From assembly GCA_038751255.1 (NCBI GenBank), contig JBCDGN010000006.1, positions 689 through 64,688 of the forward strand: a DNA stretch of 64,000 bases, written 5' to 3'. The notes beneath the pieces are model-generated. The model had not been told where the DNA came from and made no database searches. It saw only the letters and a program-made list of their open reading frames with translations. The position numbers and the translations under genes were made by a program. Shown here piece by piece: positions 1 to 64,000 of this stretch. Source of the DNA: Pseudomonadota bacterium (GTDB lineage Bacteria; Pseudomonadota; Alphaproteobacteria; Rhodobacterales; Rhodobacteraceae). The number at the start of each line of letters is the position of its first letter. Position 1 is the first letter of the stretch.

Positions 1-106
1 CGACGTCATCCAGGGCGTCGATTTCGTCACCGGCATCAAGCCATCAACCCAAGATCTAGACGCCGCATGATCACCGCTTGAACACCACTTTTGACGGCAA
101 AACCTG

Positions 107-742
107 TCACTTGTCTGATTTTGGGTGCGTTTTCGAGGTCTGGCCAACTTGCAACCAAGATGGTCGTTTAAATTCGATATCTTTAAAAAATAGTCCAAAC
201 AATGCGGCTGCCAGTGGAATGCCATTGGCAACTACTTCGATAATTGATCCTGTAAAAAAGCCGTGTGTCATCCACAATGAAAAAGAGATTATTGCACCGA
301 TCCTGACAATTTTCGCAGAGTCTCCGACCAGCAAAGACAGTGAAAGTGTTGATGTGCCCACGACTGGCAACAGTTGTATCGTTGGCCCGCTCATCAAAAA
401 TGTAAGTGACAAGATAGAAGATCCCACAACCGGTAGCAGGTGTGATGTCTCTTCGAGTGTGAAGTAGGCGGCGATCCAGTAAAGAATGATAAAAACAATT
501 ATAATCGGCTTTCGATACTTTGGATCGACAACACTTGAAACAATAAGCTGAATGGCAATCAGTCCCGCGATCATGGCTGCTAAGGGGATATTCAGAACAA
601 TATAATGCGCTACCCAGAAAATGTTGGAAAAGCCAAGAAATAGCGTCAGGGTGCTTCGCTGTTTAGCTTGCGCAGAAAAAACCTGAAATCCGAACGCTGC
701 CGTACCGAACAGTTGCGCGAGAATATAGGGAAATGAGATCAA
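107..742 (-). CDS. Multi-pass inner-membrane protein, YgjV-like (tentative)
   Basis: 211-aa ORF made almost entirely of hydrophobic helices (e.g. NIFWVAHYIVLNIPLAAMIAGLIAIQLIV). Preferred over the overlapping + strand ORF 78..467, whose product does not look protein-like. The DNA here is visibly AT-richer than the rest of the window. Family name is from memory of YgjV-type proteins, not a search. Confidence 0.5.
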   Translation of the reverse strand: MISFPYILAQLFGTAAFGFQVFSAQAKQRSTLTLFLGFSNIFWVAHYIVLNIPLAAMIAGLIAIQLIVSSVVDPKYRKPIIIVFIILYWIAAYFTLEETSHLLPVVGSSILSLTFLMSGPTIQLLPVVGTSTLSLSLLVGDSAKIVRIGAIISFSLWMTHGFFTGSIIEVVANGIPLAAALFGLFFKDIEFKRPSWLQVGQTSKTHPKSDK

Positions 743-926
743 GCAATCCCTCCTTCTATCCGGGCTCGATCATAGGGCCAAGAGACATATCAACCAAACA
801 AATTGGCTGCTTTCCATGAGAGTTATTGACCCTTCCCAGACCGGTGTCCGACATTCGCTCGTAGCTGCCAGTCGATGCACCAGGTAGAAACTGTCAACCA
901 CAAGCAGAGATCGTTGTCCCATCAGG

Positions 927-1631
927 CTAGCTCAGAGCTTCTCGAAGAGACGTCGCAGATGTTTGAGGCTCCTGCAGGTCGAGAAGCGACAAGAGATCTA
1001 CAAGATGGCCCTTCATCACCTCCTCGGCCAACACGCCGTCCCCTTTGGCCAGAGCCCCGACCAGCGCGTCATGGGCGTGGCTTTCGCACACGGCGCTACG
1101 CCGACGCCAATAGACTGCGATGATTAGGGAGGACCGCGAGATCAATTGGCGCAGCAGATCGGCAATGATGGCTTGATCGGCGATATGGGCGATCTCGATA
1201 TGAAATTGGCCAGAGAGTTTAAGGGCCCGGCCGATATCGCCTTCGGCTAAAGCAGTATGCTCATCGGCGATATGGGTTTGCAGCAGCTTTAATCTGTCTT
1301 CTGTCATGCGCCCTGCTGCGGAATGAGCGGTGCGGGGCTCGATCAGAGCGCGGGCTTCAAACACCTCGCGGGCCTCGCGCGGGGTGGGTTTGGCAACGAA
1401 GGCGCCGCGATGGGGGGCGATGGTGACCAGATGTTCGTGGCTGAGAACTTGCAAGGCCGTGCGCACGACAGTGCGGCTGACGCCGAAGATTTCCCCCACT
1501 TCGTCTTCGCTGAGCTTCATGCCTGGGGTAATGCGGTGTTCGTGAATGGCTTCGGTCAACCGCGCAGCAATCTGGGCCGCGCGCGGGCCTTTACCATTGG
1601 GCATCTGCGGGAATTTCGGTCGCTGCTGCAC
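927..1631 (-). CDS. GntR/FadR-family transcriptional regulator (wHTH plus helical FCD-like C-terminal domain)
   Basis: HTH segment KLSEDEVGEIFGVSRTVVRTALQVLSHEHLVTIAPHRGAFV, followed by a helical C-terminal half. The ORF track gives 927..1745. I place the start at GTG 1631 because AGAGGAGG lies about 5 nt upstream; ATG 1604 is an alternative. Confidence 0.85.
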   Translation of the reverse strand: MQQRPKFPQMPNGKGPRAAQIAARLTEAIHEHRITPGMKLSEDEVGEIFGVSRTVVRTALQVLSHEHLVTIAPHRGAFVAKPTPREAREVFEARALIEPRTAHSAAGRMTEDRLKLLQTHIADEHTALAEGDIGRALKLSGQFHIEIAHIADQAIIADLLRQLISRSSLIIAVYWRRRSAVCESHAHDALVGALAKGDGVLAEEVMKGHLVDLLSLLDLQEPQTSATSLREALS

Positions 1632-1865
1632 GTTGCCTCCTCTGGGGTGAGTGTGGCGTGCAGGCGCGGGCGCTGGCAAGCGGGGCCGATCTTGTCCTCG
1701 GCTTCCTGCGAAATCGTATACAATTTCTGCCTTAAATGTAGACACAATGTCCCCATGGCCGCGTAAGGCAGCGGCAAATGACGCTTTGCCCCCTGAGAGC
1801 AGCCAAAGTCATTTCCCCCATCGCGTCACCACCCTCCAGGTTTGACGAAAGCTCACGGGGGTCGA

Positions 1866-2849
1866 ATGCGATCAGGCCAAGAACTGGAATTGGTGACGCT
1901 TACGAAGCGCTATGGCAGCACCACGGCTGTGCGCGACATAAACCATCGTTTTAAGGCGGGCAGCTACACCTGCCTCCTTGGCCCCTCAGGGTGCGGAAAA
2001 TCGACTACGCTCCGGATGATCGCGGGCCATGAGGATGTGACCGAGGGCGCGATCCTTTTGGGCGGGATGGATATCTCTTACCTGCCGCCCGCCAAACGCG
2101 GCACGGCGATGATGTTCCAAAATTACGCGCTTTTCCCGCATCTTACCGCGCTCGAAAATGTGGGTTTCAGCCTAAAGATGAAAGGCGTGGCAAAGCCTGA
2201 TCGGGATGCCAAAGCCGCTGAATTGCTCGCACTTGTTCATATGGAGGACTTTGGCGCGCGCGTTCCCGCGCAGCTCTCGGGCGGTCAACAGCAACGGGTG
2301 GCGCTGGCGCGTGCCCTGATTACGGAGCCCCAGGTTCTGCTGCTTGACGAGCCGCTGTCTGCACTGGATCCGTTTTTGCGCATCCGCATGCGTGCCGAGC
2401 TGCGGCGGCTCCATGACGAGCTTGGGCTTACTTTCATTCATGTCACCCACAGCCAGGACGAAGCGCTCGCGCTGGCGGATGAGATTGTGGTCATGAACAA
2501 CGCGCTGATCGAACAAGCGGGGCCGCCGCGCGATGTTTGGAACGCGCCGAAAACCGAATTCGTGGCGCGATTTATGGGCGGCCATAATGTGATCACGCTG
2601 CCCGAGGGGCTTTTTGCGCTGAGAAGCGATCAAGTTCAAGTGACAGAGCCCACTACGGGCCGGATGACCGCGGCCGTCACTGGGCTTGAATACCAAGGCG
2701 CCCATGTTTCGTTGACCATCGCGGCAGCGGGCGACCAGGAAATCACAGCGCTTTTGCCCGAAGAGACGTTTTTCCAACACCCGATTGAGCCCGGCGCAAC
2801 CGTCGGCTTGAGTTGGGACGATACCGCGCTGCACGCGCTGACCCACTAA
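1866..2849 (+). CDS. ABC transporter ATP-binding protein (PotA / spermidine-putrescine-like)
   Basis: Walker [13 protein letters not shown] signature LSGGQQQRVALARAL, Walker B LLLDEPLSALD. The ORF opens at TTG 1842; I chose ATG 1866, which is preceded by GGGGG. Confidence 0.9.
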   Translation: MRSGQELELVTLTKRYGSTTAVRDINHRFKAGSYTCLLGPSGCGKSTTLRMIAGHEDVTEGAILLGGMDISYLPPAKRGTAMMFQNYALFPHLTALENVGFSLKMKGVAKPDRDAKAAELLALVHMEDFGARVPAQLSGGQQQRVALARALITEPQVLLLDEPLSALDPFLRIRMRAELRRLHDELGLTFIHVTHSQDEALALADEIVVMNNALIEQAGPPRDVWNAPKTEFVARFMGGHNVITLPEGLFALRSDQVQVTEPTTGRMTAAVTGLEYQGAHVSLTIAAAGDQEITALLPEETFFQHPIEPGATVGLSWDDTALHALTH

Positions 2850-2880
2850 TCAACTCCAACGACCCTCAGGGAGATCAGCA

Positions 2881-4155
2881 ATGGAAAAAATCAAATATTC
2901 CGGCATCAGCCGCCGGTCCCTTTTAAAGACGGGCGCCGCAGCGGCAGCGGCCTCGACGCTGCCTGCCCCGATGATCTGGGCGCAGAACATCAAGGATATC
3001 ACCCTACGCCAGTTCGGCACCGGCGTGTCCAACCTCAATGAGGTGGCGACCAAGGTGAAAGAGGATCTCGGCATCACGCTTGAGATGACAGCGCTCGACT
3101 CCGACAGCGTGACACAGCGCGCCGCGACCCAGCCGAAGAGCTTTGACATCGCCGATATTGAATACTGGATCTGCAAGAAGGTCTGGCCGACCGGCAATCT
3201 GCAGGCGATGGACACCTCGAAGATCGACAATTACGACAACATCGTCGGTATTTTTCGCACCGGCAAACTGACGCCGGAAACGGATATCGCTCAGGGTACC
3301 GCGCCACATTCGGTGGGTTTTGTTGACGGACCCTCTGGCACCAGCTTTGCCGATAGCGAAACCGGCTGGATGACCCTGATCCCCACGATCTACAACGCCG
3401 ACACCTTAGGCATCCGCCCCGATCTGATCCCGCGCCCGATCCAAAACTGGAAAGAGCTTTTGAACTCCGAGTTCAAGGGCAAGGCCTCGATCCTCGACAT
3501 TTCCTCGATCGGGATCATGGACGCGGCGATGGTCTGCGAGTCCATGGGCGAGATCCAATATTCCGACAAAGGCAACATGACAAAGGAAGAGATTGACAAG
3601 ACCATGTCGATCTTTACCGAAGCCAAAAAAGACGGCCAGTTCCGCGCCTTCTGGAAGACCTTCGACGAAAGCGTGAACTTGATGGCCTCGGGCGAGGTGG
3701 TCATCCAGTCGATGTGGTCGCCGGCGATCACTGCGGTGAAATCCCGCGGAATCCCTTGTGTTTATCAGCCGCTGGAAGAAGGCTATCGCAGCTGGGGCGG
3801 GGGTTTGGGGCTGTCCGCCAACCTGTCGGGCATAGAGCTTGATGCGGCCTATGACTACATCAACTGGTATCTCTCTGGCTGGGTCGGCGGGTTCTTGATG
3901 CGTCAGGGGTATTACTCGGCTGTGCCCTCAACCTCCAAGGACTACATGTCTGAGAATGAGTGGGGCTACTGGTTCGAAGGCAAAGAAGCCACCGACACCA
4001 TCACCAGCCCGTTTGGCGATCCGCTCGCCGCTGCGGGCGACACCCGCGATGGGGGGGACTTCTACGAGCGTATGGGTCGTGTTGCCTGCTGGAATTCGGT
4101 CATGGACGAAAACCAGTACATGGTTCGCAAGTGGAACGAGTTCATCTCAGCCTAG
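2881..4155 (+). CDS. ABC transporter periplasmic substrate-binding protein (PotD/PotF-like family, substrate unknown)
   Basis: Tat-like signal SRRSLLKTGAAAAAASTLPAPMIWA, GGGAGA RBS, size and operon position between the ATPase and two permeases. Confidence 0.8.
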   Translation: MEKIKYSGISRRSLLKTGAAAAAASTLPAPMIWAQNIKDITLRQFGTGVSNLNEVATKVKEDLGITLEMTALDSDSVTQRAATQPKSFDIADIEYWICKKVWPTGNLQAMDTSKIDNYDNIVGIFRTGKLTPETDIAQGTAPHSVGFVDGPSGTSFADSETGWMTLIPTIYNADTLGIRPDLIPRPIQNWKELLNSEFKGKASILDISSIGIMDAAMVCESMGEIQYSDKGNMTKEEIDKTMSIFTEAKKDGQFRAFWKTFDESVNLMASGEVVIQSMWSPAITAVKSRGIPCVYQPLEEGYRSWGGGLGLSANLSGIELDAAYDYINWYLSGWVGGFLMRQGYYSAVPSTSKDYMSENEWGYWFEGKEATDTITSPFGDPLAAAGDTRDGGDFYERMGRVACWNSVMDENQYMVRKWNEFISA

Positions 4156-4229
4156 GCCAAGACTTCAGCCAGATACGCCTCGGCTTTCGGGCCGGGGCGT
4201 GCGTTTGAGGAGACCGAGCAGCGGCTGCT

Positions 4230-5150
4230 ATGTCCGAGCAATCCACTTTGTCCCAAGATGTTATTCCGGATGCAGGTACCAAGCCGCGCCCGGTCCGGCG
4301 GCTGTCGGACGCGCTGACCGGCTGGCTTATGGCACTGCCCTTGGCGCTGGTGCTGCTGTTCTTTCTGATCCTGCCAATCATCATCATCGCGATCGTCAGT
4401 TTCTGGGGTGCGACAGAGTTTTCAATCTACCCCGCCTTCTTGCTCGACAATTATGAGTTCCTGTTCACCTCGCCGGTGACCTATGACGTTTTTCTCAACA
4501 CTTTCAAATACGCCGCGATCACCTGGGTTTTCACCCTTCTGATCGGCTTCACGGTGGCCTATTTCCTGGCCTTCCATGTGCGTTCACTGACCTGGCAAGT
4601 GGCTCTGTTTTTGCTGTGCACGATCCCGTTTTGGACCTCCAACATCATTCGGATGATCTCTTGGATCCCGTTTTTGGGACGGAATGGGATTGCGAATTCG
4701 ACCCTGATTTCTTGGGGTGTGATCGATGAACCTGTAGAGTGGCTCCTCTTTTCCGACTTCGCGGTGATACTGGCCTTCGTGCATCTTTACACGCTGTTCA
4801 TGGTGGTGCCGATCTTCAATACGATGATGCGGATCGACAAATCCCTGATCGAAGCCGCGCGCGACTGCGGCGCTTCGGGCTTTCAGATCCTGACCGAGAT
4901 CATCGTCCCGCTCACCAAACCGGGCATCATGATCGGCTCAATCTTTGTGATCACACTGGTGATGGGTGACTTCATCACGGTGCGCTTCATGTCGGGGTCG
5001 CAATCGGCCAATGTCGGGCGGCTGATATCCAACGATATCGGACTGTTGCAATATCCTTCGGCCGCTGCGACGGCGGTGGTACTGTTGTTGACCGTCCTGA
5101 TCGTGATCGCGATCCTGCTGCGATTTGTCGATATCAGGAAGGAGCTTTAG
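4230..5150 (+). CDS. ABC transporter permease
   Basis: Six predicted TM helices and the EAA-type loop IEAARDCGASGFQILTEIIVPLTKPG. Confidence 0.9.
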   Translation: MSEQSTLSQDVIPDAGTKPRPVRRLSDALTGWLMALPLALVLLFFLILPIIIIAIVSFWGATEFSIYPAFLLDNYEFLFTSPVTYDVFLNTFKYAAITWVFTLLIGFTVAYFLAFHVRSLTWQVALFLLCTIPFWTSNIIRMISWIPFLGRNGIANSTLISWGVIDEPVEWLLFSDFAVILAFVHLYTLFMVVPIFNTMMRIDKSLIEAARDCGASGFQILTEIIVPLTKPGIMIGSIFVITLVMGDFITVRFMSGSQSANVGRLISNDIGLLQYPSAAATAVVLLLTVLIVIAILLRFVDIRKEL

Positions 5151-5153
5151 ACC

Positions 5154-5993
5154 ATGGAAAAACGCCCGCGGTCTTTCTACATCCTGGCCGTCTTCTTCGC
5201 CCTGTTTCTGCTTTTCCTCTATGGGCCGACCATCACCATCGGGATTTTGAGCTTCCAAGGTCCCCAAGGGGGATTGACCTTCCCGATGCGCGGCTGGTCC
5301 TTCCATTGGTTCCGCGATCTCTTCGAAGAACAGGCGGTGGGGGATATCTGGGGCTCCTTCTGGCGCTCCTTCATCTTGGGCATGATGGTCATGGTCACCA
5401 CGGTGGTGGTGTCAGTGATGGGCGGGCTTGCCTTCCGCAAACGCTTTCCAGGCTCCAGCGTGATCTTTTACCTGGTGGTGACCTCGCTGGTGATCCCATC
5501 GATCCTGATTTCCCTTGGTGTGGGGTTGATTTTTTCGCAATCGGGTCTGGATGTGCATTGGTCGACGTCTGGCTTTGGATCGCAGCTGACCTGGACCCTG
5601 CCCTTTGGCCTTCTGATCATGTTCGCAGTCTTCAACCGCTTCGACAAAAGCTATGAGGAAGCAGCGCGGGATCTGGGGGCCACGCCCTGGCAGACGATCC
5701 GCTTTGTTGTGTTGCCGATCATCGCGCCTTCACTGATCGGCGTGGCACTTTTTGGTTTTACGCTGAGCTATGACGAGTTCGCTCGGACGCTTCTAACCGC
5801 TGGCAGCTACAACACCCTGCCACTCGAGATCTTTGGCATGACCACCAATGTCACAACACCGGTGATCTTTGCCCTTGGCACGCTGACGACACTGTTTTCC
5901 TTTCTCGTGATCGGAGTCTTTCTGCTTATGGTCTGGTGGATGAACCGTAGCCGCGCGAAACAGGGCTCTGATGCGGGCAAGGGCATGGTTTGA
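5154..5993 (+). CDS. ABC transporter permease
   Basis: Multi-TM protein with EAA-type loop YEEAARDLGATPWQTIRFVVLPIIAPS. Starts 3 nt after the upstream permease stop. Confidence 0.9.
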   Translation: MEKRPRSFYILAVFFALFLLFLYGPTITIGILSFQGPQGGLTFPMRGWSFHWFRDLFEEQAVGDIWGSFWRSFILGMMVMVTTVVVSVMGGLAFRKRFPGSSVIFYLVVTSLVIPSILISLGVGLIFSQSGLDVHWSTSGFGSQLTWTLPFGLLIMFAVFNRFDKSYEEAARDLGATPWQTIRFVVLPIIAPSLIGVALFGFTLSYDEFARTLLTAGSYNTLPLEIFGMTTNVTTPVIFALGTLTTLFSFLVIGVFLLMVWWMNRSRAKQGSDAGKGMV

Positions 5994-5999
5994 GCCACG

Positions 6000-6638
6000 A
6001 TGACGCTGGTCATCATCAATCCCAATAGCACTGAAGCGATGACCGCTGGCATGCTTGAGGTCGCGCGGAACCTCGCTCCGGATCAGGTGGTTGAGGGGTG
6101 GACCTCGCATTATGGACCGCCCGCGATCCAAGGAGCGGAGGATGGCGCGGCCGCGGTGCCCCCGCTTTTGGAGCTTGTGGCAGAGGCCGATCGTCTCGGG
6201 GCAACCGGGATTATCCTGGGCTGTTTCGATGACACCGGTCTTGCGGAGGCCGCAGAACTAGCACGCTGCCCTGTCTTAGGTCTGGGTCAAGCCGCCTATC
6301 ACACTGCAGCGCTGCGGCAATGGCGGTTCAGTGTGGTGACAACACTCTCTGTCTCGGTGCCTGTGCTGGAAGAAAATATCCTGTCCTACGGGTTATCAGG
6401 CTATTTGGGTCGAGTACGGGCCTCGGACATTCCAGTTCTGGAACTTGAGACTGATCCTGCGGCCGTGGCCCGCATCGCAGCAGAGATTACAGCGGCCCAC
6501 GCAGAGGAGGGGGCTCAGGCCATCGTCCTAGGCTGCGCTGGAATGACCGGCCTGAGCGAAGAGTTGCGCATCCATGCCCCGGTGCCCATCATCGATCCGG
6601 TTGAGGCCGCAGTGAGGTTCGTCGGGGCGGTAGGCTAG
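6000..6638 (+). CDS. Asp/Glu/hydantoin racemase family protein
   Basis: N-terminal LVIINPNSTEAMT motif and ~210 aa size are typical of the HyuE-like racemase family. Last gene of the ABC operon (6 nt after the permease stop). Confidence 0.7.
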   Translation: MTLVIINPNSTEAMTAGMLEVARNLAPDQVVEGWTSHYGPPAIQGAEDGAAAVPPLLELVAEADRLGATGIILGCFDDTGLAEAAELARCPVLGLGQAAYHTAALRQWRFSVVTTLSVSVPVLEENILSYGLSGYLGRVRASDIPVLELETDPAAVARIAAEITAAHAEEGAQAIVLGCAGMTGLSEELRIHAPVPIIDPVEAAVRFVGAVG

Positions 6639-6925
6639 AGGTTTAGGTTTAAGACGCTTGCCAACGAGTAACGCCAGTCAGAAACTCACTTGCTACGCGG
6701 TTGCTTTGTCGAGTGTTGGAATTGCGATGGGCAGCTCGACACTTTTGCCGTCTATTTGGTGACGCCATAGCTGCTTCAAATAGCTTCCCCGCACGCTGTG
6801 TTTTGGCGTTGTTAACTGACATCTAACGAAGAACGCTTGGAAAAAAACTTGCTGGATTGGTGAGTTTGCCGCAACATTGTCCCAAAGGCGCGGGGGAAAC
6901 CCGCCAGCCTTCGGGGGGAGGCTAT

Positions 6926-8785
6926 ATGAGCGATCTGTACAAGCCGAGTATCTACGACCAGAGCGTGGATATCCGGGCCCGGTATTTCCGCGAATGCGAG
7001 GCGATGCTCGCCTATTACATGTCGCGCGGGATCGTGGTCACCAAAGAGATTTCAGACGAAATCGGTGGGCTCGCGGGGTATCTGACGATTGGGATCGACA
7101 AGCGCGACGAGATTCCGATGTCCGCACTCAACCGCTTGCACCATCTGCTCGCGGATTCGATCAAACCCGCATTACCCCGCACCATCGAGATGATGCATTG
7201 GGATGCACGCAACAGACCCATGCGTCATCGGATTGCGCCGGTCCCTGCGATCCGCAACCTCATTATGTTCACGATCTTCTCGTTCGCCTTGGGAATCTGG
7301 ATGCTGGTCCAGGGTGGAGATCCGGCGCTCTACAAAATTTCCATGTTCGATATGGATCCGGGCGATGTGATCCATGTCACATTGTTCTATGCGGCGCTCG
7401 CCTCGACAGGGGCTTGTTTTTCGGTGCTCTATGACGCCAGAAAATATGTGATCGAGGGCAGCTACGACCCCCGAATAGGATCGAATTACGGCATCCGAAT
7501 ACTGCTCGGCATCGTGGCGGGGCTGATCCTGACCCAGTTGCTCGCCGATCCCAAGGTCAATGATGATGGTCAGCCAACCACGGGCCTGCCCTATGGCATG
7601 CCGATCCTTGCGCTGCTCGGCGGGTTTGCTTCGCAATTTGTCTATAACGGTCTGAACAAGATGGTTGAGGCAGCATCGTCTATCTTTGAGCCCAACCGCG
7701 CCCAACAGGTTGATATGGCCGCCAAAGAGATTCGTGTCGCCACGGCAGAGAATAACATGTCGTCCACCTTGGGACGGATTGAGGCCACAGTGGACACCTT
7801 TGCAGAGATCGCGCGCGATCCGAAAAATGCCGCTTCGCCAGAAACCTTGGGCAAGCTTCTGAAGATCGCAGGCTCCAGTCCTGCGGCGCAACCCGCAACA
7901 CGCGCCTTGGGCGCTGCGCTTGGCCCGCATCGGGAATTGCTCGACAAGGTCGAAGGCGCCATCCAGGCAGGTAAGGTGTTGTCGCATGTCCTTCCGGGCC
8001 GAGAGTTGCGGGGGATCGTCTCTAAACTCGGGCGGTTGGAAAGCACGGTCGATGGGATCAAGACACTCGCGGGCGCCGGGGCGCAGTTCGACGCGGCCGA
8101 AAACCTGCTGGGCGTTGCGCGCAATTTGGGCGAACTTGATCCGACCCGGGCGGTGCTGAAACAAGCGGTGAAAGCCTTTGGTGGACTGCGCGGGATTGGA
8201 ACGCTCGCCATGGGGCCTACAGGTCTTGCGGTGGCGCTGATCTTAGGATCTGCCCGGCTTGGCGGGACGGTTTACGATCGCTGGAAAACGCGGGTTCTGG
8301 GCGCGGCTTTTAGCCAAGATCTGTTGCCGCCGGGTCTGCCAAACTCTGGCATGGCGAAAACAATACTGCAGGCGTTGCCCGATCTGTCTGGTCCCATTGG
8401 GGCGCCGCTGATGGACAATCCTGCTGCCTTGACCGATTTCGCGCGCAATGCCGTTGCAGGCCACGATGATGCCCTGTTCTCGGAATACGGCGAGGCGGTC
8501 GGTGGCGACCGGGCAAGTTTTGATGCGGCGCTCAATGACTTTCGGACGCTTGCGGTGGGAGAAGTTTTGCAGGGCGAATTGCCAGACGAGGTGGTCGAAG
8601 CGGCTGGGGCCGAAAACCCACAGGCGCTGTTTGATTTCTTCGATCAGGCACGGGGGGATCGCGAAGCCTTCAAGGCCATGGATGAGCTTTTCCTCGCGGG
8701 AACCAATGCCGCCGATGATGAAAAAGCGCTGCAGGGGTTGCTGAACGGGTTGGCGTCGATTGCTGAAGAGGAGACAACCGCATGA
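6926..8785 (+). CDS. Hypothetical multi-pass membrane protein (first gene of lysis-cassette-like tricistron)
   Basis: ORF track gives 6857..8785; start moved to ATG 6926 (MSDLYKPS) because GGGGGAGG lies 4-5 nt upstream. Four clustered hydrophobic helices (IRNLIMFTIFSFALGIWMLVQ, VTLFYAALASTGACFSVLY, IRILLGIVAGLILTQLLA, MPILALLGGFASQFVYNGL). These are followed by a long Ala/Leu/Gly-rich helical region and a fifth hydrophobic segment (LAMGPTGLAVALILGSA). No family recognised. The stop overlaps the next start (ATGA at 8782-8785). Confidence 0.7.
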   Translation: MSDLYKPSIYDQSVDIRARYFRECEAMLAYYMSRGIVVTKEISDEIGGLAGYLTIGIDKRDEIPMSALNRLHHLLADSIKPALPRTIEMMHWDARNRPMRHRIAPVPAIRNLIMFTIFSFALGIWMLVQGGDPALYKISMFDMDPGDVIHVTLFYAALASTGACFSVLYDARKYVIEGSYDPRIGSNYGIRILLGIVAGLILTQLLADPKVNDDGQPTTGLPYGMPILALLGGFASQFVYNGLNKMVEAASSIFEPNRAQQVDMAAKEIRVATAENNMSSTLGRIEATVDTFAEIARDPKNAASPETLGKLLKIAGSSPAAQPATRALGAALGPHRELLDKVEGAIQAGKVLSHVLPGRELRGIVSKLGRLESTVDGIKTLAGAGAQFDAAENLLGVARNLGELDPTRAVLKQAVKAFGGLRGIGTLAMGPTGLAVALILGSARLGGTVYDRWKTRVLGAAFSQDLLPPGLPNSGMAKTILQALPDLSGPIGAPLMDNPAALTDFARNAVAGHDDALFSEYGEAVGGDRASFDAALNDFRTLAVGEVLQGELPDEVVEAAGAENPQALFDFFDQARGDREAFKAMDELFLAGTNAADDEKALQGLLNGLASIAEEETTA

Positions 8786-9435
8786 TCCGCTATAGCCTTA
8801 TCGCTGCATCGCTCTTGATCGTCGCGAGTTGCGACGCCCCAGGGGTCCGGGCCCTAGATCAGCAGCAAAAAGCCGGATCAGAGGTTCAGGCTGCGACAGC
8901 GCTGCCCAATGATCTATCCGACCCGGTCAATGCCAAGACAGCGCGCAACAAGGCCCGTGCTTGTTTGGAACTCGCCCAGAAGGCGGTGGCAACGGCGCAG
9001 GCCAATACCGATGGTGCGCGCAATGATGCGGCCTGCGCACGCGAGAGCTATGCAAAAATTTTGTCGGATGCGGACCCGGTCACGGCCGCTGATTTCGTGG
9101 GTCAGATGGAAGCCTATCGGTTGACGCGCGAGACATCGACCTCAACCGGTGCGGGACGGCAGGCCAATTCCGCCATCGCGCAAGTGGCGTCACAGTTCAG
9201 TTCGGCAGTGCCCGGGCAGGCGGCGGGCCCCTACTACACCGCTGACAGCCTTTACTGGCAGGCGAGCTTTGCCAGCAGCACGGACCGCGCCTGTGACGAT
9301 CTGAGCGCAGCGGCCGCTGCGCTCGACACTGCGTCGGGTGGTACGAACACCCCGAATTTTCCAAGTTTCAGGGGCTCGGTCCGGGATCTTGACGCCTTGG
9401 TTACCCGAGATGCTGCCCAGAAGGGATGCGCGTGA
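8782..9435 (+). CDS. Hypothetical lipoprotein
   Basis: Signal peptide plus lipobox (SLLIVAS-C), Ala-rich, several Cys. ATGA-coupled to the upstream gene and overlaps the downstream gene by 10 nt. No family recognised. Confidence 0.7.
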   Translation: MIRYSLIAASLLIVASCDAPGVRALDQQQKAGSEVQAATALPNDLSDPVNAKTARNKARACLELAQKAVATAQANTDGARNDAACARESYAKILSDADPVTAADFVGQMEAYRLTRETSTSTGAGRQANSAIAQVASQFSSAVPGQAAGPYYTADSLYWQASFASSTDRACDDLSAAAAALDTASGGTNTPNFPSFRGSVRDLDALVTRDAAQKGCA

Positions 9436-11507
9436 TGACGATCCAGCTTCATGAGCGCGTTTACAAATTCACCACACCGATGATGCGCGGCACTTCGGTT
9501 CAGTTTATTCAGCGGGCTCTGATCGCCGCTGATCTGCTGCCTGCGGGTGAAGATGATGGGCTCTTTGGTACGGCGACGCGCGATGCGGTGTCTGAGTTTC
9601 AGCGCCGAAACGGTCTTGGGGTGGATGGCAAGGTCGGGCAGAACACCGCCGCCGCGCTGAATAAGCTTTTGGATGGCACGCCACCTTCGGAGATGCGGGG
9701 ATCTGGAACGCCATCGGCTCCGAAAAAGCCTGTCTTCACCGGCGCGGGTCCGAAGGTTGTCTCGGATGAACTGTTGCCGAATGCCCGTCCGAAGCGGGTG
9801 ATTATACATTGGACAGCAGGCCGGGGCCGTGCCTCTAACCTCGACAAATCCCATTATCATTTTCTGGTGGAGGAGGACGGCTCGGTGGTTCAAGGGCTCC
9901 ACCGGATCGATGCCAATGACCGACCTCATCCTAACCCGCGCGCCTCGCATACCCGTCGGTTGAACACCCATTCCGTGGGCGTTTCGCTTTGCGGGATGCA
10001 CAATGCCCAGGAGCGGCCTTTCGATGCGGGGAGATTTCCCCTGCGCGAGATCCAAGTGCAGGTCATGGCGCGGCTGGTGGCGCAAATCTGCCGACGCTAC
10101 GACATCCCTGTGACGCGTGAAACCGTGCTTGGGCATGGCGAGGTGCAAGACATCCTCAATGTGGAACAAAATTTCAAATGGGACCCGATGGTGCTGCCGT
10201 GGAAGCGCGATCTGACCTTTCGCGAAACCGGCGACTATCTGCGCGATTTGATCAGAAATGCGATGGAAGAAGACATCGCGGGCGAAGCCGCTGAGACCGA
10301 TGGCACCGGTCAGAGTGATCTCGTGATTTCCGGGCGTAAGGTGTCGGGTGGAGTGATAGATTACGATACCGCCACGTGGATCGCACTGGAACCCACCTGT
10401 CAGGCGATGGGCTGGCCAGCGCCGGTTCTGCTGGGTCTGCCCGAAGATGATAGCCTGGAAGATGAGGCCAATGGGGTTCAGATCGTGCCGAGTGAAGCCC
10501 CAATTGTGCTGTCTCACCGAATGATCCCGGTCGATCTGAAGTCAGAGGTGCTGTGTGTGCGGGCCGATGACTTTGCCGAGGCACTGGAGCTTGGCATCAA
10601 GGTTGAGCCTTCTGGTCAGGTCACGCTCGAAGGCACCATCGGCGGGATTGAAAAAGACGCGGTGACTGGGGCGGTGATGCGTTTTGTGACGATCCAGCGT
10701 GGTGACACACTTTCGGCCATTGCCCGGCGCGAGCTCGGGGATAGTGCGCGCTGGCGAGAGCTGCGGGATGAGGATGGCACGCACTATGATGCGGATAGTG
10801 CGCGGCGCATTTCGGCCGGGGATCGTGTGATGTTGCCGGATGGCACGGCGGCACCAGGGGCCGAAACACAACCGAAATCGGTCGCGGGTCTCACTCCGGA
10901 GATCATCGCAGAAGCCGCGGAAGCCGTCGCGAAGGCGGCCGATCCCGCCTTGAACCGCAAACGCGCCAAAGCGGCACTGCCTGGGATTTTGGAGGCCTGC
11001 TATAAATGGGGCGTCACCGACCGCTCTCACATTGCCTATGTCCTTGCCACGGCGCAGCACGAGTGCAATTTCGGCCACCCGATGGAAGAAAACTGGCGCA
11101 AAAGTGCGGCGCAGTTGGCATATGAGAACAGCAATCTGAACGAAAAAGACGGCGACGGGTTTCTGTTTCGTGGGCGCGGCTATGTGCAACTGACGTTTCG
11201 CTACAACTATCGTCGTTATGGCAAAATCGTGGGACGCGATTTGGAAAATGATCCCGATGACGTGAAAGATCCCGCTGTGGCTGCGGAGATCTTGGTCTAT
11301 GGCATGAGCCAAGATGGGTTTTGTGGACCCAACAAGATCCTATCGGCCTTCGGCGAAGGACCGGATTTCGACTTTATCGGCGCGCGTGCCATCGTGAACG
11401 GCGACAAGAACAAGCACGAAAAGCGCTATGGCACGACCAAAGGTCGGGGCATCGCAGAGCGCGCCATAAGGTTCCGCGACGCTTTAGACACCGTGGACTT
11501 ACCCTAG
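9426..11507 (+). CDS. Multi-module peptidoglycan hydrolase: PG_binding_1 + Amidase_2 (N-acetylmuramoyl-L-alanine amidase) + LysM + GH19/COG3179-like lysozyme module
   Basis: No N-terminal signal peptide. Modules in order: GLFGTATRDAVSEFQRRNGLGVDGKVGQNTAAAL (PG_binding_1); VIIHWTAGRG..HYHFLVEEDGSV..ETVLGHGEV (Amidase_2/PGRP type); VTIQRGDTLSAIARRELGDSARW (LysM); ATAQHECNFGHPMEE..FRGRGYVQLTFRYNYRRYG (phage-endolysin-type chitinase-like fold). Alternative start ATG 9435 (TGATG overlap). Confidence 0.85.
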   Translation: MRVMTIQLHERVYKFTTPMMRGTSVQFIQRALIAADLLPAGEDDGLFGTATRDAVSEFQRRNGLGVDGKVGQNTAAALNKLLDGTPPSEMRGSGTPSAPKKPVFTGAGPKVVSDELLPNARPKRVIIHWTAGRGRASNLDKSHYHFLVEEDGSVVQGLHRIDANDRPHPNPRASHTRRLNTHSVGVSLCGMHNAQERPFDAGRFPLREIQVQVMARLVAQICRRYDIPVTRETVLGHGEVQDILNVEQNFKWDPMVLPWKRDLTFRETGDYLRDLIRNAMEEDIAGEAAETDGTGQSDLVISGRKVSGGVIDYDTATWIALEPTCQAMGWPAPVLLGLPEDDSLEDEANGVQIVPSEAPIVLSHRMIPVDLKSEVLCVRADDFAEALELGIKVEPSGQVTLEGTIGGIEKDAVTGAVMRFVTIQRGDTLSAIARRELGDSARWRELRDEDGTHYDADSARRISAGDRVMLPDGTAAPGAETQPKSVAGLTPEIIAEAAEAVAKAADPALNRKRAKAALPGILEACYKWGVTDRSHIAYVLATAQHECNFGHPMEENWRKSAAQLAYENSNLNEKDGDGFLFRGRGYVQLTFRYNYRRYGKIVGRDLENDPDDVKDPAVAAEILVYGMSQDGFCGPNKILSAFGEGPDFDFIGARAIVNGDKNKHEKRYGTTKGRGIAERAIRFRDALDTVDLP

Positions 11508-11535
11508 CTCTCGGTTCGGCTCCTCAGGCGGAAAC

Positions 11536-14500
11536 CTATCGCGTTGAGCTCGCGGTGGACGTCGGTGGTGCAATTTGTAAGGCCTCTAGATCAATCGCAA
11601 CAGGTTTGGGAGCCTCGCCGGGGAGGGTCCCTGCGCGACGGTCGGACACTCTCAAGATGTGGGTGTTTAAATTCTCGGCCATGGGAATGCCTTCGGCGAT
11701 CTTCACCAGGCCGTCTTGAAAGATCTCAAACTGCGCATGGTAAAGCGCCTGGTTGTGCAGAATCGTTGCTGTGGCTTTCCAAAGACCGGGTGTTTCGGGT
11801 GTGGCCCAAAGCACCAAGGGACGCATCACGGCATGGGCTTGGGCCAGATCGTTGCCGCTGCGGTCGGTCTGCCAAGGCAACGCCTCTGCCGCCTCAAAAA
11901 TAGCGAAACTGCCTTCACCCTGACGCCCGTTAAAGTAATGCGTGTAGAAGCGTAGGTAAGCTCCGACGCTGTGAGCCTGATCCATTTTGATGGGACCGAG
12001 CGCGTTTGCGCGATGGATTGCTTCTATCGACCCATCCAATTCAATTGCCTTTTCGCTGTTGAGAATGACGAAACTGCGAACGGGCGCTCTGGGGCCGAAG
12101 CCGAACTGCGCCTCGACCAATGCACCTTCGTCGTAGAAAGACAGCGCAGTTTCGCGCAGATAAACCAGAGAGTTTTCTTCGTCAGCATCCAAAACCTCAG
12201 CGATCAGGCCAAAACTTGCTTCGAAGTCTTCTCCATCCAGAGTGCGCCAACTCGCATGCAGAAGCGGTGCGCGTCCCCAACCAAGGCCTTCGCGCCCGCT
12301 AAAGGCATCCTCACGGTCCAAATTGCGCAGCTCGCCAAGGACAATAGGGGCCTCCCGTCGTGCTTCGGCGCTGAGCGACGCGCGCCGATCTCTAGCAAGT
12401 TGATTGGCGATATCGCGGGCAAGCGCGAGCCGTGCATCGATCTTTTTGTCCAGCGCCACGCGGGCGATTAGAATGTCGATCGGTTGATCCTCAGGCCTTG
12501 CGTCATCGTCGCTGCCACGGACCAAGTGTTGGAGTTTTTCAAAGCGCTCAATCAACGCCAACACAAGTGGCAGACTATCAAGTGATCCCAAGGTCTCTGG
12601 CAGATAGATATCAATCTCTCGGAGCGCTTGCAGCTCCTGATCAAGGCTGCGGGCTGCACGCAAATAAAGATCGGCCGATATCAGTGCCGAGGTGAGGTGA
12701 CCGGGCTGACCGGGATCGAGCTCTAGCGCATCTCGGAAGGTGGTCAGAGCCAGTCCCAAAGCGGTCTTTGCCTCACTTGTGCGTCCCATAATGTGATGTG
12801 TGTTAGCGGCAGCTTGGTGGACAAAAGCCTGTCTTGCGACGGGTTCAGAGAGGCGCGGCGCAAGTTCTTGCTGCGCTTTGGCTTCTGCGATCGCCTCGTC
12901 ATGGAGCTCCCAGAAAAGTTCTGGCGTCAGACGTTTTTCGCCCAGATGCAGTAGCGCGCCATAGATATTCGCCCTTTGATGCAAGCTATAATAGGCGTTT
13001 GGATCGTCCATCGCATCAACTTGGAAATTGTCCAGAACAAAAAGCGCAGAGGATACAAGATCGTGGTCGAGACTGCCTTGTTGTGCTGCGTTGTCCAAAT
13101 CCATCATTGCCAGCAGCATCTCGGATTCAAACAAAGCTTCCGCTGGCAGCGTGCCTGTTTGCCGGAGTTGCTTGATCGTCTCGCTCATACTATCCCGCGC
13201 GATGTACACTCTGGGAAGTGGTGCCCGACGTTCCAGAATCCACTGCGCGGCGCGGAGCCATGTGGTATCCCAGATCAGCCGGTTTTGTGGCAACCCACGG
13301 GTCTGCAAATCATCGAGCAACGCTTCAGAAGCGATGACATCGGCCTCTGTCTGACCAAACTGATCTGCCGCTGCAGCATAATTCGCGCGCATCACCAAGG
13401 CTGTGAGCAACCGGTGGCGCGTTTCACCATTGCTTTGATCTTCGCGCGCAAGGGTCTCTAGCCGGGAAATCGCGTCATTGAGTGTTCTCGGCACTCCCAT
13501 ATGCGGAGTACGTTCGTAGAAGATGCTCGCTTTTGTGGAATCGATCTTCGCGCGCAACAGCGTAAGGCGGCGGAAATCCATCTCATCGCTGTTCAGAAGT
13601 TCCAGAGCGACGTTGTCGGCCATCTCGATGAACGGATCAGGCGAGATGTCGTAGCGTTCCTCGAAATCGAGATTTCTCAACGCAATCGCGCCATCCAGTG
13701 CTGCATTGGCAATCGCATAGCGTATTGCTGCGATCGAGCGTCCTTCTGCCTCTGCAAGGGTCTCTGGCGCGCCCAGGGCATCTTGCCACTCCGACCTGAA
13801 GCTTTTGAGCACTGGTTCGACACGGTCCCATTGGGTTGCGAAATCTCCGACATCGAACAAAGTCGCGGCGCGAAGTGTCTCTGACCGAACATGGATCTCT
13901 AATCGTTCGACGGCGGAAAAGTCTTGCTCACGCGACAGTTCGTCGGCGCGTTCTAGCCACGTTTCCATTCGGATAAGGTCAAGATCCGCGCTGGCATGTT
14001 CGGCCAAGGCTAAGGCCGCGGCGCGTTCAAGATCAGGTTCGGGCGTCCAGCTGTCTCGCGCATCGGTCAATAAAGTCTCGAGCCGCCCCGCCAAATTGCT
14101 TTCATAGGCCCACATTCCTGCATCGCGCAGTGCGTTCAGGCCCGCCAAATAGAACTCAGCGCGCTGGTGCGTTAGTTCGGGCGACGGTCCGGAGACCTCT
14201 TCAATTGAGAGCAGGGCCTGTTCTGTGTCTTGGATCAGCCCGAGCTTCTCGGATGCCGGTATCGCGGCGTTCGTTTCTAGTCTTTCAACAAAGCCAAGTG
14301 CCAATTTCTCTGTGCTGGTAAGCAGTTTTCCACGTTCTTGAGCGACCTCTTGCTCTTTTTCCTGTGCATAGGTGGCAGCTTGGCGGGCATAGAAAACCGC
14401 GACCAGAGCGATGATGGCAATGACAGAGGCCGTGCCCGCCAGGGTTGCCAAGGCACGGGTGTTGCGGCGTCGGCGCTTTTCAATTTGTTCTTGCTCTGTC

Positions 14501-15957
14501 CGCTCTGCGATTTCGCTCTGAGTAAGAAAGCTTTCCAAGGGCTCAAGCGATTTGACATAGCGCTTCGCCCAGGCCGGCTTTGGGTCCGTTTCGTGCCACC
14601 AATTTGACATGGTGTCCAAATCGAGCCCTGCCAAAAGCCCGCCTTCATTGGCACTGTACCGCGCCTCAGCATTGGCCAATCGGCGGAGCGATGCCGCAGC
14701 GGCGGCCTCTTCCCCAACCCAGGCGGACAGATCGGTCCATTGACGGATCAAACTTTCATGGCTGATATCGACGATCATATCCGGACTGAACGGCTGCGAG
14801 ATGTCGGGCCGTAAATAGTTCGCGCCGGTGGCGCGGAACGCGTCGATCACTGGGGCCAAAACCATCGGATCAGCGTCAATCTCGTTTGCGAGGTCCGCAA
14901 CGCGCAGGGGACGGCGTGTCGCAGCTTCAAGCGACACACCACGGACAAGTGAGCGAAAAATCTTTGGCACAATCGCTTTTTCAGCATCGCTGAGGCCTGC
15001 GATGATTTCATCGCTATGGGCGTCAATCGCACCTTTCAGGCCGCCCAGGGCGACATAGGCCTCGCTGGTCAAAACGACGGGATCATCATCTGCAGCCAGT
15101 TGCCATAGGCGGTTCAACAGATGTTGCATAACCGGCAACTGATCCGCGCGACGTGACAGCGCACGCAGCTGGTCCGAAAGGTCTTCCGCCCCCCAAGGCG
15201 CGAAACTGCTGAGATCGTTGAGAATCGTGTTGACCAATTTGGGCTCGATCTCGGTCCCAACCAGGCGGGCAGGTCCAACGATCGCCTGACGGCACTCTTC
15301 GCGCGTCATCCGCGGTGTTAGGTAACTGCCCGCGTTGATCCATTCTGTCAGATTGGGGATCAATGCACAGGCACCCAGGAATTCCGATCGCATGGTCAAG
15401 ACCACATGAATCCGGCCTTCTGACCAATCGGCGGCCTCCGTCAGCAGTTTGACGAACGCCTCCGCGGTTTCGCGTTCCTCATATTGCGAGAAGCGAAACA
15501 GTTCTTCGAATTGATCGACCAGCACCAATAGCTGCGCTGATTCCGGGATATGCCCATCTTCGATCCATTCGACCAGTGATCGAGGCCCGCGTCGGAGGTT
15601 CCACTCCAGTGCATCAAGTTGTTCGTCCAGAGTGGCTTCGGTGGTTTCTTCGCCGGAATGGATGGTCTTCAACGCCCGCGCAAGACTTCGGATCGGCTGA
15701 CCGCCCGGGGCGAAGTCGCAAAAACACCACTCAGAGCCCGCGGGGTGCAAGCCCAACTCGAGCCCTTCGAACAGACCGGTGCGAACAAGTGAAGACTTCC
15801 CAGAGCCCGACGCACCTAAGACAGCCAGAAACCTGGTTTTGTGCAATCGTTGGATCAGTTCTGCAACCGCGTCGTCCCGTCCGAAGAATAAATCACCCTC
15901 GTCAGTGTTGAAGGCACGTAATCCGGGATAGGGCAGTCGAGCTTGCGGATTGGTCAC
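11536..15957 (-). CDS. STAND-class P-loop NTPase with one transmembrane helix and a ~950-aa helical-repeat C-terminal region
   Basis: Long ORF 11536..16152. Start placed at GTG 15957, which overlaps the TGA of the upstream TIR gene (GTGA); the remaining 5' part of the ORF lies inside the TIR CDS. N-terminal motif PYPGLRAFNTDEGDLFFGRD, Walker A GASGSGKSS, Walker B LLVLVDQFEELF. RRRR followed by the helix ALATLAGTASVIAIIALVAVFYA (nt 14386..14454). TPR-like helical repeats, then an unassigned globular C-terminus. Confidence 0.85.
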   Translation of the reverse strand: MTNPQARLPYPGLRAFNTDEGDLFFGRDDAVAELIQRLHKTRFLAVLGASGSGKSSLVRTGLFEGLELGLHPAGSEWCFCDFAPGGQPIRSLARALKTIHSGEETTEATLDEQLDALEWNLRRGPRSLVEWIEDGHIPESAQLLVLVDQFEELFRFSQYEERETAEAFVKLLTEAADWSEGRIHVVLTMRSEFLGACALIPNLTEWINAGSYLTPRMTREECRQAIVGPARLVGTEIEPKLVNTILNDLSSFAPWGAEDLSDQLRALSRRADQLPVMQHLLNRLWQLAADDDPVVLTSEAYVALGGLKGAIDAHSDEIIAGLSDAEKAIVPKIFRSLVRGVSLEAATRRPLRVADLANEIDADPMVLAPVIDAFRATGANYLRPDISQPFSPDMIVDISHESLIRQWTDLSAWVGEEAAAAASLRRLANAEARYSANEGGLLAGLDLDTMSNWWHETDPKPAWAKRYVKSLEPLESFLTQSEIAERTEQEQIEKRRRRNTRALATLAGTASVIAIIALVAVFYARQAATYAQEKEQEVAQERGKLLTSTEKLALGFVERLETNAAIPASEKLGLIQDTEQALLSIEEVSGPSPELTHQRAEFYLAGLNALRDAGMWAYESNLAGRLETLLTDARDSWTPEPDLERAAALALAEHASADLDLIRMETWLERADELSREQDFSAVERLEIHVRSETLRAATLFDVGDFATQWDRVEPVLKSFRSEWQDALGAPETLAEAEGRSIAAIRYAIANAALDGAIALRNLDFEERYDISPDPFIEMADNVALELLNSDEMDFRRLTLLRAKIDSTKASIFYERTPHMGVPRTLNDAISRLETLAREDQSNGETRHRLLTALVMRANYAAAADQFGQTEADVIASEALLDDLQTRGLPQNRLIWDTTWLRAAQWILERRAPLPRVYIARDSMSETIKQLRQTGTLPAEALFESEMLLAMMDLDNAAQQGSLDHDLVSSALFVLDNFQVDAMDDPNAYYSLHQRANIYGALLHLGEKRLTPELFWELHDEAIAEAKAQQELAPRLSEPVARQAFVHQAAANTHHIMGRTSEAKTALGLALTTFRDALELDPGQPGHLTSALISADLYLRAARSLDQELQALREIDIYLPETLGSLDSLPLVLALIERFEKLQHLVRGSDDDARPEDQPIDILIARVALDKKIDARLALARDIANQLARDRRASLSAEARREAPIVLGELRNLDREDAFSGREGLGWGRAPLLHASWRTLDGEDFEASFGLIAEVLDADEENSLVYLRETALSFYDEGALVEAQFGFGPRAPVRSFVILNSEKAIELDGSIEAIHRANALGPIKMDQAHSVGAYLRFYTHYFNGRQGEGSFAIFEAAEALPWQTDRSGNDLAQAHAVMRPLVLWATPETPGLWKATATILHNQALYHAQFEIFQDGLVKIAEGIPMAENLNTHILRVSDRRAGTLPGEAPKPVAIDLEALQIAPPTSTASSTR

Positions 15958-17414
15958 AAGCGCGGTTCCAATACGTGAAAGATCCGGTCGATGTCGAAGC
16001 CATCGGTGCAATCGATAACTTCGAGACTTGGAAAGCTTTGGTTGATTGATGCACCGCCCTTCGGAGGCGCTTTCACTAAAACCGTGAATTCCGGAGGTGT
16101 TTCGCGCAGGGCAATCGCGCGTCTCAAGCGATTCAGGAAGCTTCGCACCCAAGACACGGGCGCATTGCCCTGCATCATCAAAACCGCATCACTTTCGGTG
16201 AGGTTGAACCAGATATCCTCGTCCCGCTCATGCGGATCGTCATCGAAACAGGGAATTGCCGCGAAACGTTTGCGCGCACCAAAAGCCTGCAAAAGCTCTG
16301 AGGCGATGTGTTCGTCGCTGGCATCGGCGCCTATGAAGTAGTGTGATGTGCTGAGCTTTTCAGGCGCAGGCTTCTTGATCTTTTCCAGGCGTTCGACAAT
16401 CTCAGATTTGAACGCTTCCAATCCTGAGGCGATCACATGTTCTGCGGATAAAAGACTTTGATGATGTTCTTGTGGGATCTGTTCAAGGTCGATTTCCTGA
16501 TGGCGCCAGCCGAGCCGCTCGACACCCGCCGCTTGGGCTGCGTCAGCCTGATACATGGGATAGCCGTCCGGCATATCCGGTGGTTGGCGTCCCGCTGTTC
16601 GACCGAGCAATTGCACGAACAAATCAGCGTCCTGCAAATCTTTTTCGAAGGCTGCGCGAAACTCCTCGCCGCCTTGTGGATAGTGGAACTCTGGGACGAC
16701 CTTGATACCAAGCTGCATAAGCGCCGCCCGCACCTGTTCGCGTTCAAAATCCACATCCTCGGTTGATTGCGCCAACAGCACGGTGCCGCGATCAGAAGAT
16801 TGCGTTTCATCAATCTCTGGATCTAAACGAGCACTTGGCGCGATCGGCCTTGTTCTGGTGCCGCCGGACGAGCGCGCATTCCGGATATCGACCAATGCAT
16901 CACGCAACTGATTGGCAAGCTGTGTGATATTTGTCATGTAGAGTTCCCAATCGGTCTTTATGTCGAGCATCATAGGTGTCTGCCCGGTCGGTCCGGAACG
17001 CCGCCAAAACTCAAACCGCAGATGTTCCGATAGCCCAAACCGCGCCTGGCCAGTTTCTTCTAGTGGCAATAACTCAACAAAGAATTGCTGGTTTGAGGAG
17101 GGGTTGTGCCGCCGAAAGCAATCCAGTTCCAGCTGCGTGTACTGGCTATTGACGAAGGCCGGCGAGGCAAGGCCGAGAAACAACGCTGATCCACCGACCT
17201 CTTCGGTCAAAGCCTGATCCAACACTTGATTGGCGCGCAGATGCGTTTGGTCCCAGAACACCTCAACCCCTTGTTGGCTGAGCCTTTGGTTCAGCATCTC
17301 CCTTAGTCGCTGAACGAAAGTTTCTACGACCCCATGATCGTCAGAGCCACGAATATTATCCGCGTGGGCATAACTGATAAACAGGTCGTTTTTGCATCCA
17401 GGAATGAAGGCCAT
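15954..17414 (-). CDS. TIR domain protein with unassigned ~340-aa C-terminal extension
   Basis: N-terminus KNDLFISYAHADN plus SQYTQLELDCF (conserved Glu position) fits the TIR fold. The later stretches DADLFVQLLGRTAG and SDAVLMMQGN resemble DUF4062/TIR-like strands, but I cannot assign them. Confidence 0.85.
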   Translation of the reverse strand: MAFIPGCKNDLFISYAHADNIRGSDDHGVVETFVQRLREMLNQRLSQQGVEVFWDQTHLRANQVLDQALTEEVGGSALFLGLASPAFVNSQYTQLELDCFRRHNPSSNQQFFVELLPLEETGQARFGLSEHLRFEFWRRSGPTGQTPMMLDIKTDWELYMTNITQLANQLRDALVDIRNARSSGGTRTRPIAPSARLDPEIDETQSSDRGTVLLAQSTEDVDFEREQVRAALMQLGIKVVPEFHYPQGGEEFRAAFEKDLQDADLFVQLLGRTAGRQPPDMPDGYPMYQADAAQAAGVERLGWRHQEIDLEQIPQEHHQSLLSAEHVIASGLEAFKSEIVERLEKIKKPAPEKLSTSHYFIGADASDEHIASELLQAFGARKRFAAIPCFDDDPHERDEDIWFNLTESDAVLMMQGNAPVSWVRSFLNRLRRAIALRETPPEFTVLVKAPPKGGASINQSFPSLEVIDCTDGFDIDRIFHVLEPRL

Positions 17415-17579
17415 GTTGAGACGATCTCACAATTACCGTCGCAACGTCACCCTTAAAGCGTTGGTCTGGCAGTTAAAAGTCTGTGTTCTGACCCAGGGAG
17501 AATGCCACCAACCAAAATTTTTTGTGGCTTGGTCCGGACAATCGCCGCGGGTCAAACACTGACGGAAAAAGTTGCGGCG

Positions 17580-17598
17580 TGGGCAATTGTTTTGCCCA
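17580..17598 (-). terminator. Possible weak terminator hairpin after the caspase/PG-binding gene
   Basis: TGGGCAA-TTGTT-TTGCCCA (7-bp stem), 45 nt downstream of the stop at 17643 on the minus strand. A T-run follows only after a spacer, so this is weak. Confidence 0.3.
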
Positions 17599-17642
17599 AC
17601 GCCGAAATCGGGATGATCTATGCGGTCATCATTTTTGGCAAA

Positions 17643-19157
17643 TCAGTTGCCGAAGAGCTTATTTCCGAAGGCGTTGCCAATGCCCTCACCCACCCCTTTG
17701 ACAAAGGAGTTCACGGCTCCGTTGCTCTTCTTGGATCGGCTCGAAGAGGATGACCGACTGCCGCCGCTGCTGGTGGATTGCGTGACCATATATGCGGCGT
17801 AGGTTGCCTCAGTTTGGCTGGTCAGCAGTTCAAGCTGCAAAGAATTCAGGTACTGCGTTGCAGGCAGTCCATTTGAGGTTTGCCAAGCAGCGATGCCGCG
17901 GCGTGTATTGGGACCGAAGGCGCCATCAGGTGTGCCAACATTGTTGTTGGTTGCGTTGAGACGCGCCTGGATTTCCCGGCGCTTGTCTCTGTCCATGTTT
18001 AGCGCCTGCTCTGTGATCTGAGTTGCAGGTGCGACGATGACATGCTGTGTCACATTCAAGACCAGAGGCAACGAGGGATCATAGGTGCTGATCGCTCGTG
18101 TGGCGGCGGCTACATTTGGTGCTTCCGGCTGGGCAGGTGCTAGGCCCGCAGTTTGCTCTTCAGCACCCTGCAGACGCTCAATAGCAATCCGTGCGAAGCG
18201 GGCATAGCGACCGTTTGGGTAAAAGTCCAAATACGCTTGGTAATCCTCAGCAAAACCGGATTCCCGCGCGAGTTCAAACATGTACTTTTCTTCTTCGAGA
18301 TCGACAACGGATACAGCGGCAGCAGGCGCGTCGGTTGCGGTCTCTACGGGTGCGGCTGGTGCCGCCGCAACGCGATGCAAAACGACTTCATCGGTATACG
18401 ACTGGTTGAACCAAGGACGCTGTTGCTGATCCGTGGCACGATACACATCCCCGGTCACACGCGACATGATCGTGGTGATCGGTTCATTGGGGGTGCCGAT
18501 ATGCTTCAGCAGCGCTTCGGTGAAAGGCGAATGCTGTCCATCGCCGTCCAAGGCGACGTTGCCTGGCTCTGTTGCGAAGACAATGCCCGTCCCCGACCCA
18601 TTGTCCTGAACATTCATCTCACTCAGTCCGGCCCCACCGATGGAGCGTGTGGAGCCTTTCAAAGAACGCGCCAGCTTGTCCTGGAAAGGATTGTCGCGAC
18701 AGGCGTCCAAGATCAGCAGATTGGCGCCTTGGGTATATTCCATCTGCTTGGTGATCACGTCGATCGAGAAGGCCTCAAAGTCGATGGAAAGCTCATCATC
18801 CATTACGGCATCGACAGGGATAAGATAGTTGCGGCCGTCCACCTGAATGCCGTGACCGGCATAGAAAAATAGCGCCATATCGGCTGAGCGCACCTCGCGA
18901 GCGAACTCGCGGGCCATTTTCGCCATATCTGCAGCGCCGAGATCATAGCCTTCCAGCGTTTCGAAGCCGAGCGTGCGCAGCTTAGCTGCAATCGCTTGCG
19001 CGTCATTCTTAGGATTGGCCAGCGGACTTGCGTGTTCATACTCGCTATTGCCAATGATGAGGGCGACTTTGGCAGCAAATGCTTGAACGGGTGTGGTGAC
19101 CACGAGGATCGCTGCGAATGCGATGTTGCGAACCCTGCGGGAGGTGATCTGTTCCAT
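17643..19157 (-). CDS. Exported caspase-family (peptidase C14) protein with C-terminal PG_binding_1-like domain
   Basis: Signal peptide (VQAFA-AK). KVALIIGNSEY, His motif FFYAGHGIQ and Cys motif LLILDACRDNPF. C-terminal GTPDGAFGPNTRRGIAAWQTSNGLPATQYL, then a Ser/Gly-rich tail. Confidence 0.9.
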   Translation of the reverse strand: MEQITSRRVRNIAFAAILVVTTPVQAFAAKVALIIGNSEYEHASPLANPKNDAQAIAAKLRTLGFETLEGYDLGAADMAKMAREFAREVRSADMALFFYAGHGIQVDGRNYLIPVDAVMDDELSIDFEAFSIDVITKQMEYTQGANLLILDACRDNPFQDKLARSLKGSTRSIGGAGLSEMNVQDNGSGTGIVFATEPGNVALDGDGQHSPFTEALLKHIGTPNEPITTIMSRVTGDVYRATDQQQRPWFNQSYTDEVVLHRVAAAPAAPVETATDAPAAAVSVVDLEEEKYMFELARESGFAEDYQAYLDFYPNGRYARFARIAIERLQGAEEQTAGLAPAQPEAPNVAAATRAISTYDPSLPLVLNVTQHVIVAPATQITEQALNMDRDKRREIQARLNATNNNVGTPDGAFGPNTRRGIAAWQTSNGLPATQYLNSLQLELLTSQTEATYAAYMVTQSTSSGGSRSSSSSRSKKSNGAVNSFVKGVGEGIGNAFGNKLFGN

Positions 19158-19205
19158 GAAACTATCCCTTTTGCAGATTGATAACGTTTGGCGCCGACCA
19201 GCGCC

Positions 19206-19754
19206 TCAAAGGTTTCCGATGTTCACGATTTCAATGCGCTGGTTCATAGGATCGGCGGCATTGCCGGAGTTCAGTGCCGATGCGCCCATACCTTGAACGC
19301 CCAAGAACTTGTCCGTGCCCATTCCGTAGAAGCCTTGCAGATGTTCTAGGACAGTCTGCGCGCGCCGGGCAGAGACAGGCTGTGCCGAAGCCGGTGCGTT
19401 CGGCGTATAGGCATAAGCCAATATCTGGAACTTTGAGTTTTGTAAGCGGGGATCTTCCAAAGCCGCAGCAAGTGTGCGTAAAGTTTTCATCCCATCTACC
19501 GTTAAAAGATGAGACTCGCCCTCGAAACCAACTTGAAGCTTGGCCACCGGTTGGCCGGAGGCTTGCAGCGCGACTGCATTTGCATTCTGATTTGGACGTG
19601 TAACTCCGCGATCGGCCGCCATTTGCGGCATCAGGGCAGTCACAATTTGTTCATACGAGAAGGATGCTTGCGCGTTGGTTGCGGGTGCAAATGACACCCC
19701 TAAAAACCCAGCAATCAATCCAATTCTAACAGTTCGATTCAAGGATTCTAGCAT
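19206..19754 (-). CDS. Exported OmpA_C-like (peptidoglycan-associating) protein, degenerate motif
   Basis: ORF track gives 19206..19829. Start moved to ATG 19754 (MLESLNRTVRIGLIAGFLGVSFAPATNAQA is a signal peptide, with AAGG 5 nt upstream). C-terminal FQILAYAYT..VSARRAQTVLEHL..NQRIEIV matches the OmpA C-terminal pattern, with the GHTD box degenerate. Confidence 0.7.
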   Translation of the reverse strand: MLESLNRTVRIGLIAGFLGVSFAPATNAQASFSYEQIVTALMPQMAADRGVTRPNQNANAVALQASGQPVAKLQVGFEGESHLLTVDGMKTLRTLAAALEDPRLQNSKFQILAYAYTPNAPASAQPVSARRAQTVLEHLQGFYGMGTDKFLGVQGMGASALNSGNAADPMNQRIEIVNIGNL

Positions 19755-20302
19755 ATGCCTTACCCCAATTGACTGATCTGCGAAATCCAGCAGCGACCTA
19801 TAGAAAAGACCATTTGGACGCCACGTCAAGAAGTCTAACCAAAGCCCAAATCAGAAGCTAGAATTTTTGCCCTCAACCCAGAGTTTACCGCTTATTTATG
19901 AGTCCTAGCGCACATTAACATCTTGCTTGGCGACCTTAGATCCGCCATGCAACTGGGGCGGGCAGTCTCACAAAATATTGTTACAATTGTATATTATCGA
20001 AAGCACAGGCTTGGTGCCTATGAAGGCTTTGCCGCCGTTCCGGCCTCCAACAGAGGCGGTATTTTTGCTGATGAAATGCCGTTATCACGCTCCACTGCCA
20101 CGGTAGACATAGTTTAACTTGACTTAGGGTCCCCTCAGCGAGGAACGTTTGCGGGCGATTCCAAACGCCGCATCGTGGTCTAAACGAGTGTCGGCAGTCA
20201 TATTTTTGAACGAATGAGAAGTTGATGCTAAATTACGCTGGTTTTATAAAACTACGGATTGTCAATTCCCGGAATTTTTCGACTATTTGACCGGGTCCTC
20301 AC
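19755..20302. promoter_or_regulatory. AT-rich divergent control region between the two exported-protease operons
   Basis: 548 bp without a credible ORF, between a minus-strand start (19754) and a plus-strand start (20303). Visibly AT-rich and contains the perfect 10-bp palindrome TACAATTGTA at 19982..19991. Promoters inferred from gene geometry only. Confidence 0.4.
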
Positions 20303-21079
20303 ATGCATTTTTTCCGAATTGTGATAAGTCTCCTGTCGATCCATCTGATAGTTGCGCCGGCCATCGCGCAAAGCCAACGCGCGTTGAGCGTCGAGCAAAT
20401 TACAGTACAAGAAGCAAAGCCGAGCGAAGGCGCGTATTCGATCACAGCGACGCTCAACAATTTCGATGGGGTTTACCGTATTGGTGATCCAGTTGATGTT
20501 TCTGTAAGCTTAGACAAATCAGCCTATGTCCTGGTTCTGAACGTCGATGAAAGCGGGCGTATTGTTCAGCTCTTTCCTAACAAATTTGAGTCACGGAATT
20601 TTTTCCAGGCTGGGCAGACCTATAAGTTACCCGGTGAAGGCGCACGCATCGTCGCTGCGGGACCACCTGGGCTTGAGTTGATCAAGATCATTGTGTCCGA
20701 GAAGTCTCTTTCTTTGGATGCGATGATGGAAACAGCGCCGATTGGACCTTTTGAGATCACGCCCCCAGGTGCGGGTGAGGGTGTGGCGCGTGCACTGGGC
20801 GTGTCGCCCTTGCAAATGCCTGCAAGCCCGGATCCAGAACCCGAAGCTCCGAGTCCGGTGGAGGTTCTCCCTGAGTTCGGGGCTTGGGCAGAGTTGACCT
20901 TGGTTCTGAGCACGGTGTCTGCTGACGACAGTCCGAGCGGTGCGGCCCCAACACTCCCTGGAGAAGGTGAACAGGGAGAAGATAGCGGCATGGCGCCCGT
21001 TGCGCGCATGCTCTGCAGTGGGGTGCGAAACCTCACCAATCAGCCATTTGCTGTAAAGGAGCAGATCGAATGCGTTTAG
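20303..21079 (+). CDS. Exported DUF4384 domain protein
   Basis: Signal peptide (APAIA-QS). YRIGDPVDVSVSLDKSAYVLVLNVDESGRIVQLFPN matches the DUF4384 pattern. Pro/Glu-rich linker in the C-terminal half. Confidence 0.75.
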   Translation: MHFFRIVISLLSIHLIVAPAIAQSQRALSVEQITVQEAKPSEGAYSITATLNNFDGVYRIGDPVDVSVSLDKSAYVLVLNVDESGRIVQLFPNKFESRNFFQAGQTYKLPGEGARIVAAGPPGLELIKIIVSEKSLSLDAMMETAPIGPFEITPPGAGEGVARALGVSPLQMPASPDPEPEAPSPVEVLPEFGAWAELTLVLSTVSADDSPSGAAPTLPGEGEQGEDSGMAPVARMLCSGVRNLTNQPFAVKEQIECV

Positions 21080-22134
21080 CGGCCATCTCGCAGGGGCTTG
21101 CGCTGCTCGTACTCGGGCTTTCGGCGCAATCTCTGTGGGCCGACACGGCCGTCAAAATTGCTCTGCCTGATCCGCTGTCGCAACAAGCACTTCAGGCGTT
21201 AGGCAATGGTGAGGGGAATGTTCTGCTTTCGCCCCAAAGCCTTGTGGATGTGGTTGCGCTTTCTCGAGCAGGATTGGGAGAAACACCGCCTACCGCTCTT
21301 ATGCCGAGCACGGTTGTAAGCGCGAATGCGGCCTGGTTTGACACAACTGCCGTGCCGACTGCGGAGGCATCCAAGACCCTGACAACGGACTGGGACGCAC
21401 CGCCGGTTTCGCTGGACATGGCTAAAGATGGTAAGACGAAGATCAATGAATGGGTGCGCGAGGCCACCGAGGGCCGGATCCAAGACCTGATCACTGACCC
21501 CTTAGTCGGTGTCAGCGTTGTTTTGACCAACGCTCTGGTTTTTAAGGACGCTTGGCGTGTTCCTTTCGATCCAGACGAGACAATCCCGCGCGACTTTCAT
21601 CTCACGGGTGATGAAACTGTCGAGGTGCCCTTTATGCTGAGCCCTGTTGCTGCGCTCTGCCAGGATTCGGAACAGGGTGTCCTTGTCGCGCTGAGCTTTG
21701 CAGAAGCAGGTCATCTCGTGTTGCGTCCGCAGGCCGAAGAAGCTGCGATGACATGCACCGGTGAGCTTGAAGCCAGCGATGAGGGTGCCGATGACAACCG
21801 CCTAGTGCAGGTGGCCATGCCGCGCATTGATCTGACCGCTGACTTGGATTTGTCCGGGTTGGTTAAGACGCTCGGCTTATCGGCTGCGATGGCGGAGGGA
21901 TTTGCGTACTTAACGGTTGCACCGTCAGTGCCCGGTCCGGTTTTGCAGTCGGTTCTCTTTCGCGCAGATGAAGAAGGGGCAGAAGCAGCCGCCGCGACAG
22001 CAGCCATCGGTGTACGGTCGGTCCGGGTACCAGAATCACCGTTGTTGGTTTTCGACCGCCCTTTCGAATTCTTTGTGATGATGCCAGGTCATGACACGGC
22101 GATGATCGCTGGCATCCTGAGAGATCCGAGATAA
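21070..22134 (+). CDS. Exported serpin-family protease inhibitor
   Basis: Signal peptide (QSLWA-DT). Serpin landmarks LLSPQSLVDVVAL, KINEWVREATEGRIQDLI, LTNALVFKDAW. Reactive-centre-loop hinge EEGAEAAAATAAIGVRSVRVP, followed by FDRPFEFFVM. Overlaps the upstream gene by 10 nt. Confidence 0.85.
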   Translation: MRLAAISQGLALLVLGLSAQSLWADTAVKIALPDPLSQQALQALGNGEGNVLLSPQSLVDVVALSRAGLGETPPTALMPSTVVSANAAWFDTTAVPTAEASKTLTTDWDAPPVSLDMAKDGKTKINEWVREATEGRIQDLITDPLVGVSVVLTNALVFKDAWRVPFDPDETIPRDFHLTGDETVEVPFMLSPVAALCQDSEQGVLVALSFAEAGHLVLRPQAEEAAMTCTGELEASDEGADDNRLVQVAMPRIDLTADLDLSGLVKTLGLSAAMAEGFAYLTVAPSVPGPVLQSVLFRADEEGAEAAAATAAIGVRSVRVPESPLLVFDRPFEFFVMMPGHDTAMIAGILRDPR

Positions 22135-22139
22135 CAGAG

Positions 22140-22736
22140 ATGCTGTTGGCCCGTATTCGACCCCGTTTTAGCCTTCTCATGGGCAGCTTGGCCCTTGCGC
22201 TTACGATGATTTTGGGCGTGCAATCGCACGCGCAAGAGCGGGCGAATGAGGTCCCGGTAGCGCGGTCGGTGGGAGACGCCCTGGTTGCGCATCTCAAACT
22301 CTATAATGCCGCGGACCAAAGCTGGGCGCGGATCGCGTTCGACAATCCGAGCCTTGCGATTGGAGATTTCGTGTCGGTCTGCGCGGAGGCCAAGCGCAAC
22401 GGGTACCTGTCTGTATGGTCTAAAACGCTCGACGGTCAGCCACCAGTGAGGATCTTTCCGAATGATTTCACGCCGGAAGATCGCAAACGCAAAGGGGGCC
22501 ATATCGAAGCGGGGCAAGAGATATGCCTTGGTGATGCTGTGCAAGGCTATGGCTTTGAAGTGATGGAGCCGTTGGGTCCCGCAGAGGTTTATCTGCATTG
22601 GAGCCCCGATCTTTCCGGCCAATTCGGTCCAGAGGATATCCCGCTGATCCCCGATCACGGCCAAGCCAGTGGCGCGAGGGCATCAAGTGCGCCCTATTCC
22701 GCGCAAGTCATCCGCTACAGGACAATTGCTCAATGA
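22140..22736 (+). CDS. Exported DUF4384 domain protein
   Basis: Signal peptide (QSHA-QE). IGDFVSVCAEAKRNGYLSVWSKTLDGQPPVRIFPNDF matches the DUF4384 pattern. Confidence 0.7.
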   Translation: MLLARIRPRFSLLMGSLALALTMILGVQSHAQERANEVPVARSVGDALVAHLKLYNAADQSWARIAFDNPSLAIGDFVSVCAEAKRNGYLSVWSKTLDGQPPVRIFPNDFTPEDRKRKGGHIEAGQEICLGDAVQGYGFEVMEPLGPAEVYLHWSPDLSGQFGPEDIPLIPDHGQASGARASSAPYSAQVIRYRTIAQ

Positions 22737-23605
22737 ACGCTTTGAGAGAGATACCGCGACGGATTTTGGGACAAATCTTGATCATGGGTGTTTGCCTTGG
22801 TGCGGCAGAGGCAGAGTCATTTGCGTGTCGCGATGTCTCTGGGCGCACGGTCAGCCGGGTTATAGGTGGACATCAGATTTCTCATCAAGAGGCACCTTAT
22901 CAGGTTGCCTTGATAGTCCGGAGCGCGGACGGCGACGGCAGTTTTGGTTGCGGCGGGTCTTTGATCAGTCGCGGCTTTGTCCTGACAGCGGCGCATTGTG
23001 TGGTGGGCAAGGAAATCAACGGCCCCAACGGAAAGGCCCAACCGGGCCAAGTCACAGTGCTTTATGGCGGTGACAGTCAGCTCGAGATGATGCAGGCGAA
23101 CCAAACGGCAGAGGTGGACTCGATCATTGTCCATTCGCGGTACCGCGACCGGGTCCCGAGCCCTGCAGATATCGCGGTCCTACGGTTGAAAGACCCGCTG
23201 GATGTCCCTCAAACCGCTGTGATCACGCTTGCCTCGCCACAGATGGAAACTGCCTTGATGGCAGATTTTACCTGCGCACGAGTGACTGGTTACGGACGAA
23301 CCGAAAGCGGTCGCGGCAGTGATCAAATGCTCGGGGTCAACCTTCTGGTTCAACCCGCACAGGTTTGCCGCAATTTCAGCACTCAAGTCACGTCCGAGAT
23401 GCTTTGCGCCGGGTACAATGCTGGGGATCAGACCGCTTGCAATGGTGACAGTGGAGGGCCGCTGGTGATCCGCGAGGGCCCAACCGGCTGGGTGCAGGTG
23501 GGCATTGTGAGTTGGGGAAAAAAAGGCTGCCGTGGGGCGGGAAGCTTTGGTGTCTATACGCGGGTGTCTTCCTTTGTGCCTTGGATATTGCAGGTGACGC
23601 AATGA
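22733..23605 (+). CDS. Exported S1 (chymotrypsin-fold) serine protease with short propeptide
   Basis: ORF track gives 22598..23605. Start moved to ATG 22733 (MNALREIPRRILGQILIMGVCLGAAEA), which forms ATGA with the upstream stop. Catalytic triad LTAAHC / DIAVLRL / GDSGGPL. Mature-type N-terminus VIGGHQ preceded by Arg. Confidence 0.9.
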   Translation: MNALREIPRRILGQILIMGVCLGAAEAESFACRDVSGRTVSRVIGGHQISHQEAPYQVALIVRSADGDGSFGCGGSLISRGFVLTAAHCVVGKEINGPNGKAQPGQVTVLYGGDSQLEMMQANQTAEVDSIIVHSRYRDRVPSPADIAVLRLKDPLDVPQTAVITLASPQMETALMADFTCARVTGYGRTESGRGSDQMLGVNLLVQPAQVCRNFSTQVTSEMLCAGYNAGDQTACNGDSGGPLVIREGPTGWVQVGIVSWGKKGCRGAGSFGVYTRVSSFVPWILQVTQ

Positions 23606-24519
23606 GGATGTGTGCGGCCGGCGGGCTTGTCGCTTCGCTTTGGGTATCCTCAGCTTGGGCCGTCTGCGATCCGCTGCAAGAGGCTGACGAGATACTTTCG
23701 ACTCTCGATGAGAAGAGCAGCACAGCCCTGAGCACGCTGCGCGAATCAGCGCTGCAACGTGGATGTACTGGCAGCGAACAGCAACAGATTGGCCGCTGGT
23801 TGTCTCTTTCACTTCTTTACGATGCAGCGCGTAGTTTCAGCAGCCTTGAAGAGGCCGAACCGAGCTTGCGGCGCGCGGCTGCTTTCGGGGGCATTTGGCA
23901 GGTCCACAATGCACTAGGCGATGCAGCGCGCGCGCGCAGAGACTATGACGAGGCTGCGCTTCAGTATCAGCTCGCCATCCAGGATGCGCAGATATTGGCG
24001 GATCCCTCGTCAAGCTATCTTGATGTGCCACCAGGTGAGGATGCGATGACTGCTTTGGTTGGCAAGGCCAATGACATGCGCCTTCTGGCCTCTGGCTTTG
24101 TGACACTCCCTGGACGTCCGGCTTGTCAGATTCAGACGACGAGCCTTTGGACCGCGCAGATCGTTGCGCCGATCCGTTTCGTGACCAACGAGACCACAAT
24201 GACGGATGAGGGTAAGTCCGCGGCGGATGAGCTTTATTCCTGCCTTGCCGCGCTGGACCCGGCGAATATCGAAAGTATCACCATCATTGGTCACACCGAT
24301 GAACGGGGCTCTGATAGCTACAATCAAGCGCTTTCTTTGCGCCGTGCAGAAGCGGTCAAAACCTATTTGGTGGACCGAGGCCTGCGTCTTGACATGGGGA
24401 TTGAGGGACGCGGTGAGGAAGAGCTTTTTCAACCCGACACCAGTTTTGCCTATAGCGAGGAAGAACGTTGGCAAATGAGCCGTCGGGTTGAAGTTGATGT
24501 CGTCGAACGCGGGAGCTGA
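23602..24519 (+). CDS. Exported OmpA-family protein (helical N-terminal half + OmpA_C domain)
   Basis: ORF track gives 23512..24519. Start moved to ATG 23602 (ATGA overlap with the protease stop; MRMCAAGGLVASLWVSSAWA signal). C-terminus ITIIGHTDERGSDSYNQALSLRRAEAVKTYL..RRVEVDV is a canonical OmpA_C motif. Confidence 0.85.
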   Translation: MRMCAAGGLVASLWVSSAWAVCDPLQEADEILSTLDEKSSTALSTLRESALQRGCTGSEQQQIGRWLSLSLLYDAARSFSSLEEAEPSLRRAAAFGGIWQVHNALGDAARARRDYDEAALQYQLAIQDAQILADPSSSYLDVPPGEDAMTALVGKANDMRLLASGFVTLPGRPACQIQTTSLWTAQIVAPIRFVTNETTMTDEGKSAADELYSCLAALDPANIESITIIGHTDERGSDSYNQALSLRRAEAVKTYLVDRGLRLDMGIEGRGEEELFQPDTSFAYSEEERWQMSRRVEVDVVERGS

Positions 24520-24521
24520 AC

Positions 24522-26042
24522 ATGCATCAGCCGCTCTTAGCAGCACTCTGTGTCGCCTGGGCCGCTTCGTCCCCTGTGATCGCGGCGAATTACGCCTTGG
24601 TCATCGGTATCGATGACTATGAAAGCATCGCCGACCTACAGGGTGCCAAAAATGACGCAACACTGATTGCTGAGGCGCTACAGACCTTTGGCGTTTCCGA
24701 TCTGCGCGTTTTGCTAGACCAAGAGGCGACCTATGACTCAATCCGAAGCGCTTGGAATGATCTGTTGTCCAAAGCGCAATCTGGGGACACGCTTATCTTC
24801 ACCTATTCTGGCCATGGCGCGCGCATCGCCGATGAAAATGGTGACGAAGCCAGCAGATCGCAGCCGGATGATGTGACCGACGAGATGTTCGTTTTCTCAA
24901 GCTACAACGAACAAACCTCTGAAGGGAAAAAGGAAAAACTCATCGATGATGAGCTGCACCAATGGTTCCTGGCGGCAGGCGAAAAAGATGTGCAGGTGCT
25001 TTTTGTCGCCGATAGCTGTTTTTCGGGCACTATCACACGCGGTGGGCGTGCGCGGTTCTTTGAAAGCCTCCTTGGGCTAGGCCCCGATATTCGGCGCAAG
25101 CCTCTGGAAAATATGCGAGAGACAGAAGAAGAGACCATCGAGAACGTGGTTTTTATGGCGGGATCTCGAGAGGCCGAGCCGGTCTTAGAGGTGTTGATCG
25201 ACAACCGATATCACGGTGCATTGAGCTATTCTTTCGCCAGGGCGCTTTCGATGGCGGCCGATCTTGATCAGGATGGCGCGCTGAGCCGCGACGAGCTGTC
25301 CGCATTCATTCCACGAACGGCTCAGAGTTTTAATGGTGCTCGGCATCTGCCGGAACTCAGTGCAGTTGATGGACCTGATTTTGCTGTTTTGGTGCCGGAC
25401 GAAACCGGCTGGAGCGATCCGAACGCGACCTGGGATTACGAAGGCACGGCCCAGGCGGAGCTGCCGCAAGCTTCGACAGCCTCCGCTCTGCCGTCAGCGC
25501 CAGGGGCGTCTTGGGACCCTGAGACTGGGAACATCACTGACGCAATGGGGGAAACCATTGCTTATGGCGTTGACGAAAACCGTCTGACGGAAGTGAATGA
25601 CAAATTCGCCTTGCTGAATTTGCTGCGCGAGGGCGTGGTGCAGTCGGGGACGGACCTTTCCATCATCGTGGAAGGCGCGCCTTGGCATCGCGAATTGACC
25701 ATAGGGACCGGATTCCAAATCCAAATTGGCCCCCTCAAGCGTCCTTATATGACAGTGTTCAACCTAGCCAATAATGGCGAAGTGCAGCTGGTCTATCCTA
25801 TCGATAGAACGGAACGACGACCGCTGCCATTGGGCGAAACAATTACTTTCGATGCGGAAGCATCAGAGCCATTGGGCTCCGATGAGTTGATCGTCATCCT
25901 CACAGATGAAGAGCCCGCAGATTTACGCCAAGCTTTGAAATGGGCGCTGCCTGCCAGCGAGTTTAGCGCCATCGTCACCCGCCTACTGGCTCAAGGGGGT
26001 GCCAGCTTTGGTCATTTCAGCATTGTCACACAGGATCAGTAA
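24522..26042 (+). CDS. Exported caspase-family (peptidase C14) protein with C-terminal DUF4384 domain
   Basis: Signal peptide (PVIA-AN). YALVIGIDDY, His motif FTYSGHGARI, Cys motif LFVADSCFSG. C-terminal TGFQIQIGPLKRPYMTVFNLANNGEVQLVYP (DUF4384-like). Confidence 0.9.
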   Translation: MHQPLLAALCVAWAASSPVIAANYALVIGIDDYESIADLQGAKNDATLIAEALQTFGVSDLRVLLDQEATYDSIRSAWNDLLSKAQSGDTLIFTYSGHGARIADENGDEASRSQPDDVTDEMFVFSSYNEQTSEGKKEKLIDDELHQWFLAAGEKDVQVLFVADSCFSGTITRGGRARFFESLLGLGPDIRRKPLENMRETEEETIENVVFMAGSREAEPVLEVLIDNRYHGALSYSFARALSMAADLDQDGALSRDELSAFIPRTAQSFNGARHLPELSAVDGPDFAVLVPDETGWSDPNATWDYEGTAQAELPQASTASALPSAPGASWDPETGNITDAMGETIAYGVDENRLTEVNDKFALLNLLREGVVQSGTDLSIIVEGAPWHRELTIGTGFQIQIGPLKRPYMTVFNLANNGEVQLVYPIDRTERRPLPLGETITFDAEASEPLGSDELIVILTDEEPADLRQALKWALPASEFSAIVTRLLAQGGASFGHFSIVTQDQ

Positions 26043-26043
26043 G

Positions 26044-27522
26044 ATGAAACGGCTCGCACTGGTATTGACGGCGTTTTTGAGTGTCGCAAGTTTCGCTATC
26101 GCAGAGGATCGCGCGCTGCTGATCGGCGTCAGTGCTTACAACGGGGACGCAGCGCCCCTGGTAGGACCAGCAAACGATCTTCGCCTGATGAAACGGGTCT
26201 TGACCGAAAAGTTTGATTTCGAGACGTCCCAAATTCTGACTCTGGCCGATGATGACGTGACCCGCGGTGCGGTCTTGGGTGCCTTTCAAGACTGGCTGAT
26301 CGACGGCACGCAGCCGGGAGATCGCGTGTTCATCTATTATTCCGGACATGGCACGCAGATCGCCGACCTTGATGGTGATGAAGGTCAAGAGGGACGGGAT
26401 GAGGCATTGGTCATGGTCGATTTTCGCCACTCTGATGCCCGATCCGGGGTCGTCACCGATGATGAGCTTGATGCGCTGTTCAAACGCCTCGCCGGTCGGC
26501 GCGTGACGGCGATTGTTGATGCCTGCCACTCTGGGACAGTGTCGCGATCGCTCACGCCGGTGGTGGCCTCGACCGCTGCGAGGGCGCGGTTTGTGCCGGC
26601 ACGGCTCGAAAACTTACGTGGTGTCTCGGAAACGCGGTCGAGGTCGCGTGATACCGACGCGTTCAAACAAGATGCCAGCATCACAAATAGCGACCGGCCA
26701 TCTACTGGGTTGCTGGAGGTCTGGTCCTCTGCCGCGTCCTACCAGCTTGCCTGGGAGACCGATTATGAGGGCGAGTCCCATGGTGTGTTCACCAAAAACT
26801 TCGCCGAAGCGGTTCTGGATGACCGAGCCGACAGCAATGACAATGGTCACACCAGCCGGGAAGAGCTTCTGGCCTACATAAACGCGCGCTCTGAGGCGTT
26901 CTGCGCATCCAGCCCAGACTGCGCCGCGCGTGGAACCGGGTTTACCCCACAGCTTGAAGTGCCCCATGCAAGCCGAATTCTGACCGTTGTCGATTGGCCG
27001 GAAGAAGGCAACGAGCCCATTTCTGCCCCGACGGTCCAGGAGATGCTTGATCTCATTACTGGCGGGCGCAGAGACGTAAGGCTCGAACTCGTCCATCTCG
27101 ACAGAACAAAGGGCGGACCCATTCGTCCCGGCGATCATGTGGCTTTCGAAATCCAATCTCAAAGGGACGGCGATGTGCTGCTGTTCGATCTACGTGATGG
27201 CGGTGTTGTGCATCAACTTTTCCCGAGTGTCGCCTTTGCGAAAAACACCTCAGTTTTTTCTGGCGGGACGCTACGCATCCCTGACGCCTATACCCAGGTC
27301 GCTTTTCCCGCGCCCGCGGGACAAGGTACCTTGGTCGCGCTGATCGTCCATGACGCTGGACTGGTGAACAGCCTCAGTCAGCGCAACCGGCAGCTTACCC
27401 CAATCACCGATCCGCTCAGCTTTCTTGGCGAATTGATGAGTGAAATCAATGGTGTTTGGCATGGCGATGCAGAGAACCGAAAGGTCGAATTTGGCATGGC
27501 CGTGATGCCTTATGCGATCTAA
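26044..27522 (+). CDS. Exported caspase-family (peptidase C14) protein with C-terminal DUF4384 domain
   Basis: ORF track gives 25999..27522. Start moved to ATG 26044 (MKRLALVLTAFLSVASFAIA signal), 1 nt after the upstream stop. RALLIGVSAY, His motif IYYSGHGTQI, Cys motif AIVDACHSG. C-terminal GDHVAFEIQSQRDGDVLLFDLRDGGVVHQLFPS (DUF4384-like). Confidence 0.9.
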   Translation: MKRLALVLTAFLSVASFAIAEDRALLIGVSAYNGDAAPLVGPANDLRLMKRVLTEKFDFETSQILTLADDDVTRGAVLGAFQDWLIDGTQPGDRVFIYYSGHGTQIADLDGDEGQEGRDEALVMVDFRHSDARSGVVTDDELDALFKRLAGRRVTAIVDACHSGTVSRSLTPVVASTAARARFVPARLENLRGVSETRSRSRDTDAFKQDASITNSDRPSTGLLEVWSSAASYQLAWETDYEGESHGVFTKNFAEAVLDDRADSNDNGHTSREELLAYINARSEAFCASSPDCAARGTGFTPQLEVPHASRILTVVDWPEEGNEPISAPTVQEMLDLITGGRRDVRLELVHLDRTKGGPIRPGDHVAFEIQSQRDGDVLLFDLRDGGVVHQLFPSVAFAKNTSVFSGGTLRIPDAYTQVAFPAPAGQGTLVALIVHDAGLVNSLSQRNRQLTPITDPLSFLGELMSEINGVWHGDAENRKVEFGMAVMPYAI

Positions 27523-29663
27523 ACCGCGACCGGGTTGTCCAACCTGCGCGACGCATCCAGTCGATCCATGTCCGCGTCCGAGCATCCCAGGGGTCGTGCA
27601 TCAACGCGCAAAACCTCCACCGATTTGGGAAGTTTGGCAGCGCGCAACGCCTCTTCGAAAAGAGATGTCTGGAACAGATCGCGCCGTGTCTCAAAAACCG
27701 TAAAACTTGGCATCCGTCCGCAGCGCGCATACCACGCCTTGGCCAGATCGATCATATCCGCGAACGGTGTATCGGGTTCAATGGTCTTCACGATCCGCAA
27801 GCTGTAGCAGGCGACCTCTAAGGGGAGATCCGCAAGCGCGGCGGATAGCGCCGTTTCGATAGAGTTCTCACCCTGTGTTAGATCAATGTTGAATTCCTGC
27901 CGCCAGACGCTTTTTCGCTGCGCCGCGTCGTAGCGTTCGGCACACCGTTCGAGGATCTGCACCACGATGTCTTCGTCTTTCTTTTGGTCGGCGGCGGAAA
28001 GATCTTCATAGTCGCGCATCAATGGATGCAATTTCTTTTCGTCGTCCCGCATGCCGGACTGAGCGGGCTCATAGCCGTCGGCGCGTTTTTCAGTGAGCCA
28101 CCGCTCGTGTTCTGTCTGCGAGAGCCGAAGGATCAGGGCCTCATCCCGAAGAAGCTGATCGGCCAACGCTCTTGGGAGTCGCATGCCAGCCAATCCGGTC
28201 CCATGATCCGGCCTCAATCCGGCGCTGCGCAAGAGCTCGACCGCAGAGAGCGCTGCCCGATAGCTGGACCGACGACTGGAGTAAGTCAGTTTCTTCCAGG
28301 CTTGTTCGACTTGTTTGTCTTTGTCCTGGGTGAGCAGCCAAGTATTGTGTAGGGTTTCTGCGAGTTCTTCATGGAAGTTTTCAATCTCACTGTCTTCGGT
28401 ATCGCTTCTGATCCCACCAAAGAAAACAGGGCGGCTCGTCAGATCTACTAATGCGGTGGGCGCAATGCGGTCTCGGAAGTCTTGGCGCACATAAATGGGC
28501 GCTTTCAAACGCAGCTTGTTTAACTGAGCCTGTCTGAGACGCGTGGCAATGGCCGCATTTCTCGCATCATTTCCAGTTGCGACGATCAGCGCGGTGAGCG
28601 GGGCGAGCTTCTCCAACTCAATCAGCGGTTGTAAAATAGCGTCTTCTCCGCAGCGAAGCCCATCGAAATCCGCGATATCGACATTGGACAGACCATACAG
28701 ACCTGGCCTTTCACTTTCCATCCGAGCAATCGCCCCCGACGGGTTGCTGTCCAGTATCGACAGGCGCAATGGTTTAAGATCGGGGGCATGACAGCGCAAA
28801 ACCAGCTCTTCCGCGATCGCAAGTCCAACGCTTCCAAGACCGATTAAGGCGATATGGACTTGGTCTTGCTGGCGCATGGTCGCAAGTGTTGTCGGCGCCA
28901 TATGTGTCACCAACGAGCGCGCGATGATCTGGCCCGCTGAAAACACCTCAAACTTCCGTAGATCCGCATGGAAAAGTTCCAAATCGCGGGCGATTGAGCC
29001 ATCCTCCAACCGAATGCGCCAGTGCAGTTTTTCGTTGTGCGGTGAGGCATGCCGCGCTGAAAGAGCACGGGCGAGCTGAAGGTTACGCACACTTTGCCGG
29101 TCGCCCAACGTGATATGAGCCGGCGCTCCGATCGCAGAGGCAATCTCGGCAATATCTTCTCCTGTAACTGGCAGCAGAGAGGTGCGGCTCAGTCTCGGGC
29201 TCAACACATCAAGGGTGTTTTTTTCGACGATCACCGTAAGAGGGCGATTTGCCAGATCGGCAGCGGTTTCTTCCATGTCCAACACAAAACGATCCCCACC
29301 AATGAGGACGTGGTGATCGGTTCGGTGTTTGGCCCGGAACTTCTTCCACGAGTCTCCTAAGAAAACAGCGACGACACCAAACACCGCCGAGATTGTGGCA
29401 AGCAAACCAGTTAAACTCGCAATGCGAAGCTCTAGAACGTTTGAAAATTTTTCGTCCGCATAAATACCGTCGCCGCCAAAGGCCAAGAGCGAAAGATAGA
29501 CCGCCGCAGGTGCGTCTTTTTCCGCCCCAGTCCAACCGATAAACCCAAGGATCAAAGTGACCGTGCCCATCACGCAAAAGAAAACCCAAGCGGCATGGCG
29601 TTTTACAAAGCTTAAAAGGTCTCTCATTCCACACACATGAAATAGGTCATCAGAGGAATTCAC
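27519..29663 (-). CDS. Membrane protein with Rossmann-type (TrkA-N-like) region and a RyR-type domain
   Basis: N-terminal hydrophobic helices (WVFFCVMGTVTLILGFIGW, LTGLLATISAVFGVVAVFLG). Dinucleotide-binding motif VHIALIGLGSVGLAIAEEL. LSQTEHERWLTEKRADGYEP..DEKKLHPLMRDYEDLSAADQKKDEDIV matches the bacterial RyR-domain pattern as I remember it. ~170-aa unassigned C-terminus. The ORF starts at GTG 29663; ATG 29627 is an alternative. Confidence 0.65.
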   Translation of the reverse strand: MNSSDDLFHVCGMRDLLSFVKRHAAWVFFCVMGTVTLILGFIGWTGAEKDAPAAVYLSLLAFGGDGIYADEKFSNVLELRIASLTGLLATISAVFGVVAVFLGDSWKKFRAKHRTDHHVLIGGDRFVLDMEETAADLANRPLTVIVEKNTLDVLSPRLSRTSLLPVTGEDIAEIASAIGAPAHITLGDRQSVRNLQLARALSARHASPHNEKLHWRIRLEDGSIARDLELFHADLRKFEVFSAGQIIARSLVTHMAPTTLATMRQQDQVHIALIGLGSVGLAIAEELVLRCHAPDLKPLRLSILDSNPSGAIARMESERPGLYGLSNVDIADFDGLRCGEDAILQPLIELEKLAPLTALIVATGNDARNAAIATRLRQAQLNKLRLKAPIYVRQDFRDRIAPTALVDLTSRPVFFGGIRSDTEDSEIENFHEELAETLHNTWLLTQDKDKQVEQAWKKLTYSSRRSSYRAALSAVELLRSAGLRPDHGTGLAGMRLPRALADQLLRDEALILRLSQTEHERWLTEKRADGYEPAQSGMRDDEKKLHPLMRDYEDLSAADQKKDEDIVVQILERCAERYDAAQRKSVWRQEFNIDLTQGENSIETALSAALADLPLEVACYSLRIVKTIEPDTPFADMIDLAKAWYARCGRMPSFTVFETRRDLFQTSLFEEALRAAKLPKSVEVLRVDARPLGCSDADMDRLDASRRLDNPVAV

Positions 29664-29812
29664 TGGCTTGGATCACGCAAGTGCTGTGCTAGTGATTGCC
29701 CGAGAATGGGGTATTAATCTAGCCGCTATTTGGAACTGCTGGGTTTGGTACATGCTGGGGCAACGGTGGGATTTCGGGAGTGGCTCAGGGACGCTTGGGT
29801 GGTCCGCGTGAC

Positions 29813-30910
29813 ATGACCGAACCACGTCGGATACTCTCCATCTCTGGCGGGGGCGTTCGTGGCATCATCGCTGTCGCGTTCCTTGAGGCGGTAGAAGGTA
29901 TCTACCGCGCACGACGCGGGCCCGATGCTCGGCTATGTGACGTCTTTGATTTGGTCGGCGGGACCTCTACCGGTGCGCTCATTGCGGCGGCGGTAGCGCT
30001 CGGCCATCCAATGGAGCAGGTTGCGGATTTCTACCTCACCCGCGCAAAAGACTATTTCAAACGCCGAGCCTCTTGGCGCTTGGGGCTTGCGCCGGTGTAT
30101 GACGCTGCGACGCTTGAGAAGGAAATTCGTCTTGAGGTCGGCGATGTGCGATTGGGCGACCCAGAGCTGCGCACCTTATTCGCCGTTGTAATGAAGCGTC
30201 TCGACACCGGCGCCTCTTGGATTGTGTCAAACATCCCCTCTGCCCCTTATTTCGAAGACCCTCCAGACAACAGTTTTGTCGGCAATCGCCATTATCCGCT
30301 GGCGCGGCTCTTGCGTGCGAGCACAGCCGCGCCTGTCTTGTTCAGTCAAGAGGTCCTTGAGATCGTCGAAAACGAGCCGCCGGGTGTCTTCGTTGATGGT
30401 GGTATCAGCCCTTATAACGACCCTTCGCTCGCGCTGCTAATGCTCGCGCGGATGCAGGCCTTTGGCCTGTCATGGGAGTTGGGGCCAGAGCAGCTTTTTG
30501 TTCTATCAGTCGGCTGTGGTCAGGTTCGGCGCCGCCTGGAGCCGCAAAGCGCAGCGAGTGCCGGACCATTGCGCCTGGCAGCACAGGCGCTCATGGGGAC
30601 CACATGGGACGGCATGAACCATACGCGGATGATGATGCAGTGGCTTGGCGTGCCCTTGGTGCAAGAACCGGTCAATAGCGAAGTCGGCACCCTCGCCGAG
30701 GATCATCTTTTTGGGACACCGATTTTCTCAGAACTCAATCTTGACCTCCCGTTTGATGAAGACCGCTTGCGGGCTGCTGGACTGGATGTCGCGGAGGCAA
30801 CGCTCAAAGAGTATCGAGTGCTCGATAATCCTGACATTATCCATCCGCTCTACGATCTTGCCCGCGCTTGGTGCGCAAATACCTATGATTTAGAAGCTCT
30901 TTTGCCTTGA
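29813..30910 (+). CDS. Patatin-like phospholipase
   Basis: Oxyanion motif SGGGVRG, nucleophile elbow GGTSTG (GxSxG), catalytic Asp motif VFVDGGISPYNDP. The ORF opens at GTG 29780; ATG 29813 chosen. Confidence 0.9.
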   Translation: MTEPRRILSISGGGVRGIIAVAFLEAVEGIYRARRGPDARLCDVFDLVGGTSTGALIAAAVALGHPMEQVADFYLTRAKDYFKRRASWRLGLAPVYDAATLEKEIRLEVGDVRLGDPELRTLFAVVMKRLDTGASWIVSNIPSAPYFEDPPDNSFVGNRHYPLARLLRASTAAPVLFSQEVLEIVENEPPGVFVDGGISPYNDPSLALLMLARMQAFGLSWELGPEQLFVLSVGCGQVRRRLEPQSAASAGPLRLAAQALMGTTWDGMNHTRMMMQWLGVPLVQEPVNSEVGTLAEDHLFGTPIFSELNLDLPFDEDRLRAAGLDVAEATLKEYRVLDNPDIIHPLYDLARAWCANTYDLEALLP

Positions 30911-30919
30911 GGAGATATT

Positions 30920-32983
30920 ATGACCGACAGTGTTGAACTGCATCCTCGAATGACCTTACGCGTCGGCGTGACCGGCCATCGGCCAGACAACGAAGCGATG
31001 AAGGCGGCGATCGCAGAAGGGGGTCTTGAAGACAAGATCTCGAAACTGTTGCGGTGCCTTTCTGCTGCTGTTCAAGATCTCCACGCACAGGATCAGAACC
31101 CGCAAGATATTGGGAATACGACAAAAACCGCAGCCTACTCGAGTGAAGATCCAGAATTTCGTCTTGCCACCGCTCTCGCCGCAGGGGCCGATTGCATCGC
31201 GGCAAAAGCTGCGGTTCGCGAAGGCTACCTGCTCAGCTGTTTGCTTCCTTACATGCAGGCGCCTGCGCCAAACCGTCCCAACTATCGCCCGGATTTCACG
31301 GATGAAGAATGGGCCGGTTTCCAGGAGCTTTGGCAAATCAAAAATGGGCCGCGGCTCGAACTTGATGTCTCGGACGAAAACGATGATCCGCTTGCTTACC
31401 AGGCCGCTGGACGCTTGGTTTTGGCCCATTGCGATGTTTTGCTTGCCATTTGGGACGGAGAACCGAGTGGCGGGGTTGGCGGAACGCGCGATACGATGGA
31501 AGAGGCCCTGCGCCGTGGTCATCGTGTTATCTGGCTGGACCTCAAGACCGGCAATATTATCCTTTGGCCCACGCAACAGCAGGGCGGGGATCCCAGAGTT
31601 GATCCTGAATACCCGCGAATTGATCTGGAAAAAGGCTCTTGCGACCCTGTGTTGCAGGATATGCTGGAAACGCTCTTGGCCTTTCCGGAGACGCAATCGA
31701 CTGATCAGAGCGATCACCACAACGGATCCAAGGGCGCCCATGGTCAGACGCAATCTGACACGCGCGAAAGCCTGAAAGACTACTATGACGCGAAGGAGAA
31801 AGACGATGCCTATCTCATCTTTGGATATGATTGGCTGAGGTTTATCTTCAATGCAGGCGGAAGCTTATCGCTCAAAACTTCCTTCGTCACAGGACCAGAC
31901 GGCGACCAAAAGCGTTGGAAAAAGATCTCCGACGCGGCCGACAAAATTGAGGCAGATGCCAATCGGGATCGCGAGAGTTTATCCAACCGGATTGATCGTT
32001 GCATCGTTCGGCGATGGCGAAGGGCGGACCGTTTGGCCAATGAGTTCTCTGCACGCTATCGCAGTGCTTATGTCTGGAACTTTATCTCCGCGGCCCTGGC
32101 CGTGTTCTTTGGCTTACTGATCATACTGTATCCGACCGACTACCCACCCTTGGAAGGTGCCGCGACGGCTTTTTCGGACTGGAAAACACTGGAGATCAAG
32201 GCGATCCTGGTTCTGATCGAATTGGTGCTGGTCTTAGGTATTTTGTTGCGGACCTGGTGGGGCGTCAAAAAGCATTGGCATGAACGTTGGCTCGACTATC
32301 GCTATATTGCAGAGTCGCTTAGGCCCGCGCCGTTGTCGATGCTAATGGGCAGCTCTCCTCTAAGACCCGAACTTTTCCCAGGCGGCGCGCCGGGGCAGGA
32401 TTGGGTGATGTGGTATGTGAGAGCATGTCTGCGCGAAATAGAACCCCCGAGCGGTGTCATCGGACGCGAAGAATTGCGTCTGGTCATAAATGCAGCGCTC
32501 GAAACCGAGGTGGAACCGCAAATCAAGTATCATGCATTGAACAAAAAGCGGATGCACAAGCTGTTTCACGGGATCGAGAAACTAGCGAAGTGGTTGCTCA
32601 TTGCGACGCTCGGGGTCGGGGGGCTCTACCTAATTGTCTTTGCCATTTATTGGGTGACGGACCACAAATGGCTGTCAGATCAGCTTAAGAGCGTTGGGAA
32701 GCCCTGGTTTACCTTTCTAGGTGGCATTCTTCCGGTGTTTGGGGCAGCGCTTTTTGGCATCCGTGTGACCGGTGATTTTGGAGCGCTCGAGCGGCAATCC
32801 AAACGTACACTCGCCTCTTTGGAGAGTATTCAGGCGAACCTGCTGAAAGAGTGCAACGCGGAGCATAGTCCAAACCGGATCCGCTTGCGACGGTCGTTCG
32901 CGCACCTCTCAACGGTGCTTTCGGCAGACGTCCACTTGTGGGGGACCATCTATAGCGAGCGGCCCCTGCCTGCAGGTTTTTAG
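30920..32983 (+). CDS. SLOG-like nucleotide-binding domain fused to SLATT-type transmembrane modules
   Basis: Strong RBS GAGGAG 7 nt upstream. N-terminal Rossmann-like region RVGVTGHRPD..AAGADCIAA..HCDVLLAIWDGEPSGGVGGTRDTMEEAL (LOG/SLOG-like GGxGGTxxE motif). C-terminal half has two helix-pair modules preceded by amphipathic helices (YRSAYVWNFISAALAVFFGLLIILY / AILVLIELVLVLGILL; LAKWLLIATLGVGGLYLIVFAIYWV / WFTFLGGILPVFGAALFGI), resembling DUF4231/SLATT. Assignment is by eye. Confidence 0.65.
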   Translation: MTDSVELHPRMTLRVGVTGHRPDNEAMKAAIAEGGLEDKISKLLRCLSAAVQDLHAQDQNPQDIGNTTKTAAYSSEDPEFRLATALAAGADCIAAKAAVREGYLLSCLLPYMQAPAPNRPNYRPDFTDEEWAGFQELWQIKNGPRLELDVSDENDDPLAYQAAGRLVLAHCDVLLAIWDGEPSGGVGGTRDTMEEALRRGHRVIWLDLKTGNIILWPTQQQGGDPRVDPEYPRIDLEKGSCDPVLQDMLETLLAFPETQSTDQSDHHNGSKGAHGQTQSDTRESLKDYYDAKEKDDAYLIFGYDWLRFIFNAGGSLSLKTSFVTGPDGDQKRWKKISDAADKIEADANRDRESLSNRIDRCIVRRWRRADRLANEFSARYRSAYVWNFISAALAVFFGLLIILYPTDYPPLEGAATAFSDWKTLEIKAILVLIELVLVLGILLRTWWGVKKHWHERWLDYRYIAESLRPAPLSMLMGSSPLRPELFPGGAPGQDWVMWYVRACLREIEPPSGVIGREELRLVINAALETEVEPQIKYHALNKKRMHKLFHGIEKLAKWLLIATLGVGGLYLIVFAIYWVTDHKWLSDQLKSVGKPWFTFLGGILPVFGAALFGIRVTGDFGALERQSKRTLASLESIQANLLKECNAEHSPNRIRLRRSFAHLSTVLSADVHLWGTIYSERPLPAGF

Positions 32984-33001
32984 GAGCGAGAGACTGGTCG
33001 C

Positions 33002-33718
33002 TTAGCTGACTGGGTTCTTGGGCATTGTTCCTAGCGCCAGCACCCTGTTGAGGAGCTGGTGCACTGCTTCGGCAACGCCCGCGAGGACGATCGTGGTCAC
33101 GCCTATATCGATAAGCTGAAAGAGCTCGAGCTGTGTGGCAGGCAAGCTTGCAGCCACAAACTCCGGCGAGAACGCGGCTTTGAGCAATTGGAAGCCAGAA
33201 AGGCTCACCGCTGCACCCAAAAGACAGGACCAAAGGATGGCGCTGTGTTTTTTACGCCGGCGCAAATCCTCGAGCTTTAGCCGCGCATTGGCGGCCTTGT
33301 CCGATATGCCTTGGCGGATTGCCTCAGATTCGGCACCCATTGCGTCTTCGACAAGCAGCATCCTGTCTTGTGGGTTGACCAAAAGCTCCAGATCCTGTGC
33401 CAGCATATCGGAACGCACTTTGTTGCGCGCCAAGGCCTCACGCAGTGGCAGCTGGATCGCGATTTCTTCTGCCCCGTAGAGTGAGCTCAAGATGAGCTCC
33501 ACTCCGCGTTCAATGAGGATCGCAAGAAATAAGACCAGCACCAAGAGCTTGCCAAGATCAGCAAGGCTGACCCCGGCTGAACTGACCGCTGAGAACCCCA
33601 ATTTGCCAGCAGCAAAACTCGCCGCAACAATGATCAAGATAACAAGGCCGTAGCCTAACATGCTGATCTTTCCAGGGGCGGTGCCGTTATCGGTCATGTT
33701 GAACTGTCCCGAGATCAT
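33002..33718 (-). CDS. Hypothetical 4-TM membrane protein with a charged coiled-coil-like loop
   Basis: Hydrophobic helices (LGYGLVILIIVAASFAA, LLVLVLFLAILIERGV, AILWSCLLGAAVSLSGF, IDIGVTTIVLAGVAEAV). The start forms ATGA with the stop of the upstream subtilisin gene. No family recognised. Confidence 0.6.
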   Translation of the reverse strand: MISGQFNMTDNGTAPGKISMLGYGLVILIIVAASFAAGKLGFSAVSSAGVSLADLGKLLVLVLFLAILIERGVELILSSLYGAEEIAIQLPLREALARNKVRSDMLAQDLELLVNPQDRMLLVEDAMGAESEAIRQGISDKAANARLKLEDLRRRKKHSAILWSCLLGAAVSLSGFQLLKAAFSPEFVAASLPATQLELFQLIDIGVTTIVLAGVAEAVHQLLNRVLALGTMPKNPVS

Positions 33719-35196
33719 TGTGTGAAGTTTTTCCAGGCAATGGCCGGTTCAGCCGTCTTGTACTTGGCGGGCGCGTTGCCGGTGAGTTTTTCTCTGATCT
33801 CTGACACGTTGCCCGCAGTGACTTTGCCCGCCGAGATCGCGAGTGAGACCAAGCCTGCTGCCACCGCAACTGCACCTGACGTGCCGCTAAATCGGCAAAA
33901 GCAGGATCGGTAGTCGAGATACTTGTCCTCTTTCCCCTTTGCTTTGGCGAAGGGACTGCTGTTGTACCCTGCGCGCCCTGGCACGTCGGTTGAAATCAGT
34001 TCTTGCGGGGCAAAGCTGTGCTCGTCGGGCGGGTTCTCATGCGGATAGGTGTGCAGTTTACCGCTGTAGCAGCTCGATTGTTCACCGGCGCGATAGCCAA
34101 CCGCAACTGTGTCGATGCGCTGCATTCTTTTGTCGAGCCGCTCACCATCGCCGCTTGGGCCGTAAACGGTGACGTCGTTTGATTCCGGTGTGAAGGCTGA
34201 TCTTTGGCCCGCTGCCGTGCGTGCCCCGACAGCAATAATTCCGTGATGATTGCGTGCCAGTGAGGCAGGGAACAGTACAAGATCATCTCCCCCATTTCCG
34301 GCGGCGCACAGGACCGGGATCTTTGTGGAGACCGCGATCACCAACTCTTCCAAGAGGTCCCATTCTTCCATTTCTTCTTTGCGAAGGCCAACGCCTAGCG
34401 CTTCACTGAGCTTCTGACGCTTGTCATCTTCGCTGTCGTAACAGGCCTGTAGGACAAGGCTAACTGGTTTCGGAAAATCGCGCGCTAAGACGATCAGGTC
34501 CGCCTCAACCAAGACCGAATAGAGCATGGTGAGGATAAGTTGCTGAGGCTCTGGATTGAAATTGGTCGAGATCGGGATGATTTCGCAGAAGGGGTCGACC
34601 CCGGCATAGGCCAAGCCAAGCGTTCCTTCTGCGTCAGGGTTCACAACCATTTTGATATTGCTGTCTGCGGGTGTCACCGGTTGCGCACCGATCAGTCCCG
34701 CCATGGCCGTGCCGTGAGCTGAGAAATTTTTAGAGGTCGCGGGTTTCACTTTCGAACTGTGGTCTTTTTCCGGCGAGCTTTTCTCGAAATGCTGATCGAG
34801 ATGCTCGATCATGTCCTCCCAAAACTTGCGAGCGTCGTCAGGCAGATGCTCGGGCCAATCAACCTCACCTTTTTTGACGATCTTCCCAAGTCGACTGTCT
34901 CCCTTATTTTCCAAGATCGGCAGGCCAAGCTTGTGCGAGAAAAAATCGACACCCAAGTCTTTGGCGATGGTGTTCTTTAAATTGGGATGTTCATCATCCA
35001 CTGAGGTGTCGATCAGAGCGACCCGAGTGGCTGGGGCGTTGCCCTCTACGATGCGCGTGTGAGCATCGTCCCAGGCACTGGAATTGAAGTCATTGAGATT
35101 CTCAAGCACGCCGATTTCTTCTAGGTGCCAAAGCGCTTTGAAAGGGGCGTAAACGCCGGTGCTGTCAGCGCCGTTATTTGCAGGTGTCATCGTCAT
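33715..35196 (-). CDS. Subtilisin-like (peptidase S8) serine protease, no obvious signal peptide
   Basis: Catalytic motifs VALIDTSVDDEHPNL (Asp), HGTAMAGLIGA (His), CAAGNGG (oxyanion Asn), FSGTSGAVAVAAG (Ser). ORF track gives 33715..35259. Start moved to ATG 35196 (MTMTPANNG), which has GAGG 8 nt upstream and lies 10 nt after the upstream stop. Confidence 0.85.
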   Translation of the reverse strand: MTMTPANNGADSTGVYAPFKALWHLEEIGVLENLNDFNSSAWDDAHTRIVEGNAPATRVALIDTSVDDEHPNLKNTIAKDLGVDFFSHKLGLPILENKGDSRLGKIVKKGEVDWPEHLPDDARKFWEDMIEHLDQHFEKSSPEKDHSSKVKPATSKNFSAHGTAMAGLIGAQPVTPADSNIKMVVNPDAEGTLGLAYAGVDPFCEIIPISTNFNPEPQQLILTMLYSVLVEADLIVLARDFPKPVSLVLQACYDSEDDKRQKLSEALGVGLRKEEMEEWDLLEELVIAVSTKIPVLCAAGNGGDDLVLFPASLARNHHGIIAVGARTAAGQRSAFTPESNDVTVYGPSGDGERLDKRMQRIDTVAVGYRAGEQSSCYSGKLHTYPHENPPDEHSFAPQELISTDVPGRAGYNSSPFAKAKGKEDKYLDYRSCFCRFSGTSGAVAVAAGLVSLAISAGKVTAGNVSEIREKLTGNAPAKYKTAEPAIAWKNFTQ

Positions 35197-35206
35197 AGCA
35201 ATTACC

Positions 35207-36151
35207 TCAAGTCCATTCGGCGCGCGCAAGAAGCATCTGTTCTTCAAGCACAGATTCAAAAATAGGGGTCATCATGCGGGCCAGATCGCGCCCCGCAAAT
35301 GTGTCGACCGGATAGTGCACACCGGCCCATTCGCGGTTCTCCGCGATCCTGCGAGCGCTGAGGAAAAGCCACGCAATCCCGGGGTGTTCGGGCGCCACGC
35401 GTGAGAAAACAAAGGCCATCGAATGGGATTGGAAGGAGTGGTTCGATGGATAGGACGCATGTGCGGGGTTCGCAATGAATGTGTCAAGCTGCGGGTTCGC
35501 CATGCTGGGGCGCAGCACGTCAAACCGGTCTTTGTAGCGCAGCCCTATCTCTTCGCAGAGCCGAGCGACGATCAGGAAAAGCGCGGAGGTTTGTGGAAAA
35601 CTTGAAGGATCCTCGACGCCAAGTGGTCGGAGGTAACCCGAAAGCTCAAGCTGCATTTCACGTATGATCTCATCGCGGCGCCCGGATTCTTCCCAAGTCT
35701 GCAGTTTTTTCTGCTTTTCCAGCAATTCACCGGTCATGTGGCGCAGTTTTGTGATGGAAGGGGGCAGTTCTAAGGGCAAATCGCGCCACTCGTCGATCTT
35801 TTCATGCAGCAGCCCAATTTCGCGCCAAGGCAGCAGGATGTCGAAATCACTGCCGCCGGCAAAATCCGCACCCAAATCCTCTGCAAGATTGCGGTTGCGA
35901 TTTCTGTTCCGGTTCCGATTGCGGTTTCTGTTCCGGTTTCGGTTGCGATTTCTGTTCCGATTGCGATTTCGGTTGAGCACCGAAGAGGCGCCTCCTCCGC
36001 CAGAGGGCAAATCCATGAAACTGATCGGACTGGCAGTCCCGGTCACATTGACCGACAGCACCGTGGGGTCTGACGTACGAGGCACAAGTTCAAATGAGTC
36101 CCCGACCACCAAAAGCGTGGTCGTCTGTAATGTATCGCTGAAACTATTCAC
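35207..36151 (-). CDS. PAP2 / haloperoxidase-superfamily phosphatase-like protein with internal (Asn-Arg)14 tract
   Basis: All three PAP2 motifs in order: KDRFDVLRP (KxxxxxxRP), YPSNHS (PSGH variant), NREWAGVHYPVD (RxxxxxHxxxD). GTG start with GGGGGA upstream. N-terminal ~100 aa unassigned, followed by the NR dipeptide tract. Confidence 0.75.
   Translation of the reverse strand: MNSFSDTLQTTTLLVVGDSFELVPRTSDPTVLSVNVTGTASPISFMDLPSGGGGASSVLNRNRNRNRNRNRNRNRNRNRNRNRNRNRNLAEDLGADFAGGSDFDILLPWREIGLLHEKIDEWRDLPLELPPSITKLRHMTGELLEKQKKLQTWEESGRRDEIIREMQLELSGYLRPLGVEDPSSFPQTSALFLIVARLCEEIGLRYKDRFDVLRPSMANPQLDTFIANPAHASYPSNHSFQSHSMAFVFSRVAPEHPGIAWLFLSARRIAENREWAGVHYPVDTFAGRDLARMMTPIFESVLEEQMLLARAEWT
35888..35974 (-). 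repeat. In-frame dipeptide repeat (Asn-Arg)x14 + Asn inside the PAP2-like CDS
   Basis: Read codon by codon from the DNA: AAC/AAT alternating with CGA/CGC/CGG/AGA for 29 codons. The codon choice is mixed, so this is not a pure hexanucleotide microsatellite. Confidence 0.95.
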
Positions 36152-36175
36152 TGGAAGTCCCCCATGTGTTCCATA

Positions 36176-38176
36176 TTAGGCTCCTGCATCGATCAATCCC
36201 TGTTCGAGCACTTTCTTTGCAGTTTCGTCTTGCACCGCCATGCGGTTGGCCTGGACCCAGTCAGCCGAGAAATTAGGATCCATGCTGCGGATGCGGGCAA
36301 TGTAGTCTTTCGCTTCTTCGGCCTTGCCCAGATACGCGAGACTGATTGAGGTATAACGCAGCGCTGCACCGTAGTTCGGCCGTTGCGCCAGGATGCGCTG
36401 ACCGATTTTGCTCGCCGTGCGGTAGTCGCCCTCAAGCGCGCTGATCATGCATCTTGTGGTTTCTAGGGTGAACCTGATCGGGCTGAACTCACCCATTTTG
36501 AGCGCAATGGCAGAGGCGTAGTGGGCCTCTTTGTAGCGCGCATTGTAAAGATGGTGCAGTGCCAGATGATCCCAGCAAAAGGCCGATTGCGGGCCAAAGC
36601 GGATCGCCCGGTCCAAAAGCTCTGCGGAACTTTCCCGGTCATGCAGGATGTACCCCATGGCATGTCCGGCAAGCGCCAAGCCAATGCCGCCGCTGTGGGC
36701 CGTGTCGCCGGCATTGGCCAAAAGTGAGCGAGTTTCATCCCTGACTGCGCCGTCAAAAGACCGCCAGTGCTCGCCAACTGAAAACGTGTTCAAGTAAGCA
36801 AGAAGGGCAGGGTAGATCGATGTTCCGGTCAAAACCCAGCTTTCGTGCAGACGCGTCCTCAGCGGTCCGAGCGCAGTGTGGTCAAGCTGGAACATCGCGC
36901 TTAGAGCGTGGAAGGGACTGATCGGAGCGTCCCCGGCCACAGTGTTGCGAGTTTCCAAGGTTTTTGCGGCCTGATCGAAGGCCTTGCCCAGCATCGCCAG
37001 CGTCTTTTCATGCTCCGTTGCGCCGCCTGTCGCAGGAACGTTTGCGCAATCGACGCTCCATAGGAGCTCTTGATTGGCCTGTCGCATCGCCAAGATGCGC
37101 AGCGCCAATTCGCCTTCCTGTTCGTAGACCCGCATGCGCAGGAAGAGGTCGGGGTCGCGTGTTGCTGTCGCGCTCGGGTCCGGCACACCGGCGAGGTCGC
37201 GATAATCATAGCAACGCGCCCCGATGTATTCGCGCAAGCCCGTTGCGACCCGGTCCATGAGTGCTTCGGCGAAAAACATGGTCTGAGCGGATTGGGAATG
37301 GATCACCGGCTGCAACAGTCCGACGACCGGCCAATTCTGCTTGGCCTCATCCAGCGGGGTCGGAATCGCCGCTGGGGTGACCGCCGTGGGCAAGGTGGCT
37401 TGTGGCTGGGGCGCGGGCGGATCTTCTTCGTAGGCCTCGATGATTTCTTCGAGACGGTCATACCAATGAGACCGCTGCACGCGGAGCCATTCCTCGAACT
37501 CATCCGACACATCGCCGCGCAAATTGATGCCTTCCAAGAGATCCGGCAGCATCTGATGATGATGAGAGGGGATCGCCGAAGCACCCTGTGCTTCGATCAC
37601 GAATAGATCGACGCTCACACCTTGCAAGCGGATGTTGACTGCATCGGCTTCGATCAGGGCGGGGGAGAACCCGATCAGGCTCTTTCTCAGGCCATGAAGC
37701 GCGGTGCGCATGCTTTGTGCCGCTCGGCGAGGATCCTTTTCGCCCCAAAGCATATCCTGAAGCCGTGTCCGCGAAATCGTCCCGTTCGGCGCCAGCGCCA
37801 GCATCGCCAGCATCGCTTGTTGTTGCGGGCTTCGGGGCGTCCGATCTTGCTCTTGGACGTCCAAAAGTCTTAAGGGCCCCAATAGATAGAGCCGCGCTTG
37901 TTTGTCCGTGTCTCCGGTCGCCACCGGTCCACCCCGCGTCAGATCTTGCCCAGGCCCCCCACCGGACCTTTGCCCATCGGCAGAAAACTCCAACCAATTC
38001 AAGCTGTCCATCAAAGAATTCAAAGCGCCCTCCGGTGGCAGGCCGGTCCGCGAAAAAATCGTCGCGCTGTACATTGACTGGGCATCTATCGCAGCGGGCA
38101 AGTTCAAAGCGGGGGGCAACGCAAGACGGTTGGGGTAGTGGCTTTGGTTTTCATCGGCAATCTCCACCGGAATCAC
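36176..38176 (-). CDS. Winged-helix (OmpR/SARP-type) DNA-binding domain protein with large helical / TPR C-terminal region
   Basis: LYLLGPLRLLDVQEQDRTPRSPQQQAMLAMLALAPNGTISRTRLQDMLWGEKDPRRAAQSMRTALHGLRKSL fits a Trans_reg_C/BTAD-type wHTH. C-terminal TPR-like AQRPNYGAALRYTSISLAYLGKAEEAKDYIARIRSMDPNF. 24 nt upstream of the PAP2-like gene. Confidence 0.75.
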   Translation of the reverse strand: MIPVEIADENQSHYPNRLALPPALNLPAAIDAQSMYSATIFSRTGLPPEGALNSLMDSLNWLEFSADGQRSGGGPGQDLTRGGPVATGDTDKQARLYLLGPLRLLDVQEQDRTPRSPQQQAMLAMLALAPNGTISRTRLQDMLWGEKDPRRAAQSMRTALHGLRKSLIGFSPALIEADAVNIRLQGVSVDLFVIEAQGASAIPSHHHQMLPDLLEGINLRGDVSDEFEEWLRVQRSHWYDRLEEIIEAYEEDPPAPQPQATLPTAVTPAAIPTPLDEAKQNWPVVGLLQPVIHSQSAQTMFFAEALMDRVATGLREYIGARCYDYRDLAGVPDPSATATRDPDLFLRMRVYEQEGELALRILAMRQANQELLWSVDCANVPATGGATEHEKTLAMLGKAFDQAAKTLETRNTVAGDAPISPFHALSAMFQLDHTALGPLRTRLHESWVLTGTSIYPALLAYLNTFSVGEHWRSFDGAVRDETRSLLANAGDTAHSGGIGLALAGHAMGYILHDRESSAELLDRAIRFGPQSAFCWDHLALHHLYNARYKEAHYASAIALKMGEFSPIRFTLETTRCMISALEGDYRTASKIGQRILAQRPNYGAALRYTSISLAYLGKAEEAKDYIARIRSMDPNFSADWVQANRMAVQDETAKKVLEQGLIDAGA

Positions 38177-38256
38177 TATAAATTAACTCTAGCTTTGGGG
38201 GCGTGAGCCGAACGTTAAGGAAGTCTTAAATCCCGCTCACACAGGGGCAGAACCGG

Positions 38257-39432
38257 CTATGTTGCGGCGCTATTTCTCGGGCGCAGCTGGCGCGGCCCTA
38301 AGGTGCCGATTAAAAACGCGGCTCCCAAAAGCACTATCAACGCAATGCGCAGACCGAACTGGTCTGACAAAAAGCCGATGATAAGCGGTCCCATAAGAAA
38401 CCCAGTATAGCCAATAGCCGCTGTCATCGCGATGGCACTTCCAGAAGACACATCTTTCAACCGCGATGCGGAAGAGAAAAGCAGCGGGACGATGTTTGAC
38501 GCCCCGAGACCGACCAGAGCGAACCCAAAGATGGATGGCAAGAAGGTTGCCGTTCCCAGAACGCAAACAAATCCAGTCAGCGCGGAAATGGCCCCCGCAA
38601 ACAGCGTTGTGCGCTCCCCGAACCTGCGCACAAAGCCGTCTCCGAACAGACGCCCGACCAACATCGCAATGGAAAACGATGCATAGGCTAAGGCAGCGCT
38701 GGCCGGGCTGGCCAGCACCACTGTCGTCAAATAGACGCCGGACCAATCTGCCACGCCGCCTTCAATCATCATCACCAGCAAGCACAGCGCACCAAGTGCG
38801 AGCAGGGATCGCGGTGGGCGCACAAAGGCCGGAGCGCGTTCGGTCTTGAGCGGGAGGGACAGCGAGGCCTGCGAGAGCCCGTTGGCAAAGATGACCACAC
38901 CCAGAGACAGCACAGAAAGACACAGCAATCCCGCGGCCACGCTAAAGCCATTCCCAAGAGCCAGACCAAGCCAGATCGCGCCTAAGAACCCGCCAAAGCT
39001 GGCGGCTGCATGAAAAGAGGACATGATCGCCTGCCCCCAAGCCTCTTGGATGTCCGCGGCGAAACTGTTCATGGAGACATCAAGCACCCCTTTGCCCAGC
39101 CCGAGCGTTAAGGCGGCTAGGACAAGCGGTATGAATGTTGTTGTCAGCCCGGGCAGCGTTAAGACAAAGCAATAGCTGAAGGCCACAGCGATCATCGCCA
39201 AATGACTTCCAAGACGCGACACCAACCAGGCCGACAACGGCATGCCGGCCAGGCCGCCCATCGCATAGGCAAAAAGTGCAATCGATAGGGCGCCATCGGC
39301 AAGTCCCAAGGTCAGTTGGATCGCCGCAATCGAAGCCGCCCAAGCCCCCATGCTGAGGCCCTGGACCAGAAAGATCAGAGTGGTCGCAATTCTGGCCCGT
39401 TTCAGGCTGGGACGATCAATCGCAAACTCCAT
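38257..39432 (-). CDS. MFS transporter
   Basis: About 12 TM helices. The ORF track extends to GTG 39582 (overlapping the upstream gene by 20 nt). ATG 39432 (MEFAIDRPS, with AGAGG 5 nt upstream) gives a typical ~390 aa MFS size. Start is uncertain. Confidence 0.85.
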   Translation of the reverse strand: MEFAIDRPSLKRARIATTLIFLVQGLSMGAWAASIAAIQLTLGLADGALSIALFAYAMGGLAGMPLSAWLVSRLGSHLAMIAVAFSYCFVLTLPGLTTTFIPLVLAALTLGLGKGVLDVSMNSFAADIQEAWGQAIMSSFHAAASFGGFLGAIWLGLALGNGFSVAAGLLCLSVLSLGVVIFANGLSQASLSLPLKTERAPAFVRPPRSLLALGALCLLVMMIEGGVADWSGVYLTTVVLASPASAALAYASFSIAMLVGRLFGDGFVRRFGERTTLFAGAISALTGFVCVLGTATFLPSIFGFALVGLGASNIVPLLFSSASRLKDVSSGSAIAMTAAIGYTGFLMGPLIIGFLSDQFGLRIALIVLLGAAFLIGTLGPRQLRPRNSAAT

Positions 39433-39562
39433 GGGTGCCTCTGAAACTGGTGCGTCTTGCCGCTGACCCAACGGGCCCTGTTCGACATTGTCAAAGACTT
39501 TGGGCCTAGGTCCGGCGCCTATTGGGGTTTCGGTAGGCTTGGTTTGGTCGTCTTGTCTGTCT

Positions 39563-41473
39563 TCAGGACGCAGGGCGGTCACGCCAGTGAACGCCGCAAC
39601 CCTCCACGGTGATGTCTTCCCAGACGATCGGATCGGCCCCGTAATTGATCAGGAACTCGAGCGCTCCGGCGTCTCGGCGTCGGAGTTCCCCCGGCATAGC
39701 GTGGATCGGGATGCCCTGCGCCGCCGTGAACCTTGTCAGGATTTGTGCCAACCCCGCCGGGTCCAACCACCCGCCGAGATAGGCGACGTTGTCGTTTCCC
39801 ATGAGAATCGGTCGCCCATCGGCGAGGGACTCAAGAACCGGGGCGTTGCCTTCGAGATGTTCAAACCAGTGCAAAAGGTTCCCGCCACCTCTCAGCGCAT
39901 GGCTACAATCGGGGGGCAGGCTTTCGACAAAACTGATGGTGATGTCGAGATCGGGTAAATCCGGCGGCAGCGGAACTGGGATGGCCATTTCCGGCGTCTT
40001 TGCGTTGCTGCGCGGGCCAAGCAGTGTCAGCCCATCATGCGCCGCGATGGCCGACCGGAGCGTTGGCGACAGCGTCATGAGCCCTGGAACCAGGACCAGC
40101 TTGTAGGGTGAGAGAGTCTCTGCGTCGGAGGGCAGAAAATCGACCGAAAGCCCAAGCTTGCGCAGGGCCCGATAGACCTCAAAAACCAACGCGAAATAAT
40201 CAAAGCTCGCGCCTTGCGGCTCGGTGTCCCAGGCCCAGGCACTGGTGTAGTCAAAGACAATCGCAACTGGCGCAGGCTCGGGGTCTAGGGGTGGCATCAC
40301 GGCCAATTCTTCGGCGACGGTTTTCGCCTCTGTCAGGCCCGGGGCATCTGCGCTGTCTGGGCGCAATAGGGCTGCATGGTACTGTTCCTGCCCAAACGGG
40401 GCCTGACGCCAGCGGAAATAGGATACAACCTCGGCCCCATGCGCGAACGCCTCATGGCTCCAAAGACGCACCATCCCGGGCAAGGGGGCCGGGTTGAAGG
40501 GCGCCCAATTCACCGGGCCGGGTTGCTGTTCCATCACCCACCAGCGACCCCGGCCCACCGCCCGATAAAGATCGTGATGGAACGCCTGGAAATCTGGGTC
40601 ACCTTGGCGGAGAAAACCTGCCTTATGCGCAGCGCTTGCTTCAAGCCGGTCGGATAGAAAGCCAATGGGGTAGCTGTCCCAGCTCGCGATATCTAGATCG
40701 GCGCTGGTGGCGAAATGGTCGAATTCTAAGATACGGCCCATATAATTGTGAATGAGCGGCGCTTGCGTTTCAGACCGGACCGCCTCGGCTTGCGCCTTAT
40801 TCCATGCCACCACCTGATCCGATGAGAACCGCCGAAAGGCCATCACATGCGATGGGTTGGGCTCCGTCACCGTCAGATTTGGCAAACCGATCTGGTCGAA
40901 AGACTGATAGTCCATCGACCAAAAGACATTGCCCCAAGCGGTGTTCAAGGCTTCGATTTCGCCATAGCGATCTGTGCACCAGGCCTGAAAGGCGCCGCGC
41001 GCAGCGTCGGAGTAGCTCAGCACCGTGTCGTGGCAGCCATATTCGTTGTCAATCTGCCAGTGTGTGACAGCCGGGTGCTGGCAATACCGCGCCGTCATGC
41101 GTCGGGCGAATTCCGCTGCCGCGTCACGGTAGCCTGCGTGGCTAAAACAGTAGTGCCGCCGCGATCCAAATCCGCGCGGCCTTCCGTCAGCATCAACCGC
41201 CAGCATGTCGGGAAACCTATCCAACATCCAGCGTGGCGGCGTGGCCGAGGGCGTGCCCATAATGATCTTAAGACCGGCATTTGCCAGCACTTCTACCGCG
41301 TCGTCGAGCCATCGCCAGTCGAAGACGCCCGGCTGCGGTTCTAACCGAGACCAGGCAAACTCACCGATCCGCACATAAGACAATCCAGCCGCGATCATGC
41401 GCGCCGCGTCTTCTTCCCAGAAAGAGCGCGGCCATTGTTCGGGATAGTAGCAGACGCCGAGCGCGGGCTTCAT
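39563..41473 (-). CDS. Beta-galactosidase, glycoside hydrolase family 42
   Basis: N-terminus LGVCYYPEQWPRSFWEEDAARMIAAGLSYVRIGEFAWSRLEPQPGVFDW and the IDNEYG catalytic region are typical of GH42. Confidence 0.9.
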   Translation of the reverse strand: MKPALGVCYYPEQWPRSFWEEDAARMIAAGLSYVRIGEFAWSRLEPQPGVFDWRWLDDAVEVLANAGLKIIMGTPSATPPRWMLDRFPDMLAVDADGRPRGFGSRRHYCFSHAGYRDAAAEFARRMTARYCQHPAVTHWQIDNEYGCHDTVLSYSDAARGAFQAWCTDRYGEIEALNTAWGNVFWSMDYQSFDQIGLPNLTVTEPNPSHVMAFRRFSSDQVVAWNKAQAEAVRSETQAPLIHNYMGRILEFDHFATSADLDIASWDSYPIGFLSDRLEASAAHKAGFLRQGDPDFQAFHHDLYRAVGRGRWWVMEQQPGPVNWAPFNPAPLPGMVRLWSHEAFAHGAEVVSYFRWRQAPFGQEQYHAALLRPDSADAPGLTEAKTVAEELAVMPPLDPEPAPVAIVFDYTSAWAWDTEPQGASFDYFALVFEVYRALRKLGLSVDFLPSDAETLSPYKLVLVPGLMTLSPTLRSAIAAHDGLTLLGPRSNAKTPEMAIPVPLPPDLPDLDITISFVESLPPDCSHALRGGGNLLHWFEHLEGNAPVLESLADGRPILMGNDNVAYLGGWLDPAGLAQILTRFTAAQGIPIHAMPGELRRRDAGALEFLINYGADPIVWEDITVEGCGVHWRDRPAS

Positions 41474-42321
41474 AAGATCACACGGTGCTCGGCCTGGCCA
41501 GGTCCCATATTTTCAAGAAAGAAAACACAGCCCGCATCTGGCAATGGGGCGCGGTCAGATTTCGCTGCCGAGGTACAAAAGAGCGTGGTCAAGTCCGGGC
41601 CGCCGAACGCGGGACACGTGCTGTTGGCGGCAGGAATGTCAATGGTCCGCAAAAGACGCCCATCCAGATCATACTGCGCCACCCGACCGACCCCCCATTT
41701 CGCGATCCAGAACGTGCCATCGGCTGCCGTCACGGCCCCATCGGGATGCAGCCCATCCTGGGTCAGATCGAGCCAAGGTTCTGGATCGCCAACCGGCCAG
41801 CCATCTTTTTCCGACAAGCGCACCCGCTGCACGATCTGTGTTTTGGTGTCGGCAAAATAAGCCCAGAGCCCATCTGGCGAAAAACATGCCGCGTTGCTGA
41901 CATAGATCCCACCAAAGAGTTTGCGCAACTCGCCCTTGTAGTAGCGATAAAAACTACCCTCCGGCGCATCCTCGCTGATCTTCAGCGTGCCGATCCAGAA
42001 CCCACCATAGGGGTCCGCGCGCCCATCATTCGAACGGTTTTGCGGCAGGTTAGGTTCGAGCGACACCACCGGTTCTTGTGCCCCGGTGGACAATGACAGC
42101 TGGATCAGGGCGTGCTGGGTCGCCACAAGCAGGTGATCCGCATCGATCCAACCGAGCGCTGATGGCATCGCGTCAAACCGCCAATCGCTGGCGGTTTCGC
42201 CTGCGCGGCTGAGAATCTTGTGGCCAAAGATATCGACCCAGAAAAGTTCCTGTCGTTCCGGGTGCCAAAGCGGCCCTTCGCCCAAAAGACAGCGCCGGTC
42301 GTCGTAAAGATGCGCTCTCAT
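41470..42321 (-). CDS. SMP-30/gluconolactonase/LRE-family lactonase (likely galactonolactonase by context)
   Basis: [21 protein letters not shown] motif and ~280 aa beta-propeller size. 4-nt overlaps with both neighbouring genes. Confidence 0.85.
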
Positions 42322-42923
42322 GCCGTCACCGCCGCGTCATAGGCCTCTACAATGATCTTTGCCTTTCGCGCGATTGAGGCAGCATCGTCGCCCGGACTGT
42401 AGAGCGCCGATCCGATCCCAAATCCGTCTGCAGAGGCTGAAATCCATTCGCGAAAGTTTTCAGGCCCGGCCCCGCCGACGGCGAAAACCTTGGTCCCTGG
42501 GGGCAAAACGGCACGGATCGCTTTCAACCCCGATGGACCCGCCATGCTCCCGGGGAAAAGCTTTAGTCCCGTTGCCCCGGCCTTTAGCGCCGTGAAGGCC
42601 TCGCTTGGCGTGAAGATGCCGGGCCAAGACGCCATCCCTGATGCGATAGTTGCTGCGATAACCTCGGGATCCGCATTGGGTGACACGATCAAAGTGCCGC
42701 CCGCTGCCTTGACCTCTGCAACCTCACTCACCGTGAGAACCGTGCCTGCACCAATGACCGCTTGCTCGCCAAAATGTGCTGCCATGGCGGCGATGCTCTC
42801 CATCGGATCGGGAGAGTTCATGGGCACCTCGATCTGGGTGATCCCAGCACTGATGAGCGCCTCGGTCACCGGAAGAGCCTCAGCCGGGGTGATGCCCCGA
42901 AGGATGGCGATCAGCGGTCTCAT
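42318..42923 (-). CDS. dgoA: 2-dehydro-3-deoxy-6-phosphogalactonate aldolase
   Basis: [38 protein letters not shown] is typical of DgoA/KDPGal aldolase. Adjacent to dgoK. Confidence 0.85.
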
Positions 42924-43822
42924 GGCACAGTATCCTTCACCGTCTCAAAGGCCGCGCGGAGCCCGCGGAGGCTCATTTCTGATCCATCCACGCGGATCGG
43001 CGCAACGCCTTGGGCCCGCAGCGCTGTGAGATAGGGCGCTGAGCTTGCTTCAGACCCGATCACCGCAACCGACTGACCCAGCCAATAGGGTTTGGCCGCC
43101 GCCAATTCAGCACCGATCAGCAACCCCGAAAGCCGTGCGCGGGCCACCGCACCGCCGGTGCCTTCCAAAAGATCAGAGGCGCGAAGGCTGAAAAGCTCTG
43201 ATGCCAGACGTTCAGGACGCGAGAGTGTGATATCTAGCCCCTCGGAAAACCCTGTCTCGTCCCAACCGCTCGTGGCCACGGAATGGCGCAGCACCGTTGC
43301 ATCGGCGAGACAGGCGAAAAGCTCGCCGGTCATAAAGGTACGAAAGCTCACCACTTCCCCGGCCGAAACATGCGCCCATTTGCTATGGGTGCCGGGCAGG
43401 CAAATCACCCCATCGAAATCGGGCGTCATGGCCTGAAACCCAGCGATCTGGGTTTCCTCGCCACGCATCACATCCGCAGGGCTGGTCTGTTTCAACCCAG
43501 GGATGATCCAAACCCTCAGACGCTGGTCTTTTGTGGTCGCGCGCGCCATAGCCGCAGCGAGCGGCTCAGATGGTACGGCGGCATAGGGCGCTTCCGACCA
43601 GCCTTGCCGAGACCCCACCATGCCGCAAGCGATTACCGGTGTTTGACGCTGATCGCTAAGCCAATCACCCACCAGATCCAGAAGCGCAGGCTCAAAATCG
43701 TCACGCGTCAACTGGCCCATACCGCGGTCCGATCGGGCTTCTTTCAACGGAACGTCATTTTGGTCCGCCATCGCCCAAACCCGCAATCGCGAGGTGCCCC
43801 AATCGACAGCGATCCAATCCAT
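42920..43822 (-). CDS. dgoK: 2-dehydro-3-deoxygalactonokinase
   Basis: N-terminal [16 protein letters not shown] motif, ~300 aa, 4-nt overlap with dgoA. Confidence 0.85.
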
Positions 43823-43826
43823 CAGA

Positions 43827-44597
43827 TTATCCCGTTACAACCACGCCACCGTCGATCACGAGCGCCTGACCTGTCATCATCCGCGAGGCATCAGAGGCAA
43901 GAAAAAGCGTTCCGCCCACGAGGTCTTGGGGATCGAGCGTTTCCTTGAGGCACTGGCGCTCCAGATGCTCTGCCAGCGCGGCGTCTGTGACCCAGAGATC
44001 TCGTTGTTTCTGCGTCATCACCCAGCCCGGTGCGATGGCGTTCACCCGTACCTTATCGGGGCCAAGCTCGCGCGCCAGGCTGCGTGTTAGCCCGTTGATG
44101 CCAGAGTTTGCCGCGGTGTAGATTGGGTAGCCAGCATTGCCCATCATATAGCTGATCGACGTATAGTTGATGATCGACCCGCCACCGGCCTCACGCATCA
44201 TCGGCGCAGCCGCTTGGGCAGCGAAAAAATATGCCTTGAGGTTGATCGCGATCATCCGGTCCCAATAGTCTTCGTCAGCCTCATGCAGCCCGTGACGTTG
44301 GTCATTGGCCGCGTTGTTCACCAAGACTTGTACCGGGCCATTTGAGGCTCCGGCTTCAACGATCGATGCCTGAAGCGCCGAGATATCCGTGATGTCGCAT
44401 TGGATGAAGCGGGGTCGATTGCCGGTCTGTTCTGCCATCTCAGTGACGAAATCGCTTGCGTCCGAGCGCTGAACAAATGTCACCTTCGCACCATGCCGAA
44501 GGAACCCCTCGGTCAGCGCCGCGCCAATGCCAGAGCCACCTCCGGTAATGAACACCGAAACGCCGTCCAGGTCGTGATAGATTGGCAAACTGGTCAT
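43827..44597 (-). CDS. Short-chain dehydrogenase/reductase (SDR) family protein with atypical active-site motif
   Basis: Cofactor motif VFITGGGSGIGAAL. The expected YxxxK reads YTAAN (codons ACC GCG GCA AAC checked in the DNA). By context it could be a galactose-1-dehydrogenase-type enzyme, but this is unproven. Confidence 0.8.
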   Translation of the reverse strand: MTSLPIYHDLDGVSVFITGGGSGIGAALTEGFLRHGAKVTFVQRSDASDFVTEMAEQTGNRPRFIQCDITDISALQASIVEAGASNGPVQVLVNNAANDQRHGLHEADEDYWDRMIAINLKAYFFAAQAAAPMMREAGGGSIINYTSISYMMGNAGYPIYTAANSGINGLTRSLARELGPDKVRVNAIAPGWVMTQKQRDLWVTDAALAEHLERQCLKETLDPQDLVGGTLFLASDASRMMTGQALVIDGGVVVTG

Positions 44598-44639
44598 GTG
44601 AGGGCTCCCCCGATAGCTTTATGTCGACGGTTTGGCCGT

Positions 44640-46001
44640 CTAAGCAGCTTTGCGACTACGCGCCCAATCGGGCACCCAATCGCCATGGGCCGCGAGCAGA
44701 TCAGTCACCAAATGTCTGATCTGGCGCAGGTCCAATTCCGCGGCAGTATGTGGATCGAACATGGCGGCGTGATAGATATGCTCCACATTCTCCTCCATGA
44801 GCGCCCGAACAACGAGTTCCTGCACGTTGATCTGGCTCCGCATTAGCGCGATCAGTTGGGTCGGGATGTCTTCAACGATGACTGGCTGCACACCATTATG
44901 ATCCACCAGGCAAGGTGTCTCAACTGCCGCCCCCAGGGGCAACTGCGGGATCTGACCGGTGTTGGGCAGATTGCCATAGATGCGGATCGGTTGGTCCGTG
45001 ACCATGGACTCCATCAGATCAGCGGCAAATTCATGGCTTTCTTCTGTGCCTAAAATCTCGGACGGATTGGCGCCGGGCGCCCGCAACTCTGCAGCACGCG
45101 ATCGCCATGCGGCCACTTGTTCGACGCAACGCTTGGGATACTCGTCAAGTGGCACACCAAACTCGGCGATCAGATCCTCGCGGCCGTTTTTGATGAACCA
45201 AGGAACATATTCTGCAAAATGCTCTGAGCTTTCGGTGCAGAAATAGCCCAAATGCTCCATCACTTCGTAGCGGACTTTGTTTCCACAGCGCTCATGAAAC
45301 AGCGGACCCTTCGGCAATTGGCCCCTGCGATAGCCATCGCGAAGCGCTGGGTAGAGATCACGGCCCTGATGGGTGATTTCCAGGAAAAACGCCACATGGT
45401 TCACGCCCGCCACCAGATAGCGTAATTCATCCTGAGGCAGGTTCAAATCATGCGCAAACTCCACAAGCGTGTTTTGCACCGAGTGGCAGAGCCCGACCTG
45501 CTTCACCTGAGGATAGCGCGCCGATAGCGCCCAGGTATTGATCGCCATCGGGTTGACATATTGCAACATGATCGCATCGGGGCAGAGCCGTGCCATATCC
45601 TCGGCTACCGCCCAAAGATGTGGCACGGTGCGCAACCCCCGCATGATGCCGCCAACCCCCAAAGTATCTGCTATGGTTTGGCGCAGCCCATAAGCTTTGG
45701 GTACCTCGAAATCAGTGATGGTGCAGGGATCATACCCACCGATCTGGAAGGCCGTGACCACAAAATCTGCGCCATCGAGCGCCGCAGCGCGCTCGGTCGT
45801 TGTGCTGACCTTTGCGCCGGTTCCCATCGCAGCCACCAAGCTCCGCGCGACCAGAGCGCTTTCTTCGAGCCGCCCAGCATCGATGTCCATCAGAGCGATC
45901 TCAGCATCCGCAAGCGCAGGTTTATGCAGCGCATCGCCAATGATGTTTTTCATAAAGATCGTCGAGCCAGCTCCGACAAAAGCGATCTTAGGGACACTCA
46001 T
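44640..46001 (-). CDS. Glycoside hydrolase family 4 alpha-galactosidase/alpha-glucosidase
   Basis: N-terminal KIAFVGAGSTIFMKNIIGD (NAD-binding GH4 signature region) and ~450 aa size. Confidence 0.85.
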   Translation of the reverse strand: MSVPKIAFVGAGSTIFMKNIIGDALHKPALADAEIALMDIDAGRLEESALVARSLVAAMGTGAKVSTTTERAAALDGADFVVTAFQIGGYDPCTITDFEVPKAYGLRQTIADTLGVGGIMRGLRTVPHLWAVAEDMARLCPDAIMLQYVNPMAINTWALSARYPQVKQVGLCHSVQNTLVEFAHDLNLPQDELRYLVAGVNHVAFFLEITHQGRDLYPALRDGYRRGQLPKGPLFHERCGNKVRYEVMEHLGYFCTESSEHFAEYVPWFIKNGREDLIAEFGVPLDEYPKRCVEQVAAWRSRAAELRAPGANPSEILGTEESHEFAADLMESMVTDQPIRIYGNLPNTGQIPQLPLGAAVETPCLVDHNGVQPVIVEDIPTQLIALMRSQINVQELVVRALMEENVEHIYHAAMFDPHTAAELDLRQIRHLVTDLLAAHGDWVPDWARSRKAA

Positions 46002-46846
46002 TTCACAGCTCCTAGTGTCAGCCCGGCGATGAAATGCTTTTGCATAAGGAAGAACATCGCCACAGGCGGGAGGGCAGCGACAATGCTGCCAGCACTCATG
46101 AGGTTATAGGCGGCGCGATACTGCGCGTTAAAGCTGGTGATCCCCGCGGTAACCGGTTGGCTCTCGACCCCTTGGGTCAGCACGATCGCCCAAAAATAGT
46201 CGTTCCAGATGAAGGTGAAGATCAGGACCGACAGCGCAGCGATGGCAGGTTTCATCAGCGGCAAGACGATGTACCAAAAGATCCGCCATTCCGCCACGCC
46301 TTCGACCCTTGCGGCCTCGATCAGCTCGTGCGGCAGGGCGCGAATGAAGTTCCGCATAAAGAGGGTGCAGAACCCGGTCTGAAAGGCAACATGGAACAGC
46401 ACCAAACCCATCTTCGTGTTATAGAGCCCCATCTGCAGGGTCAGGTCGCGCACTGGCACCATGAGGATCTGAAACGGCACGAAGTTGCCCGCGATGAACA
46501 TGAAAAAGATCAAAAGGTTGCCACGGAAGCGATAGACGCCCAGAGCAAAGCCCGTCAGGCAGGACAGCGCCACGGCGCCGATCACGGTGGGCACGGTGAT
46601 GAACACGGAATTCAGCAGATACCGCGGCATGTCCGAGCCCGCAAAAACAAGCCCATAATTGGTCAAACCCTCGAAACTGGATGGCCAACCCCAATAGTTG
46701 CCCTGGGCGAAATCGGCATCGGGTTTGATTGAAAAGACCGCTACAGCGATCAATGGCAAGAGCCACAAGATCAGAGCCAGCGGCAAAAGCGTCTGGTAGC
46801 CGACTCGGACAGAGGGAGTTGATTTGGCGATCGGAGCAGGAAACAT
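45998..46846 (-). CDS. Carbohydrate ABC transporter permease
   Basis: Six TM helices and EAA loop LIEAARVEGVAEWRIFWYIVLPLMKPA. Confidence 0.9.
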   Translation of the reverse strand: MFPAPIAKSTPSVRVGYQTLLPLALILWLLPLIAVAVFSIKPDADFAQGNYWGWPSSFEGLTNYGLVFAGSDMPRYLLNSVFITVPTVIGAVALSCLTGFALGVYRFRGNLLIFFMFIAGNFVPFQILMVPVRDLTLQMGLYNTKMGLVLFHVAFQTGFCTLFMRNFIRALPHELIEAARVEGVAEWRIFWYIVLPLMKPAIAALSVLIFTFIWNDYFWAIVLTQGVESQPVTAGITSFNAQYRAAYNLMSAGSIVAALPPVAMFFLMQKHFIAGLTLGAVK

Positions 46847-47199
46847 CAGTCAGTCTCTCTTGGCGATAACGTCGCTTGAAGTTTTTTCGGCAGTTTCGAT
46901 CGGATCAGATCGTAGGATCGGGTGAGGCGAAACCGGATTTCTTCGGGCTCGGTTTCCTCCGGCAGAAGCACCCAACTGCGATGGAAGTAAGGGGCTTTGA
47001 TCCCAACACCGGTCTCGATCAGCATCTGCGCTGTTTCGACATCGGCGCATTTGACCGAGACACCTGCTCCGGCCGAACCGATGCAGGCGAACATCTTGTC
47101 GCCCACTTTCCACGCGTCATGCCCGCCCCCCCAAGGATCGGATTTCTCCGCCCCTGGGAGGCCAATGCAAATCGCGTCGATCTGGGCGCGAAAGCTCAT
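46846..47199 (-). CDS. MmcQ/YjbR-family protein embedded between the two permease genes
   Basis: GLPGAEKSDPWGGGHDAWKVGDKMFACIG resembles the YjbR fold family. Start moved to ATG 47199, which forms ATGA with the upstream permease stop. Its own stop overlaps the next ATG (TGATG). Confidence 0.65.
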   Translation of the reverse strand: MSFRAQIDAICIGLPGAEKSDPWGGGHDAWKVGDKMFACIGSAGAGVSVKCADVETAQMLIETGVGIKAPYFHRSWVLLPEETEPEEIRFRLTRSYDLIRSKLPKKLQATLSPRETD

Positions 47200-48122
47200 C
47201 TGTGGCCCTTCTCGTCTTGGTACATGGACCAAAGGAAATAGGCGATGAAGCAGAGCATGATCAGGAACAGAACAACCGCAATCGCAGCGCCATAGCCCCC
47301 GCGGAACCCGTATTCCGACAACTCGACCTCGAACCGGTAGAAGCTGAGGACGCGGCTTTCTCCGAAGGGCCCGCCATTTGTCATGATCGAGATCAGATCA
47401 AAGCTTCTCAGCGCCCCGATGATGGTCACGACAAAGGCGATGAAGGTTGCCGGGCGAAGTTGCGGCAGGACCACATACCAAAGCATCTTCCAGCCTTTGG
47501 CGCCGTCCAACCGCCCGGCCTCGATCTGCTCGGGGTCAACGGCATTCAGCCCGGTCAGATATAAGATCATGCAATAGGCCGTCTGCGGCCAGAGACCGGC
47601 GAAAATGATGCCATAGGTAACATAGCGCTCGTCACCCAGCACATTGAACGGTCCTAGCCCAAACGGCTCCACCAACGCGTTCAAAAGCCCAAAAGTAGGG
47701 TCGTAAAACCAGGTGAAAACGAGGCCCACGACCACTTGGCTGATCACGAAAGGAAAGAAAAACAGAGACTTGTAGAGCCGGATTCCAAATACAGTTTGGT
47801 TGAGAAACAGCGCAATGAACAGCCCTGCTGGGATCGCCAGCAGATACATGATTAACCAGATTAAATTGTTGCGGAGCGAAACGTAGAAGGCGTCGTCCCA
47901 ATAGAGCTCTTCGTAATTGCTCAGTCCCACATATTCGGCAGCACCCAAGCCATCCCAATCATAGAGTGAGACGTTAAAACTGTCGAAGATCGGGAAGATC
48001 ACATAGACACAGAAGAACAAAACCCCGGGCGCTAAGAACAGCGCTGGCGTGATGGTTCGCTGGTTTCGGTGCCACCAACTGGCGTCTTCGCCCATGGCAT
48101 AGCTTGCAGATGCGTCGCTCAT
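47196..48122 (-). CDS. Carbohydrate ABC transporter permease
   Basis: Six TM helices and EAA loop QIEAGRLDGAKGWKMLWYVVLPQLRPA. Confidence 0.9.
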   Translation of the reverse strand: MSDASASYAMGEDASWWHRNQRTITPALFLAPGVLFFCVYVIFPIFDSFNVSLYDWDGLGAAEYVGLSNYEELYWDDAFYVSLRNNLIWLIMYLLAIPAGLFIALFLNQTVFGIRLYKSLFFFPFVISQVVVGLVFTWFYDPTFGLLNALVEPFGLGPFNVLGDERYVTYGIIFAGLWPQTAYCMILYLTGLNAVDPEQIEAGRLDGAKGWKMLWYVVLPQLRPATFIAFVVTIIGALRSFDLISIMTNGGPFGESRVLSFYRFEVELSEYGFRGGYGAAIAVVLFLIMLCFIAYFLWSMYQDEKGHR

Positions 48123-48160
48123 AGCCGCTCATTTCCGTTCATAGGGGATGAGGAGGCTTG

Positions 48161-48221
48161 GCCCGCGCAAGCGGGCAAAGCCAGGCGTTGGGTCCGGGGT
48201 CCGATGTCGGGCCCCGGGACC
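48161..48221 (-). other. GC-rich intercistronic stem-loops between the binding-protein and permease genes
   Basis: GCCCGC-GCAA-GCGGGC (48161..48176) and the long imperfect palindrome GGTCCGGGGTCCGATGTCGGGCCCCGGGACC (48191..48221). They lie in the 103-nt gap after the SBP stop. This is typical of mRNA-stabilising elements in ABC operons, but the function is inferred. Confidence 0.4.
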
Positions 48222-48225
48222 GACG

Positions 48226-49482
48226 TCAGTAGATGCGCTGACGGGCGCGTTCTAGACGATCCAGGATGCGGTCGAGATTATCTGGGCGCACCATGAACTC
48301 TTGGAAGCCTTCCATCGCAACTTTTGCCATCTCCGCTGGCGCATCACGGTCAAAGAACTGCGCAATCCCGCCAGGGCTGTTGGAGGACAGAACCTCAAAG
48401 CCTTTGATCAGGAACTTGTCGTCATCGACAGAGCTTTGAGAATTCACCGGGAGCTGACCCAATGCATCACCACCATTGATCAGCGTCTGGTTCTCTGGCG
48501 TGACCACCCACCGCAGGAACGCGCGCGCGGCTTCCTTGTTCTCGGCGTTTGCCGGAATGTGGAAAGTGTCGGTCGGCGCGTCTTCCGCCATTTCGACAGA
48601 CCCGCTGATTGACGGGAACTGGTAGTAGTCAAGCTTGCTGTCGTCGAGACCAGCCTCGCGCAGCGGTGCCACTGCGAAGTTCCCCATCAGATAGGCCGCT
48701 GCGTCGCCCTGAACCATGAAGGGCAGCGCTTCCTGCCAGCTATAAGCGGTGTGGTTGTCGATGAAGGCTTCCATATCGATCAACTCACGCCAATTGGCGA
48801 AGGTCTGACGAACGCCGTCATCGGTCCAAGGGATCTCTCCCGCGGTCAGCTTCATGTGGTAATCGTAACCGTTGGTCCGCATGTTGAGATAGTCGAACCA
48901 CCCGCCAGCGGTCCAAAGAAACTTGGTCCCGATGGTGAAGCACTTCACGCCATTGTCGAGGAGAGTTTGACAGTTGGACTTAAAGCTTTCCCAATCGGTG
49001 GGTTCTTCGAGCCCATATTCGGCATAGATGTCAGGACGATAGTAAACGCCCCACTGGTAGTAAGTATAGGGCACGCCCCACTGCTTACCGTCCATGGTCA
49101 TCGCGCTTTTCGTGGATGCAAGCTGCTCGCTGACGGTGTCATCCCAAACATCGGACACGTCTTCGAAAAGACCCGCTTCGACATAGGGGGCCATGCGGTT
49201 ACCAGCATACCAGTTGGCAACATCTGGCGGGTTGGCTGTCAGAAAGTTCCGGATCTGGGTCTTATAGGCTTCCCGATCGATCGTGGTCAGCTCAATGTTC
49301 AGGTCAGGGTGCAGCGCACCAAAGCGCTCTACCATGCCTTCCATCACCGTCCGCGGCGCCGGGTTTGACATGTCCGAGAAGATAATCAAATCGCCCGAGA
49401 GCTTTTTGTCATCATCCGCAAGCGCTGGCGCCACCAACGCAGTAGACGCCCCCAGCAGAGTTGCCAGTGTCAAGTTTCGCAT
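48226..49482 (-). CDS. Carbohydrate ABC transporter substrate-binding protein
   Basis: Signal peptide (LVAPALA-DD) and ~418 aa family-1 solute-binding protein composition. First gene of the sugar ABC operon. Confidence 0.9.
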   Translation of the reverse strand: MRNLTLATLLGASTALVAPALADDDKKLSGDLIIFSDMSNPAPRTVMEGMVERFGALHPDLNIELTTIDREAYKTQIRNFLTANPPDVANWYAGNRMAPYVEAGLFEDVSDVWDDTVSEQLASTKSAMTMDGKQWGVPYTYYQWGVYYRPDIYAEYGLEEPTDWESFKSNCQTLLDNGVKCFTIGTKFLWTAGGWFDYLNMRTNGYDYHMKLTAGEIPWTDDGVRQTFANWRELIDMEAFIDNHTAYSWQEALPFMVQGDAAAYLMGNFAVAPLREAGLDDSKLDYYQFPSISGSVEMAEDAPTDTFHIPANAENKEAARAFLRWVVTPENQTLINGGDALGQLPVNSQSSVDDDKFLIKGFEVLSSNSPGGIAQFFDRDAPAEMAKVAMEGFQEFMVRPDNLDRILDRLERARQRIY

Positions 49483-49558
49483 TTACTTCCTCCCAGTAAG
49501 TTTCAATATTCGAAACTCTGTTTTACATGTTGAAATGATAGCACCGAATCTGGTTAGT

Positions 49559-50422
49559 ATGTCAACAGCGGATCCAAGGGAGGGACCGGTGCCGGAAGAT
49601 GAAAGCCATCGCGGCAAGGATGGAACGGTCGGAAAAGCGCTCGACGTGCTTGACCAGGTCGCGGCCTATGGTCGGCCTGTGCGTTTCACCGATGTGCTGA
49701 GTGATAGCTCTTATCCCAAGGGCACGCTCTATCGCTTGATCCAAGTCCTGCGCAGCCAAGGCATGCTGGACTACGACCCGCAAAGTCAAACCTATCGGCT
49801 AGGTGGGCGTCTGGTGCGGTTGGCCCATGCCGCTTGGCAACAGTTTTCACTGGCCCCTCTCGCCCGACCTTATCTTGATCACATCAGCACAGAGACAGGT
49901 CTGACTGTCCATCTCGCGCAGCTCGATCACGGGCAGGTGCTCTATGTCGACAAGCGCACGCCCCGCGCTCAGGTGGAGATGTTTTCCCAAGCGGGAAAGG
50001 TCGGTCCCGCCTATTGCACCGGCGTGGGCAAAGCGATGTTGGCCTATCTCGGGGCGGAAGAGGCTGACCATGTCATTCGCCTGCAAAGCTTCCACCGTCA
50101 CACCGCCGGCACCCTCACAAACGCCGACGCCCTGGTGAGAGAACTTGCCGATATCCGCACCCAAGGCGTGTCCTTTGACCGCGAAGAACACGAGCCCGGC
50201 ATCATCTGTGCCGCAGTGCCGATCCTTGACGCGTCAGAGCATGTTCTGGGCGCTGTCTCGGTCACTGGAACGACCCATCATACCACCCTCACAGCGCTCG
50301 AAGCGCATGTGCCACTACTGAAATCAAGCGCGGCGGCGATCGCCGCGGAAGCACAAAATTGGCGATTTCCAAGCCAATCAGACACCGCATCAAGGGGAGA
50401 GCCATGTCAGGAGTTACACTGA
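49559..50422 (+). CDS. IclR-family transcriptional regulator
   Basis: w[46 protein letters not shown], followed by an IclR effector domain. The ORF track start 49283 overlaps the divergent SBP gene; ATG 49559 chosen (49535 is an alternative). Confidence 0.85.
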
Positions 50423-51480
50423 ATGGGGTGATCAAGCGCTATGGAACGGCGCAAGTGATCCACGGCGTTGATTTAGAGATCGAAAATGGCGAGTTCTGCG
50501 TGTTCGTCGGCCCGTCAGGTTGCGGCAAGTCAACGCTTTTGCGGATGATCGCCGGGCTTGAGGAAACCACTGAAGGGGAGATGTCCATCGGCAGCCGTGA
50601 TGTGACGCATCTGGAACCAGCCCTGCGTGGGGTCGCCATGGTGTTTCAGACCTATGCACTTTACCCGCATATGTCGGTGGCGGAAAACATGGGCTTTGGG
50701 CTGAAAATGACCGGTCATCCAAAAGATGAGATCGACTCAAAGGTGTCGGAGGCAAGCCGCATTCTGAAGCTCGATGAGTATCTCAGCCGCAAACCAAAAG
50801 CGCTCTCGGGCGGTCAACGGCAACGGGTGGCCATCGGTCGTGCCATTGTTCGCGGCCCTGAAGTTTTTCTCTTCGATGAACCGCTCTCCAACCTTGATGC
50901 CGAGTTGCGTGTGGAGATGCGTGTGGAGATTGCCCGGCTGCACAATGAGATTGGCGCCACGATGATCTACGTCACCCATGACCAGGTGGAGGCCATGACC
51001 ATGGCCGATAAGATCGTGGTTCTGCGGGCGGGGCGGATCGAGCAGGTCGGCGCGCCAATGGAGCTTTATCACAACCCAGCAAACCGCTTTGTGGCCGGGT
51101 TTATTGGCTCGCCTTCAATGAATTTTGTCACAGGTGAGATCACCCCAGGAGGATTGAAGGCGCCGGCGCTTACCGACCAAGCGCTGGCTTTGCCTGCAAA
51201 ATACCGGACCGGCAAAGTGATCGCAGGTCTGCGCCCGCAGCATTTGCGGCTCGCCCCGGGCAACAGCCACAAGATCGACTTGGTCGAACATCTTGGTGGA
51301 ACATCTTACGTCCATATCGATGCACCGGACGGCACTCGTCTTGTGGTGGAGACCCGCGAAGACGATCCGGAGCCAGAAGGAGATACCACCGGTCTCAGCA
51401 TCGATCCGAACCGATTGTTCCTGTTCGACGCCCAAAACGAAGAGCGACTGGTTCCCGAGCCAGAGCTAGAGACGGCCTAA
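50404..51480 (+). CDS. Sugar ABC transporter ATP-binding protein (MalK/UgpC type)
   Basis: Walker [10 protein letters not shown], signature [15 protein letters not shown], Walker [12 protein letters not shown], MalK-like C-terminal regulatory domain. Start at ATG 50404 (MSGVTLNGV). Confidence 0.9.
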
Positions 51481-51506
51481 CTGACGGCCGCAGCGACAGG
51501 GGCTTT

Positions 51507-52232
51507 CTAAGTCCCTGATGCCGCGATTGTCTGTAGCCGTTCCGCCAACGCACCGGGCGCGGTGACCATCGCGTCATGGCCGGTCTTTATCTCCGTCACC
51601 GGCCATCCAAGGGCCAAGGCGCGTTCATGGGCAATTTTTGCAGGCGGATAGGACGGCTCTGTGCAGCGGATGTAATGAGCGGGAACGCCATTGCCGACCG
51701 GGGCCTTCAGACTAAGGGCAGAGGTAAAGGTCTCGAAAGGATGCGGTGTCAGCCTCGGGGCGAGAAAGGCCACATCCTGTGGCAGAGTAACCCCAAAGCT
51801 TTCCGGCGGGGCCGGTGGCAAGCTAAGCCCGCCACTGGTTTTCTCGGCAAGCGCGGTACGATCTGCCGCGATCTCCTCGGGCAAAAGGCTTAGCCAAGTC
51901 TCGCCGGTCTCCAGGGCAATCGCATCAAGATAGACCAGTTTCGCAAGCCGTTCAGGGATGCGGTCGGCGACACCAGTGATCGGTATGCCCCCAAAGCTGT
52001 GGCCTACCAGAACGACGTCGCTCAGATCCTCAAAAAGGATATGTTGGACAATATCCTCGACGAAAACCTCAACTGTGATACCGGGGCGCAGGAGATGCGC
52101 CCGTTCGCCCAAGCCGGTCTGGGTGGGTGCTGAAACACTATGACCCTTGGCGCGCAACAGCGTTTCAACCCGTGCCCAGCACCAACCACCATGCCAGACA
52201 CCATGGACCAAAACATAGTGTCGCTTGACCAT
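51507..52232 (-). CDS. Alpha/beta-hydrolase fold esterase
   Basis: YVLVHGVWHGGWCW and nucleophile elbow LVGHSFGG. Start moved to ATG 52232, 5 nt after the upstream stop. Confidence 0.8.
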   Translation of the reverse strand: MVKRHYVLVHGVWHGGWCWARVETLLRAKGHSVSAPTQTGLGERAHLLRPGITVEVFVEDIVQHILFEDLSDVVLVGHSFGGIPITGVADRIPERLAKLVYLDAIALETGETWLSLLPEEIAADRTALAEKTSGGLSLPPAPPESFGVTLPQDVAFLAPRLTPHPFETFTSALSLKAPVGNGVPAHYIRCTEPSYPPAKIAHERALALGWPVTEIKTGHDAMVTAPGALAERLQTIAASGT

Positions 52233-52237
52233 TTGGC

Positions 52238-53041
52238 CTAGTTGATCGTCGCGAAATTTGCGTGGGCAGCCACCAGCCAAGTGCCGTTGATACGTTGAAA
52301 CACGGTCATCCGTCGGGCTTTGGCTTCAACGGTTTTGCCATCCCGCGTCTCATCTACAGTGACGACGTAGCGTGTCACCATGGTGTTGCTGAAGCTGGTC
52401 GCGACAAGGTCTTCGATCACCGGCTGGCCATCGATCGTGGGAAGATCGCTGGCGAGATAATCCTCCAGTGTGTATCCCGATCCATCGACGCGCAGAACTT
52501 GGAAATCTGGGGCGAGAACGGCACGGATCTTGTCTCGATCGCCGCTTTGAATGGCAGCAAAGAAGTCATAGATCGCTTTGCTCGAAGCTGTGGTGACATC
52601 GTTTTCACCCGTCCCCAAGGCAGCGAGCGCGATGAGAGACCATTCGCCGCCACGTTCCGCAAATACCGCGATCCGCGGAAGACTGGGGACTGAACGCGCG
52701 GTCCCTTCAAATTGTCCGGTATAGGTGATCTCGAAAGTTGCGGTCAGAAGATCATTGTCGCGCCGCACCGTCAGATCACTGACATCGTAGTCAACGATGG
52801 ATTTGGGAAAGCTCAGGTATTCGGCTTTGTCGAAATGAAGCCCATCCGAGCCGATGATCTGAAAGCTCTCGCCCAAAAACACCTGTAAATCGTCTCTGTC
52901 CGGTCCAAGATCGGTGTAGAAACGGTCGATCAGTTCACGCGCCAACGCGTCGTCGTCGTCCGCTGTTTGGCCTATCATGGCAGTTGGCGTGAGCGCGCAG
53001 AGAGCGCTCACCGAAAAAATCCCAATCAATCGCTGAAACAT
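52238..53041 (-). CDS. Exported tandem NTF2-like/SnoaL-like (DUF4440-type) protein, tentative
   Basis: Signal peptide (FSVSALCALTPTAMIG). Two similar ~110-aa halves (..LGESFQIIGSDGLHFDKAEYL.. and ..LAPDFQVLRVDGSGYTLEDYL..). Fold assignment is by pattern only. Confidence 0.5.
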   Translation of the reverse strand: MFQRLIGIFSVSALCALTPTAMIGQTADDDDALARELIDRFYTDLGPDRDDLQVFLGESFQIIGSDGLHFDKAEYLSFPKSIVDYDVSDLTVRRDNDLLTATFEITYTGQFEGTARSVPSLPRIAVFAERGGEWSLIALAALGTGENDVTTASSKAIYDFFAAIQSGDRDKIRAVLAPDFQVLRVDGSGYTLEDYLASDLPTIDGQPVIEDLVATSFSNTMVTRYVVTVDETRDGKTVEAKARRMTVFQRINGTWLVAAHANFATIN

Positions 53042-53114
53042 CTAAGACCCTCGCATATCTGACGCGGCCAGTTCAGCGCATCGCGCGTGTTATCTCAACC
53101 CTCAGAATCGCACG

Positions 53115-54245
53115 CTACGATCCGGCGAGCGCCGGGCTGTCCTGGAACTCCGACATCTCAACCGCGCGTTTTTCATCGATTGAGCGTTGCGCCGCGATTC
53201 CCATCAAGGCTGCGCGTTTGCCATCCTCCAAGCTGACTTCGGGGGCGGTCCGTTCACCGCGCACGAGTTCCAGGAATTTCTGGTGTTGGTAGAATGTACT
53301 GCCATTGTGGTCCCCGGCATCGAGGATGGTGGGGTCAACCGGGATTTCTTCGCGCATAGGTCCTTTGGGCTGTCGTGGGCTGACCACAACCTGGGGAACC
53401 GGCGGGGCGCCAAGGTCCTCGGGCCAGAACCGCGCCGGTCCCGGAACAAAAGCCTCGATTTTGCCGGTCGCGCCGACGGCGGACAGTTCTTCTTGATAGC
53501 GCGAGCCCTCGGCGAACATGCACAGATCCAGCATCGCCCGTGCTCCATTGTCGAAATCGACGATGACGAAGCCGTTGTCGAACACATCCGGCCTCTGGCC
53601 GCCGATCTCTTCATCGCGATGGTTCACATCCTGCCCGCCAGAGGCCATCACACGGACTGGCTCTGCCCCGATTGCCACCCGCATCAAGTCAAAGAAATGG
53701 CAGCATTTCTCGACAAATGTCCCGCCTGTTTGGCTGTTGAACCGGTTCCAAGCATCGACCTTGTGAAGGAAGGGAAATCGGTGCTCACGAATGGTCAGCA
53801 TCTTGATGCCACCGGTCGCATCCTTGAGCTTGGAAAGAAAGGCCGCAATCGGGGGCATATAGCGGTATTCCATCGCCACCCAGACCGGCGCGGGATAGGT
53901 CTCAATCAACTGCTCAAGCTGGCTCAACTCGTGCTGGTCGATAAACAGCGGCTTTTCTACCAGAACCGGAAGCGGACGGTGACGCGCCAACATCTCAAGC
54001 TGCGGAACATGGGCATGGTTGGGGCTCGCGATCAGCAGGCAGTCGAGCCCTTCAAAGCTCAAGAGCGCCTCGATCCCCGGCATCATCTGAGCATGCGGTG
54101 CAATCCCTTTGGCCGCAGCAGCCATGGCAGAGTTCGGTTCAAAGATGGCCGTGACTTCTGCATCGGGTAAAAGCGCGATATTGCGCAGATGCTCTTGCCC
54201 CATCATGCCGCAACCGATCAGGCCATATCGTGTTGTCGTCGTCAT
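53115..54245 (-). CDS. Gfo/Idh/MocA-family oxidoreductase
   Basis: N-terminal RYGLIGCGMMGQEHLRNI Rossmann motif and EKPL motif (VLVEKPLF). Confidence 0.85.
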   Translation of the reverse strand: MTTTTRYGLIGCGMMGQEHLRNIALLPDAEVTAIFEPNSAMAAAAKGIAPHAQMMPGIEALLSFEGLDCLLIASPNHAHVPQLEMLARHRPLPVLVEKPLFIDQHELSQLEQLIETYPAPVWVAMEYRYMPPIAAFLSKLKDATGGIKMLTIREHRFPFLHKVDAWNRFNSQTGGTFVEKCCHFFDLMRVAIGAEPVRVMASGGQDVNHRDEEIGGQRPDVFDNGFVIVDFDNGARAMLDLCMFAEGSRYQEELSAVGATGKIEAFVPGPARFWPEDLGAPPVPQVVVSPRQPKGPMREEIPVDPTILDAGDHNGSTFYQHQKFLELVRGERTAPEVSLEDGKRAALMGIAAQRSIDEKRAVEMSEFQDSPALAGS

Positions 54246-54253
54246 GCGCTCCC

Positions 54254-54994
54254 CTAACTCAAACGCTGTACATATCGGGCTCGATCAGGATCGAACCAGG
54301 TTCTTGAAAACTCCACCGGATGGTCGGCCTGCGCCCAACTCAGCCGTTCGATGTAGCCCACCATCTCACCTGGGGCTTTCGGAAAGCTTTTCGGTGCCCA
54401 ATCTGGTAGAGGCCCCAGCCAGACCCGGTCTTCGATTCGGCGGATCCAAAACCCCAAGGAACGCCGATAATAAAGATAGAGGGACTCCGAAAGAGCCTCT
54501 GGGCTCACCGCCCCTGCCGACCTATCGAGCCAGATATCTTCGACCGCTACAGGTAGGTGATCCAAATGGCGCACCCGTTGGATGCGAGTCGCCCGGTCAG
54601 AGGCCCCGAAAGTCGGAAGATCCGGAGGTTTGTCCTGCTCTAAAACATCCAACACATGCGCGGTGGGCAGACCGCCACCTTGCGGCAGTTCCAGTCTGAA
54701 CAACGAATAAATCCCGCCCGTCTCTTCGGTATGCTGGATGTAGTTGCCAGAGCCTTGGACCCGGGTCAGAAACCCATCTTTTTCCAATTGCGCCAGAGCT
54801 TTGCGCAGGGTCCGAACCGTCGTGCCATACTGCCCGGCCAAGACCCGTTCGGGCGGCAGTTTTTCACCATCTGACAGCCTGCCCGCGGCGATATCGCGGA
54901 TCAGCGCTTCATGGATTTGGACATGCAGCGGCAATGCTGAAGAGCGGACGGTGTGAAGGGACAGGGGAGGACCTCGAAAAAATTGATACACCAT
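54254..54994 (-). CDS. GntR-family regulator, HutC subfamily (UTRA effector domain)
   Basis: LPPERVLAGQYGTTVRTLRKALAQLEKDGFLTRVQGSGNYI wHTH, with a ~150-aa C-terminal domain of UTRA size. Divergent from the LLM oxidoreductase gene. Confidence 0.85.
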   Translation of the reverse strand: MVYQFFRGPPLSLHTVRSSALPLHVQIHEALIRDIAAGRLSDGEKLPPERVLAGQYGTTVRTLRKALAQLEKDGFLTRVQGSGNYIQHTEETGGIYSLFRLELPQGGGLPTAHVLDVLEQDKPPDLPTFGASDRATRIQRVRHLDHLPVAVEDIWLDRSAGAVSPEALSESLYLYYRRSLGFWIRRIEDRVWLGPLPDWAPKSFPKAPGEMVGYIERLSWAQADHPVEFSRTWFDPDRARYVQRLS

Positions 54995-55055
54995 TGATTT
55001 ACATCAAGGCGACTGTTAGGGAAAGCCCAAAGCAGCCCGTTGTGCGGAGGAATCG

Positions 55056-56210
55056 ATGACAATCGTTCCCGTCACCTCACCCGATCTCGACGCTGTGGAA
55101 GTTTCCTGGTTCGCAGCGCTGTGTTCGGATGACTATCAGTTTCTCGGGGTGCCCGATGGGGATTTGCGGTCGTCCTGGGCGCATTGCTCTGACATTGTGA
55201 AAACTGCCGAGGCGCAGGGTTTTCGCAACATTCTTTGCCCGTCCTCCTATCAGGTCGGGCAAGACACGCTGAGCTTTGTGGCGGGCTGCGCACCGATCAC
55301 CAATAAGATCAATCTGCTGGCCGCCGTGCGCTGCGGCGAGATGCAACCGATAATGCTCGGTCGGACTATCGCGACGCTTGATCACATGCTTGAAGGGCGG
55401 CTGACGGTGAACATCATCTCGTCCGATTTCCCTGGAGAGAAGGCCGACAGCGCTTACCGCTATCAACGCTCGCGGGAAGTGGTGGAGATCCTTAAGCAAT
55501 GCTGGACGCAGGACGAAATCAACCATCAAGGTGAGGTCTATCAATTCTCGGGCCTAACCACGGATCCGGCCCGTCCCTATCAAACCGGCGGACCGCTTCT
55601 ATATTTCGGAGGGTACTCGCCCCCGGCGCTAGAGCTTTGCGGTCAGCATTGCGACGTCTATCTGATGTGGCCCGAGCCAGTAGAGGCGCTTGAGGGCCGG
55701 ATGCGCGCGGTCCATGCTGTGGCCGAGCAGTACGACCGTACCCTGGATTACGGGCTCCGGGTCCATATGATCGTGCGGGACACAGAAGCCGAGGCGCGTG
55801 AGTATGCTGATTACATCGTCTCAATGCTTGATGATGAATATGGCCGCAAGATCCGCGAACGCGCCCTTGATGCGACCTCATTGGGGGTCAGTCACCAGGC
55901 CGCGAATCGCGATTTATCTGATGAATATGGCTATGTAGAGCCCAGCCTCTGGACCGGGGTCGGCCGCGCGCGCTCCGGCTGTGGCGCCGCGCTTGTCGGC
56001 TCGACCGATCAGGTGCTGAGCAAACTAGAGACCTATCAGAAGATGGGCATTCGGGCCTTTATTCTGTCGGGCTATCCCCATATCGACGAAGCAGAGCATT
56101 TTGGGAAACGCGTCATGCCGCATCTAAAAACCTGTTCTCTGCCGCATGCTTACGGGCGCGTCCCGGCAGAGCCACCACCGACGCCCCTTGCGGCAGGAGT
56201 ACGACGCTAA
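55056..56210 (+). CDS. LLM-class (luciferase-like) flavin-dependent monooxygenase
   Basis: GFRNILCPSSYQVGQDT..LAAVRCGEMQPIMLGRTIATLDHMLEGRLTVNIIS is typical of luciferase-like monooxygenases (SsuD-like). Substrate unknown. Confidence 0.85.
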   Translation: MTIVPVTSPDLDAVEVSWFAALCSDDYQFLGVPDGDLRSSWAHCSDIVKTAEAQGFRNILCPSSYQVGQDTLSFVAGCAPITNKINLLAAVRCGEMQPIMLGRTIATLDHMLEGRLTVNIISSDFPGEKADSAYRYQRSREVVEILKQCWTQDEINHQGEVYQFSGLTTDPARPYQTGGPLLYFGGYSPPALELCGQHCDVYLMWPEPVEALEGRMRAVHAVAEQYDRTLDYGLRVHMIVRDTEAEAREYADYIVSMLDDEYGRKIRERALDATSLGVSHQAANRDLSDEYGYVEPSLWTGVGRARSGCGAALVGSTDQVLSKLETYQKMGIRAFILSGYPHIDEAEHFGKRVMPHLKTCSLPHAYGRVPAEPPPTPLAAGVRR

Positions 56211-57100
56211 TGGAACGGGTCACGCTTCCCGGAGGCGTTAGCCTCAGCCGCCTGGTCTACGGCATGTGGCGCGTCGGCGATGACAGCGACACCTCACCCG
56301 AACATGTGGCGGCAAAGATCCACGCTTGCCTCGACCAAGACATCACCACGATTGACCAAGCTGACATCTATGGTGGGTACACCGCCGAGGCGATCCTTGG
56401 CGCAGCACTGAAATCCGATCCAAGCCTGCGCGACCGGATCGAAATCGTTACCAAATGCGATATCGTGGCCCCAGTTGGGCGCTATGCTGACCGGCGCGCG
56501 AAACACTATGACACCAGCCGCGCCCATATCGAGGCCTCAGTGGAAACCTCGCTGACCGAGATGGGGATCGACCATATCGATCTGCTGCTGCTGCACCGAC
56601 CCGACCCCCTGATGGACCACGCCGAGACCGGTCCCGCGTTGGATGATCTGGTTGCCTCTGGCAAAGTACGCGCCGTGGGCGTGTCGAATTTCCGGCCCTG
56701 GGATTGGGCGCTGCTGCAATCGGCGATGAAAACACCTCTGGCGACCAACCAGATTGAAATTTCCCTCTCCGAAATCCGCCCCTTCACCAATGGCGATCTG
56801 GTCTTTCACCAGAAAGAAGGCTATCCGCTGATGGCTTGGTCACCGCTTGGTGGTGGGGATTTGATGACCGGCTCGGGTCCTTTGGCCGAGCGAATGGATG
56901 AAATCGCGGCACAATTTGGTGTCGACCGGGCCGCGGTCGCCGTCGCGTTTTTGCTGCGCCATCCCGCGGTCATTTTGCCCGTTTTGGGCACAAACACGCT
57001 CTCCCGGATCAAAACCATCTCAGACGCTCTCAAAGTAACACTCGACCGGGAAACCTGGTTTGTCCTCTACGAAGCCGCATTAGGATCGGAGGTAGCTTGA
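56210..57100 (+). CDS. Aldo/keto reductase
   Basis: LSRLVYGMWR..DQADIYGGYTAE..LLLLHRPDPL..VGVSNF motifs. Confidence 0.9.
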   Translation: MERVTLPGGVSLSRLVYGMWRVGDDSDTSPEHVAAKIHACLDQDITTIDQADIYGGYTAEAILGAALKSDPSLRDRIEIVTKCDIVAPVGRYADRRAKHYDTSRAHIEASVETSLTEMGIDHIDLLLLHRPDPLMDHAETGPALDDLVASGKVRAVGVSNFRPWDWALLQSAMKTPLATNQIEISLSEIRPFTNGDLVFHQKEGYPLMAWSPLGGGDLMTGSGPLAERMDEIAAQFGVDRAAVAVAFLLRHPAVILPVLGTNTLSRIKTISDALKVTLDRETWFVLYEAALGSEVA

Positions 57101-57612
57101 TGGCCGTTCATCCCCGCCGCGCGCAACATCATTTCACACCGGATGAAACCAATACCCGCGCGCTGCGAGAAGCCTTTGGTCAGTTCGCCACAGGCGTGAC
57201 CATCGTCACCGCCCCGCATGAAGACGGGGTCGTGGCGATCACCGCGAACAGCTTTTCGTCGGTCTCGCTCAGCCCGCCCTTGGTACTGTGGTCGCCGGAT
57301 CGTAACTCGCGCCGTTTTCCTTATTTCGAGGCCGCGCGCCACTATGCCATCCATGTGCTGGCGACAGATCATGACGCGCTGTGCTGGAAGGTGGCGAAAG
57401 ACGCCTATGGATTGCGCGCCCATGATCTGCCACTCAATGAAGACGGCGTACCGGTTCTGGAAAACTGCCTAGCACGGTTCGATTGCACACAAAAAGCCGT
57501 GTATGACGGTGGCGATCATGCCATTGTGCTGGGTCAGGTGGACCGGGTGGAGATGCGTCAGGACGGTGAGGCATTGGCCTTTTTCAAAGGAAAGGCCTTG
57601 TCGATCATATAA
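57097..57612 (+). CDS. Flavin reductase family protein (probable partner of the LLM monooxygenase)
   Basis: LREAFGQFATGVTIVTA..ANSFSSVSLSPPLVLW..GDHAIVLGQV is typical of the NAD(P)H-flavin reductase domain. 4-nt overlap with the upstream gene. Confidence 0.85.
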   Translation: MMAVHPRRAQHHFTPDETNTRALREAFGQFATGVTIVTAPHEDGVVAITANSFSSVSLSPPLVLWSPDRNSRRFPYFEAARHYAIHVLATDHDALCWKVAKDAYGLRAHDLPLNEDGVPVLENCLARFDCTQKAVYDGGDHAIVLGQVDRVEMRQDGEALAFFKGKALSII

Positions 57613-57647
57613 GACCGGCGTCGGAGGAGGCGCCGCAAGGGGAGGAG

Positions 57648-58241
57648 TTGATGGAGCCAATCCTGGCCGCCATAGGCCTGTTGCACCGCCTAAACGGAGC
57701 ACTTCTGGCCGTGGGGCGCGGCATCGGCATGTTGGCGATGGCCGCCATGGTCGTTGCGATCCTCATCCAAGTCTTCTTTCGATACGTTCTTGGCAACGCG
57801 CTGCCCTGGCCCGATGAGGCCGCGCGTTTCTGCATGCTGTGGATGACCGGGCTGATGGCGCCCACGGCATTTCGGGTCGGCGGATTTGTCGCCATCGATA
57901 CGATTGAAGCGATTTTACCTGGCCGCGCAATGCAGGTGCTCAATTTCTGCCTCCTCTGCGTGACGCTGGTGGTTCTGGTGATCGCCGCACAAATCGGCTG
58001 GAAAGAGATTACCGGCATCGGCGGGCGCTTTGCCACGGCCTCACTCTATGTGCCACTCTCGCTTAGCTTTGACGAATGGTACCGCGTGCCACGCAGCTGG
58101 ATGATGCTATCGCTGTTTATCGGCCTCTTGCTGCTGATATTGGTCAATATCGAGCTGTTGCTGCGCCGCTTGGTTGCCATTCTCCAGGGCGAAGACCAAC
58201 TGCCGCGCATTTCCGATATCGATATGGCGGGGCCTGAGTAA
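57648..58241 (+). CDS. TRAP transporter small permease (DctQ-type)
   Basis: ~197 aa, four TM helices, motif LPWPDEAARFCMLWMTGL. The stop overlaps the next start. Confidence 0.85.
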   Translation: MMEPILAAIGLLHRLNGALLAVGRGIGMLAMAAMVVAILIQVFFRYVLGNALPWPDEAARFCMLWMTGLMAPTAFRVGGFVAIDTIEAILPGRAMQVLNFCLLCVTLVVLVIAAQIGWKEITGIGGRFATASLYVPLSLSFDEWYRVPRSWMMLSLFIGLLLLILVNIELLLRRLVAILQGEDQLPRISDIDMAGPE

Positions 58242-59530
58242 TGCTGATTTGGTTCCTTCCGGTCTTCCTTGTCCTCCTGATGATCGGCTTGCCGGTCTTC
58301 TTTGCGCTGCTGGCCGCGCCAGGCGCGCTTCTTTGGCTGAACGGCCAAGAACGCGACATCACGCTGCTTTATCGCAACCTCTACAATGGGATGGACAGTT
58401 TCCCACTGATGGCGATCCCGTTCTTCATGCTGGCCGGAGAGCTGATGAACCGCGGTGGCATCACCCTGCGACTGGTGGAGTTCTCGCAAGCCCTTGTCGG
58501 CCATCTTCGCGGTGGGTTGGCGCATGTGAATGTCTTGTCCTCGATCATGTTTGCCGGTCTCTCTGGTTCGGCCGTGGCGGACACCTCTGCACTGGGTTCT
58601 ATGCTGATCCCTGCAATGGAAAAACAGGGCTACACGCGCCGTTTCGCTGCGGCGATCACAGCGGCAAGTTCGGTGATCGGGCCGATCATCCCGCCGTCGG
58701 GCATCATGATCATCTACGCCTATGTCATGGGAGAAAGCGTGGCGGCGCTGTTCTTGGCGGGGATCGTCCCAGGCGTTCTGATCGGTCTGGGACTGATGTT
58801 CATGGTCAAACTTATGGCCGATCGATACGATTTTCCCACGGCAGGTCGAAGCTATACTTGGCGGGAACGCGGGGAAGCTGGCTTGAAAGCCTTCTTCCCA
58901 CTGATGACTCCGGTGATCATCCTGGGCGGTATTCTGGGCGGTGTCTTCACCCCGACCGAAGCGGCCGCCATCGCGGTCTTCTATGCCATCATCATCGGGC
59001 TGTTCGTGACTCGGTCCCTGACACTGGGCGAGATGCCGAATGTGCTGACACGCGCGGGTATGACCTCGGCCGTGGTGCTGTTGCTGGTCGGGGCGGCGAT
59101 GTCGTTTAAGACCGTCGTCAGCCTCAGCCATGCGCCGGAACAACTCGCGGCCTTCATCCTGTCGCTGACCGAGAACCCGCTGATCCTACTGTTCTTGATC
59201 AACCTGCTGTTGTTCGTGGTCGGCATGTTCCTAGATGCCGGACCTGCGATCATCATCTTGGGGCCAATCCTGGGGCCGGTCTTTGTCGATCTGGGCGTCG
59301 AGCCGGTCCATTTCGCAATCATCATGTGTGTCAACCTCACCGTCGGCCTGGCCACCCCGCCCATGGGGTTGGTGCTCTTCGTTGCCGCGGCGGTGTCGCG
59401 CGAACGGGTCTCGACAATCGCCGTGGCGATCCTGCCCTTCCTGGCCGTTGAGGTTATTGCCATCTTCCTGATCACCTTCGTCCCGGCCATTTCTCTGACC
59501 GTGCCGCGGCTCACCGGATTTTTGAACTAG
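58241..59530 (+). CDS. TRAP transporter large permease (DctM-type)
   Basis: 429 aa polytopic protein. MDSFPLMAIPFFMLAGELMNRGGIT is the characteristic DctM N-terminal region. Confidence 0.9.
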   Translation: MLIWFLPVFLVLLMIGLPVFFALLAAPGALLWLNGQERDITLLYRNLYNGMDSFPLMAIPFFMLAGELMNRGGITLRLVEFSQALVGHLRGGLAHVNVLSSIMFAGLSGSAVADTSALGSMLIPAMEKQGYTRRFAAAITAASSVIGPIIPPSGIMIIYAYVMGESVAALFLAGIVPGVLIGLGLMFMVKLMADRYDFPTAGRSYTWRERGEAGLKAFFPLMTPVIILGGILGGVFTPTEAAAIAVFYAIIIGLFVTRSLTLGEMPNVLTRAGMTSAVVLLLVGAAMSFKTVVSLSHAPEQLAAFILSLTENPLILLFLINLLLFVVGMFLDAGPAIIILGPILGPVFVDLGVEPVHFAIIMCVNLTVGLATPPMGLVLFVAAAVSRERVSTIAVAILPFLAVEVIAIFLITFVPAISLTVPRLTGFLN

Positions 59531-59553
59531 ACCGAGCATCAAGGAGGATACGC

Positions 59554-60606
59554 ATGCTCAAGCCTATCACCACCTCGCTGACCCTGGCCGCTATGCTGGC
59601 CTTCGGACCGGCGCTGGCCGCAGACTACACGCTGCGCGCCACAGCGAACTCCAATGAGAACGATGAAGACTACGACGGGCTCGTTGTGTTCAAAAACTAT
59701 GTCGAGGCAGCCTCCAACGGTGCAATTGAGGTCGAACTTTTCATCGGCACGCAGCTTTGCTCCAACGGGGCGGAGTGCTTGCAGGGCGTCGCTGATGGGT
59801 CCATCGACATCTATATCTCCACCTCGGGCGGCGCGTCGGGGCTATTCCCCTACGTGCAGGTGCTCGATCTGCCCTATCTGATGGCCGATGACCGGATCGC
59901 AGAGTCAGTGCTCAGCGGAGATTTCACCCGGACGATGCGGGCCATGGCGCTAGAGGACTCCGGCGATACCATCCGCCTGATGACCATCGGAAACACTGGC
60001 GGCTGGCGCAACTTCGCCAACACCCAACGCCGGATCGCAGAACCCAGCGATATGGACGGTCTGAAAATCCGCACCGTGGTCGCCGACCTGCCGCAGGAAT
60101 TGGTCAAAGCGCTTGGCGCGTCACCAACCCCGATCCCATGGCCAGAACTGTTCACCTCATTCCAGACCGGTGTCGTTGAAGGCTCCAAGAACGGCATCAC
60201 CGACATCATGGGCATGAAATTCCCAGATGCTGGCCTGCAATATGTAACGCTCGACGGTCACGCCTATATGGGCGCGCTGTGGTGGATGTCGAACAACACC
60301 TTCATGGAGATGCCAGAAGACATGCGCAAAGTGGTGGTCGATGGGTTCTACGCCCTGCAGCAGGCCACTTTTGCATCACCAAAGCGCAAATCTATCGCCG
60401 CTTATGAAGAGTTCGTCGCCGGCGGCGGGGACCTTTATGTGCTGACCCCAGAGCAGAAGGAAGCGTTCAAAGAGGCTGCGGCCCCGGTCTATGACTGGTT
60501 CCAGTCCAACGTGACACGCGGAGAAGAAATCTTCACCGCCCTGACCGACGCGGTCGCAGTTGCCGAGGCGGAAATCAACGAAGGCCGAGACAAAGACATC
60601 CAGTAG
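59554..60606 (+). CDS. TRAP transporter substrate-binding protein (DctP-type)
   Basis: Signal peptide (AFGPALA-AD), ~350 aa, operon position after the Q and M subunits. Confidence 0.9.
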   Translation: MLKPITTSLTLAAMLAFGPALAADYTLRATANSNENDEDYDGLVVFKNYVEAASNGAIEVELFIGTQLCSNGAECLQGVADGSIDIYISTSGGASGLFPYVQVLDLPYLMADDRIAESVLSGDFTRTMRAMALEDSGDTIRLMTIGNTGGWRNFANTQRRIAEPSDMDGLKIRTVVADLPQELVKALGASPTPIPWPELFTSFQTGVVEGSKNGITDIMGMKFPDAGLQYVTLDGHAYMGALWWMSNNTFMEMPEDMRKVVVDGFYALQQATFASPKRKSIAAYEEFVAGGGDLYVLTPEQKEAFKEAAAPVYDWFQSNVTRGEEIFTALTDAVAVAEAEINEGRDKDIQ

Positions 60607-60622
60607 AACACTGGACAATCTG

Positions 60623-60651
60623 AGAGGGGGCCGCCACAGGGCCCCTCTTTT
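60623..60651 (+). terminator. Rho-independent terminator after the TRAP operon (possibly bidirectional)
   Basis: AGAGGGGGCC-GCCACA-GGGCCCCTCT followed by TTTT, 17 nt after the DctP-type stop, between convergent genes. Confidence 0.6.
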
Positions 60652-60684
60652 ACGAGAAAGAGCGCTTGGACTTTACGCTCCTGC

Positions 60685-61302
60685 CTAAGCGCCTTTGGCT
60701 CTACTGAAGCGCCGAAGTGCAAACAAGCCTCCAAGACCTCCCAAAAGCATCAGAGCAGGCGCTGGCAGCGGGATTGGCGTGTTGACACTATCGACCGATA
60801 AACTGACCGACGGACTGCCACTGGAACGGATTCCAACATTCATCAGCGTTGAGCCAAAGCGTACAGCAGCAGCGGTAAACTTAGTCCCGAGGGGAGCCCG
60901 AAGAGAAACTGCGCCACCTTGAGTCCCAATCGTTCGATTTGGGAAGAAACTACTAGCGACAACCTGATTGGCTTCGTTGAGCAGCTCCAATGTGATATCA
61001 GTGATGTAATTGCCGCCAGGAGGGGGGGGGGCGGAACCAAAATTTTCAAGCCTAGAGATGATAGTCGCGGAGCTGACTGATGCAAAGCTTCGCCCGGCGC
61101 GCAAATTGGCGGGCTGGCCGTCGGTGAGCACATAGTCGAACCGCACACCGTCGAGATTGGTGCCCGGAGCGAAGTCCAGAGTGTCGAACAAAAACCCAGA
61201 AAACCCAGGGGTTATGACAACATCTTTCTGGAGCGTGACCGCCTGGGCTGCCCCTGTCAAAAGGCCAACAGACAGAGCCAACGCAGCGAACAAAACCTTC
61301 AT
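60685..61302 (-). CDS. Exported protein with VPLPA-CTERM-type (PEP-CTERM-like) sorting tail
   Basis: Signal peptide MKVLFAALALSVGLLTGAAQA (start moved to ATG 61302, with GAGGAG upstream). C-terminus PIPLPAPALMLLGGLGGLFALRRFSRAKGA has the motif + TM + basic tail architecture. Confidence 0.75.
   Translation of the reverse strand: MKVLFAALALSVGLLTGAAQAVTLQKDVVITPGFSGFLFDTLDFAPGTNLDGVRFDYVLTDGQPANLRAGRSFASVSSATIISRLENFGSAPPPPGGNYITDITLELLNEANQVVASSFFPNRTIGTQGGAVSLRAPLGTKFTAAAVRFGSTLMNVGIRSSGSPSVSLSVDSVNTPIPLPAPALMLLGGLGGLFALRRFSRAKGA
61022..61031 (-). repeat. C10 homopolymer (G10 on + strand) inside the VPLPA-CTERM-type CDS
   Basis: Counted directly: gcc ccc ccc cct on the coding strand, encoding APPP within SAPPPPGG. 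Confidence 0.95.
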
Positions 61303-61852
61303 ACCCATCTCCTCGTTAACTGTTAACTTCACCCTAGTTAATTTTCATTTTTTCGCAACGCTTAGTGTTAAGCATACACATTAGTCTGATATTAACCTTA
61401 ACGCTTGTTCTCCTTAAGCAAGTGTCGCGCGCTCTCGGTTTGCGAGCTTAGGCTTTTCCGAAGCGCCGAAACGCAAACAGACCGCTGCGTTCGTCGCGCT
61501 CGAAACAGGGCACAAAGCCAGAGAGCGACTCATGATGGCCCGCCCAGCCACCTGACGTAGCGGTCCTCACCGCTATGTCTAAAGTCTTCGCCGAATACCC
61601 CGTGACACTGAGGATATGGTGGGCATGCCTACCGGAGGACATAAGGAAAACTCTCTTGCTCTGTGCAGAAACGTGATGTTTTACCGTTATTGCAGCCACC
61701 GATTCTCGCCTGCTGAACTGTTTGCCATGCGATTGTGGTTTCTCAAAAACCGAAGACCGCGTGGGCTTACAAAGCTTGAAGAGGAAGCCGGAAGACTTAG
61801 GGCATTGCCTTCACAGGTGCGGCGATGTTGTTGAAAGGGAAGGCAGCATAAA

Positions 61853-62068
61853 ATGGCGATGGTTCCAGGAACATATGAGGAGTGGGAGCACTGCATAACT
61901 GTGGAGTGCGGTATTCCCCTGACCGCTCAATACGTCGAAGAGCGCATCCAAGCGCTCGAAAACGAAAGCGACCACCACACGCAAAAGTTCATCGATCGCT
62001 GGGGCAGGCAGCATCACGCACAAACCTTGGGATGGTTTCGGCAAGCTGAGGAACGGCTGCGCCAGTGA
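61853..62068 (+). CDS. Small hypothetical protein coupled to the COG0523 GTPase gene
   Basis: 71-aa ORF with an AAGGGAAGG RBS-like stretch upstream. Its stop overlaps the GTG start of the next gene by 4 nt. The product is charged/helical and no family was recognised. Confidence 0.5.
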   Translation: MAMVPGTYEEWEHCITVECGIPLTAQYVEERIQALENESDHHTQKFIDRWGRQHHAQTLGWFRQAEERLRQ

Positions 62069-63282
62069 ACAGCGCTGCCGGCCCCCTTCCCGTTACCGTC
62101 CTGAATGGATTTCTTGGGGCCGGAAAGACAACGCTCTTGCAAAGCTTACTGGTGCAGGCGCGCTCCTTTCCCGAAGTGCAGCTTGGCGTCATCGTCAACG
62201 AGATGAGCACGCTCGATGTTGACGGGCGGATACTCGACACAACAGAGGTCTTGTCGCGACAAGACAGGTTTTTCGTGTCCATCCCCGCAGGTAGCATCAG
62301 CGGCCCCGAGGGTCTGGCACATTTCAATGACGCGGTTGCCAAGTTCCAAGAGCATGGCGCCACCCATATTATCATCGAAACATCTGGTAGCGCCCATCCC
62401 TGGCCGCTTCTGGAAGCGATCCGGACACATGACGGCCTAGATCTGCGTGGGTTTCTGTCCGTCGTGGATACGGTCACGCTGACCCAGGATCATGACCTTG
62501 GCCGCGCGATTGTACCTGCCGCCTCGCGCAATTTGGCCTCTGGCCAGCGCGGGATCGAGAACCTCCTGGCGGAACAGATCATGTTCGCCAATCGTATCTT
62601 GCTCAACAAGATGGATCGCGTGACGATGGACGTTCTGCGGCAGGTGGCCGAAGCGATCCACCCGATCAATCCCGGTGCGGAAATACTCGGTATGAAATGG
62701 GGAAATGTGAAACTCGCCAATGTGTTGGACATCCCGCCCTATGATCACCATCGGGTGGCGACGCTTGGCGCAGAGTTGACCGAGTGGGACCAGACCCACG
62801 CCACAAGTTCCATGGCAAGCGCGGCGGACTACCGAATAGACAGCACTGTGATTTCAGACCCGCGCCCCTTTCATCCGCAACGGCTGTGGGATGTTTATAA
62901 CCACTACCTGGGAGAGGGCATTTACCGCAGCAAAGGTTTCTTCTGGTTACCGACCCGGGACCGGTTGCAACTGCTCTGGAACCAAACGGCCGGGAGCGTT
63001 GGGCTAGAGATCGTGAACTATTGGAAAGTGGCCACGCTTGAGGATGAAAGCTTAAACCTCTCGCCCGAAGAACGTGACGAGATGCGCCGTCGTTTGCACG
63101 GGCTTTCCCCAGAGTTCGGCGACCGCCACTGCCATCTCACAGTGATCGGTGATCGTGATGGGCTAGAGACTTTTGCCAATGCGCTGAGAGACTGTCTGTG
63201 CACAGAGCAAGAAGTGGCGCTCTGGAAATCGGGGCACATCTTTGACGACCCCTGGCCCAAGACGACCACGCAAGTGTCTTAA
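62065..63282 (+). CDS. CobW/COG0523-family G3E GTPase (metallochaperone-like)
   Basis: P-loop VLNGFLGAGKTTLL, IIETSGSAHP and NKMD motifs, and a CobW_C-like C-terminal domain. Confidence 0.9.
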   Translation: MNSAAGPLPVTVLNGFLGAGKTTLLQSLLVQARSFPEVQLGVIVNEMSTLDVDGRILDTTEVLSRQDRFFVSIPAGSISGPEGLAHFNDAVAKFQEHGATHIIIETSGSAHPWPLLEAIRTHDGLDLRGFLSVVDTVTLTQDHDLGRAIVPAASRNLASGQRGIENLLAEQIMFANRILLNKMDRVTMDVLRQVAEAIHPINPGAEILGMKWGNVKLANVLDIPPYDHHRVATLGAELTEWDQTHATSSMASAADYRIDSTVISDPRPFHPQRLWDVYNHYLGEGIYRSKGFFWLPTRDRLQLLWNQTAGSVGLEIVNYWKVATLEDESLNLSPEERDEMRRRLHGLSPEFGDRHCHLTVIGDRDGLETFANALRDCLCTEQEVALWKSGHIFDDPWPKTTTQVS

Positions 63283-63481
63283 GCCTAACGGTTCGTTGGT
63301 TTAGATTTTGCCGACCTGTGCCTCGCTTTCGCGGCATGCGGCGTCTATGGTCCTGGCATAGATGATACTCACAGCCACCGATTTTCTGCGTGACGGGGTG
63401 CTTGCGCCCAAGGGCGACGGAACTCGGATGTTCCCCCGTTCAAGGCGCGGATGCTGCTAGGAATTCATAGGATGACAAAGC

Positions 63482-64000
63482 ATGATTTTCGATAGTGAAA
63501 GCCGATACGGATCCGTGACACGGGTGTTGCACTGGGGCATGGCGATCCTTTTTGCGGCGCAGTTTCTGTCCGCTGCGGCGCGGGCGCTTTTGCCGCGAGA
63601 GGACGCGTTCCGCGAGTTGGTTTGGAGCTACCATCAGCCGCTCGGGGCCACCCTGTTTTTGCTGGTAATGATCCGCGGCCTTTGGGGACTTCTGAACCTT
63701 TCAAGGCGCCCCGGCCACTCCGGGGTCCTGGGAAAAGCGGCGGTGCTTGGGCATCTCGCGCTCTACGCGCTTATGGTCGTGGTGCCGGCCACACGGCTTC
63801 TCGCAGCGGCAGGAAGCACACGTGGTTTCACCTATCTTGGGATTGAGGTCTTTCCCCCGCGCGAAGCGAATGTCGCATGGATGCGCGCCCCGGCGGAGTG
63901 GCATGGCGAACTCGGGTGGCTGTTGGCGACCCTGGTGATCGGCCATATCGCCATGGCGATCTGTTGGCATCAGCTGATTAAACGCGACGACACGCTGCGC
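63482..64000 (+). CDS. Cytochrome b561-family protein (3' end truncated by window edge)
   Basis: Not in the ORF track because no stop is reached. My own translation from ATG 63482: MIFDSESRYGSVTRVLHWGMAILFAAQF..HQPLGATLFLLVMIRGLWGL..LGHLALYALMVVVP..EWHGELGWLLATLVIGHIAMA. It has four TM helices with conserved His residues. In frame to position 64000. Confidence 0.8.
   Translation, partial: MIFDSESRYGSVTRVLHWGMAILFAAQFLSAAARALLPREDAFRELVWSYHQPLGATLFLLVMIRGLWGLLNLSRRPGHSGVLGKAAVLGHLALYALMVVVPATRLLAAAGSTRGFTYLGIEVFPPREANVAWMRAPAEWHGELGWLLATLVIGHIAMAICWHQLIKRDDTLR

Follow-up and report, generated by a model that had tools for sequence, protein, structure and literature searches.

An exported protease-serpin gene cluster conserved in several marine Rhodobacterales, possibly encoding a peptidoglycan-tethered protease cascade

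Do the nine adjacent genes at positions 17643 to 27522 of a 64,000-nucleotide stretch of Rhodobacteraceae DNA (the whole stretch is referred to here as the window) encode a single regulated proteolytic system? We consider it about an even chance (probability, roughly 0.5) that they specify a peptidoglycan-tethered periplasmic protease module or cascade that is held back by a serpin and works as one functional system. The ORFs, domains, catalytic motifs, junctions, and signal-peptide-like N termini listed in a first-pass annotation were borne out, and every ORF starts with ATG. The OmpA count was corrected, as Pfam detects two such domains (g2 and g7) and not the third that had been suggested. 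Among the four DUF4384 domains counted earlier, those of g3, g5, and g9 match directly, while the g8 copy scores 18.2 bits (Pfam cutoff, 27) yet is clearly the same domain by its alignment with those of g9, g3, and g5; its orthologues P0128 and P0129 carry PF14326, and the AF2 model of this domain has a pLDDT of 94. The plus strand encodes, in order, a DUF4384 protein, a serpin, a second DUF4384 protein, an S1 protease, an OmpA-like protein, a C14 peptidase, and a C14-DUF4384 protein (g3 to g9); the minus strand encodes the OmpA-like g2 and the C14-PG_binding_1 protein g1. The predicted features are as follows (hyphens within motifs mark cleavage sites).

17643 to 19157, minus strand: g1, exported paracaspase-like C14 peptidase (Pfam, MALT1 relatives, orthologues)
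19206 to 19754, minus strand: g2, small exported OmpA_C-like peptidoglycan-binding protein (Pfam OmpA, 4.6e-07)
19755 to 20302, no strand: divergent intergenic region between both operons, in which no conserved element was detected
20303 to 21079, plus strand: g3, exported DUF4384 protein whose tail is acidic and rich in Pro (Pfam DUF4384, 8e-23)
21070 to 22134, plus strand: g4, exported serpin of the short form, its hC-hD segment truncated (Pfam, PDB sequence matches, AF2/Foldseek)
21970 to 22041, plus strand: reactive-centre loop of g4, EEGAEAAAATAAIGVRSVRVPESP, residues E301 to P324 (alignments, PDB sequence matches)
22140 to 22736, plus strand: g5, small exported DUF4384 protein (Pfam DUF4384, 4e-07)
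22733 to 23605, plus strand: g6, exported S1 (chymotrypsin-fold) protease zymogen (Pfam, PDB relatives, alignments)
22853 to 22870, plus strand: zymogen activation site of g6, SR-VIGG, between Arg42 and Val43 (alignment)
23602 to 24519, plus strand: g7, exported protein with a four-Cys helical N-domain and an OmpA_C peptidoglycan-binding domain (Pfam OmpA, 1.8e-15)
24522 to 26042, plus strand: g8, exported metacaspase-like C14 enzyme with a C-terminal DUF4384-like beta-sandwich (Pfam, alignment, AF2)
25260 to 25295, plus strand: EF-hand-type 12-residue loop of g8, DLDQDGALSRDE, residues 247 to 258 (EF-hand_5 match below threshold)
26044 to 27522, plus strand: g9, exported metacaspase-like C14 enzyme with DUF4384 (Pfam, Yca1 match, fusions)

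The plus-strand junctions consist of a 10-nt overlap (g3/g4; 21070 to 21079), a 5-nt gap (g4/g5; 22135 to 22139), ATGA overlaps at 22733 (g5/g6) and 23602 (g6/g7), a 2-nt gap (g7/g8; 24520 to 24521), and a 1-nt gap (g8/g9; 26043), and Shine-Dalgarno-like purine-rich stretches lie 5' of g4 and of g6 to g9. This tight spacing may hint at stoichiometric co-expression of the seven genes. The divergent intergenic region contains no more promoter-like sites than expected by chance, has no Rfam match, and bears no meaningful resemblance to its counterpart in locus L003.

The co-conservation on which the first-pass annotation staked its network was found elsewhere. Five further lineages carry the seven-gene operon, its order unchanged and its spacing just as tight (protein identity, 35 to 69%), so that six lineages have it in full (i.e., the window; L001; L002/L007, the cultured Roseobacter sp. 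MH60115; L003, identical to L008, a Meridianimarinicoccus; L004/L005; and L006). The g2/g1 pair accompanies the operon in four of the six (the window, L003, L004, and L006) and occurs also in a reduced variant (L093); it is absent from L001 and L002/L007 within the sequence examined there. In L093 the S1 gene and the two separate DUF4384 genes are missing, and the serpin is retained among proteases that are all of the C14 class. Three further loci (L011, L094, and L095; a gammaproteobacterial MAG and two unclassified metagenome contigs) represent a second cluster type, in which a single stop-free ORF of 822 to 901 amino acids unites the S1 protease, a g9-like C14 enzyme, and DUF4384, and a serpin and a g7-g8-like pair adjoin it. 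An earlier paper (PMC6426788) had already noted, in Alphaproteobacteria, the architecture trypsin-p20-DUF4384. Serpin divergence parallels that of g8, with L006 and L093 the most distant for both. The genomic surroundings vary between loci, which indicates that the cluster moves as a unit, and these comparisons show that its genes are inherited together. Since g1/g2, g3, g5, and even g6 are each missing from some variants (L001, L002/L007, and L093 lack parts), the fixed nine-part membership proposed initially is not obligatory; the seven-gene core and the g2/g1 pair do recur, and the conserved unit is one of seven plus two genes with variable membership. That the genes are unrelated neighbors or unreal, a reading that draws on the general caution due to mechanically made ORF lists, is refuted and deserves almost no weight: every ORF has a significant Pfam domain, same-order orthologues occur in six or more lineages, and the catalytic residues are conserved. 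The searched literature neither describes nor tests the system, in keeping with the earlier remark that no characterised bacterial caspase/trypsin/serpin operon was recognised; we found no description of this cluster, which is conserved in several marine Rhodobacterales and apparently undescribed there.

Signal peptides had been claimed for all nine proteins, and reading together with hydropathy predicts one in each (i.e., a basic or short n-region, a hydrophobic core of 10 to 15 residues, and an AxA-type site; AFA-AK, AQA-SF, AIA-QS, LWA-DT, SHA-QE, AEA-ES, AWA-VC, VIA-AN, and AIA-ED). The N termini of the orthologues have the same look. The number of noncatalytic Cys residues in the mature proteins is even, which fits an oxidising compartment, and the only unpaired Cys of each C14 enzyme is the catalytic one. 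If about one proteobacterial protein in four is exported, a rough figure, nine consecutive exported proteins would be expected by chance with a probability of about 4e-6. We infer that all cluster products are exported.

Three of these products (g1, g2, and g7) carry peptidoglycan-binding domains. The g2 gene (ATG at 19754; orthologues at 41 to 47% identity) always lies directly upstream of g1, and g7, whose N-domain is conserved and whose PDB matches are OmpA/Pal, directly precedes a g8-type C14 gene in every cluster variant. A TPR_7 hint was seen in the L011 homologue of g7. Orthologues of g3 occur in six lineages, some with a second DUF4384; alignments of g5 show that a PV(A/S)R(S/A)xG motif near the N terminus and a pair of Cys residues are conserved. 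Such a wall-anchored machine might instead serve envelope housekeeping outside any conflict, turning over peptidoglycan hydrolases, outer-membrane tethers, or misfolded envelope proteins; by likeness to the adaptor-protease pairs NlpI-Prc and LbcA-CtpA, g7 would be the adaptor and the serpin would limit collateral damage. The three anchors, the helical domain of g7 with its TPR_7 hint, and its fixed place before g8 agree with this, as do the OmpA genes of 14 metacaspase operons in an earlier survey and the ordinary metabolic genes around the L001, L004, and L006 clusters. However, the cluster is rare and very patchily distributed (among 5.8 billion proteins, 13 g8-type clusters reach ≥42% identity; among 1.84 billion representatives, the small g5 family has 45 at E ≤ 1e-10), and its genomic position differs in each lineage, neither of which is expected of a core envelope function. 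Redundant proteases together with a zymogen and a suicide inhibitor also suggest a switch rather than steady turnover, and we regard housekeeping as unlikely.

The first of the C14 enzymes, g1 (Pfam Peptidase_C14, 1.3e-41; PG_binding_1, 3.4e-10), has a His102/Cys153 dyad (YAGHG/DACR), and a Pro/Ala linker leads from its peptidase domain to PG_binding_1 and then a tail rich in Ser and Gly; its nearest solved relatives are MALT1 paracaspases (about 1e-11), and four orthologues keep the dyad and the pocket Asp. The g8 enzyme (C14, 1e-15; His98/Cys166; YSGHG/DSCF), nearest to Yca1, AtMC4, and MCA2, carries the acidic metacaspase insert and the EF-hand-type loop, in which D247, D251, and G252 are invariant in an alignment of 12 orthologues; calcium is unlikely to act as a switch in a marine periplasm. 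The g9 enzyme (C14, 2.7e-23; DUF4384, 4.3e-09; His102/Cys161; YSGHG/DACH) matches Yca1 at 3.5e-21. The three dyads are those given in the first-pass annotation, and every orthologue examined keeps them. The Asp at Cys-2 and the Asp of an ND motif, which we take to be the S1-pocket acids of the TbMCA2 and MALT1 structures, are also kept. All three pockets are thus acidic and of the metacaspase or paracaspase type, and the nearest solved relatives of the trio are Arg/Lys-specific metacaspases and MALT1.

The S1 protease g6 (Pfam Trypsin, 3.9e-50; best solved relatives plasma kallikrein and factor Xa, about 1e-33) has an intact triad (His88, Asp146, and Ser240), Thr at residue 189, and Gly at 216 and 226. 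In window-type clusters, residue 189 is T, N, or S instead of Asp, which makes the earlier label of trypsin a misnomer; Asp189 is present in the S1 domain of the fused cluster type. The 15-residue propeptide (ESFACRDVSGRTVSR) precedes the predicted activation site and contains a conserved Cys, one of the eight in the mature protein. The motif GR(T/A)VSR-(V/I)(I/V)GG is invariant in six orthologues, and the site aligns with TSTR-IVGG of prekallikrein. These alignments show that all cluster proteases are kept catalytically intact.

The serpin g4 (Pfam Serpin, 1.7e-34; hC-hD segment, about 16 residues) yielded an AF2 model (pLDDT, 81; Foldseek E value, 1.6e-23 to antithrombin and latent conserpin) with a serpin fold and the loop inserted as a strand, as in latent or cleaved structures, a relaxed state that is no guide to metastability. 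Its hinge, EEGAEAAAA, is of the inhibitory type, matching the published consensus ExGTEAAAA (PMC8233489). All 10 serpins of these clusters share the loop Arg (Arg316-Ser317 in the six full-operon orthologues; Arg-Ala in L093). In window-type clusters it is the 16th residue counted from P17 (i.e., strict P2, with Ser or Ala at strict P1), and in the fused type it occupies strict P1. Arg at strict P1 coincides there with Asp189, so that serpin and S1 pocket may have changed in concert, a point that would favour a serpin-S1 pair; neither of the two serpin groups is the other's closest relative. The target is ambiguous: the loop Arg would suit C14 pockets of the Arg/Lys type no less well than the S1 enzyme. 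The inhibitor called dedicated earlier has an inhibitory-type hinge; a dedicated S1 pairing is not established, given this fit and the L093 serpin without an S1 gene. Serpins that inhibit metacaspases have precedents (AtSerpin1 with AtMC9 and AtMC1; CrSERPIN with CrMCA-I).

Might the parts act independently, the proteases working separately (e.g., on nutrients, surface proteins, or host or algal targets after release) and the serpin guarding the periplasm of its cell against proteases from outside, the part played by ecotin in E. coli, without regulating the operon enzymes? The Roseobacter group lives on algae and particles, most bacterial serpins studied so far have been assayed only with model proteases or foreign ones and what they do in nature is described as enigmatic, and the g6 pocket is mismatched to the serpin Arg. 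We nevertheless find this very improbable, because lineages as divergent as those above have preserved the gene order and the overlaps between stop and start codons, the S1-C14-DUF4384 fusions exist, the serpin co-diverges with g8, the S1 zymogen requires an Arg-specific activator, and three wall anchors speak against release. Furthermore, 80 loci with unrelated S1 proteases contained no such partner genes.

Only the genes flanking the cluster, present at some loci and absent from others, suggest a defence or cell-death role. PADLOC defence models gave only generic caspase/protease matches to the nine proteins. The relevant neighbors are as follows.

11536 to 16152, minus strand: nSTAND1 NTPase, co-directional with g2-g1 (Pfam)
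15954 to 17414, minus strand: TIR_2 protein, co-directional with g2-g1 (Pfam)
29780 to 30910, plus strand: patatin-like phospholipase (Pfam, PADLOC)
30920 to 32983, plus strand: 4-TM DUF4231/SLATT-like protein (Pfam, PADLOC)

Both the TIR_2/nSTAND1 pair (11536 to 17414) and the patatin/SLATT-like pair (29780 to 32983) are possibly accessory to the cluster. The former has the same arrangement in L003 (43 to 63% identity) and is absent from the other loci, which makes its membership in the system uncertain. The latter follows g9 in L003 too, and patatin alone precedes g3 in L001 and L004; patatin thus adjoins the operon in four of six lineages and the pair in two. Directly after g9 in L001, L002/L007, and L004 lies a four-gene cassette with no recognisable domains that includes a single-pass 460-amino-acid membrane protein and an exported protein. 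The neighbors of L093 include a 1,454-amino-acid protein that matches the nSTAND1 protein over a short stretch, as well as a SLATT-like protein. In an alternative reading suggested by these neighbors, the periplasmic proteases serve as the sensor arm for an immune or cell-death system that spans the membrane, detecting envelope breach or an invader; a protease product or a cleaved transmembrane partner (the single-pass nSTAND1 NTPase or the 460-amino-acid cassette protein) would activate the TIR protein, the patatin phospholipase, or a SLATT-like pore. The strong predicted transmembrane helix of the nSTAND1 protein (amino acids 568 to 586), which separates the NTPase from about 950 further residues, would suit this wiring, although the topology comes from a hydropathy scan. 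However, the accessory modules are not universal (none in 18 kb at L006), defence genes share islands without joint function, and the cassette offers no domain to go by. Published caspase, trypsin, and STAND conflict systems also differ in make-up, with neither serpins nor DUF4384 mentioned. We judge a sensor arm to be improbable.

In the preferred reading, that of a serpin-restrained module in the periplasm, we infer export, specificity, activation, and inhibition from the genes as follows. The products g7, g2, and g1 would tether the module to murein through OmpA_C and PG_binding_1, and the C14 enzymes, both the metacaspase-like g8 and g9 and the paracaspase-like g1, would cleave after Arg or Lys. 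The g6 protease would be made as a zymogen that requires a cut between Arg42 and Val43 for its active N terminus. Without Asp189, g6 probably cannot make this cut itself, so that a C14 enzyme is its most likely activator, in a two-tier cascade. The serpin would be a suicide-substrate brake on one or more cluster proteases, most likely the Arg-directed C14 enzymes (i.e., cross-class inhibition) and possibly the S1 enzyme. Whether stand-alone (g3 and g5) or joined to a C14 domain (g8 and g9), the DUF4384 beta-sandwich would be a targeting or regulatory module. Envelope breach might then lead to rapid degradation of envelope or invader proteins, with defence or cell suicide as a guess from the neighbors. 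The regulated extracytoplasmic cascade proposed initially is partly supported, having become more plausible through the invariant Arg site of the S1 zymogen, the inhibitory-type serpin hinge, and the S1-C14-DUF4384 fusions. Known here from its genes, the cluster looks like a bacterial counterpart of the inhibitor-controlled protease cascades of animals.

All nine open reading frames (ORFs; g1 to g9) that the first-pass annotation had placed in two divergent operons were found exactly as described, and each begins with ATG. Two genes lie on the minus strand (g1 and g2), and seven form a plus-strand operon (g3 to g9).

Genes of the cluster in the window (positions, strand, and Pfam assignment)
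17643-19157, minus strand: g1, Peptidase_C14 and PG_binding_1
19206-19754, minus strand: g2, OmpA
20303-21079, plus strand: g3, DUF4384
21070-22134, plus strand: g4, Serpin
22140-22736, plus strand: g5, DUF4384
22733-23605, plus strand: g6, Trypsin (family S1)
23602-24519, plus strand: g7, OmpA
24522-26042, plus strand: g8, Peptidase_C14, with DUF4384 and EF-hand matches below threshold
26044-27522, plus strand: g9, Peptidase_C14 and DUF4384

The tight junctions reported for the seven-gene operon (a 10-nt overlap between g3 and g4, a 5-nt gap between g4 and g5, ATGA junctions on both sides of g6, and gaps of 1 to 2 nt thereafter) hold, and Shine-Dalgarno-like purine runs precede g4 and g6 to g9. 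Pfam gives two OmpA domains (g2 and g7), where three had been claimed. Four DUF4384 domains had also been counted; those of g3, g5, and g9 are recovered, and the one in g8 is clearly homologous but falls under the Pfam cut-off. As for the signal peptides ascribed to all nine proteins, every N terminus shows a hydrophobic core and, after it, an AxA-type site. From this we infer that the products are exported, because the N termini of the orthologues are of the same kind, the conserved cysteines of the cluster proteins come in pairs, and the sole unpaired cysteine of each mature C14 (caspase-like peptidase) enzyme (i.e., g1, g8, and g9) is the catalytic one. Longer alternative ORFs of g2, g6, g7, and g9 are less likely, since the hydrophobic core would be buried. 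Rfam and tRNA scans of the window gave no match, promoter and terminator scans returned sites no commoner than chance, and the divergent intergenic region between g2 and g3 has no recognisable similarity to its equivalent in L003, the locus that shares this divergent arrangement.

Co-conservation elsewhere, on which the first-pass reading depended, is observed. The seven-gene operon recurs with the same gene order and tight junctions in loci L001, L002/L007, L003 (the same as L008), L004/L005, and L006. A word-indexed search with the window serpin returned a single close relative, in the identical seven-gene operon of another metagenome-assembled genome (MAG; L001), and missed orthologues later found via g8; the distribution figures are thus lower bounds. 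The g8 search yielded 13 sequence clusters (42 to 100% identity), and every contig that was long enough shows the same operon. Protein identities to the window cluster range from 35% (serpin) to 69% (g5). The named relatives are Rhodobacterales (i.e., the cultured Roseobacter sp. MH60115, source of L002, which equals L007, and a Meridianimarinicoccus MAG). The g2-g1 pair occurs in four further loci; it has the divergent arrangement of the window in L003 and follows the other cluster genes, on their strand, in L004, L006, and L093. The last of these is a reduced variant (serpin, g7, g8, g9, g2, and g1), with neither an S1 gene nor a stand-alone DUF4384 gene within 16.6 kb. We conclude that the cluster is passed on as a whole and moves between genomes as such.

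The unit is rare, with only 45 representatives similar to g5 among 1.84 billion (E ≤ 1e-10). An exact-sequence look-up of the window serpin found no record, a homologue search with a sub-sequence of g3 gave no match, and none of the PLSDB plasmids carries a window-type serpin. More distant g8 relatives either stand alone or belong to OmpA/C14/DUF4384 cores that lack serpin and S1 genes (e.g., on an Azospirillum plasmid); they do not extend the system. A metagenome scan with the S1 alignment picked up generic trypsin motifs and serves only as a crude negative control; its 80 unrelated S1 loci (≤34% identity) include none with serpin, C14, DUF4384, or OmpA partners. Gene context was inspected for about 17 loci.

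Two of the more distant loci with g8-like genes have features of their own. On a Paracoccaceae chromosome (L012), giant proteins of 1,193 and 1,389 amino acids (aa) that combine C14, many ankyrin repeats, and PG_binding_1 (934-4515, minus strand, and 11394-15563, plus strand) flank genes for a g7-like OmpA protein, a protein with two DUF4384 domains, and a g8-like C14 enzyme; the cluster has an IS110 transposase insertion. The mobilizable plasmid p2 of the cultured strain Azospirillum sp. TSA2s (L099; NZ_CP039644.1, 176.5 to 191.6 kb) carries a divergent core (OmpA/DUF4384/C14 opposite OmpA/C14/C14) with neither serpin nor S1 gene, adjoining a gene for a 1,215-aa "tubulin-like domain" protein and type IV secretion genes. 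In addition, tblastn found genes similar to g8 on plasmid records of Rhizobium (96) and Pseudosulfitobacter (46).

A second cluster type was found in a Gammaproteobacteria MAG (L011) and on two unclassified metagenome contigs (L094 and L095), with g8 identities to the window of 31 to 35%. Its genes encode between one and three DUF4384 proteins, an OmpA protein like g7, a C14 protein like g8, sometimes FGE-sulfatase proteins, a serpin, and a protein in which S1, C14, and DUF4384 domains are fused in a single stop-free frame of 822 to 901 aa.

S1-C14-DUF4384 fusion ORFs
L011, 11406-14111
L094, 11689-14367
L095, 12894-15362

The serpin gene adjoins the fusion gene in each of the three loci. Because of the gene fusion, the association of S1 with C14-DUF4384 is independently confirmed. 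The S1 domain of the fusions has Asp189 (KDSCQGDSGGP) and an activation site of the form TR|IVGG. A trypsin-p20-DUF4384 architecture was noticed earlier in Alphaproteobacteria, with an inactive Gln-Cys pseudo-dyad (PMC6426788); the fusions described here, in contrast, keep the His and with it an active C14 dyad. FGE-sulfatase proteins accompany the fusion in L011 and L095, and some are fused to C14 in L011; FGE-sulfatase fusions are among the catalogued prokaryotic metacaspase/orthocaspase genes (PMC3501461, PMC6426788).

The C14 matches of g1, g8, and g9 score 143, 58, and 83 bits, respectively (Pfam cut-off, 21.4), and the His and Cys of the catalytic dyad are kept in the three proteins and in all of their orthologues. 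The nearest solved relatives of g8 and g9 are yeast, plant, and trypanosome metacaspases, and that of g1 is the paracaspase MALT1. The acidic insert after the catalytic His in g8 and g9 aligns with the insert of Yca1, as does the segment HG..D.(N/D)GDE..D. Two aspartates, one in the D-S/A/T-C motif and one in N/Q/K-D, are kept in g1, g8, g9, and every orthologue and align to Yca1, MCA2, and MALT1. We take the Asp two residues before the Cys and the "ND" Asp to be the S1-pocket residues of TbMCA2 and MALT1. On the basis of this alignment, the three enzymes appear to have the acidic S1 pocket of the metacaspase/paracaspase branch and not the Arg/Gln pocket of caspases. Since the pocket aspartates are kept, Arg/Lys specificity is expected, which would make the C14 enzymes natural candidates for the activation of g6. 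In addition, g8 contains a canonical 12-residue EF-hand-type loop (DLDQDGALSRDE) that is conserved in orthologues; in the periplasm of a marine bacterium, calcium would more probably serve as a cofactor than as a switch.

The S1 protease g6 (chymotrypsin fold; Pfam, 171 bits) has the full His57/Asp102/Ser195 triad, with invariant TAAHC, DIAV, and GDSGGP motifs, and the solved structures closest to it are those of plasma kallikrein, factor Xa, and thrombin (about 1e-33). A 15-residue segment (ESFACRDVSGRTVSR) separates the signal-peptide site from VIGG. The sequence GR(T/A)VSR|(V/I)(I/V)GG does not vary among six orthologues and aligns with TSTR|IVGG of prekallikrein. In the chymotrypsin fold, zymogens classically carry a propeptide before (I/V)(V/I)GG, and g6 accordingly has a zymogen-type propeptide with a predicted cleavage site that would free an (I/V)(V/I)GG N terminus. 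Residue 189 is Thr in g6 and T, N, or S in all six operon orthologues, next to Gly216 and Gly226; judged by this position, g6 would fall outside the trypsin-like (i.e., Arg/Lys-specific) subgroup, which has Asp189. The Pfam name "Trypsin" is no guide to its specificity because Asp189 is absent. Given Thr189, cleavage after Arg by g6 itself is not anticipated, and its activation should depend on another, Arg-directed enzyme. Two cysteines of g6 lack a classical partner, namely, the propeptide Cys and Cys181, which by our own counting we place at the Cys136 position, with no equivalent of Cys201. The propeptide may therefore remain disulfide linked after cleavage.

By profile and by fold, g4 (354 aa including the signal peptide) is a genuine serpin. 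It scores 120.1 bits in Pfam (cut-off, 27), matches conserpin in phmmer (2.7e-21), and yields an AlphaFold2 (AF2) model (pLDDT 81) similar to antithrombin and conserpin (Foldseek E = 1.6e-23; TM = 0.69). The hinge consensus of inhibitory serpins is ExGTEAAAA at P17 to P9 (PMC8233489). In g4, the hinge reads EEGAEAAAA (E301 to A309), departs only at P14 (Ala for Thr), and is kept in all 10 cluster serpins, which points to the inhibitory type. The AF2 model places P15 to P5 as a strand (i.e., the loop is inserted), and the closest structures are latent or cleaved serpins; the model thus indicates a sequence compatible with loop insertion and says nothing on metastability. Only about 16 residues lie between hB (55 to 65) and s2A (82 to 91), so that hC/hD is reduced and the Pfam match begins at profile position 82. 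CrmA, a minimal serpin, is functional without hD, and the reduction need for this reason not be disqualifying.

An Arg in the reactive loop is conserved in all 10 cluster serpins, but its register differs between the two cluster types. In the window type (...AAIGVR-S; R-A in L093), Arg316 is the 16th residue from P17 and thus at strict P2, with Ser317 at strict P1, while in the fused type (...AAIMTTR-(A/T)) the Arg occupies the strict, canonical P1. Two readings follow. In one, it is the Arg that would function as P1 in either type, with the Arg-directed C14 enzymes as targets; the reduced variant L093, with a serpin and no S1 gene, and the existence of metacaspase-serpin pairs are in its favor. 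In the other, the serpin would track the S1 enzyme, since Asp189 goes with a strict-P1 Arg in the fused type and T/N/S189 with a strict-P1 Ser or Ala in the window type. The two serpin groups are not mutual nearest relatives among bacterial serpins; hence, a serpin may have been recruited twice, and double recruitment would in turn be an argument that a serpin is required in clusters of this kind.

Predicted peptidoglycan-binding domains are carried by g1 (PG_binding_1, 40.4 bits), g2 (OmpA_C, 30.5 bits), and g7 (OmpA_C, 57.5 bits). The OmpA_C domain of g7 matches OmpA and Pal structures, and its N-terminal domain is helical and conserved, with four Cys. The alignment retains the GHTDxRG...LSxRRA motif, the Asp/Arg pair of which presumably binds diaminopimelate. 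A Cys follows the AxA site of g7, but the lipobox is noncanonical, and we rejected a lipoprotein reading. The g7 gene is directly upstream of the g8-type C14 gene in every cluster variant; the g7-g8 pair therefore looks like the oldest core of the cluster. The C-terminal DUF4384-like domain of g8, modeled with AF2 from a 35-sequence alignment (pLDDT 93.9), is a beta-sandwich with C-terminal helices. Compared with solved structures, the model has no close match, the best being the carbohydrate-binding domain of Wzt (E = 7e-3; TM = 0.43), which is too distant for a claim of glycan binding. Given the lack of a close solved structure, DUF4384 is treated here as a putative binding or regulatory module. 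About 10 residues past its signal-peptide site, g5 has a conserved PV(A/S)R(S/A)xG motif. Like the activation site of g6 and the loop of the serpin, this motif is a site of the type "small residue-Arg-small residue," and one Arg-specific protease might recognize all three.

The window belongs to a 66.7-kb contig of a MAG. The cluster lies within a stretch of slightly lower G+C content (~6.8 to 38 kb) flanked by ordinary transporter, racemase, and glycosidase genes. Several of its neighbors, and a cassette found after g9 in other lineages, bear on the possible role of the system.

Genes accompanying the cluster
Window, 11536-17414, minus strand: nSTAND1 NTPase (Pfam, 5e-93) and the gene for a TIR_2 protein preceding it (Pfam)
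Window, 27519-29663, minus strand: RyR-domain (7e-08) protein of 714 aa with 2 to 3 N-terminal transmembrane (TM) helices
Window, 29780-32983, plus strand: patatin-like phospholipase, followed by a 687-aa protein with four TM helices (Pfam, PADLOC)
L001, 16694-20528: four-gene cassette directly after g9
L002, 7525-11385, and L007, 12991-16836: the same cassette in the second lineage
L004, 13077-16884: the same cassette in the third lineage

The nSTAND1 protein has one strongly hydrophobic helix (aa 568 to 586) followed by about 950 unannotated residues, from which we predict a STAND protein that crosses the membrane and has a large part outside the cytoplasm. Its listed TTG ORF shares about 200 nt with the TIR gene, and the true start is therefore probably further downstream. 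The TIR-nSTAND1 pair is conserved beside g1 and g2 in L003. The RyR-domain gene is convergent with g9 (the stop codons overlap by 4 nt) and is probably an insertion, because it is absent from the otherwise syntenic L003. The patatin matches PADLOC phospholipase effector models (6.7e-38), a type used as a defense effector, while the DUF4231/SLATT matches of the 687-aa protein (four predicted TM helices) are below threshold. The patatin/SLATT-like pair also follows g9 in L003, and a more distant patatin gene precedes g3 in L001 and L004. The cassette encodes proteins of about 417, 144, 460, and 255 aa, the third with one central TM helix and the fourth with a signal peptide; none has a Pfam, NCBIfam, or PADLOC match, and the window contains no homologue. 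The unannotated neighbors in the window likewise received no assignment from these three databases.

Further gene groups occupy both edges of the stretch. At the left edge (6857-11507, plus strand), a three-gene run encodes a 642-aa protein with about three TM helices and no Pfam match, a 217-aa protein with no match, and a 693-aa wall hydrolase (PG_binding_1, Amidase_2, and a GH19 lysozyme/chitinase-like segment). At the right edge (33002-38176, minus strand), another protease-containing group comprises a 238-aa protein with four TM helices, an S8 subtilase carrying a long insert, a PAP2 phosphatase, and a protein of 666 aa whose Trans_reg_C match is weak.

Each protein of the cluster belongs to a known family, and the assembly is outside any system described in the literature searched. 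The serpin-controlled cascades of animals (i.e., coagulation/contact and arthropod Toll and prophenoloxidase) resemble the cluster, as predicted from its genes, in having secreted chymotrypsin-fold zymogens cleaved after Arg before (I/V)(V/I)GG, a serpin with an Arg-containing reactive loop, and surface-anchored components. Unlike them, it has no clip, kringle, Gla, or EGF modules (by Pfam) and only one S1 tier, its presumed upstream proteases are C14 cysteine peptidases and not serine proteases, its predicted compartment is the Gram-negative periplasm, and its predicted anchor is peptidoglycan. Serpins paired with Arg/Lys-specific metacaspase-type enzymes, a specificity predicted here, are found in AtSerpin1 with AtMC9 and AtMC1 and in CrSERPIN with CrMCA-I. 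Poxvirus CrmA inhibits caspases across mechanistic classes; like it, the window serpin is minimal, with a candidate P1 one residue nearer the hinge than usual. These eukaryotic and viral pairs are cytosolic or apoplastic and, unlike the cluster, not encoded together in an operon. We found no report of a bacterial serpin-C14 pair in the literature searched and no paper there with both "serpin" and "DUF4384."

Among bacterial precedents, earlier surveys catalogued C14 proteins that start with signal-like helices, fusions to PG_binding_1, and 14 metacaspase operons containing OmpA genes (PMC3501461, PMC6426788). These metacaspase/orthocaspase surveys list domains and neighbors only, with no serpin, zymogen analysis, or conserved multigene unit, and the one with the 14 OmpA-bearing operons lists neither a serpin nor an S1 protease. 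The NTP-dependent conflict systems of Kaur et al. (2020/2021; PMC7159879, PMC8195603) are similar in combining caspase-superfamily and trypsin-like peptidases, in the proposed proteolytic cascades, and in their patchy, island-like occurrence. However, those systems are from multicellular bacteria and have an obligatory core NTPase (vWA-MoxR, STAND, or GTPase), located in the cytoplasm and linked to effector-associated or Death-like adaptor domains, whereas g1 to g9 are all predicted to be exported and Pfam finds no NTPase or adaptor domain in any of them. An NTPase gene stands beside the cluster only in the window and L003; L001, L002/L007, L004, and L006 (four of the seven serpin-bearing loci of the window type) have none in the sequence covered, and L093 has just a large unannotated neighbor with a short match to the nSTAND1 protein. 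Both papers mention neither serpin nor DUF4384, and membership in their Systems 3 and 4 was rejected on composition, as judged from their descriptions.

The EACC1-caspase two-gene system was also rejected (NCBIfam caspase_w_EACC1, 35.3 bits versus a cut-off of 140), and no small single-TM gene lies upstream. In PADLOC-DB 2.0, no system-specific model matched the cluster proteins, which hit only the generic "caspase" models (up to 74 bits) and, weakly, the LmuA protease; the serpin g4 had no match, and neither NCBIfam nor PADLOC has a model for the system. In NlpI-Prc of Escherichia coli and LbcA-CtpA of Pseudomonas, a helical-repeat, envelope-anchored partner works with a periplasmic S41 protease, with neither zymogen nor inhibitor. 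Their likeness to the cluster, as read from its genes, is a helical anchored partner encoded with a periplasmic protease and acting at the cell wall; they differ in peptidase class (S41 versus C14 and S1) and in being housekeeping and widely conserved, whereas the cluster is rare and mobile. The cluster would thus be a caspase-homologue-centered bacterial multiprotease system, here putatively periplasmic and serpin equipped, and is not categorically new.

The cluster is a conserved unit with active-site residues intact in all lineages, and S1 and C14 are joined in one protein in its sister type. We propose that its products are exported and tied to peptidoglycan, that the Arg/Lys-specific C14 enzymes would cut the S1 zymogen g6 at Arg42|Val43, and that the serpin g4 would act as a suicide-substrate brake. 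We put the probability of this mechanism at about one-half. Any particular biological role carries much less weight. Our guess would be that the trigger is a breach of the envelope and the output defense or cell death, and we make it only because accessory genes travel with the cluster in some lineages (i.e., TIR and nSTAND1, patatin with or without the SLATT-like protein, and the four-gene cassette with its single-pass membrane protein). The fullest version is a multitier periplasmic zymogen cascade in which wall-anchored C14 enzymes would fire the S1 zymogen on envelope breach, a cross-class serpin would set the threshold, and the signal would cross the inner membrane via the single-pass STAND NTPase or the four-gene cassette to TIR, patatin, or SLATT-type suicide effectors. 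This version we consider unlikely as it stands; if true, it would be the first such cascade in bacteria, a prokaryotic counterpart of the logic of Toll, prophenoloxidase, and coagulation, and would provide a natural function for a prokaryotic serpin.

What serpins do naturally in prokaryotes has been called enigmatic, and a recent phylogenetic study states that prokaryotes are without the serpin-regulated proteolytic signaling networks of eukaryotes (PMC8233489). Here, in at least seven lineages of one cluster type, a serpin gene is held in the same operon as the genes for four proteases that are its candidate targets, and a serpin also stands beside proteases in the second type. Little is known of what the abundant caspase homologues of bacteria do, and the cluster offers them a candidate substrate (i.e., the activation site of the S1 zymogen), a candidate inhibitor, and a well-defined predicted compartment. 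Because the cultured Roseobacter sp. MH60115 carries the system, genetics and biochemistry are feasible. If the cascade holds, inhibitor-gated zymogen cascades would not be an animal or plant invention, and cross-class serpin control of caspase-family enzymes would be either ancient or convergent.

Follow-up and report, generated by a model that had tools for sequence, protein, structure and literature searches.

A patatin and SLOG–four-helix membrane protein pair at the edge of a TIR–nSTAND1 block: a candidate effector arm of a Thoeris-like system

Results

The stretch of DNA analysed here (the window, 64,000 nucleotides) carries on its forward strand a patatin-like phospholipase gene (29813–30910) followed by the gene for a 687-residue membrane protein (30920–32983). 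The lipase, of 365 residues, matches Pfam PF01734 (Patatin) with an E-value of 1.6e-24, its 87.6 bits lying above the cut-off of 27.7, and contains the oxyanion motif G12-G-G-x-R16-G17 (GGGVRG), the nucleophile S52 within G50-T-S52-T-G54 (GTSTG) and the catalytic D195 within D195-G-G. These motif residues are invariant in an alignment of seven partner patatins, which together with the Pfam match confirms an earlier note on this DNA that had read the GGGxRG, GxSxG and DGG motifs as intact. Both a signal peptide and a transmembrane (TM) helix are absent. The lipase matches the PADLOC model for CBASS phospholipase effectors (7.3e-38) and scores 99.9 bits against NCBIfam CBASS_lipase, under the cut-off of 200; its nearest solved structure is CapV (8zr9, E 5e-15, residues 6–244). 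The C-terminal extension (about residues 245–365) is conserved and is not common to CapV. Orthologues at four related loci (L082, L084, L171, L172) are 56–61% identical.

Read directly, the junction between the two genes (30905–30922, forward strand) runs from the patatin stop codon TGA at 30908–30910 through 'ggagatatt' to an ATG at 30920, with a tGAGGAG ribosome-binding site overlapping the stop codon. The 9-nt spacer and GAGGAG site had been described correctly, and the spacers between patatin and membrane protein genes of relatives are also short (13 nt in L082, 14 nt in L171 and 19 nt in L172). As far as sequence can tell, this layout suggests that the two genes are translationally coupled.

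The 687-residue protein, hereafter SLOG-4TM, is kept full-length in at least 215 proteins and at least 555 GTDB species; at E ≤ 1e-30 the family comprises 4,055 clusters at 50% identity. Its N-terminal 262 residues (30920–31705, forward strand) are modelled by AF2 as a high-confidence fold (pLDDT 90.6), for which the best Foldseek matches in the PDB all belong to the SLOG superfamily, with YpsA (2nx2) at E 2.7e-6 and further matches to ShosA, DprA, TM1055, YgdH, a MoCo carrier and a type-II LOG. The ThsA SLOG domain (7uxs) matches weakly (E 0.044), YpsA and DprA being much closer, while comparison with BFVD returned phage YpsA/DprA-like proteins (top E 1.9e-11) and one SLOG-4TM homologue matched Pfam DprA (8.9e-5). 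Conserved positions include GVTGHR (16–21), GxD (89–91), LP (109–110), DxLxAxWDG (172–180) and GGT (187–189), and the near-invariant G187-G188-T189 lies inside the GGVGGTRDTMEE motif picked out in the earlier note. That note had called the N-terminus SLOG/LOG-type; structure comparison upholds the SLOG superfamily, but with a domain that resembles YpsA/DprA more than LOG, and the LOG catalytic Glu position is not conserved. We place the domain in a YpsA/DprA-like clade and predict that it serves as a cytoplasmic ligand sensor.

Hydropathy predicts four TM helices in SLOG-4TM, at residues 385–403, 424–442, 558–576 and 596–614. The first hairpin (residues 354–468; 31979–32323, forward strand) consists in the structure model of two long helices, H354–403 and H417–451. 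The window protein itself scores 18.8 bits against Pfam DUF4231, under the 24.7 cut-off, and the same profile is matched by 32 of 40 homologues (best E 1.5e-7), with two matching SLATT_3, so that hairpin 1 is, judged by its homologues, DUF4231/SLATT-like at the family level. The remainder (32324–32983, forward strand), delineated from conserved columns and the model, holds a cytoplasmic inter-hairpin segment with conserved RWLDYRxLAExLR and WYxR motifs, the second hairpin and C-terminal helices, the model placing helices over residues 516–680. The proposal of two SLATT/DUF4231 modules survives for hairpin 1 and is unproven for hairpin 2, whose sole match was a sub-threshold one to NCBIfam SLATT_1 (14.5 bits against 41); profile–profile comparison of the two hairpin modules detected no internal duplication (hhalign probability 0.3).

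On the opposite strand, 13.5 kb from the pair and separated from it by nine genes for exported proteins of no evident relation to either, lies a 486-residue TIR-domain protein gene (15954–17414; TIR_2, E 4.4e-13, plus a weak DUF4062-like region), a real TIR as had been supposed. It has a catalytic glutamate, E96, a residue conserved in 93% of the TIRs in a set of 43 that adjoin SLOG-4TM genes, and it is transcribed toward and into an nSTAND1 NTPase gene (11536–16152, reverse strand; Pfam nSTAND1, 5e-93) with long, divergent C-terminal repeats. The nSTAND1 N-terminus was aligned with its L087 counterpart; the true start is probably near 15.96–15.97 kb, beside the TIR stop. The TIR orthologue in L087 aligns along its whole length at 42.5% identity, its gene sharing 4 nt with the STAND gene there, and the NTPase part of the STAND is 52.6% identical to ours while the middle of its C-terminal region is unalignable. 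STANDs homologous to nSTAND1 adjoin the pair in L084, L171, L172, L065 and L096. The window TIR is STAND-coupled and not a free ThsB; it is a candidate signal generator, and nSTAND1 a candidate invader sensor that would control it. Signal peptides are absent from the TIR, the STAND, the patatin and the SLOG head.

The nine intervening genes (17643–27522) all encode signal peptides and comprise, by Pfam, caspase with PG_binding, OmpA, DUF4384, serpin, DUF4384, trypsin, OmpA, caspase, and caspase with DUF4384. The cluster is syntenic in L082/L087 at 43–55% identity and was not found at the other pair-bearing loci examined; it belongs to a conserved block, and its membership of the signalling system is uncertain. 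Between the cluster and the patatin gene, and divergent from the latter, lies the gene for a 714-residue membrane protein (27519–29663, reverse strand) with three TM helices, a TrkA_N-like Rossmann domain (weak TrkA_N match) and a RyR domain (Pfam RyR, 7.1e-8). An HMM built from SLOG-4TM neighbours in L001, L062, L067, L075 and L080 matches this protein (E 4.8e-21), and in L171 a homologue directly adjoins the pair, so the 714-residue protein is a recurrent SLOG-4TM neighbour and possibly a third, channel-like component. The 21-kb segment from nSTAND1 to SLOG-4TM (11536–32983) is syntenic with the diverged genome GCA_044221805.1 at 36–60% protein identity, the 714-residue protein being missing from the syntenic block of this second genome. 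Genes flanking the segment are non-homologous between the two, and the block ends with TIR–nSTAND1 on one side and patatin/SLOG-4TM on the other. The co-occurrence of TIR and pair in two genomes could represent one inherited arrangement, which speaks against the main reading given below.

Scanning 51 ORFs of the window with PADLOC returned 17 families, none of which is a CD-NTase. The 133 genes that neighbour 34 related pairs likewise include no cyclase, TIR being the only recurrent defence domain there. The absence of a CD-NTase/SMODS cyclase noted earlier thus extends from the window to these 34 pairs. Of 80 genome loci that carry SLOG-4TM homologues, 41 have a TIR within 6 kb, and these TIRs show eight or more architectures; grouped by sequence, 12 of 25 SLOG-4TM clusters have at least one member with a nearby TIR, and 14 of 25 with a TIR or nSTAND1. 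Within the window's own clade, TIR, nSTAND1 or both are nearby in nine of ten contexts, and the pair is no 'orphan' as it had been called. Arrangements include patatin and SLOG-4TM directly beside a TIR–nSTAND1 fusion (L172); TIR, SLOG-4TM, patatin (L173); TIR-CHASE2 and two intervening genes ahead of the pair (L081); nSTAND1, patatin, SLOG-4TM with canonical TIR absent (L084); patatin, SLOG-4TM, TrkA_N protein, nSTAND1 (L171); and two TIR proteins adjoining SLOG-4TM (L083). Starting instead from the patatin subfamily, a SLOG-family gene was adjacent at 41 of 80 metagenome loci, as full SLOG-4TM, a stand-alone SLOG of ~230 residues or a SLOG–patatin fusion (in L145 with a divergent TIR), a pattern expected if SLOG regulates the lipase. 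A TIR or nSTAND1 was detected within 6 kb at only about 10 of 35 patatin plus SLOG/SLOG-4TM loci, many of these contigs being short. Taken with the cyclase search, these co-occurrences and the syntenic block strongly favour the link to the island TIR that had been put forward as a hypothesis.

Discussion

Because TIR and STAND genes lie alongside it in related genomes, the pair is most likely the killing arm of anti-phage signalling, and we put at about 60% the probability that it acts as effector in a Thoeris-like system of abortive infection whose sensor and signal arm is the TIR–nSTAND1 operon. Against a background of observed domain identities, gene order and co-occurrence, we infer each step of the mechanism. 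The nSTAND1 NTPase would detect an invader via its variable C-terminal repeats and oligomerise, activating its partner TIR, which with its intact catalytic Glu would convert NAD+ to an ADP-ribose-derived messenger. Since all nine intervening proteins are exported and the TIR is cytoplasmic, the plausible receivers of its signal are the pair. The messenger would be bound by the cytoplasmic YpsA-type SLOG head, whereupon the four-helix SLATT-type membrane part would assemble or open and permeabilise the inner membrane. The patatin, which itself lacks a sensor domain, would be activated or recruited to the membrane by SLOG-4TM and degrade phospholipids, and the divergent TM–TrkA_N–RyR protein may be a third membrane effector.

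The distance of 13.5 kb between the window TIR and the pair raises the question of whether the pair is self-contained, its SLOG head monitoring an endogenous nucleotide (NAD+, ADPR or similar) that changes on infection or stress, or answering a TIR or other generator elsewhere in the genome. A TIR or STAND within 6 kb was not seen at most pair-bearing loci, none was found near the pair in the clade of L009, L010, L044 and L063 (SLOG-4TM, patatin, unknown protein), and L085 holds a lone SLOG-4TM gene; many TIR-less contigs, however, are merely 2–6 kb long, TIR remains the sole recurrent defence-type neighbour, TIR or STAND accompanies nine of ten own-clade contexts, and the block boundaries coincide with TIR–nSTAND1 and the pair, so we hold this independence to be unlikely. 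It is more improbable still that the STAND activates the lipase and membrane protein by direct contact (Avs-type), with the TIR as an NAD+-depleting co-effector and SLOG as an interaction or enzymatic module. Such contact would suit L084 and L065, where nSTAND1 adjoins the pair with no canonical TIR call, and likewise L171 and L096, in both of which the contig stops within the STAND gene, but the L084 STAND N-terminus resembles part of the DUF4062 (TIR-like) domain, and STAND-less TIRs (a 723-residue TIR, TIR-FHA, TIR-CHASE2 and small TIRs) are far commoner beside SLOG-4TM. SLOG domains are, moreover, established ligand sensors in ThsA. That TIR–STAND proteins are generally taken to be effectors with NADase activity (methods of Yirmiya et al.) fits the direct-contact alternative.

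Two further readings fare worse. Were the pair to serve the exported caspase/serpin/trypsin/OmpA/DUF4384 cluster, for example by remodelling or permeabilising membranes, the proximity of TIR–nSTAND1 would be incidental; in L082, whose entire cluster is syntenic with the window, the patatin gene indeed begins 112 nt after a caspase–DUF4384 gene on the same strand. Six other same-clade pair loci are nevertheless entirely without the cluster, an opposite-strand gene separates the two in the window, the cluster proteins are exported while patatin and SLOG head are cytoplasmic, and the OmpA plus caspase pair is widespread without patatin/SLOG-4TM, which makes this role very improbable. Decay of a CBASS operon, in which a lipase resembling CapV and an effector of the 2TM/4TM type were left behind by loss of the CD-NTase cyclase, would fit the top PADLOC and NCBIfam matches of the patatin, which are CBASS lipase models, and SLATT proteins do serve as CBASS effectors. 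We find it scarcely credible given that no cyclase model matches any of the 51 ORFs or 133 neighbours, that the lipase reaches half the 200-bit CapV equivalog cut-off (99.9 bits), and that the sensor is a SLOG domain, tied to TIR products and not to cyclic oligonucleotides.

The Thoeris-like reading has precedents. SLOG–SLATT proteins were reportedly placed next to TIRs by Burroughs in 2015, as a domain-level prediction, and the fusions of that study resemble SLOG-4TM in joining SLOG to 2TM modules predicted to be pore effectors; to our knowledge, the patatin partnership, the nSTAND1–TIR coupling and the TrkA_N–RyR partner are not described there. The name SLATT goes back to 2TM modules that accompany SMODS and SLOG domains and are predicted to be nucleotide-gated pore effectors (PMC7159879, PMC9503650), and YpsA-clade SLOG domains have been implicated in sensing cADPR variants (PMC9503650). 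More recently, 'SLOG and 4TM' and 'SLOG Patatin' were listed as putative Thoeris effectors beside TIRs (Yirmiya et al. 2025, bioRxiv 10.64898/2025.12.03.692087, Table S2); when two operons of each were assayed in E. coli, none conferred defence, which counts against the main reading. The idea of a TIR-linked SLOG membrane effector is therefore already in the literature (Burroughs 2015; Yirmiya et al. 2025). Compared by description, the preprint's effectors share with the window a SLOG sensor, four TM helices or a patatin, and TIR adjacency, whereas the window lipase lacks SLOG and is a separate gene translationally coupled, it would seem, to SLOG-4TM; the TIR here is paired with nSTAND1 (fused in relatives) and lies 13.5 kb away, and the TIR domains of the preprint's systems match those of our set only weakly. 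The TIR–STAND class was deliberately left out of that Thoeris screen (bioRxiv 10.64898/2025.12.03.692087). Proteins of this class are usually regarded as NAD+-depleting effectors and not signal makers, a further point against the main reading.

Validated type VII Thoeris (TIR plus SLATT, with a cADPR signal) resembles the proposed system in that a TIR messenger would gate a SLATT-type effector, hairpin 1 being DUF4231/SLATT-similar. Its ThsH, again compared by description, consists of SLATT alone and binds its ligand in pockets between protomers, whereas the window protein carries an N-terminal SLOG as well as another, apparently unrelated helix pair, and is encoded beside a lipase. In type I Thoeris the SLOG of ThsA (SIR2-SLOG), matched structurally by the window SLOG (7uxs), is the receptor for the cADPR isomer made by the TIR protein ThsB; the output proposed here is membrane damage plus lipase and not SIR2 NADase, and the TIR is STAND-associated, not adjacent. 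CBASS CapV, the closest solved relative of the window lipase, likewise acts in membrane-targeting abortive infection, but the window has no CD-NTase and its lipase differs in the C-terminal region and falls under the CapV equivalog cut-off. What is new is a split effector set, a lipase and a SLOG-pore protein, that would be coupled to a STAND-controlled TIR by the mechanism we infer.

A patatin gene coupled to a gene for a SLOG-headed membrane protein

The ORF at 29813-30910 (+) encodes a patatin-like phospholipase of 365 aa (Pfam Patatin, 87.6 bits against a cut-off of 27.7) that keeps its oxyanion loop GGGVRG, its nucleophile Ser (in GTSTG) and its catalytic DGG, all three invariant in an alignment with 6-7 partner patatins from related loci, as expected from the earlier note, which had described the GGGxRG, GxSxG and DGG motifs as intact. 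Its score against the CapV equivalog (NCBIfam NF041079) is 99.9 bits, below the cut-off of 200. The patatin stop codon (30908-30910) overlaps a GAGGAG ribosome-binding site, nine bases follow, and the 687-aa ORF (30920-32983, +) begins with ATG at 30920, so that the tight junction proposed earlier can be read directly in the sequence. This second ORF is kept full-length in at least 215 database proteins, has relatives in at least 555 GTDB species and belongs to a family of 4,055 clusters at 50% identity (E<=1e-30).

The 687-aa protein was modelled with AlphaFold2 from a 40-sequence alignment (pLDDT 88.6, pTM 0.89), and residues 1-262 were modelled separately (pLDDT 90.6). The best solved Foldseek match of the N-terminal model was B. 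subtilis YpsA (2nx2; E 2.7e-6, TM 0.61), with further matches to ShosA, DprA, TM1055, YgdH, a MoCo carrier, a type-II LOG and the SLOG domain of ThsA, the solved SLOG-superfamily matches having probabilities of 0.8-1.0 throughout; many phage or viral YpsA-, DprA- and DUF2493-like proteins were also matched (best E 1.9e-11). Because of these fold matches to solved structures and phage proteins, residues 1-262 are assigned, on the model, to the SLOG superfamily as a domain of the YpsA/DprA type. The assignment rests on fold comparison and not on curated profiles, and the SLOG-like N-terminus of the earlier note holds in the first respect and not in the second: no Pfam or NCBIfam SLOG family matched the window protein, Pfam DprA was matched by one of 40 homologues (8.9e-5), and sequence-profile searches of the PDB with full-length and N-terminal alignments returned chance-level matches only (antibody Fv, de novo proteins and a nucleoside 2-deoxyribosyltransferase at E 0.02). 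When the full-length model was the Foldseek query, DprA was matched at E 0.013, and the remaining matches were non-significant helical bundles (GPCR-BRIL fusions, ABC transporters; probability 0.1-0.6). A resemblance of this model to pore toxins of the ClyA/XaxA/SmhB types was equally non-significant (probability 0.1-0.6) and was not used as evidence.

Conserved in the head are GVTGHR (16-21), GxD (89-91), LP (109-110), DxLxAxWDG (172-180) and GGT (187-189), of which GVTGHR, G89xD91 and G187-G188-T189 are fully invariant or reach at least 90% conservation across 40 homologues; the stretch first singled out in the protein, GGVGGTRDTMEE, includes the GGT loop. The LOG catalytic Glu, expected three residues after T189, is not conserved among SLOG-4TM homologues, which favours a sensor rather than a hydrolase for the predicted SLOG head.

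Four TM helices are predicted (385-403, 424-442, 558-576 and 596-614), and the AlphaFold2 model of the C-terminal half comprises two long helical hairpins, where two SLATT/DUF4231-like modules had been proposed. DUF4231 is the founding SLATT family. Hairpin 1 may be such a module: at the family level DUF4231 is matched by 32 of 40 homologues (best E 1.5e-7) and SLATT_3 by two, with the window protein itself at 18.8 bits, below the 24.7 cut-off. Hairpin 2 does not support the proposal, as it scored 14.5 bits against NCBIfam SLATT_1 (cut-off 41). The idea that one helix pair arose from the other by duplication was also rejected, an hhalign comparison of the two modules giving a probability of 0.3. 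Because hairpin 2 is sub-threshold and lacks profile similarity to hairpin 1, we use the name SLOG-4TM, denoting one predicted SLATT-like module and four TM helices. With no signal peptide and an even number of TM helices, the protein is expected to have both its SLOG head and the conserved segment between the hairpins in the cytoplasm.

Among 80 metagenome loci anchored on the window patatin subfamily (37-50% identity), many on contigs only 2-6 kb long, a SLOG-family ORF adjoins the patatin gene in 41. The partner takes several forms: a full SLOG-4TM in either order and either orientation; a stand-alone SLOG of ~230 aa (8 loci); an ORF with the 4TM part only, accompanied by a second, full copy close by; and a SLOG-patatin fusion with a divergent TIR gene (locus L145). 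That SLOG and patatin occur fused, side by side and in membrane-anchored form is the chief reason for proposing that the sensor-less patatin would be activated through the SLOG-4TM protein.

A conserved block ends in TIR-nSTAND1 at one side and the pair at the other

The window TIR protein (15954-17414, -; 486 aa) matches TIR_2 at 4.4e-13 and retains its catalytic Glu, E96 aligning with a Glu found in 93% of 43 TIRs. The neighbouring STAND gene (11536-16152, -) matches Pfam nSTAND1 at 313 bits (cut-off 27.1) and encodes a long stretch of repeats towards the C-terminus. Both lie on the strand opposite to the pair, the TIR gene at a distance of 13.5 kb, so that the adjacency of TIR and effector genes in Thoeris is absent from the window.

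The same arrangement was found in GCA_044221805.1. There, one strand carries genes for nSTAND1 (1622 aa), TIR (500 aa), caspase+PG_binding and OmpA, and the other those for DUF4384, serpin, DUF4384, trypsin, OmpA, caspase, caspase+DUF4384, patatin and SLOG-4TM, which matches window 11536-32983 gene for gene save for an extra 714-aa gene inserted before patatin in the window. Identities are 42.5% for TIR, 43-55% for the middle cluster, 60% for patatin, 36% for SLOG-4TM and 53% for the NTPase part of the nSTAND1 orthologues (window 11536-16152 and L087:13400-18268, the latter on the GCA_044221805.1 contig), whose extreme C-termini are 37% identical. Genes beyond the block ends have no counterpart in the other genome in either direction; together with the shared gene order, these unmatched flanks indicate that the block behaves as a unit with TIR-nSTAND1 and the pair as its ends. 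Residues ~680-1285 of nSTAND1 cannot be aligned between the two orthologues, a diversifying region typical of ligand-recognition repeats.

The 714-aa protein (27519-29663, -), divergent from the patatin gene, has three TM helices at its N-terminus together with a RyR domain and a Rossmann domain resembling TrkA_N. Homologues (HMM E 4.8e-21) adjoin SLOG-4TM in six of 80 SLOG-4TM genome loci, and L001, L062, L067, L075, L080 and L171 are loci with such a neighbour; this TM-TrkA_N-RyR protein is a recurrent, possibly channel-like partner.

Other observations concern the surroundings. Convergent with the pair, 33002-38176 (-) encodes a 238-aa four-TM protein that matches no family, an S8 subtilase, a PAP2-family phosphatase and a 666-aa protein with Trans_reg_C-like and TPR regions, none of which has a counterpart beside the pair in related loci; the PAP2 ORF (35207-36151, -) contains ~15 Asn-Arg dipeptides (NRNRNR...), encoded by a hexanucleotide tandem repeat inside the coding region. 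Outside ~6.9-38.2 kb the window holds sugar and transport metabolism. As mobile-element boundaries, no tRNA gene was found and no integrase family was matched among the window ORFs scanned; a plasmid collection search returned only two partial matches.

TIR and nSTAND1 genes recur beside SLOG-4TM

With a TIR HMM built here, a TIR protein was found within 6 kb in 41 of 80 SLOG-4TM genome loci. After single-linkage clustering at 45% identity, 12 of 25 anchor clusters have a TIR-linked member, and 14 of 25 have one linked to TIR or nSTAND1. The TIR architectures are diverse, among them a 723-aa TIR in Sphingomonadales, TIR-FHA, TIR-STAND fusions and small TIRs. Patatin adjoins SLOG-4TM in seven of the 80. 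Around 34 pair loci (neighbours up to 4.5 kb away, 133 in all), TIR was the sole recurrent defence-type domain, CHASE2 and Peptidase_M48 also recurring. Our own HMMs detected TIR or nSTAND1 within 6 kb in ~10 of 35 patatin-SLOG loci, a count indicating that the link is weaker for patatin-bearing loci generally than for the window's clade.

That clade (33-41% identity; contexts from gene tables with precomputed Pfam) offers the closest comparisons. L081 encodes TIR-CHASE2, a 126-aa protein, an M48 peptidase, patatin and SLOG-4TM on a single strand, and L084 encodes nSTAND1, patatin and SLOG-4TM on an integrase-bearing element. In L171 patatin and SLOG-4TM are convergent with a TrkA_N protein and an nSTAND1-like gene, in L172 with a single TIR_2-nSTAND1-TPR fusion protein, and in L173 a TIR gene is divergent from SLOG-4TM and patatin. 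L001 and L002 carry TIR proteins and STAND or TrkA_N-like proteins beside SLOG-4TM. L083 has TIR-STAND, TPR-S and TIR-TPR, a tandem pair of SLOG-4TM paralogues and the remains of a patatin gene cut short by IS66; L085 is the only context in which TIR, nSTAND1 or the like is absent. The earlier suggestion that the TIR protein feeds the pair therefore gains from this recurrent co-location, with TIR and effector genes adjacent in L172, L173, L081, L083, L001 and L002, and loses from the non-adjacent position of the window's own TIR gene. In L083 the tandem paralogues (7877-11974) lie downstream of the two TIR proteins, and the patatin fragment (15077-15433), 46% identical to the N-terminus of the window patatin, is truncated beside the IS66 transposase genes.

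About 29 Sphingomonadales loci (L013-L079) carry a conserved operon of the 723-aa TIR, one or two 140-180-aa proteins (no Pfam match, no window homologue) and SLOG-4TM; it often adjoins ispG (GcpE) and so looks vertically inherited rather than island-borne. Viral matches to the SLOG-4TM profile in IMG/VR (L177-L255) cover nearly always the SLOG part only (~100-240 residues), mostly in contigs >50 kb and many in phage genomes of 100-200 kb, L176 being the only viral match that extends to the membrane part. Stand-alone phage SLOG proteins might bind or degrade host TIR-made signals as anti-defence.

A putative STAND-TIR circuit and its alternatives

We propose that the STAND protein would sense an invader and switch on the TIR protein, which would make an ADPR-derived messenger; the SLOG head would bind this messenger, the 4TM part would permeabilise the membrane, and the patatin would in turn be switched on through the SLOG-4TM protein. 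We give this reading as a whole a probability of about 0.6. Alternatively, the pair may be self-contained and not dependent on the window TIR, an explanation that we consider unlikely yet the most substantial of those competing. It draws on an alphaproteobacterial clade (L009, L010, L044 and L063) in which SLOG-4TM is followed by patatin and TIR was not found within 6 kb, and it has to be set against the co-location in the window's own clade. In the former clade a conserved 433-452-aa protein lies directly after patatin in L009 and L044, and a 493-521-aa protein further downstream in L010 and L063; these have no Pfam match and no window homologue. Direct activation of the effectors by the STAND protein, with no messenger, appears improbable; it draws on L084, where nSTAND1 accompanies the pair.

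The block also holds, between its ends, a cluster (17643-27522) of three caspases, trypsin, serpin, two OmpA-like proteins and three DUF4384 domains (one in a caspase), and it is very unlikely that the pair belongs to it. All nine of these middle proteins have signal peptides, and TIR, STAND, patatin and the SLOG head have none; an OmpA+caspase-PG module is widespread alone in Rhodobacterales, with neither TIR nor patatin. An adjacent caspase as the TIR effector, as in type IV Thoeris, was not adopted, since this caspase has a signal peptide and a PG-binding domain and its OmpA+caspase module is common in the absence of TIR. The cluster resembles a system of periplasmic proteases and inhibitors, and in L087 an alpha-2-macroglobulin gene lies two genes beyond nSTAND1. 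Least plausible, to the point of being nearly discounted, is a decayed CBASS. A PADLOC scan of all 51 main window ORFs (17 families matched) found no CD-NTase, in line with the earlier note, and there was no cyclase among the 133 neighbours of the 34 pair loci, so that the possibility of homologous pairs with their own cyclase found no example.

Relation to Thoeris systems and implications

SLATT was predicted in 2015 to be a nucleotide-responsive pore-forming effector, as restated by Kaur et al. 2020 (PMC7159879), and TIR-SLATT neighbourhoods were described by Iyer et al. 2022 (PMC9503650). In the work of Yirmiya et al. (bioRxiv 10.64898/2025.12.03.692087), type VII Thoeris (TIR and the SLATT effector ThsH, with canonical cADPR as the signal) was validated, and 29 types of putative effector were catalogued. 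'SLOG and 4TM' (from Streptomyces and Nitrospira) and 'SLOG Patatin' (from Pseudomonas veronii and a metagenome) are among the entries of their Table S2; all were tested in E. coli and scored 'No' for defence, and TIRs in Avs/STAND proteins had been removed from the screen. Compared through their TIR domains (Table S1), the '4TM SLOG' and 'SLOG Patatin' systems showed weak (29-31% identity, E ~1e-7) or no similarity to the TIRs of our loci. As in Thoeris-type signalling, a TIR with a catalytic Glu is found here with a sensor-domain (SLOG) effector, but the TIR gene is not adjacent in the window.

The route from TIR through SLOG or SLATT to membrane death is thus already known or predicted, and both architectures are catalogued. 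New are the multi-gene set of sensor-less patatin, SLOG-4TM and STAND-coupled TIR, sometimes with TrkA_N-RyR; the TIR-STAND fusions beside a predicted messenger receptor; and the split arrangement conserved in two genomes. A large family of thousands of clusters combines TIR, often nSTAND1, a sensor-less patatin and a SLOG-headed membrane protein, and this repeated four-part combination points to a reason for the failure of two-gene constructs in E. coli: between three and five genes may be required in the natural unit. L172, L171 and L084 provide concrete natural multi-gene constructs.

TIR signalling in Thoeris has been mapped quickly, SLOG-4TM and SLOG-patatin are still unvalidated, and screens leave out TIR-STAND proteins. 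We tentatively suggest, as a doubtful extension, that an NLR-like STAND controls a TIR working as a second-messenger synthase, and not simply consuming NAD+, whose product is read by a SLOG-gated four-helix protein acting jointly with a separate lipase and possibly with the channel-like TrkA_N-RyR protein. If true, this would give bacteria an equivalent of the plant circuit in which a TIR-NLR acts through a small molecule on a lipase-like receptor and a membrane channel, and some of the TIR-STAND (Avs-like) proteins that are now left aside as NADase effectors would be signal generators. If TIR-STAND proteins signal, the boundary between Avs-type and Thoeris-type defence would blur, and the plant TNL parallel would become testable in bacteria.
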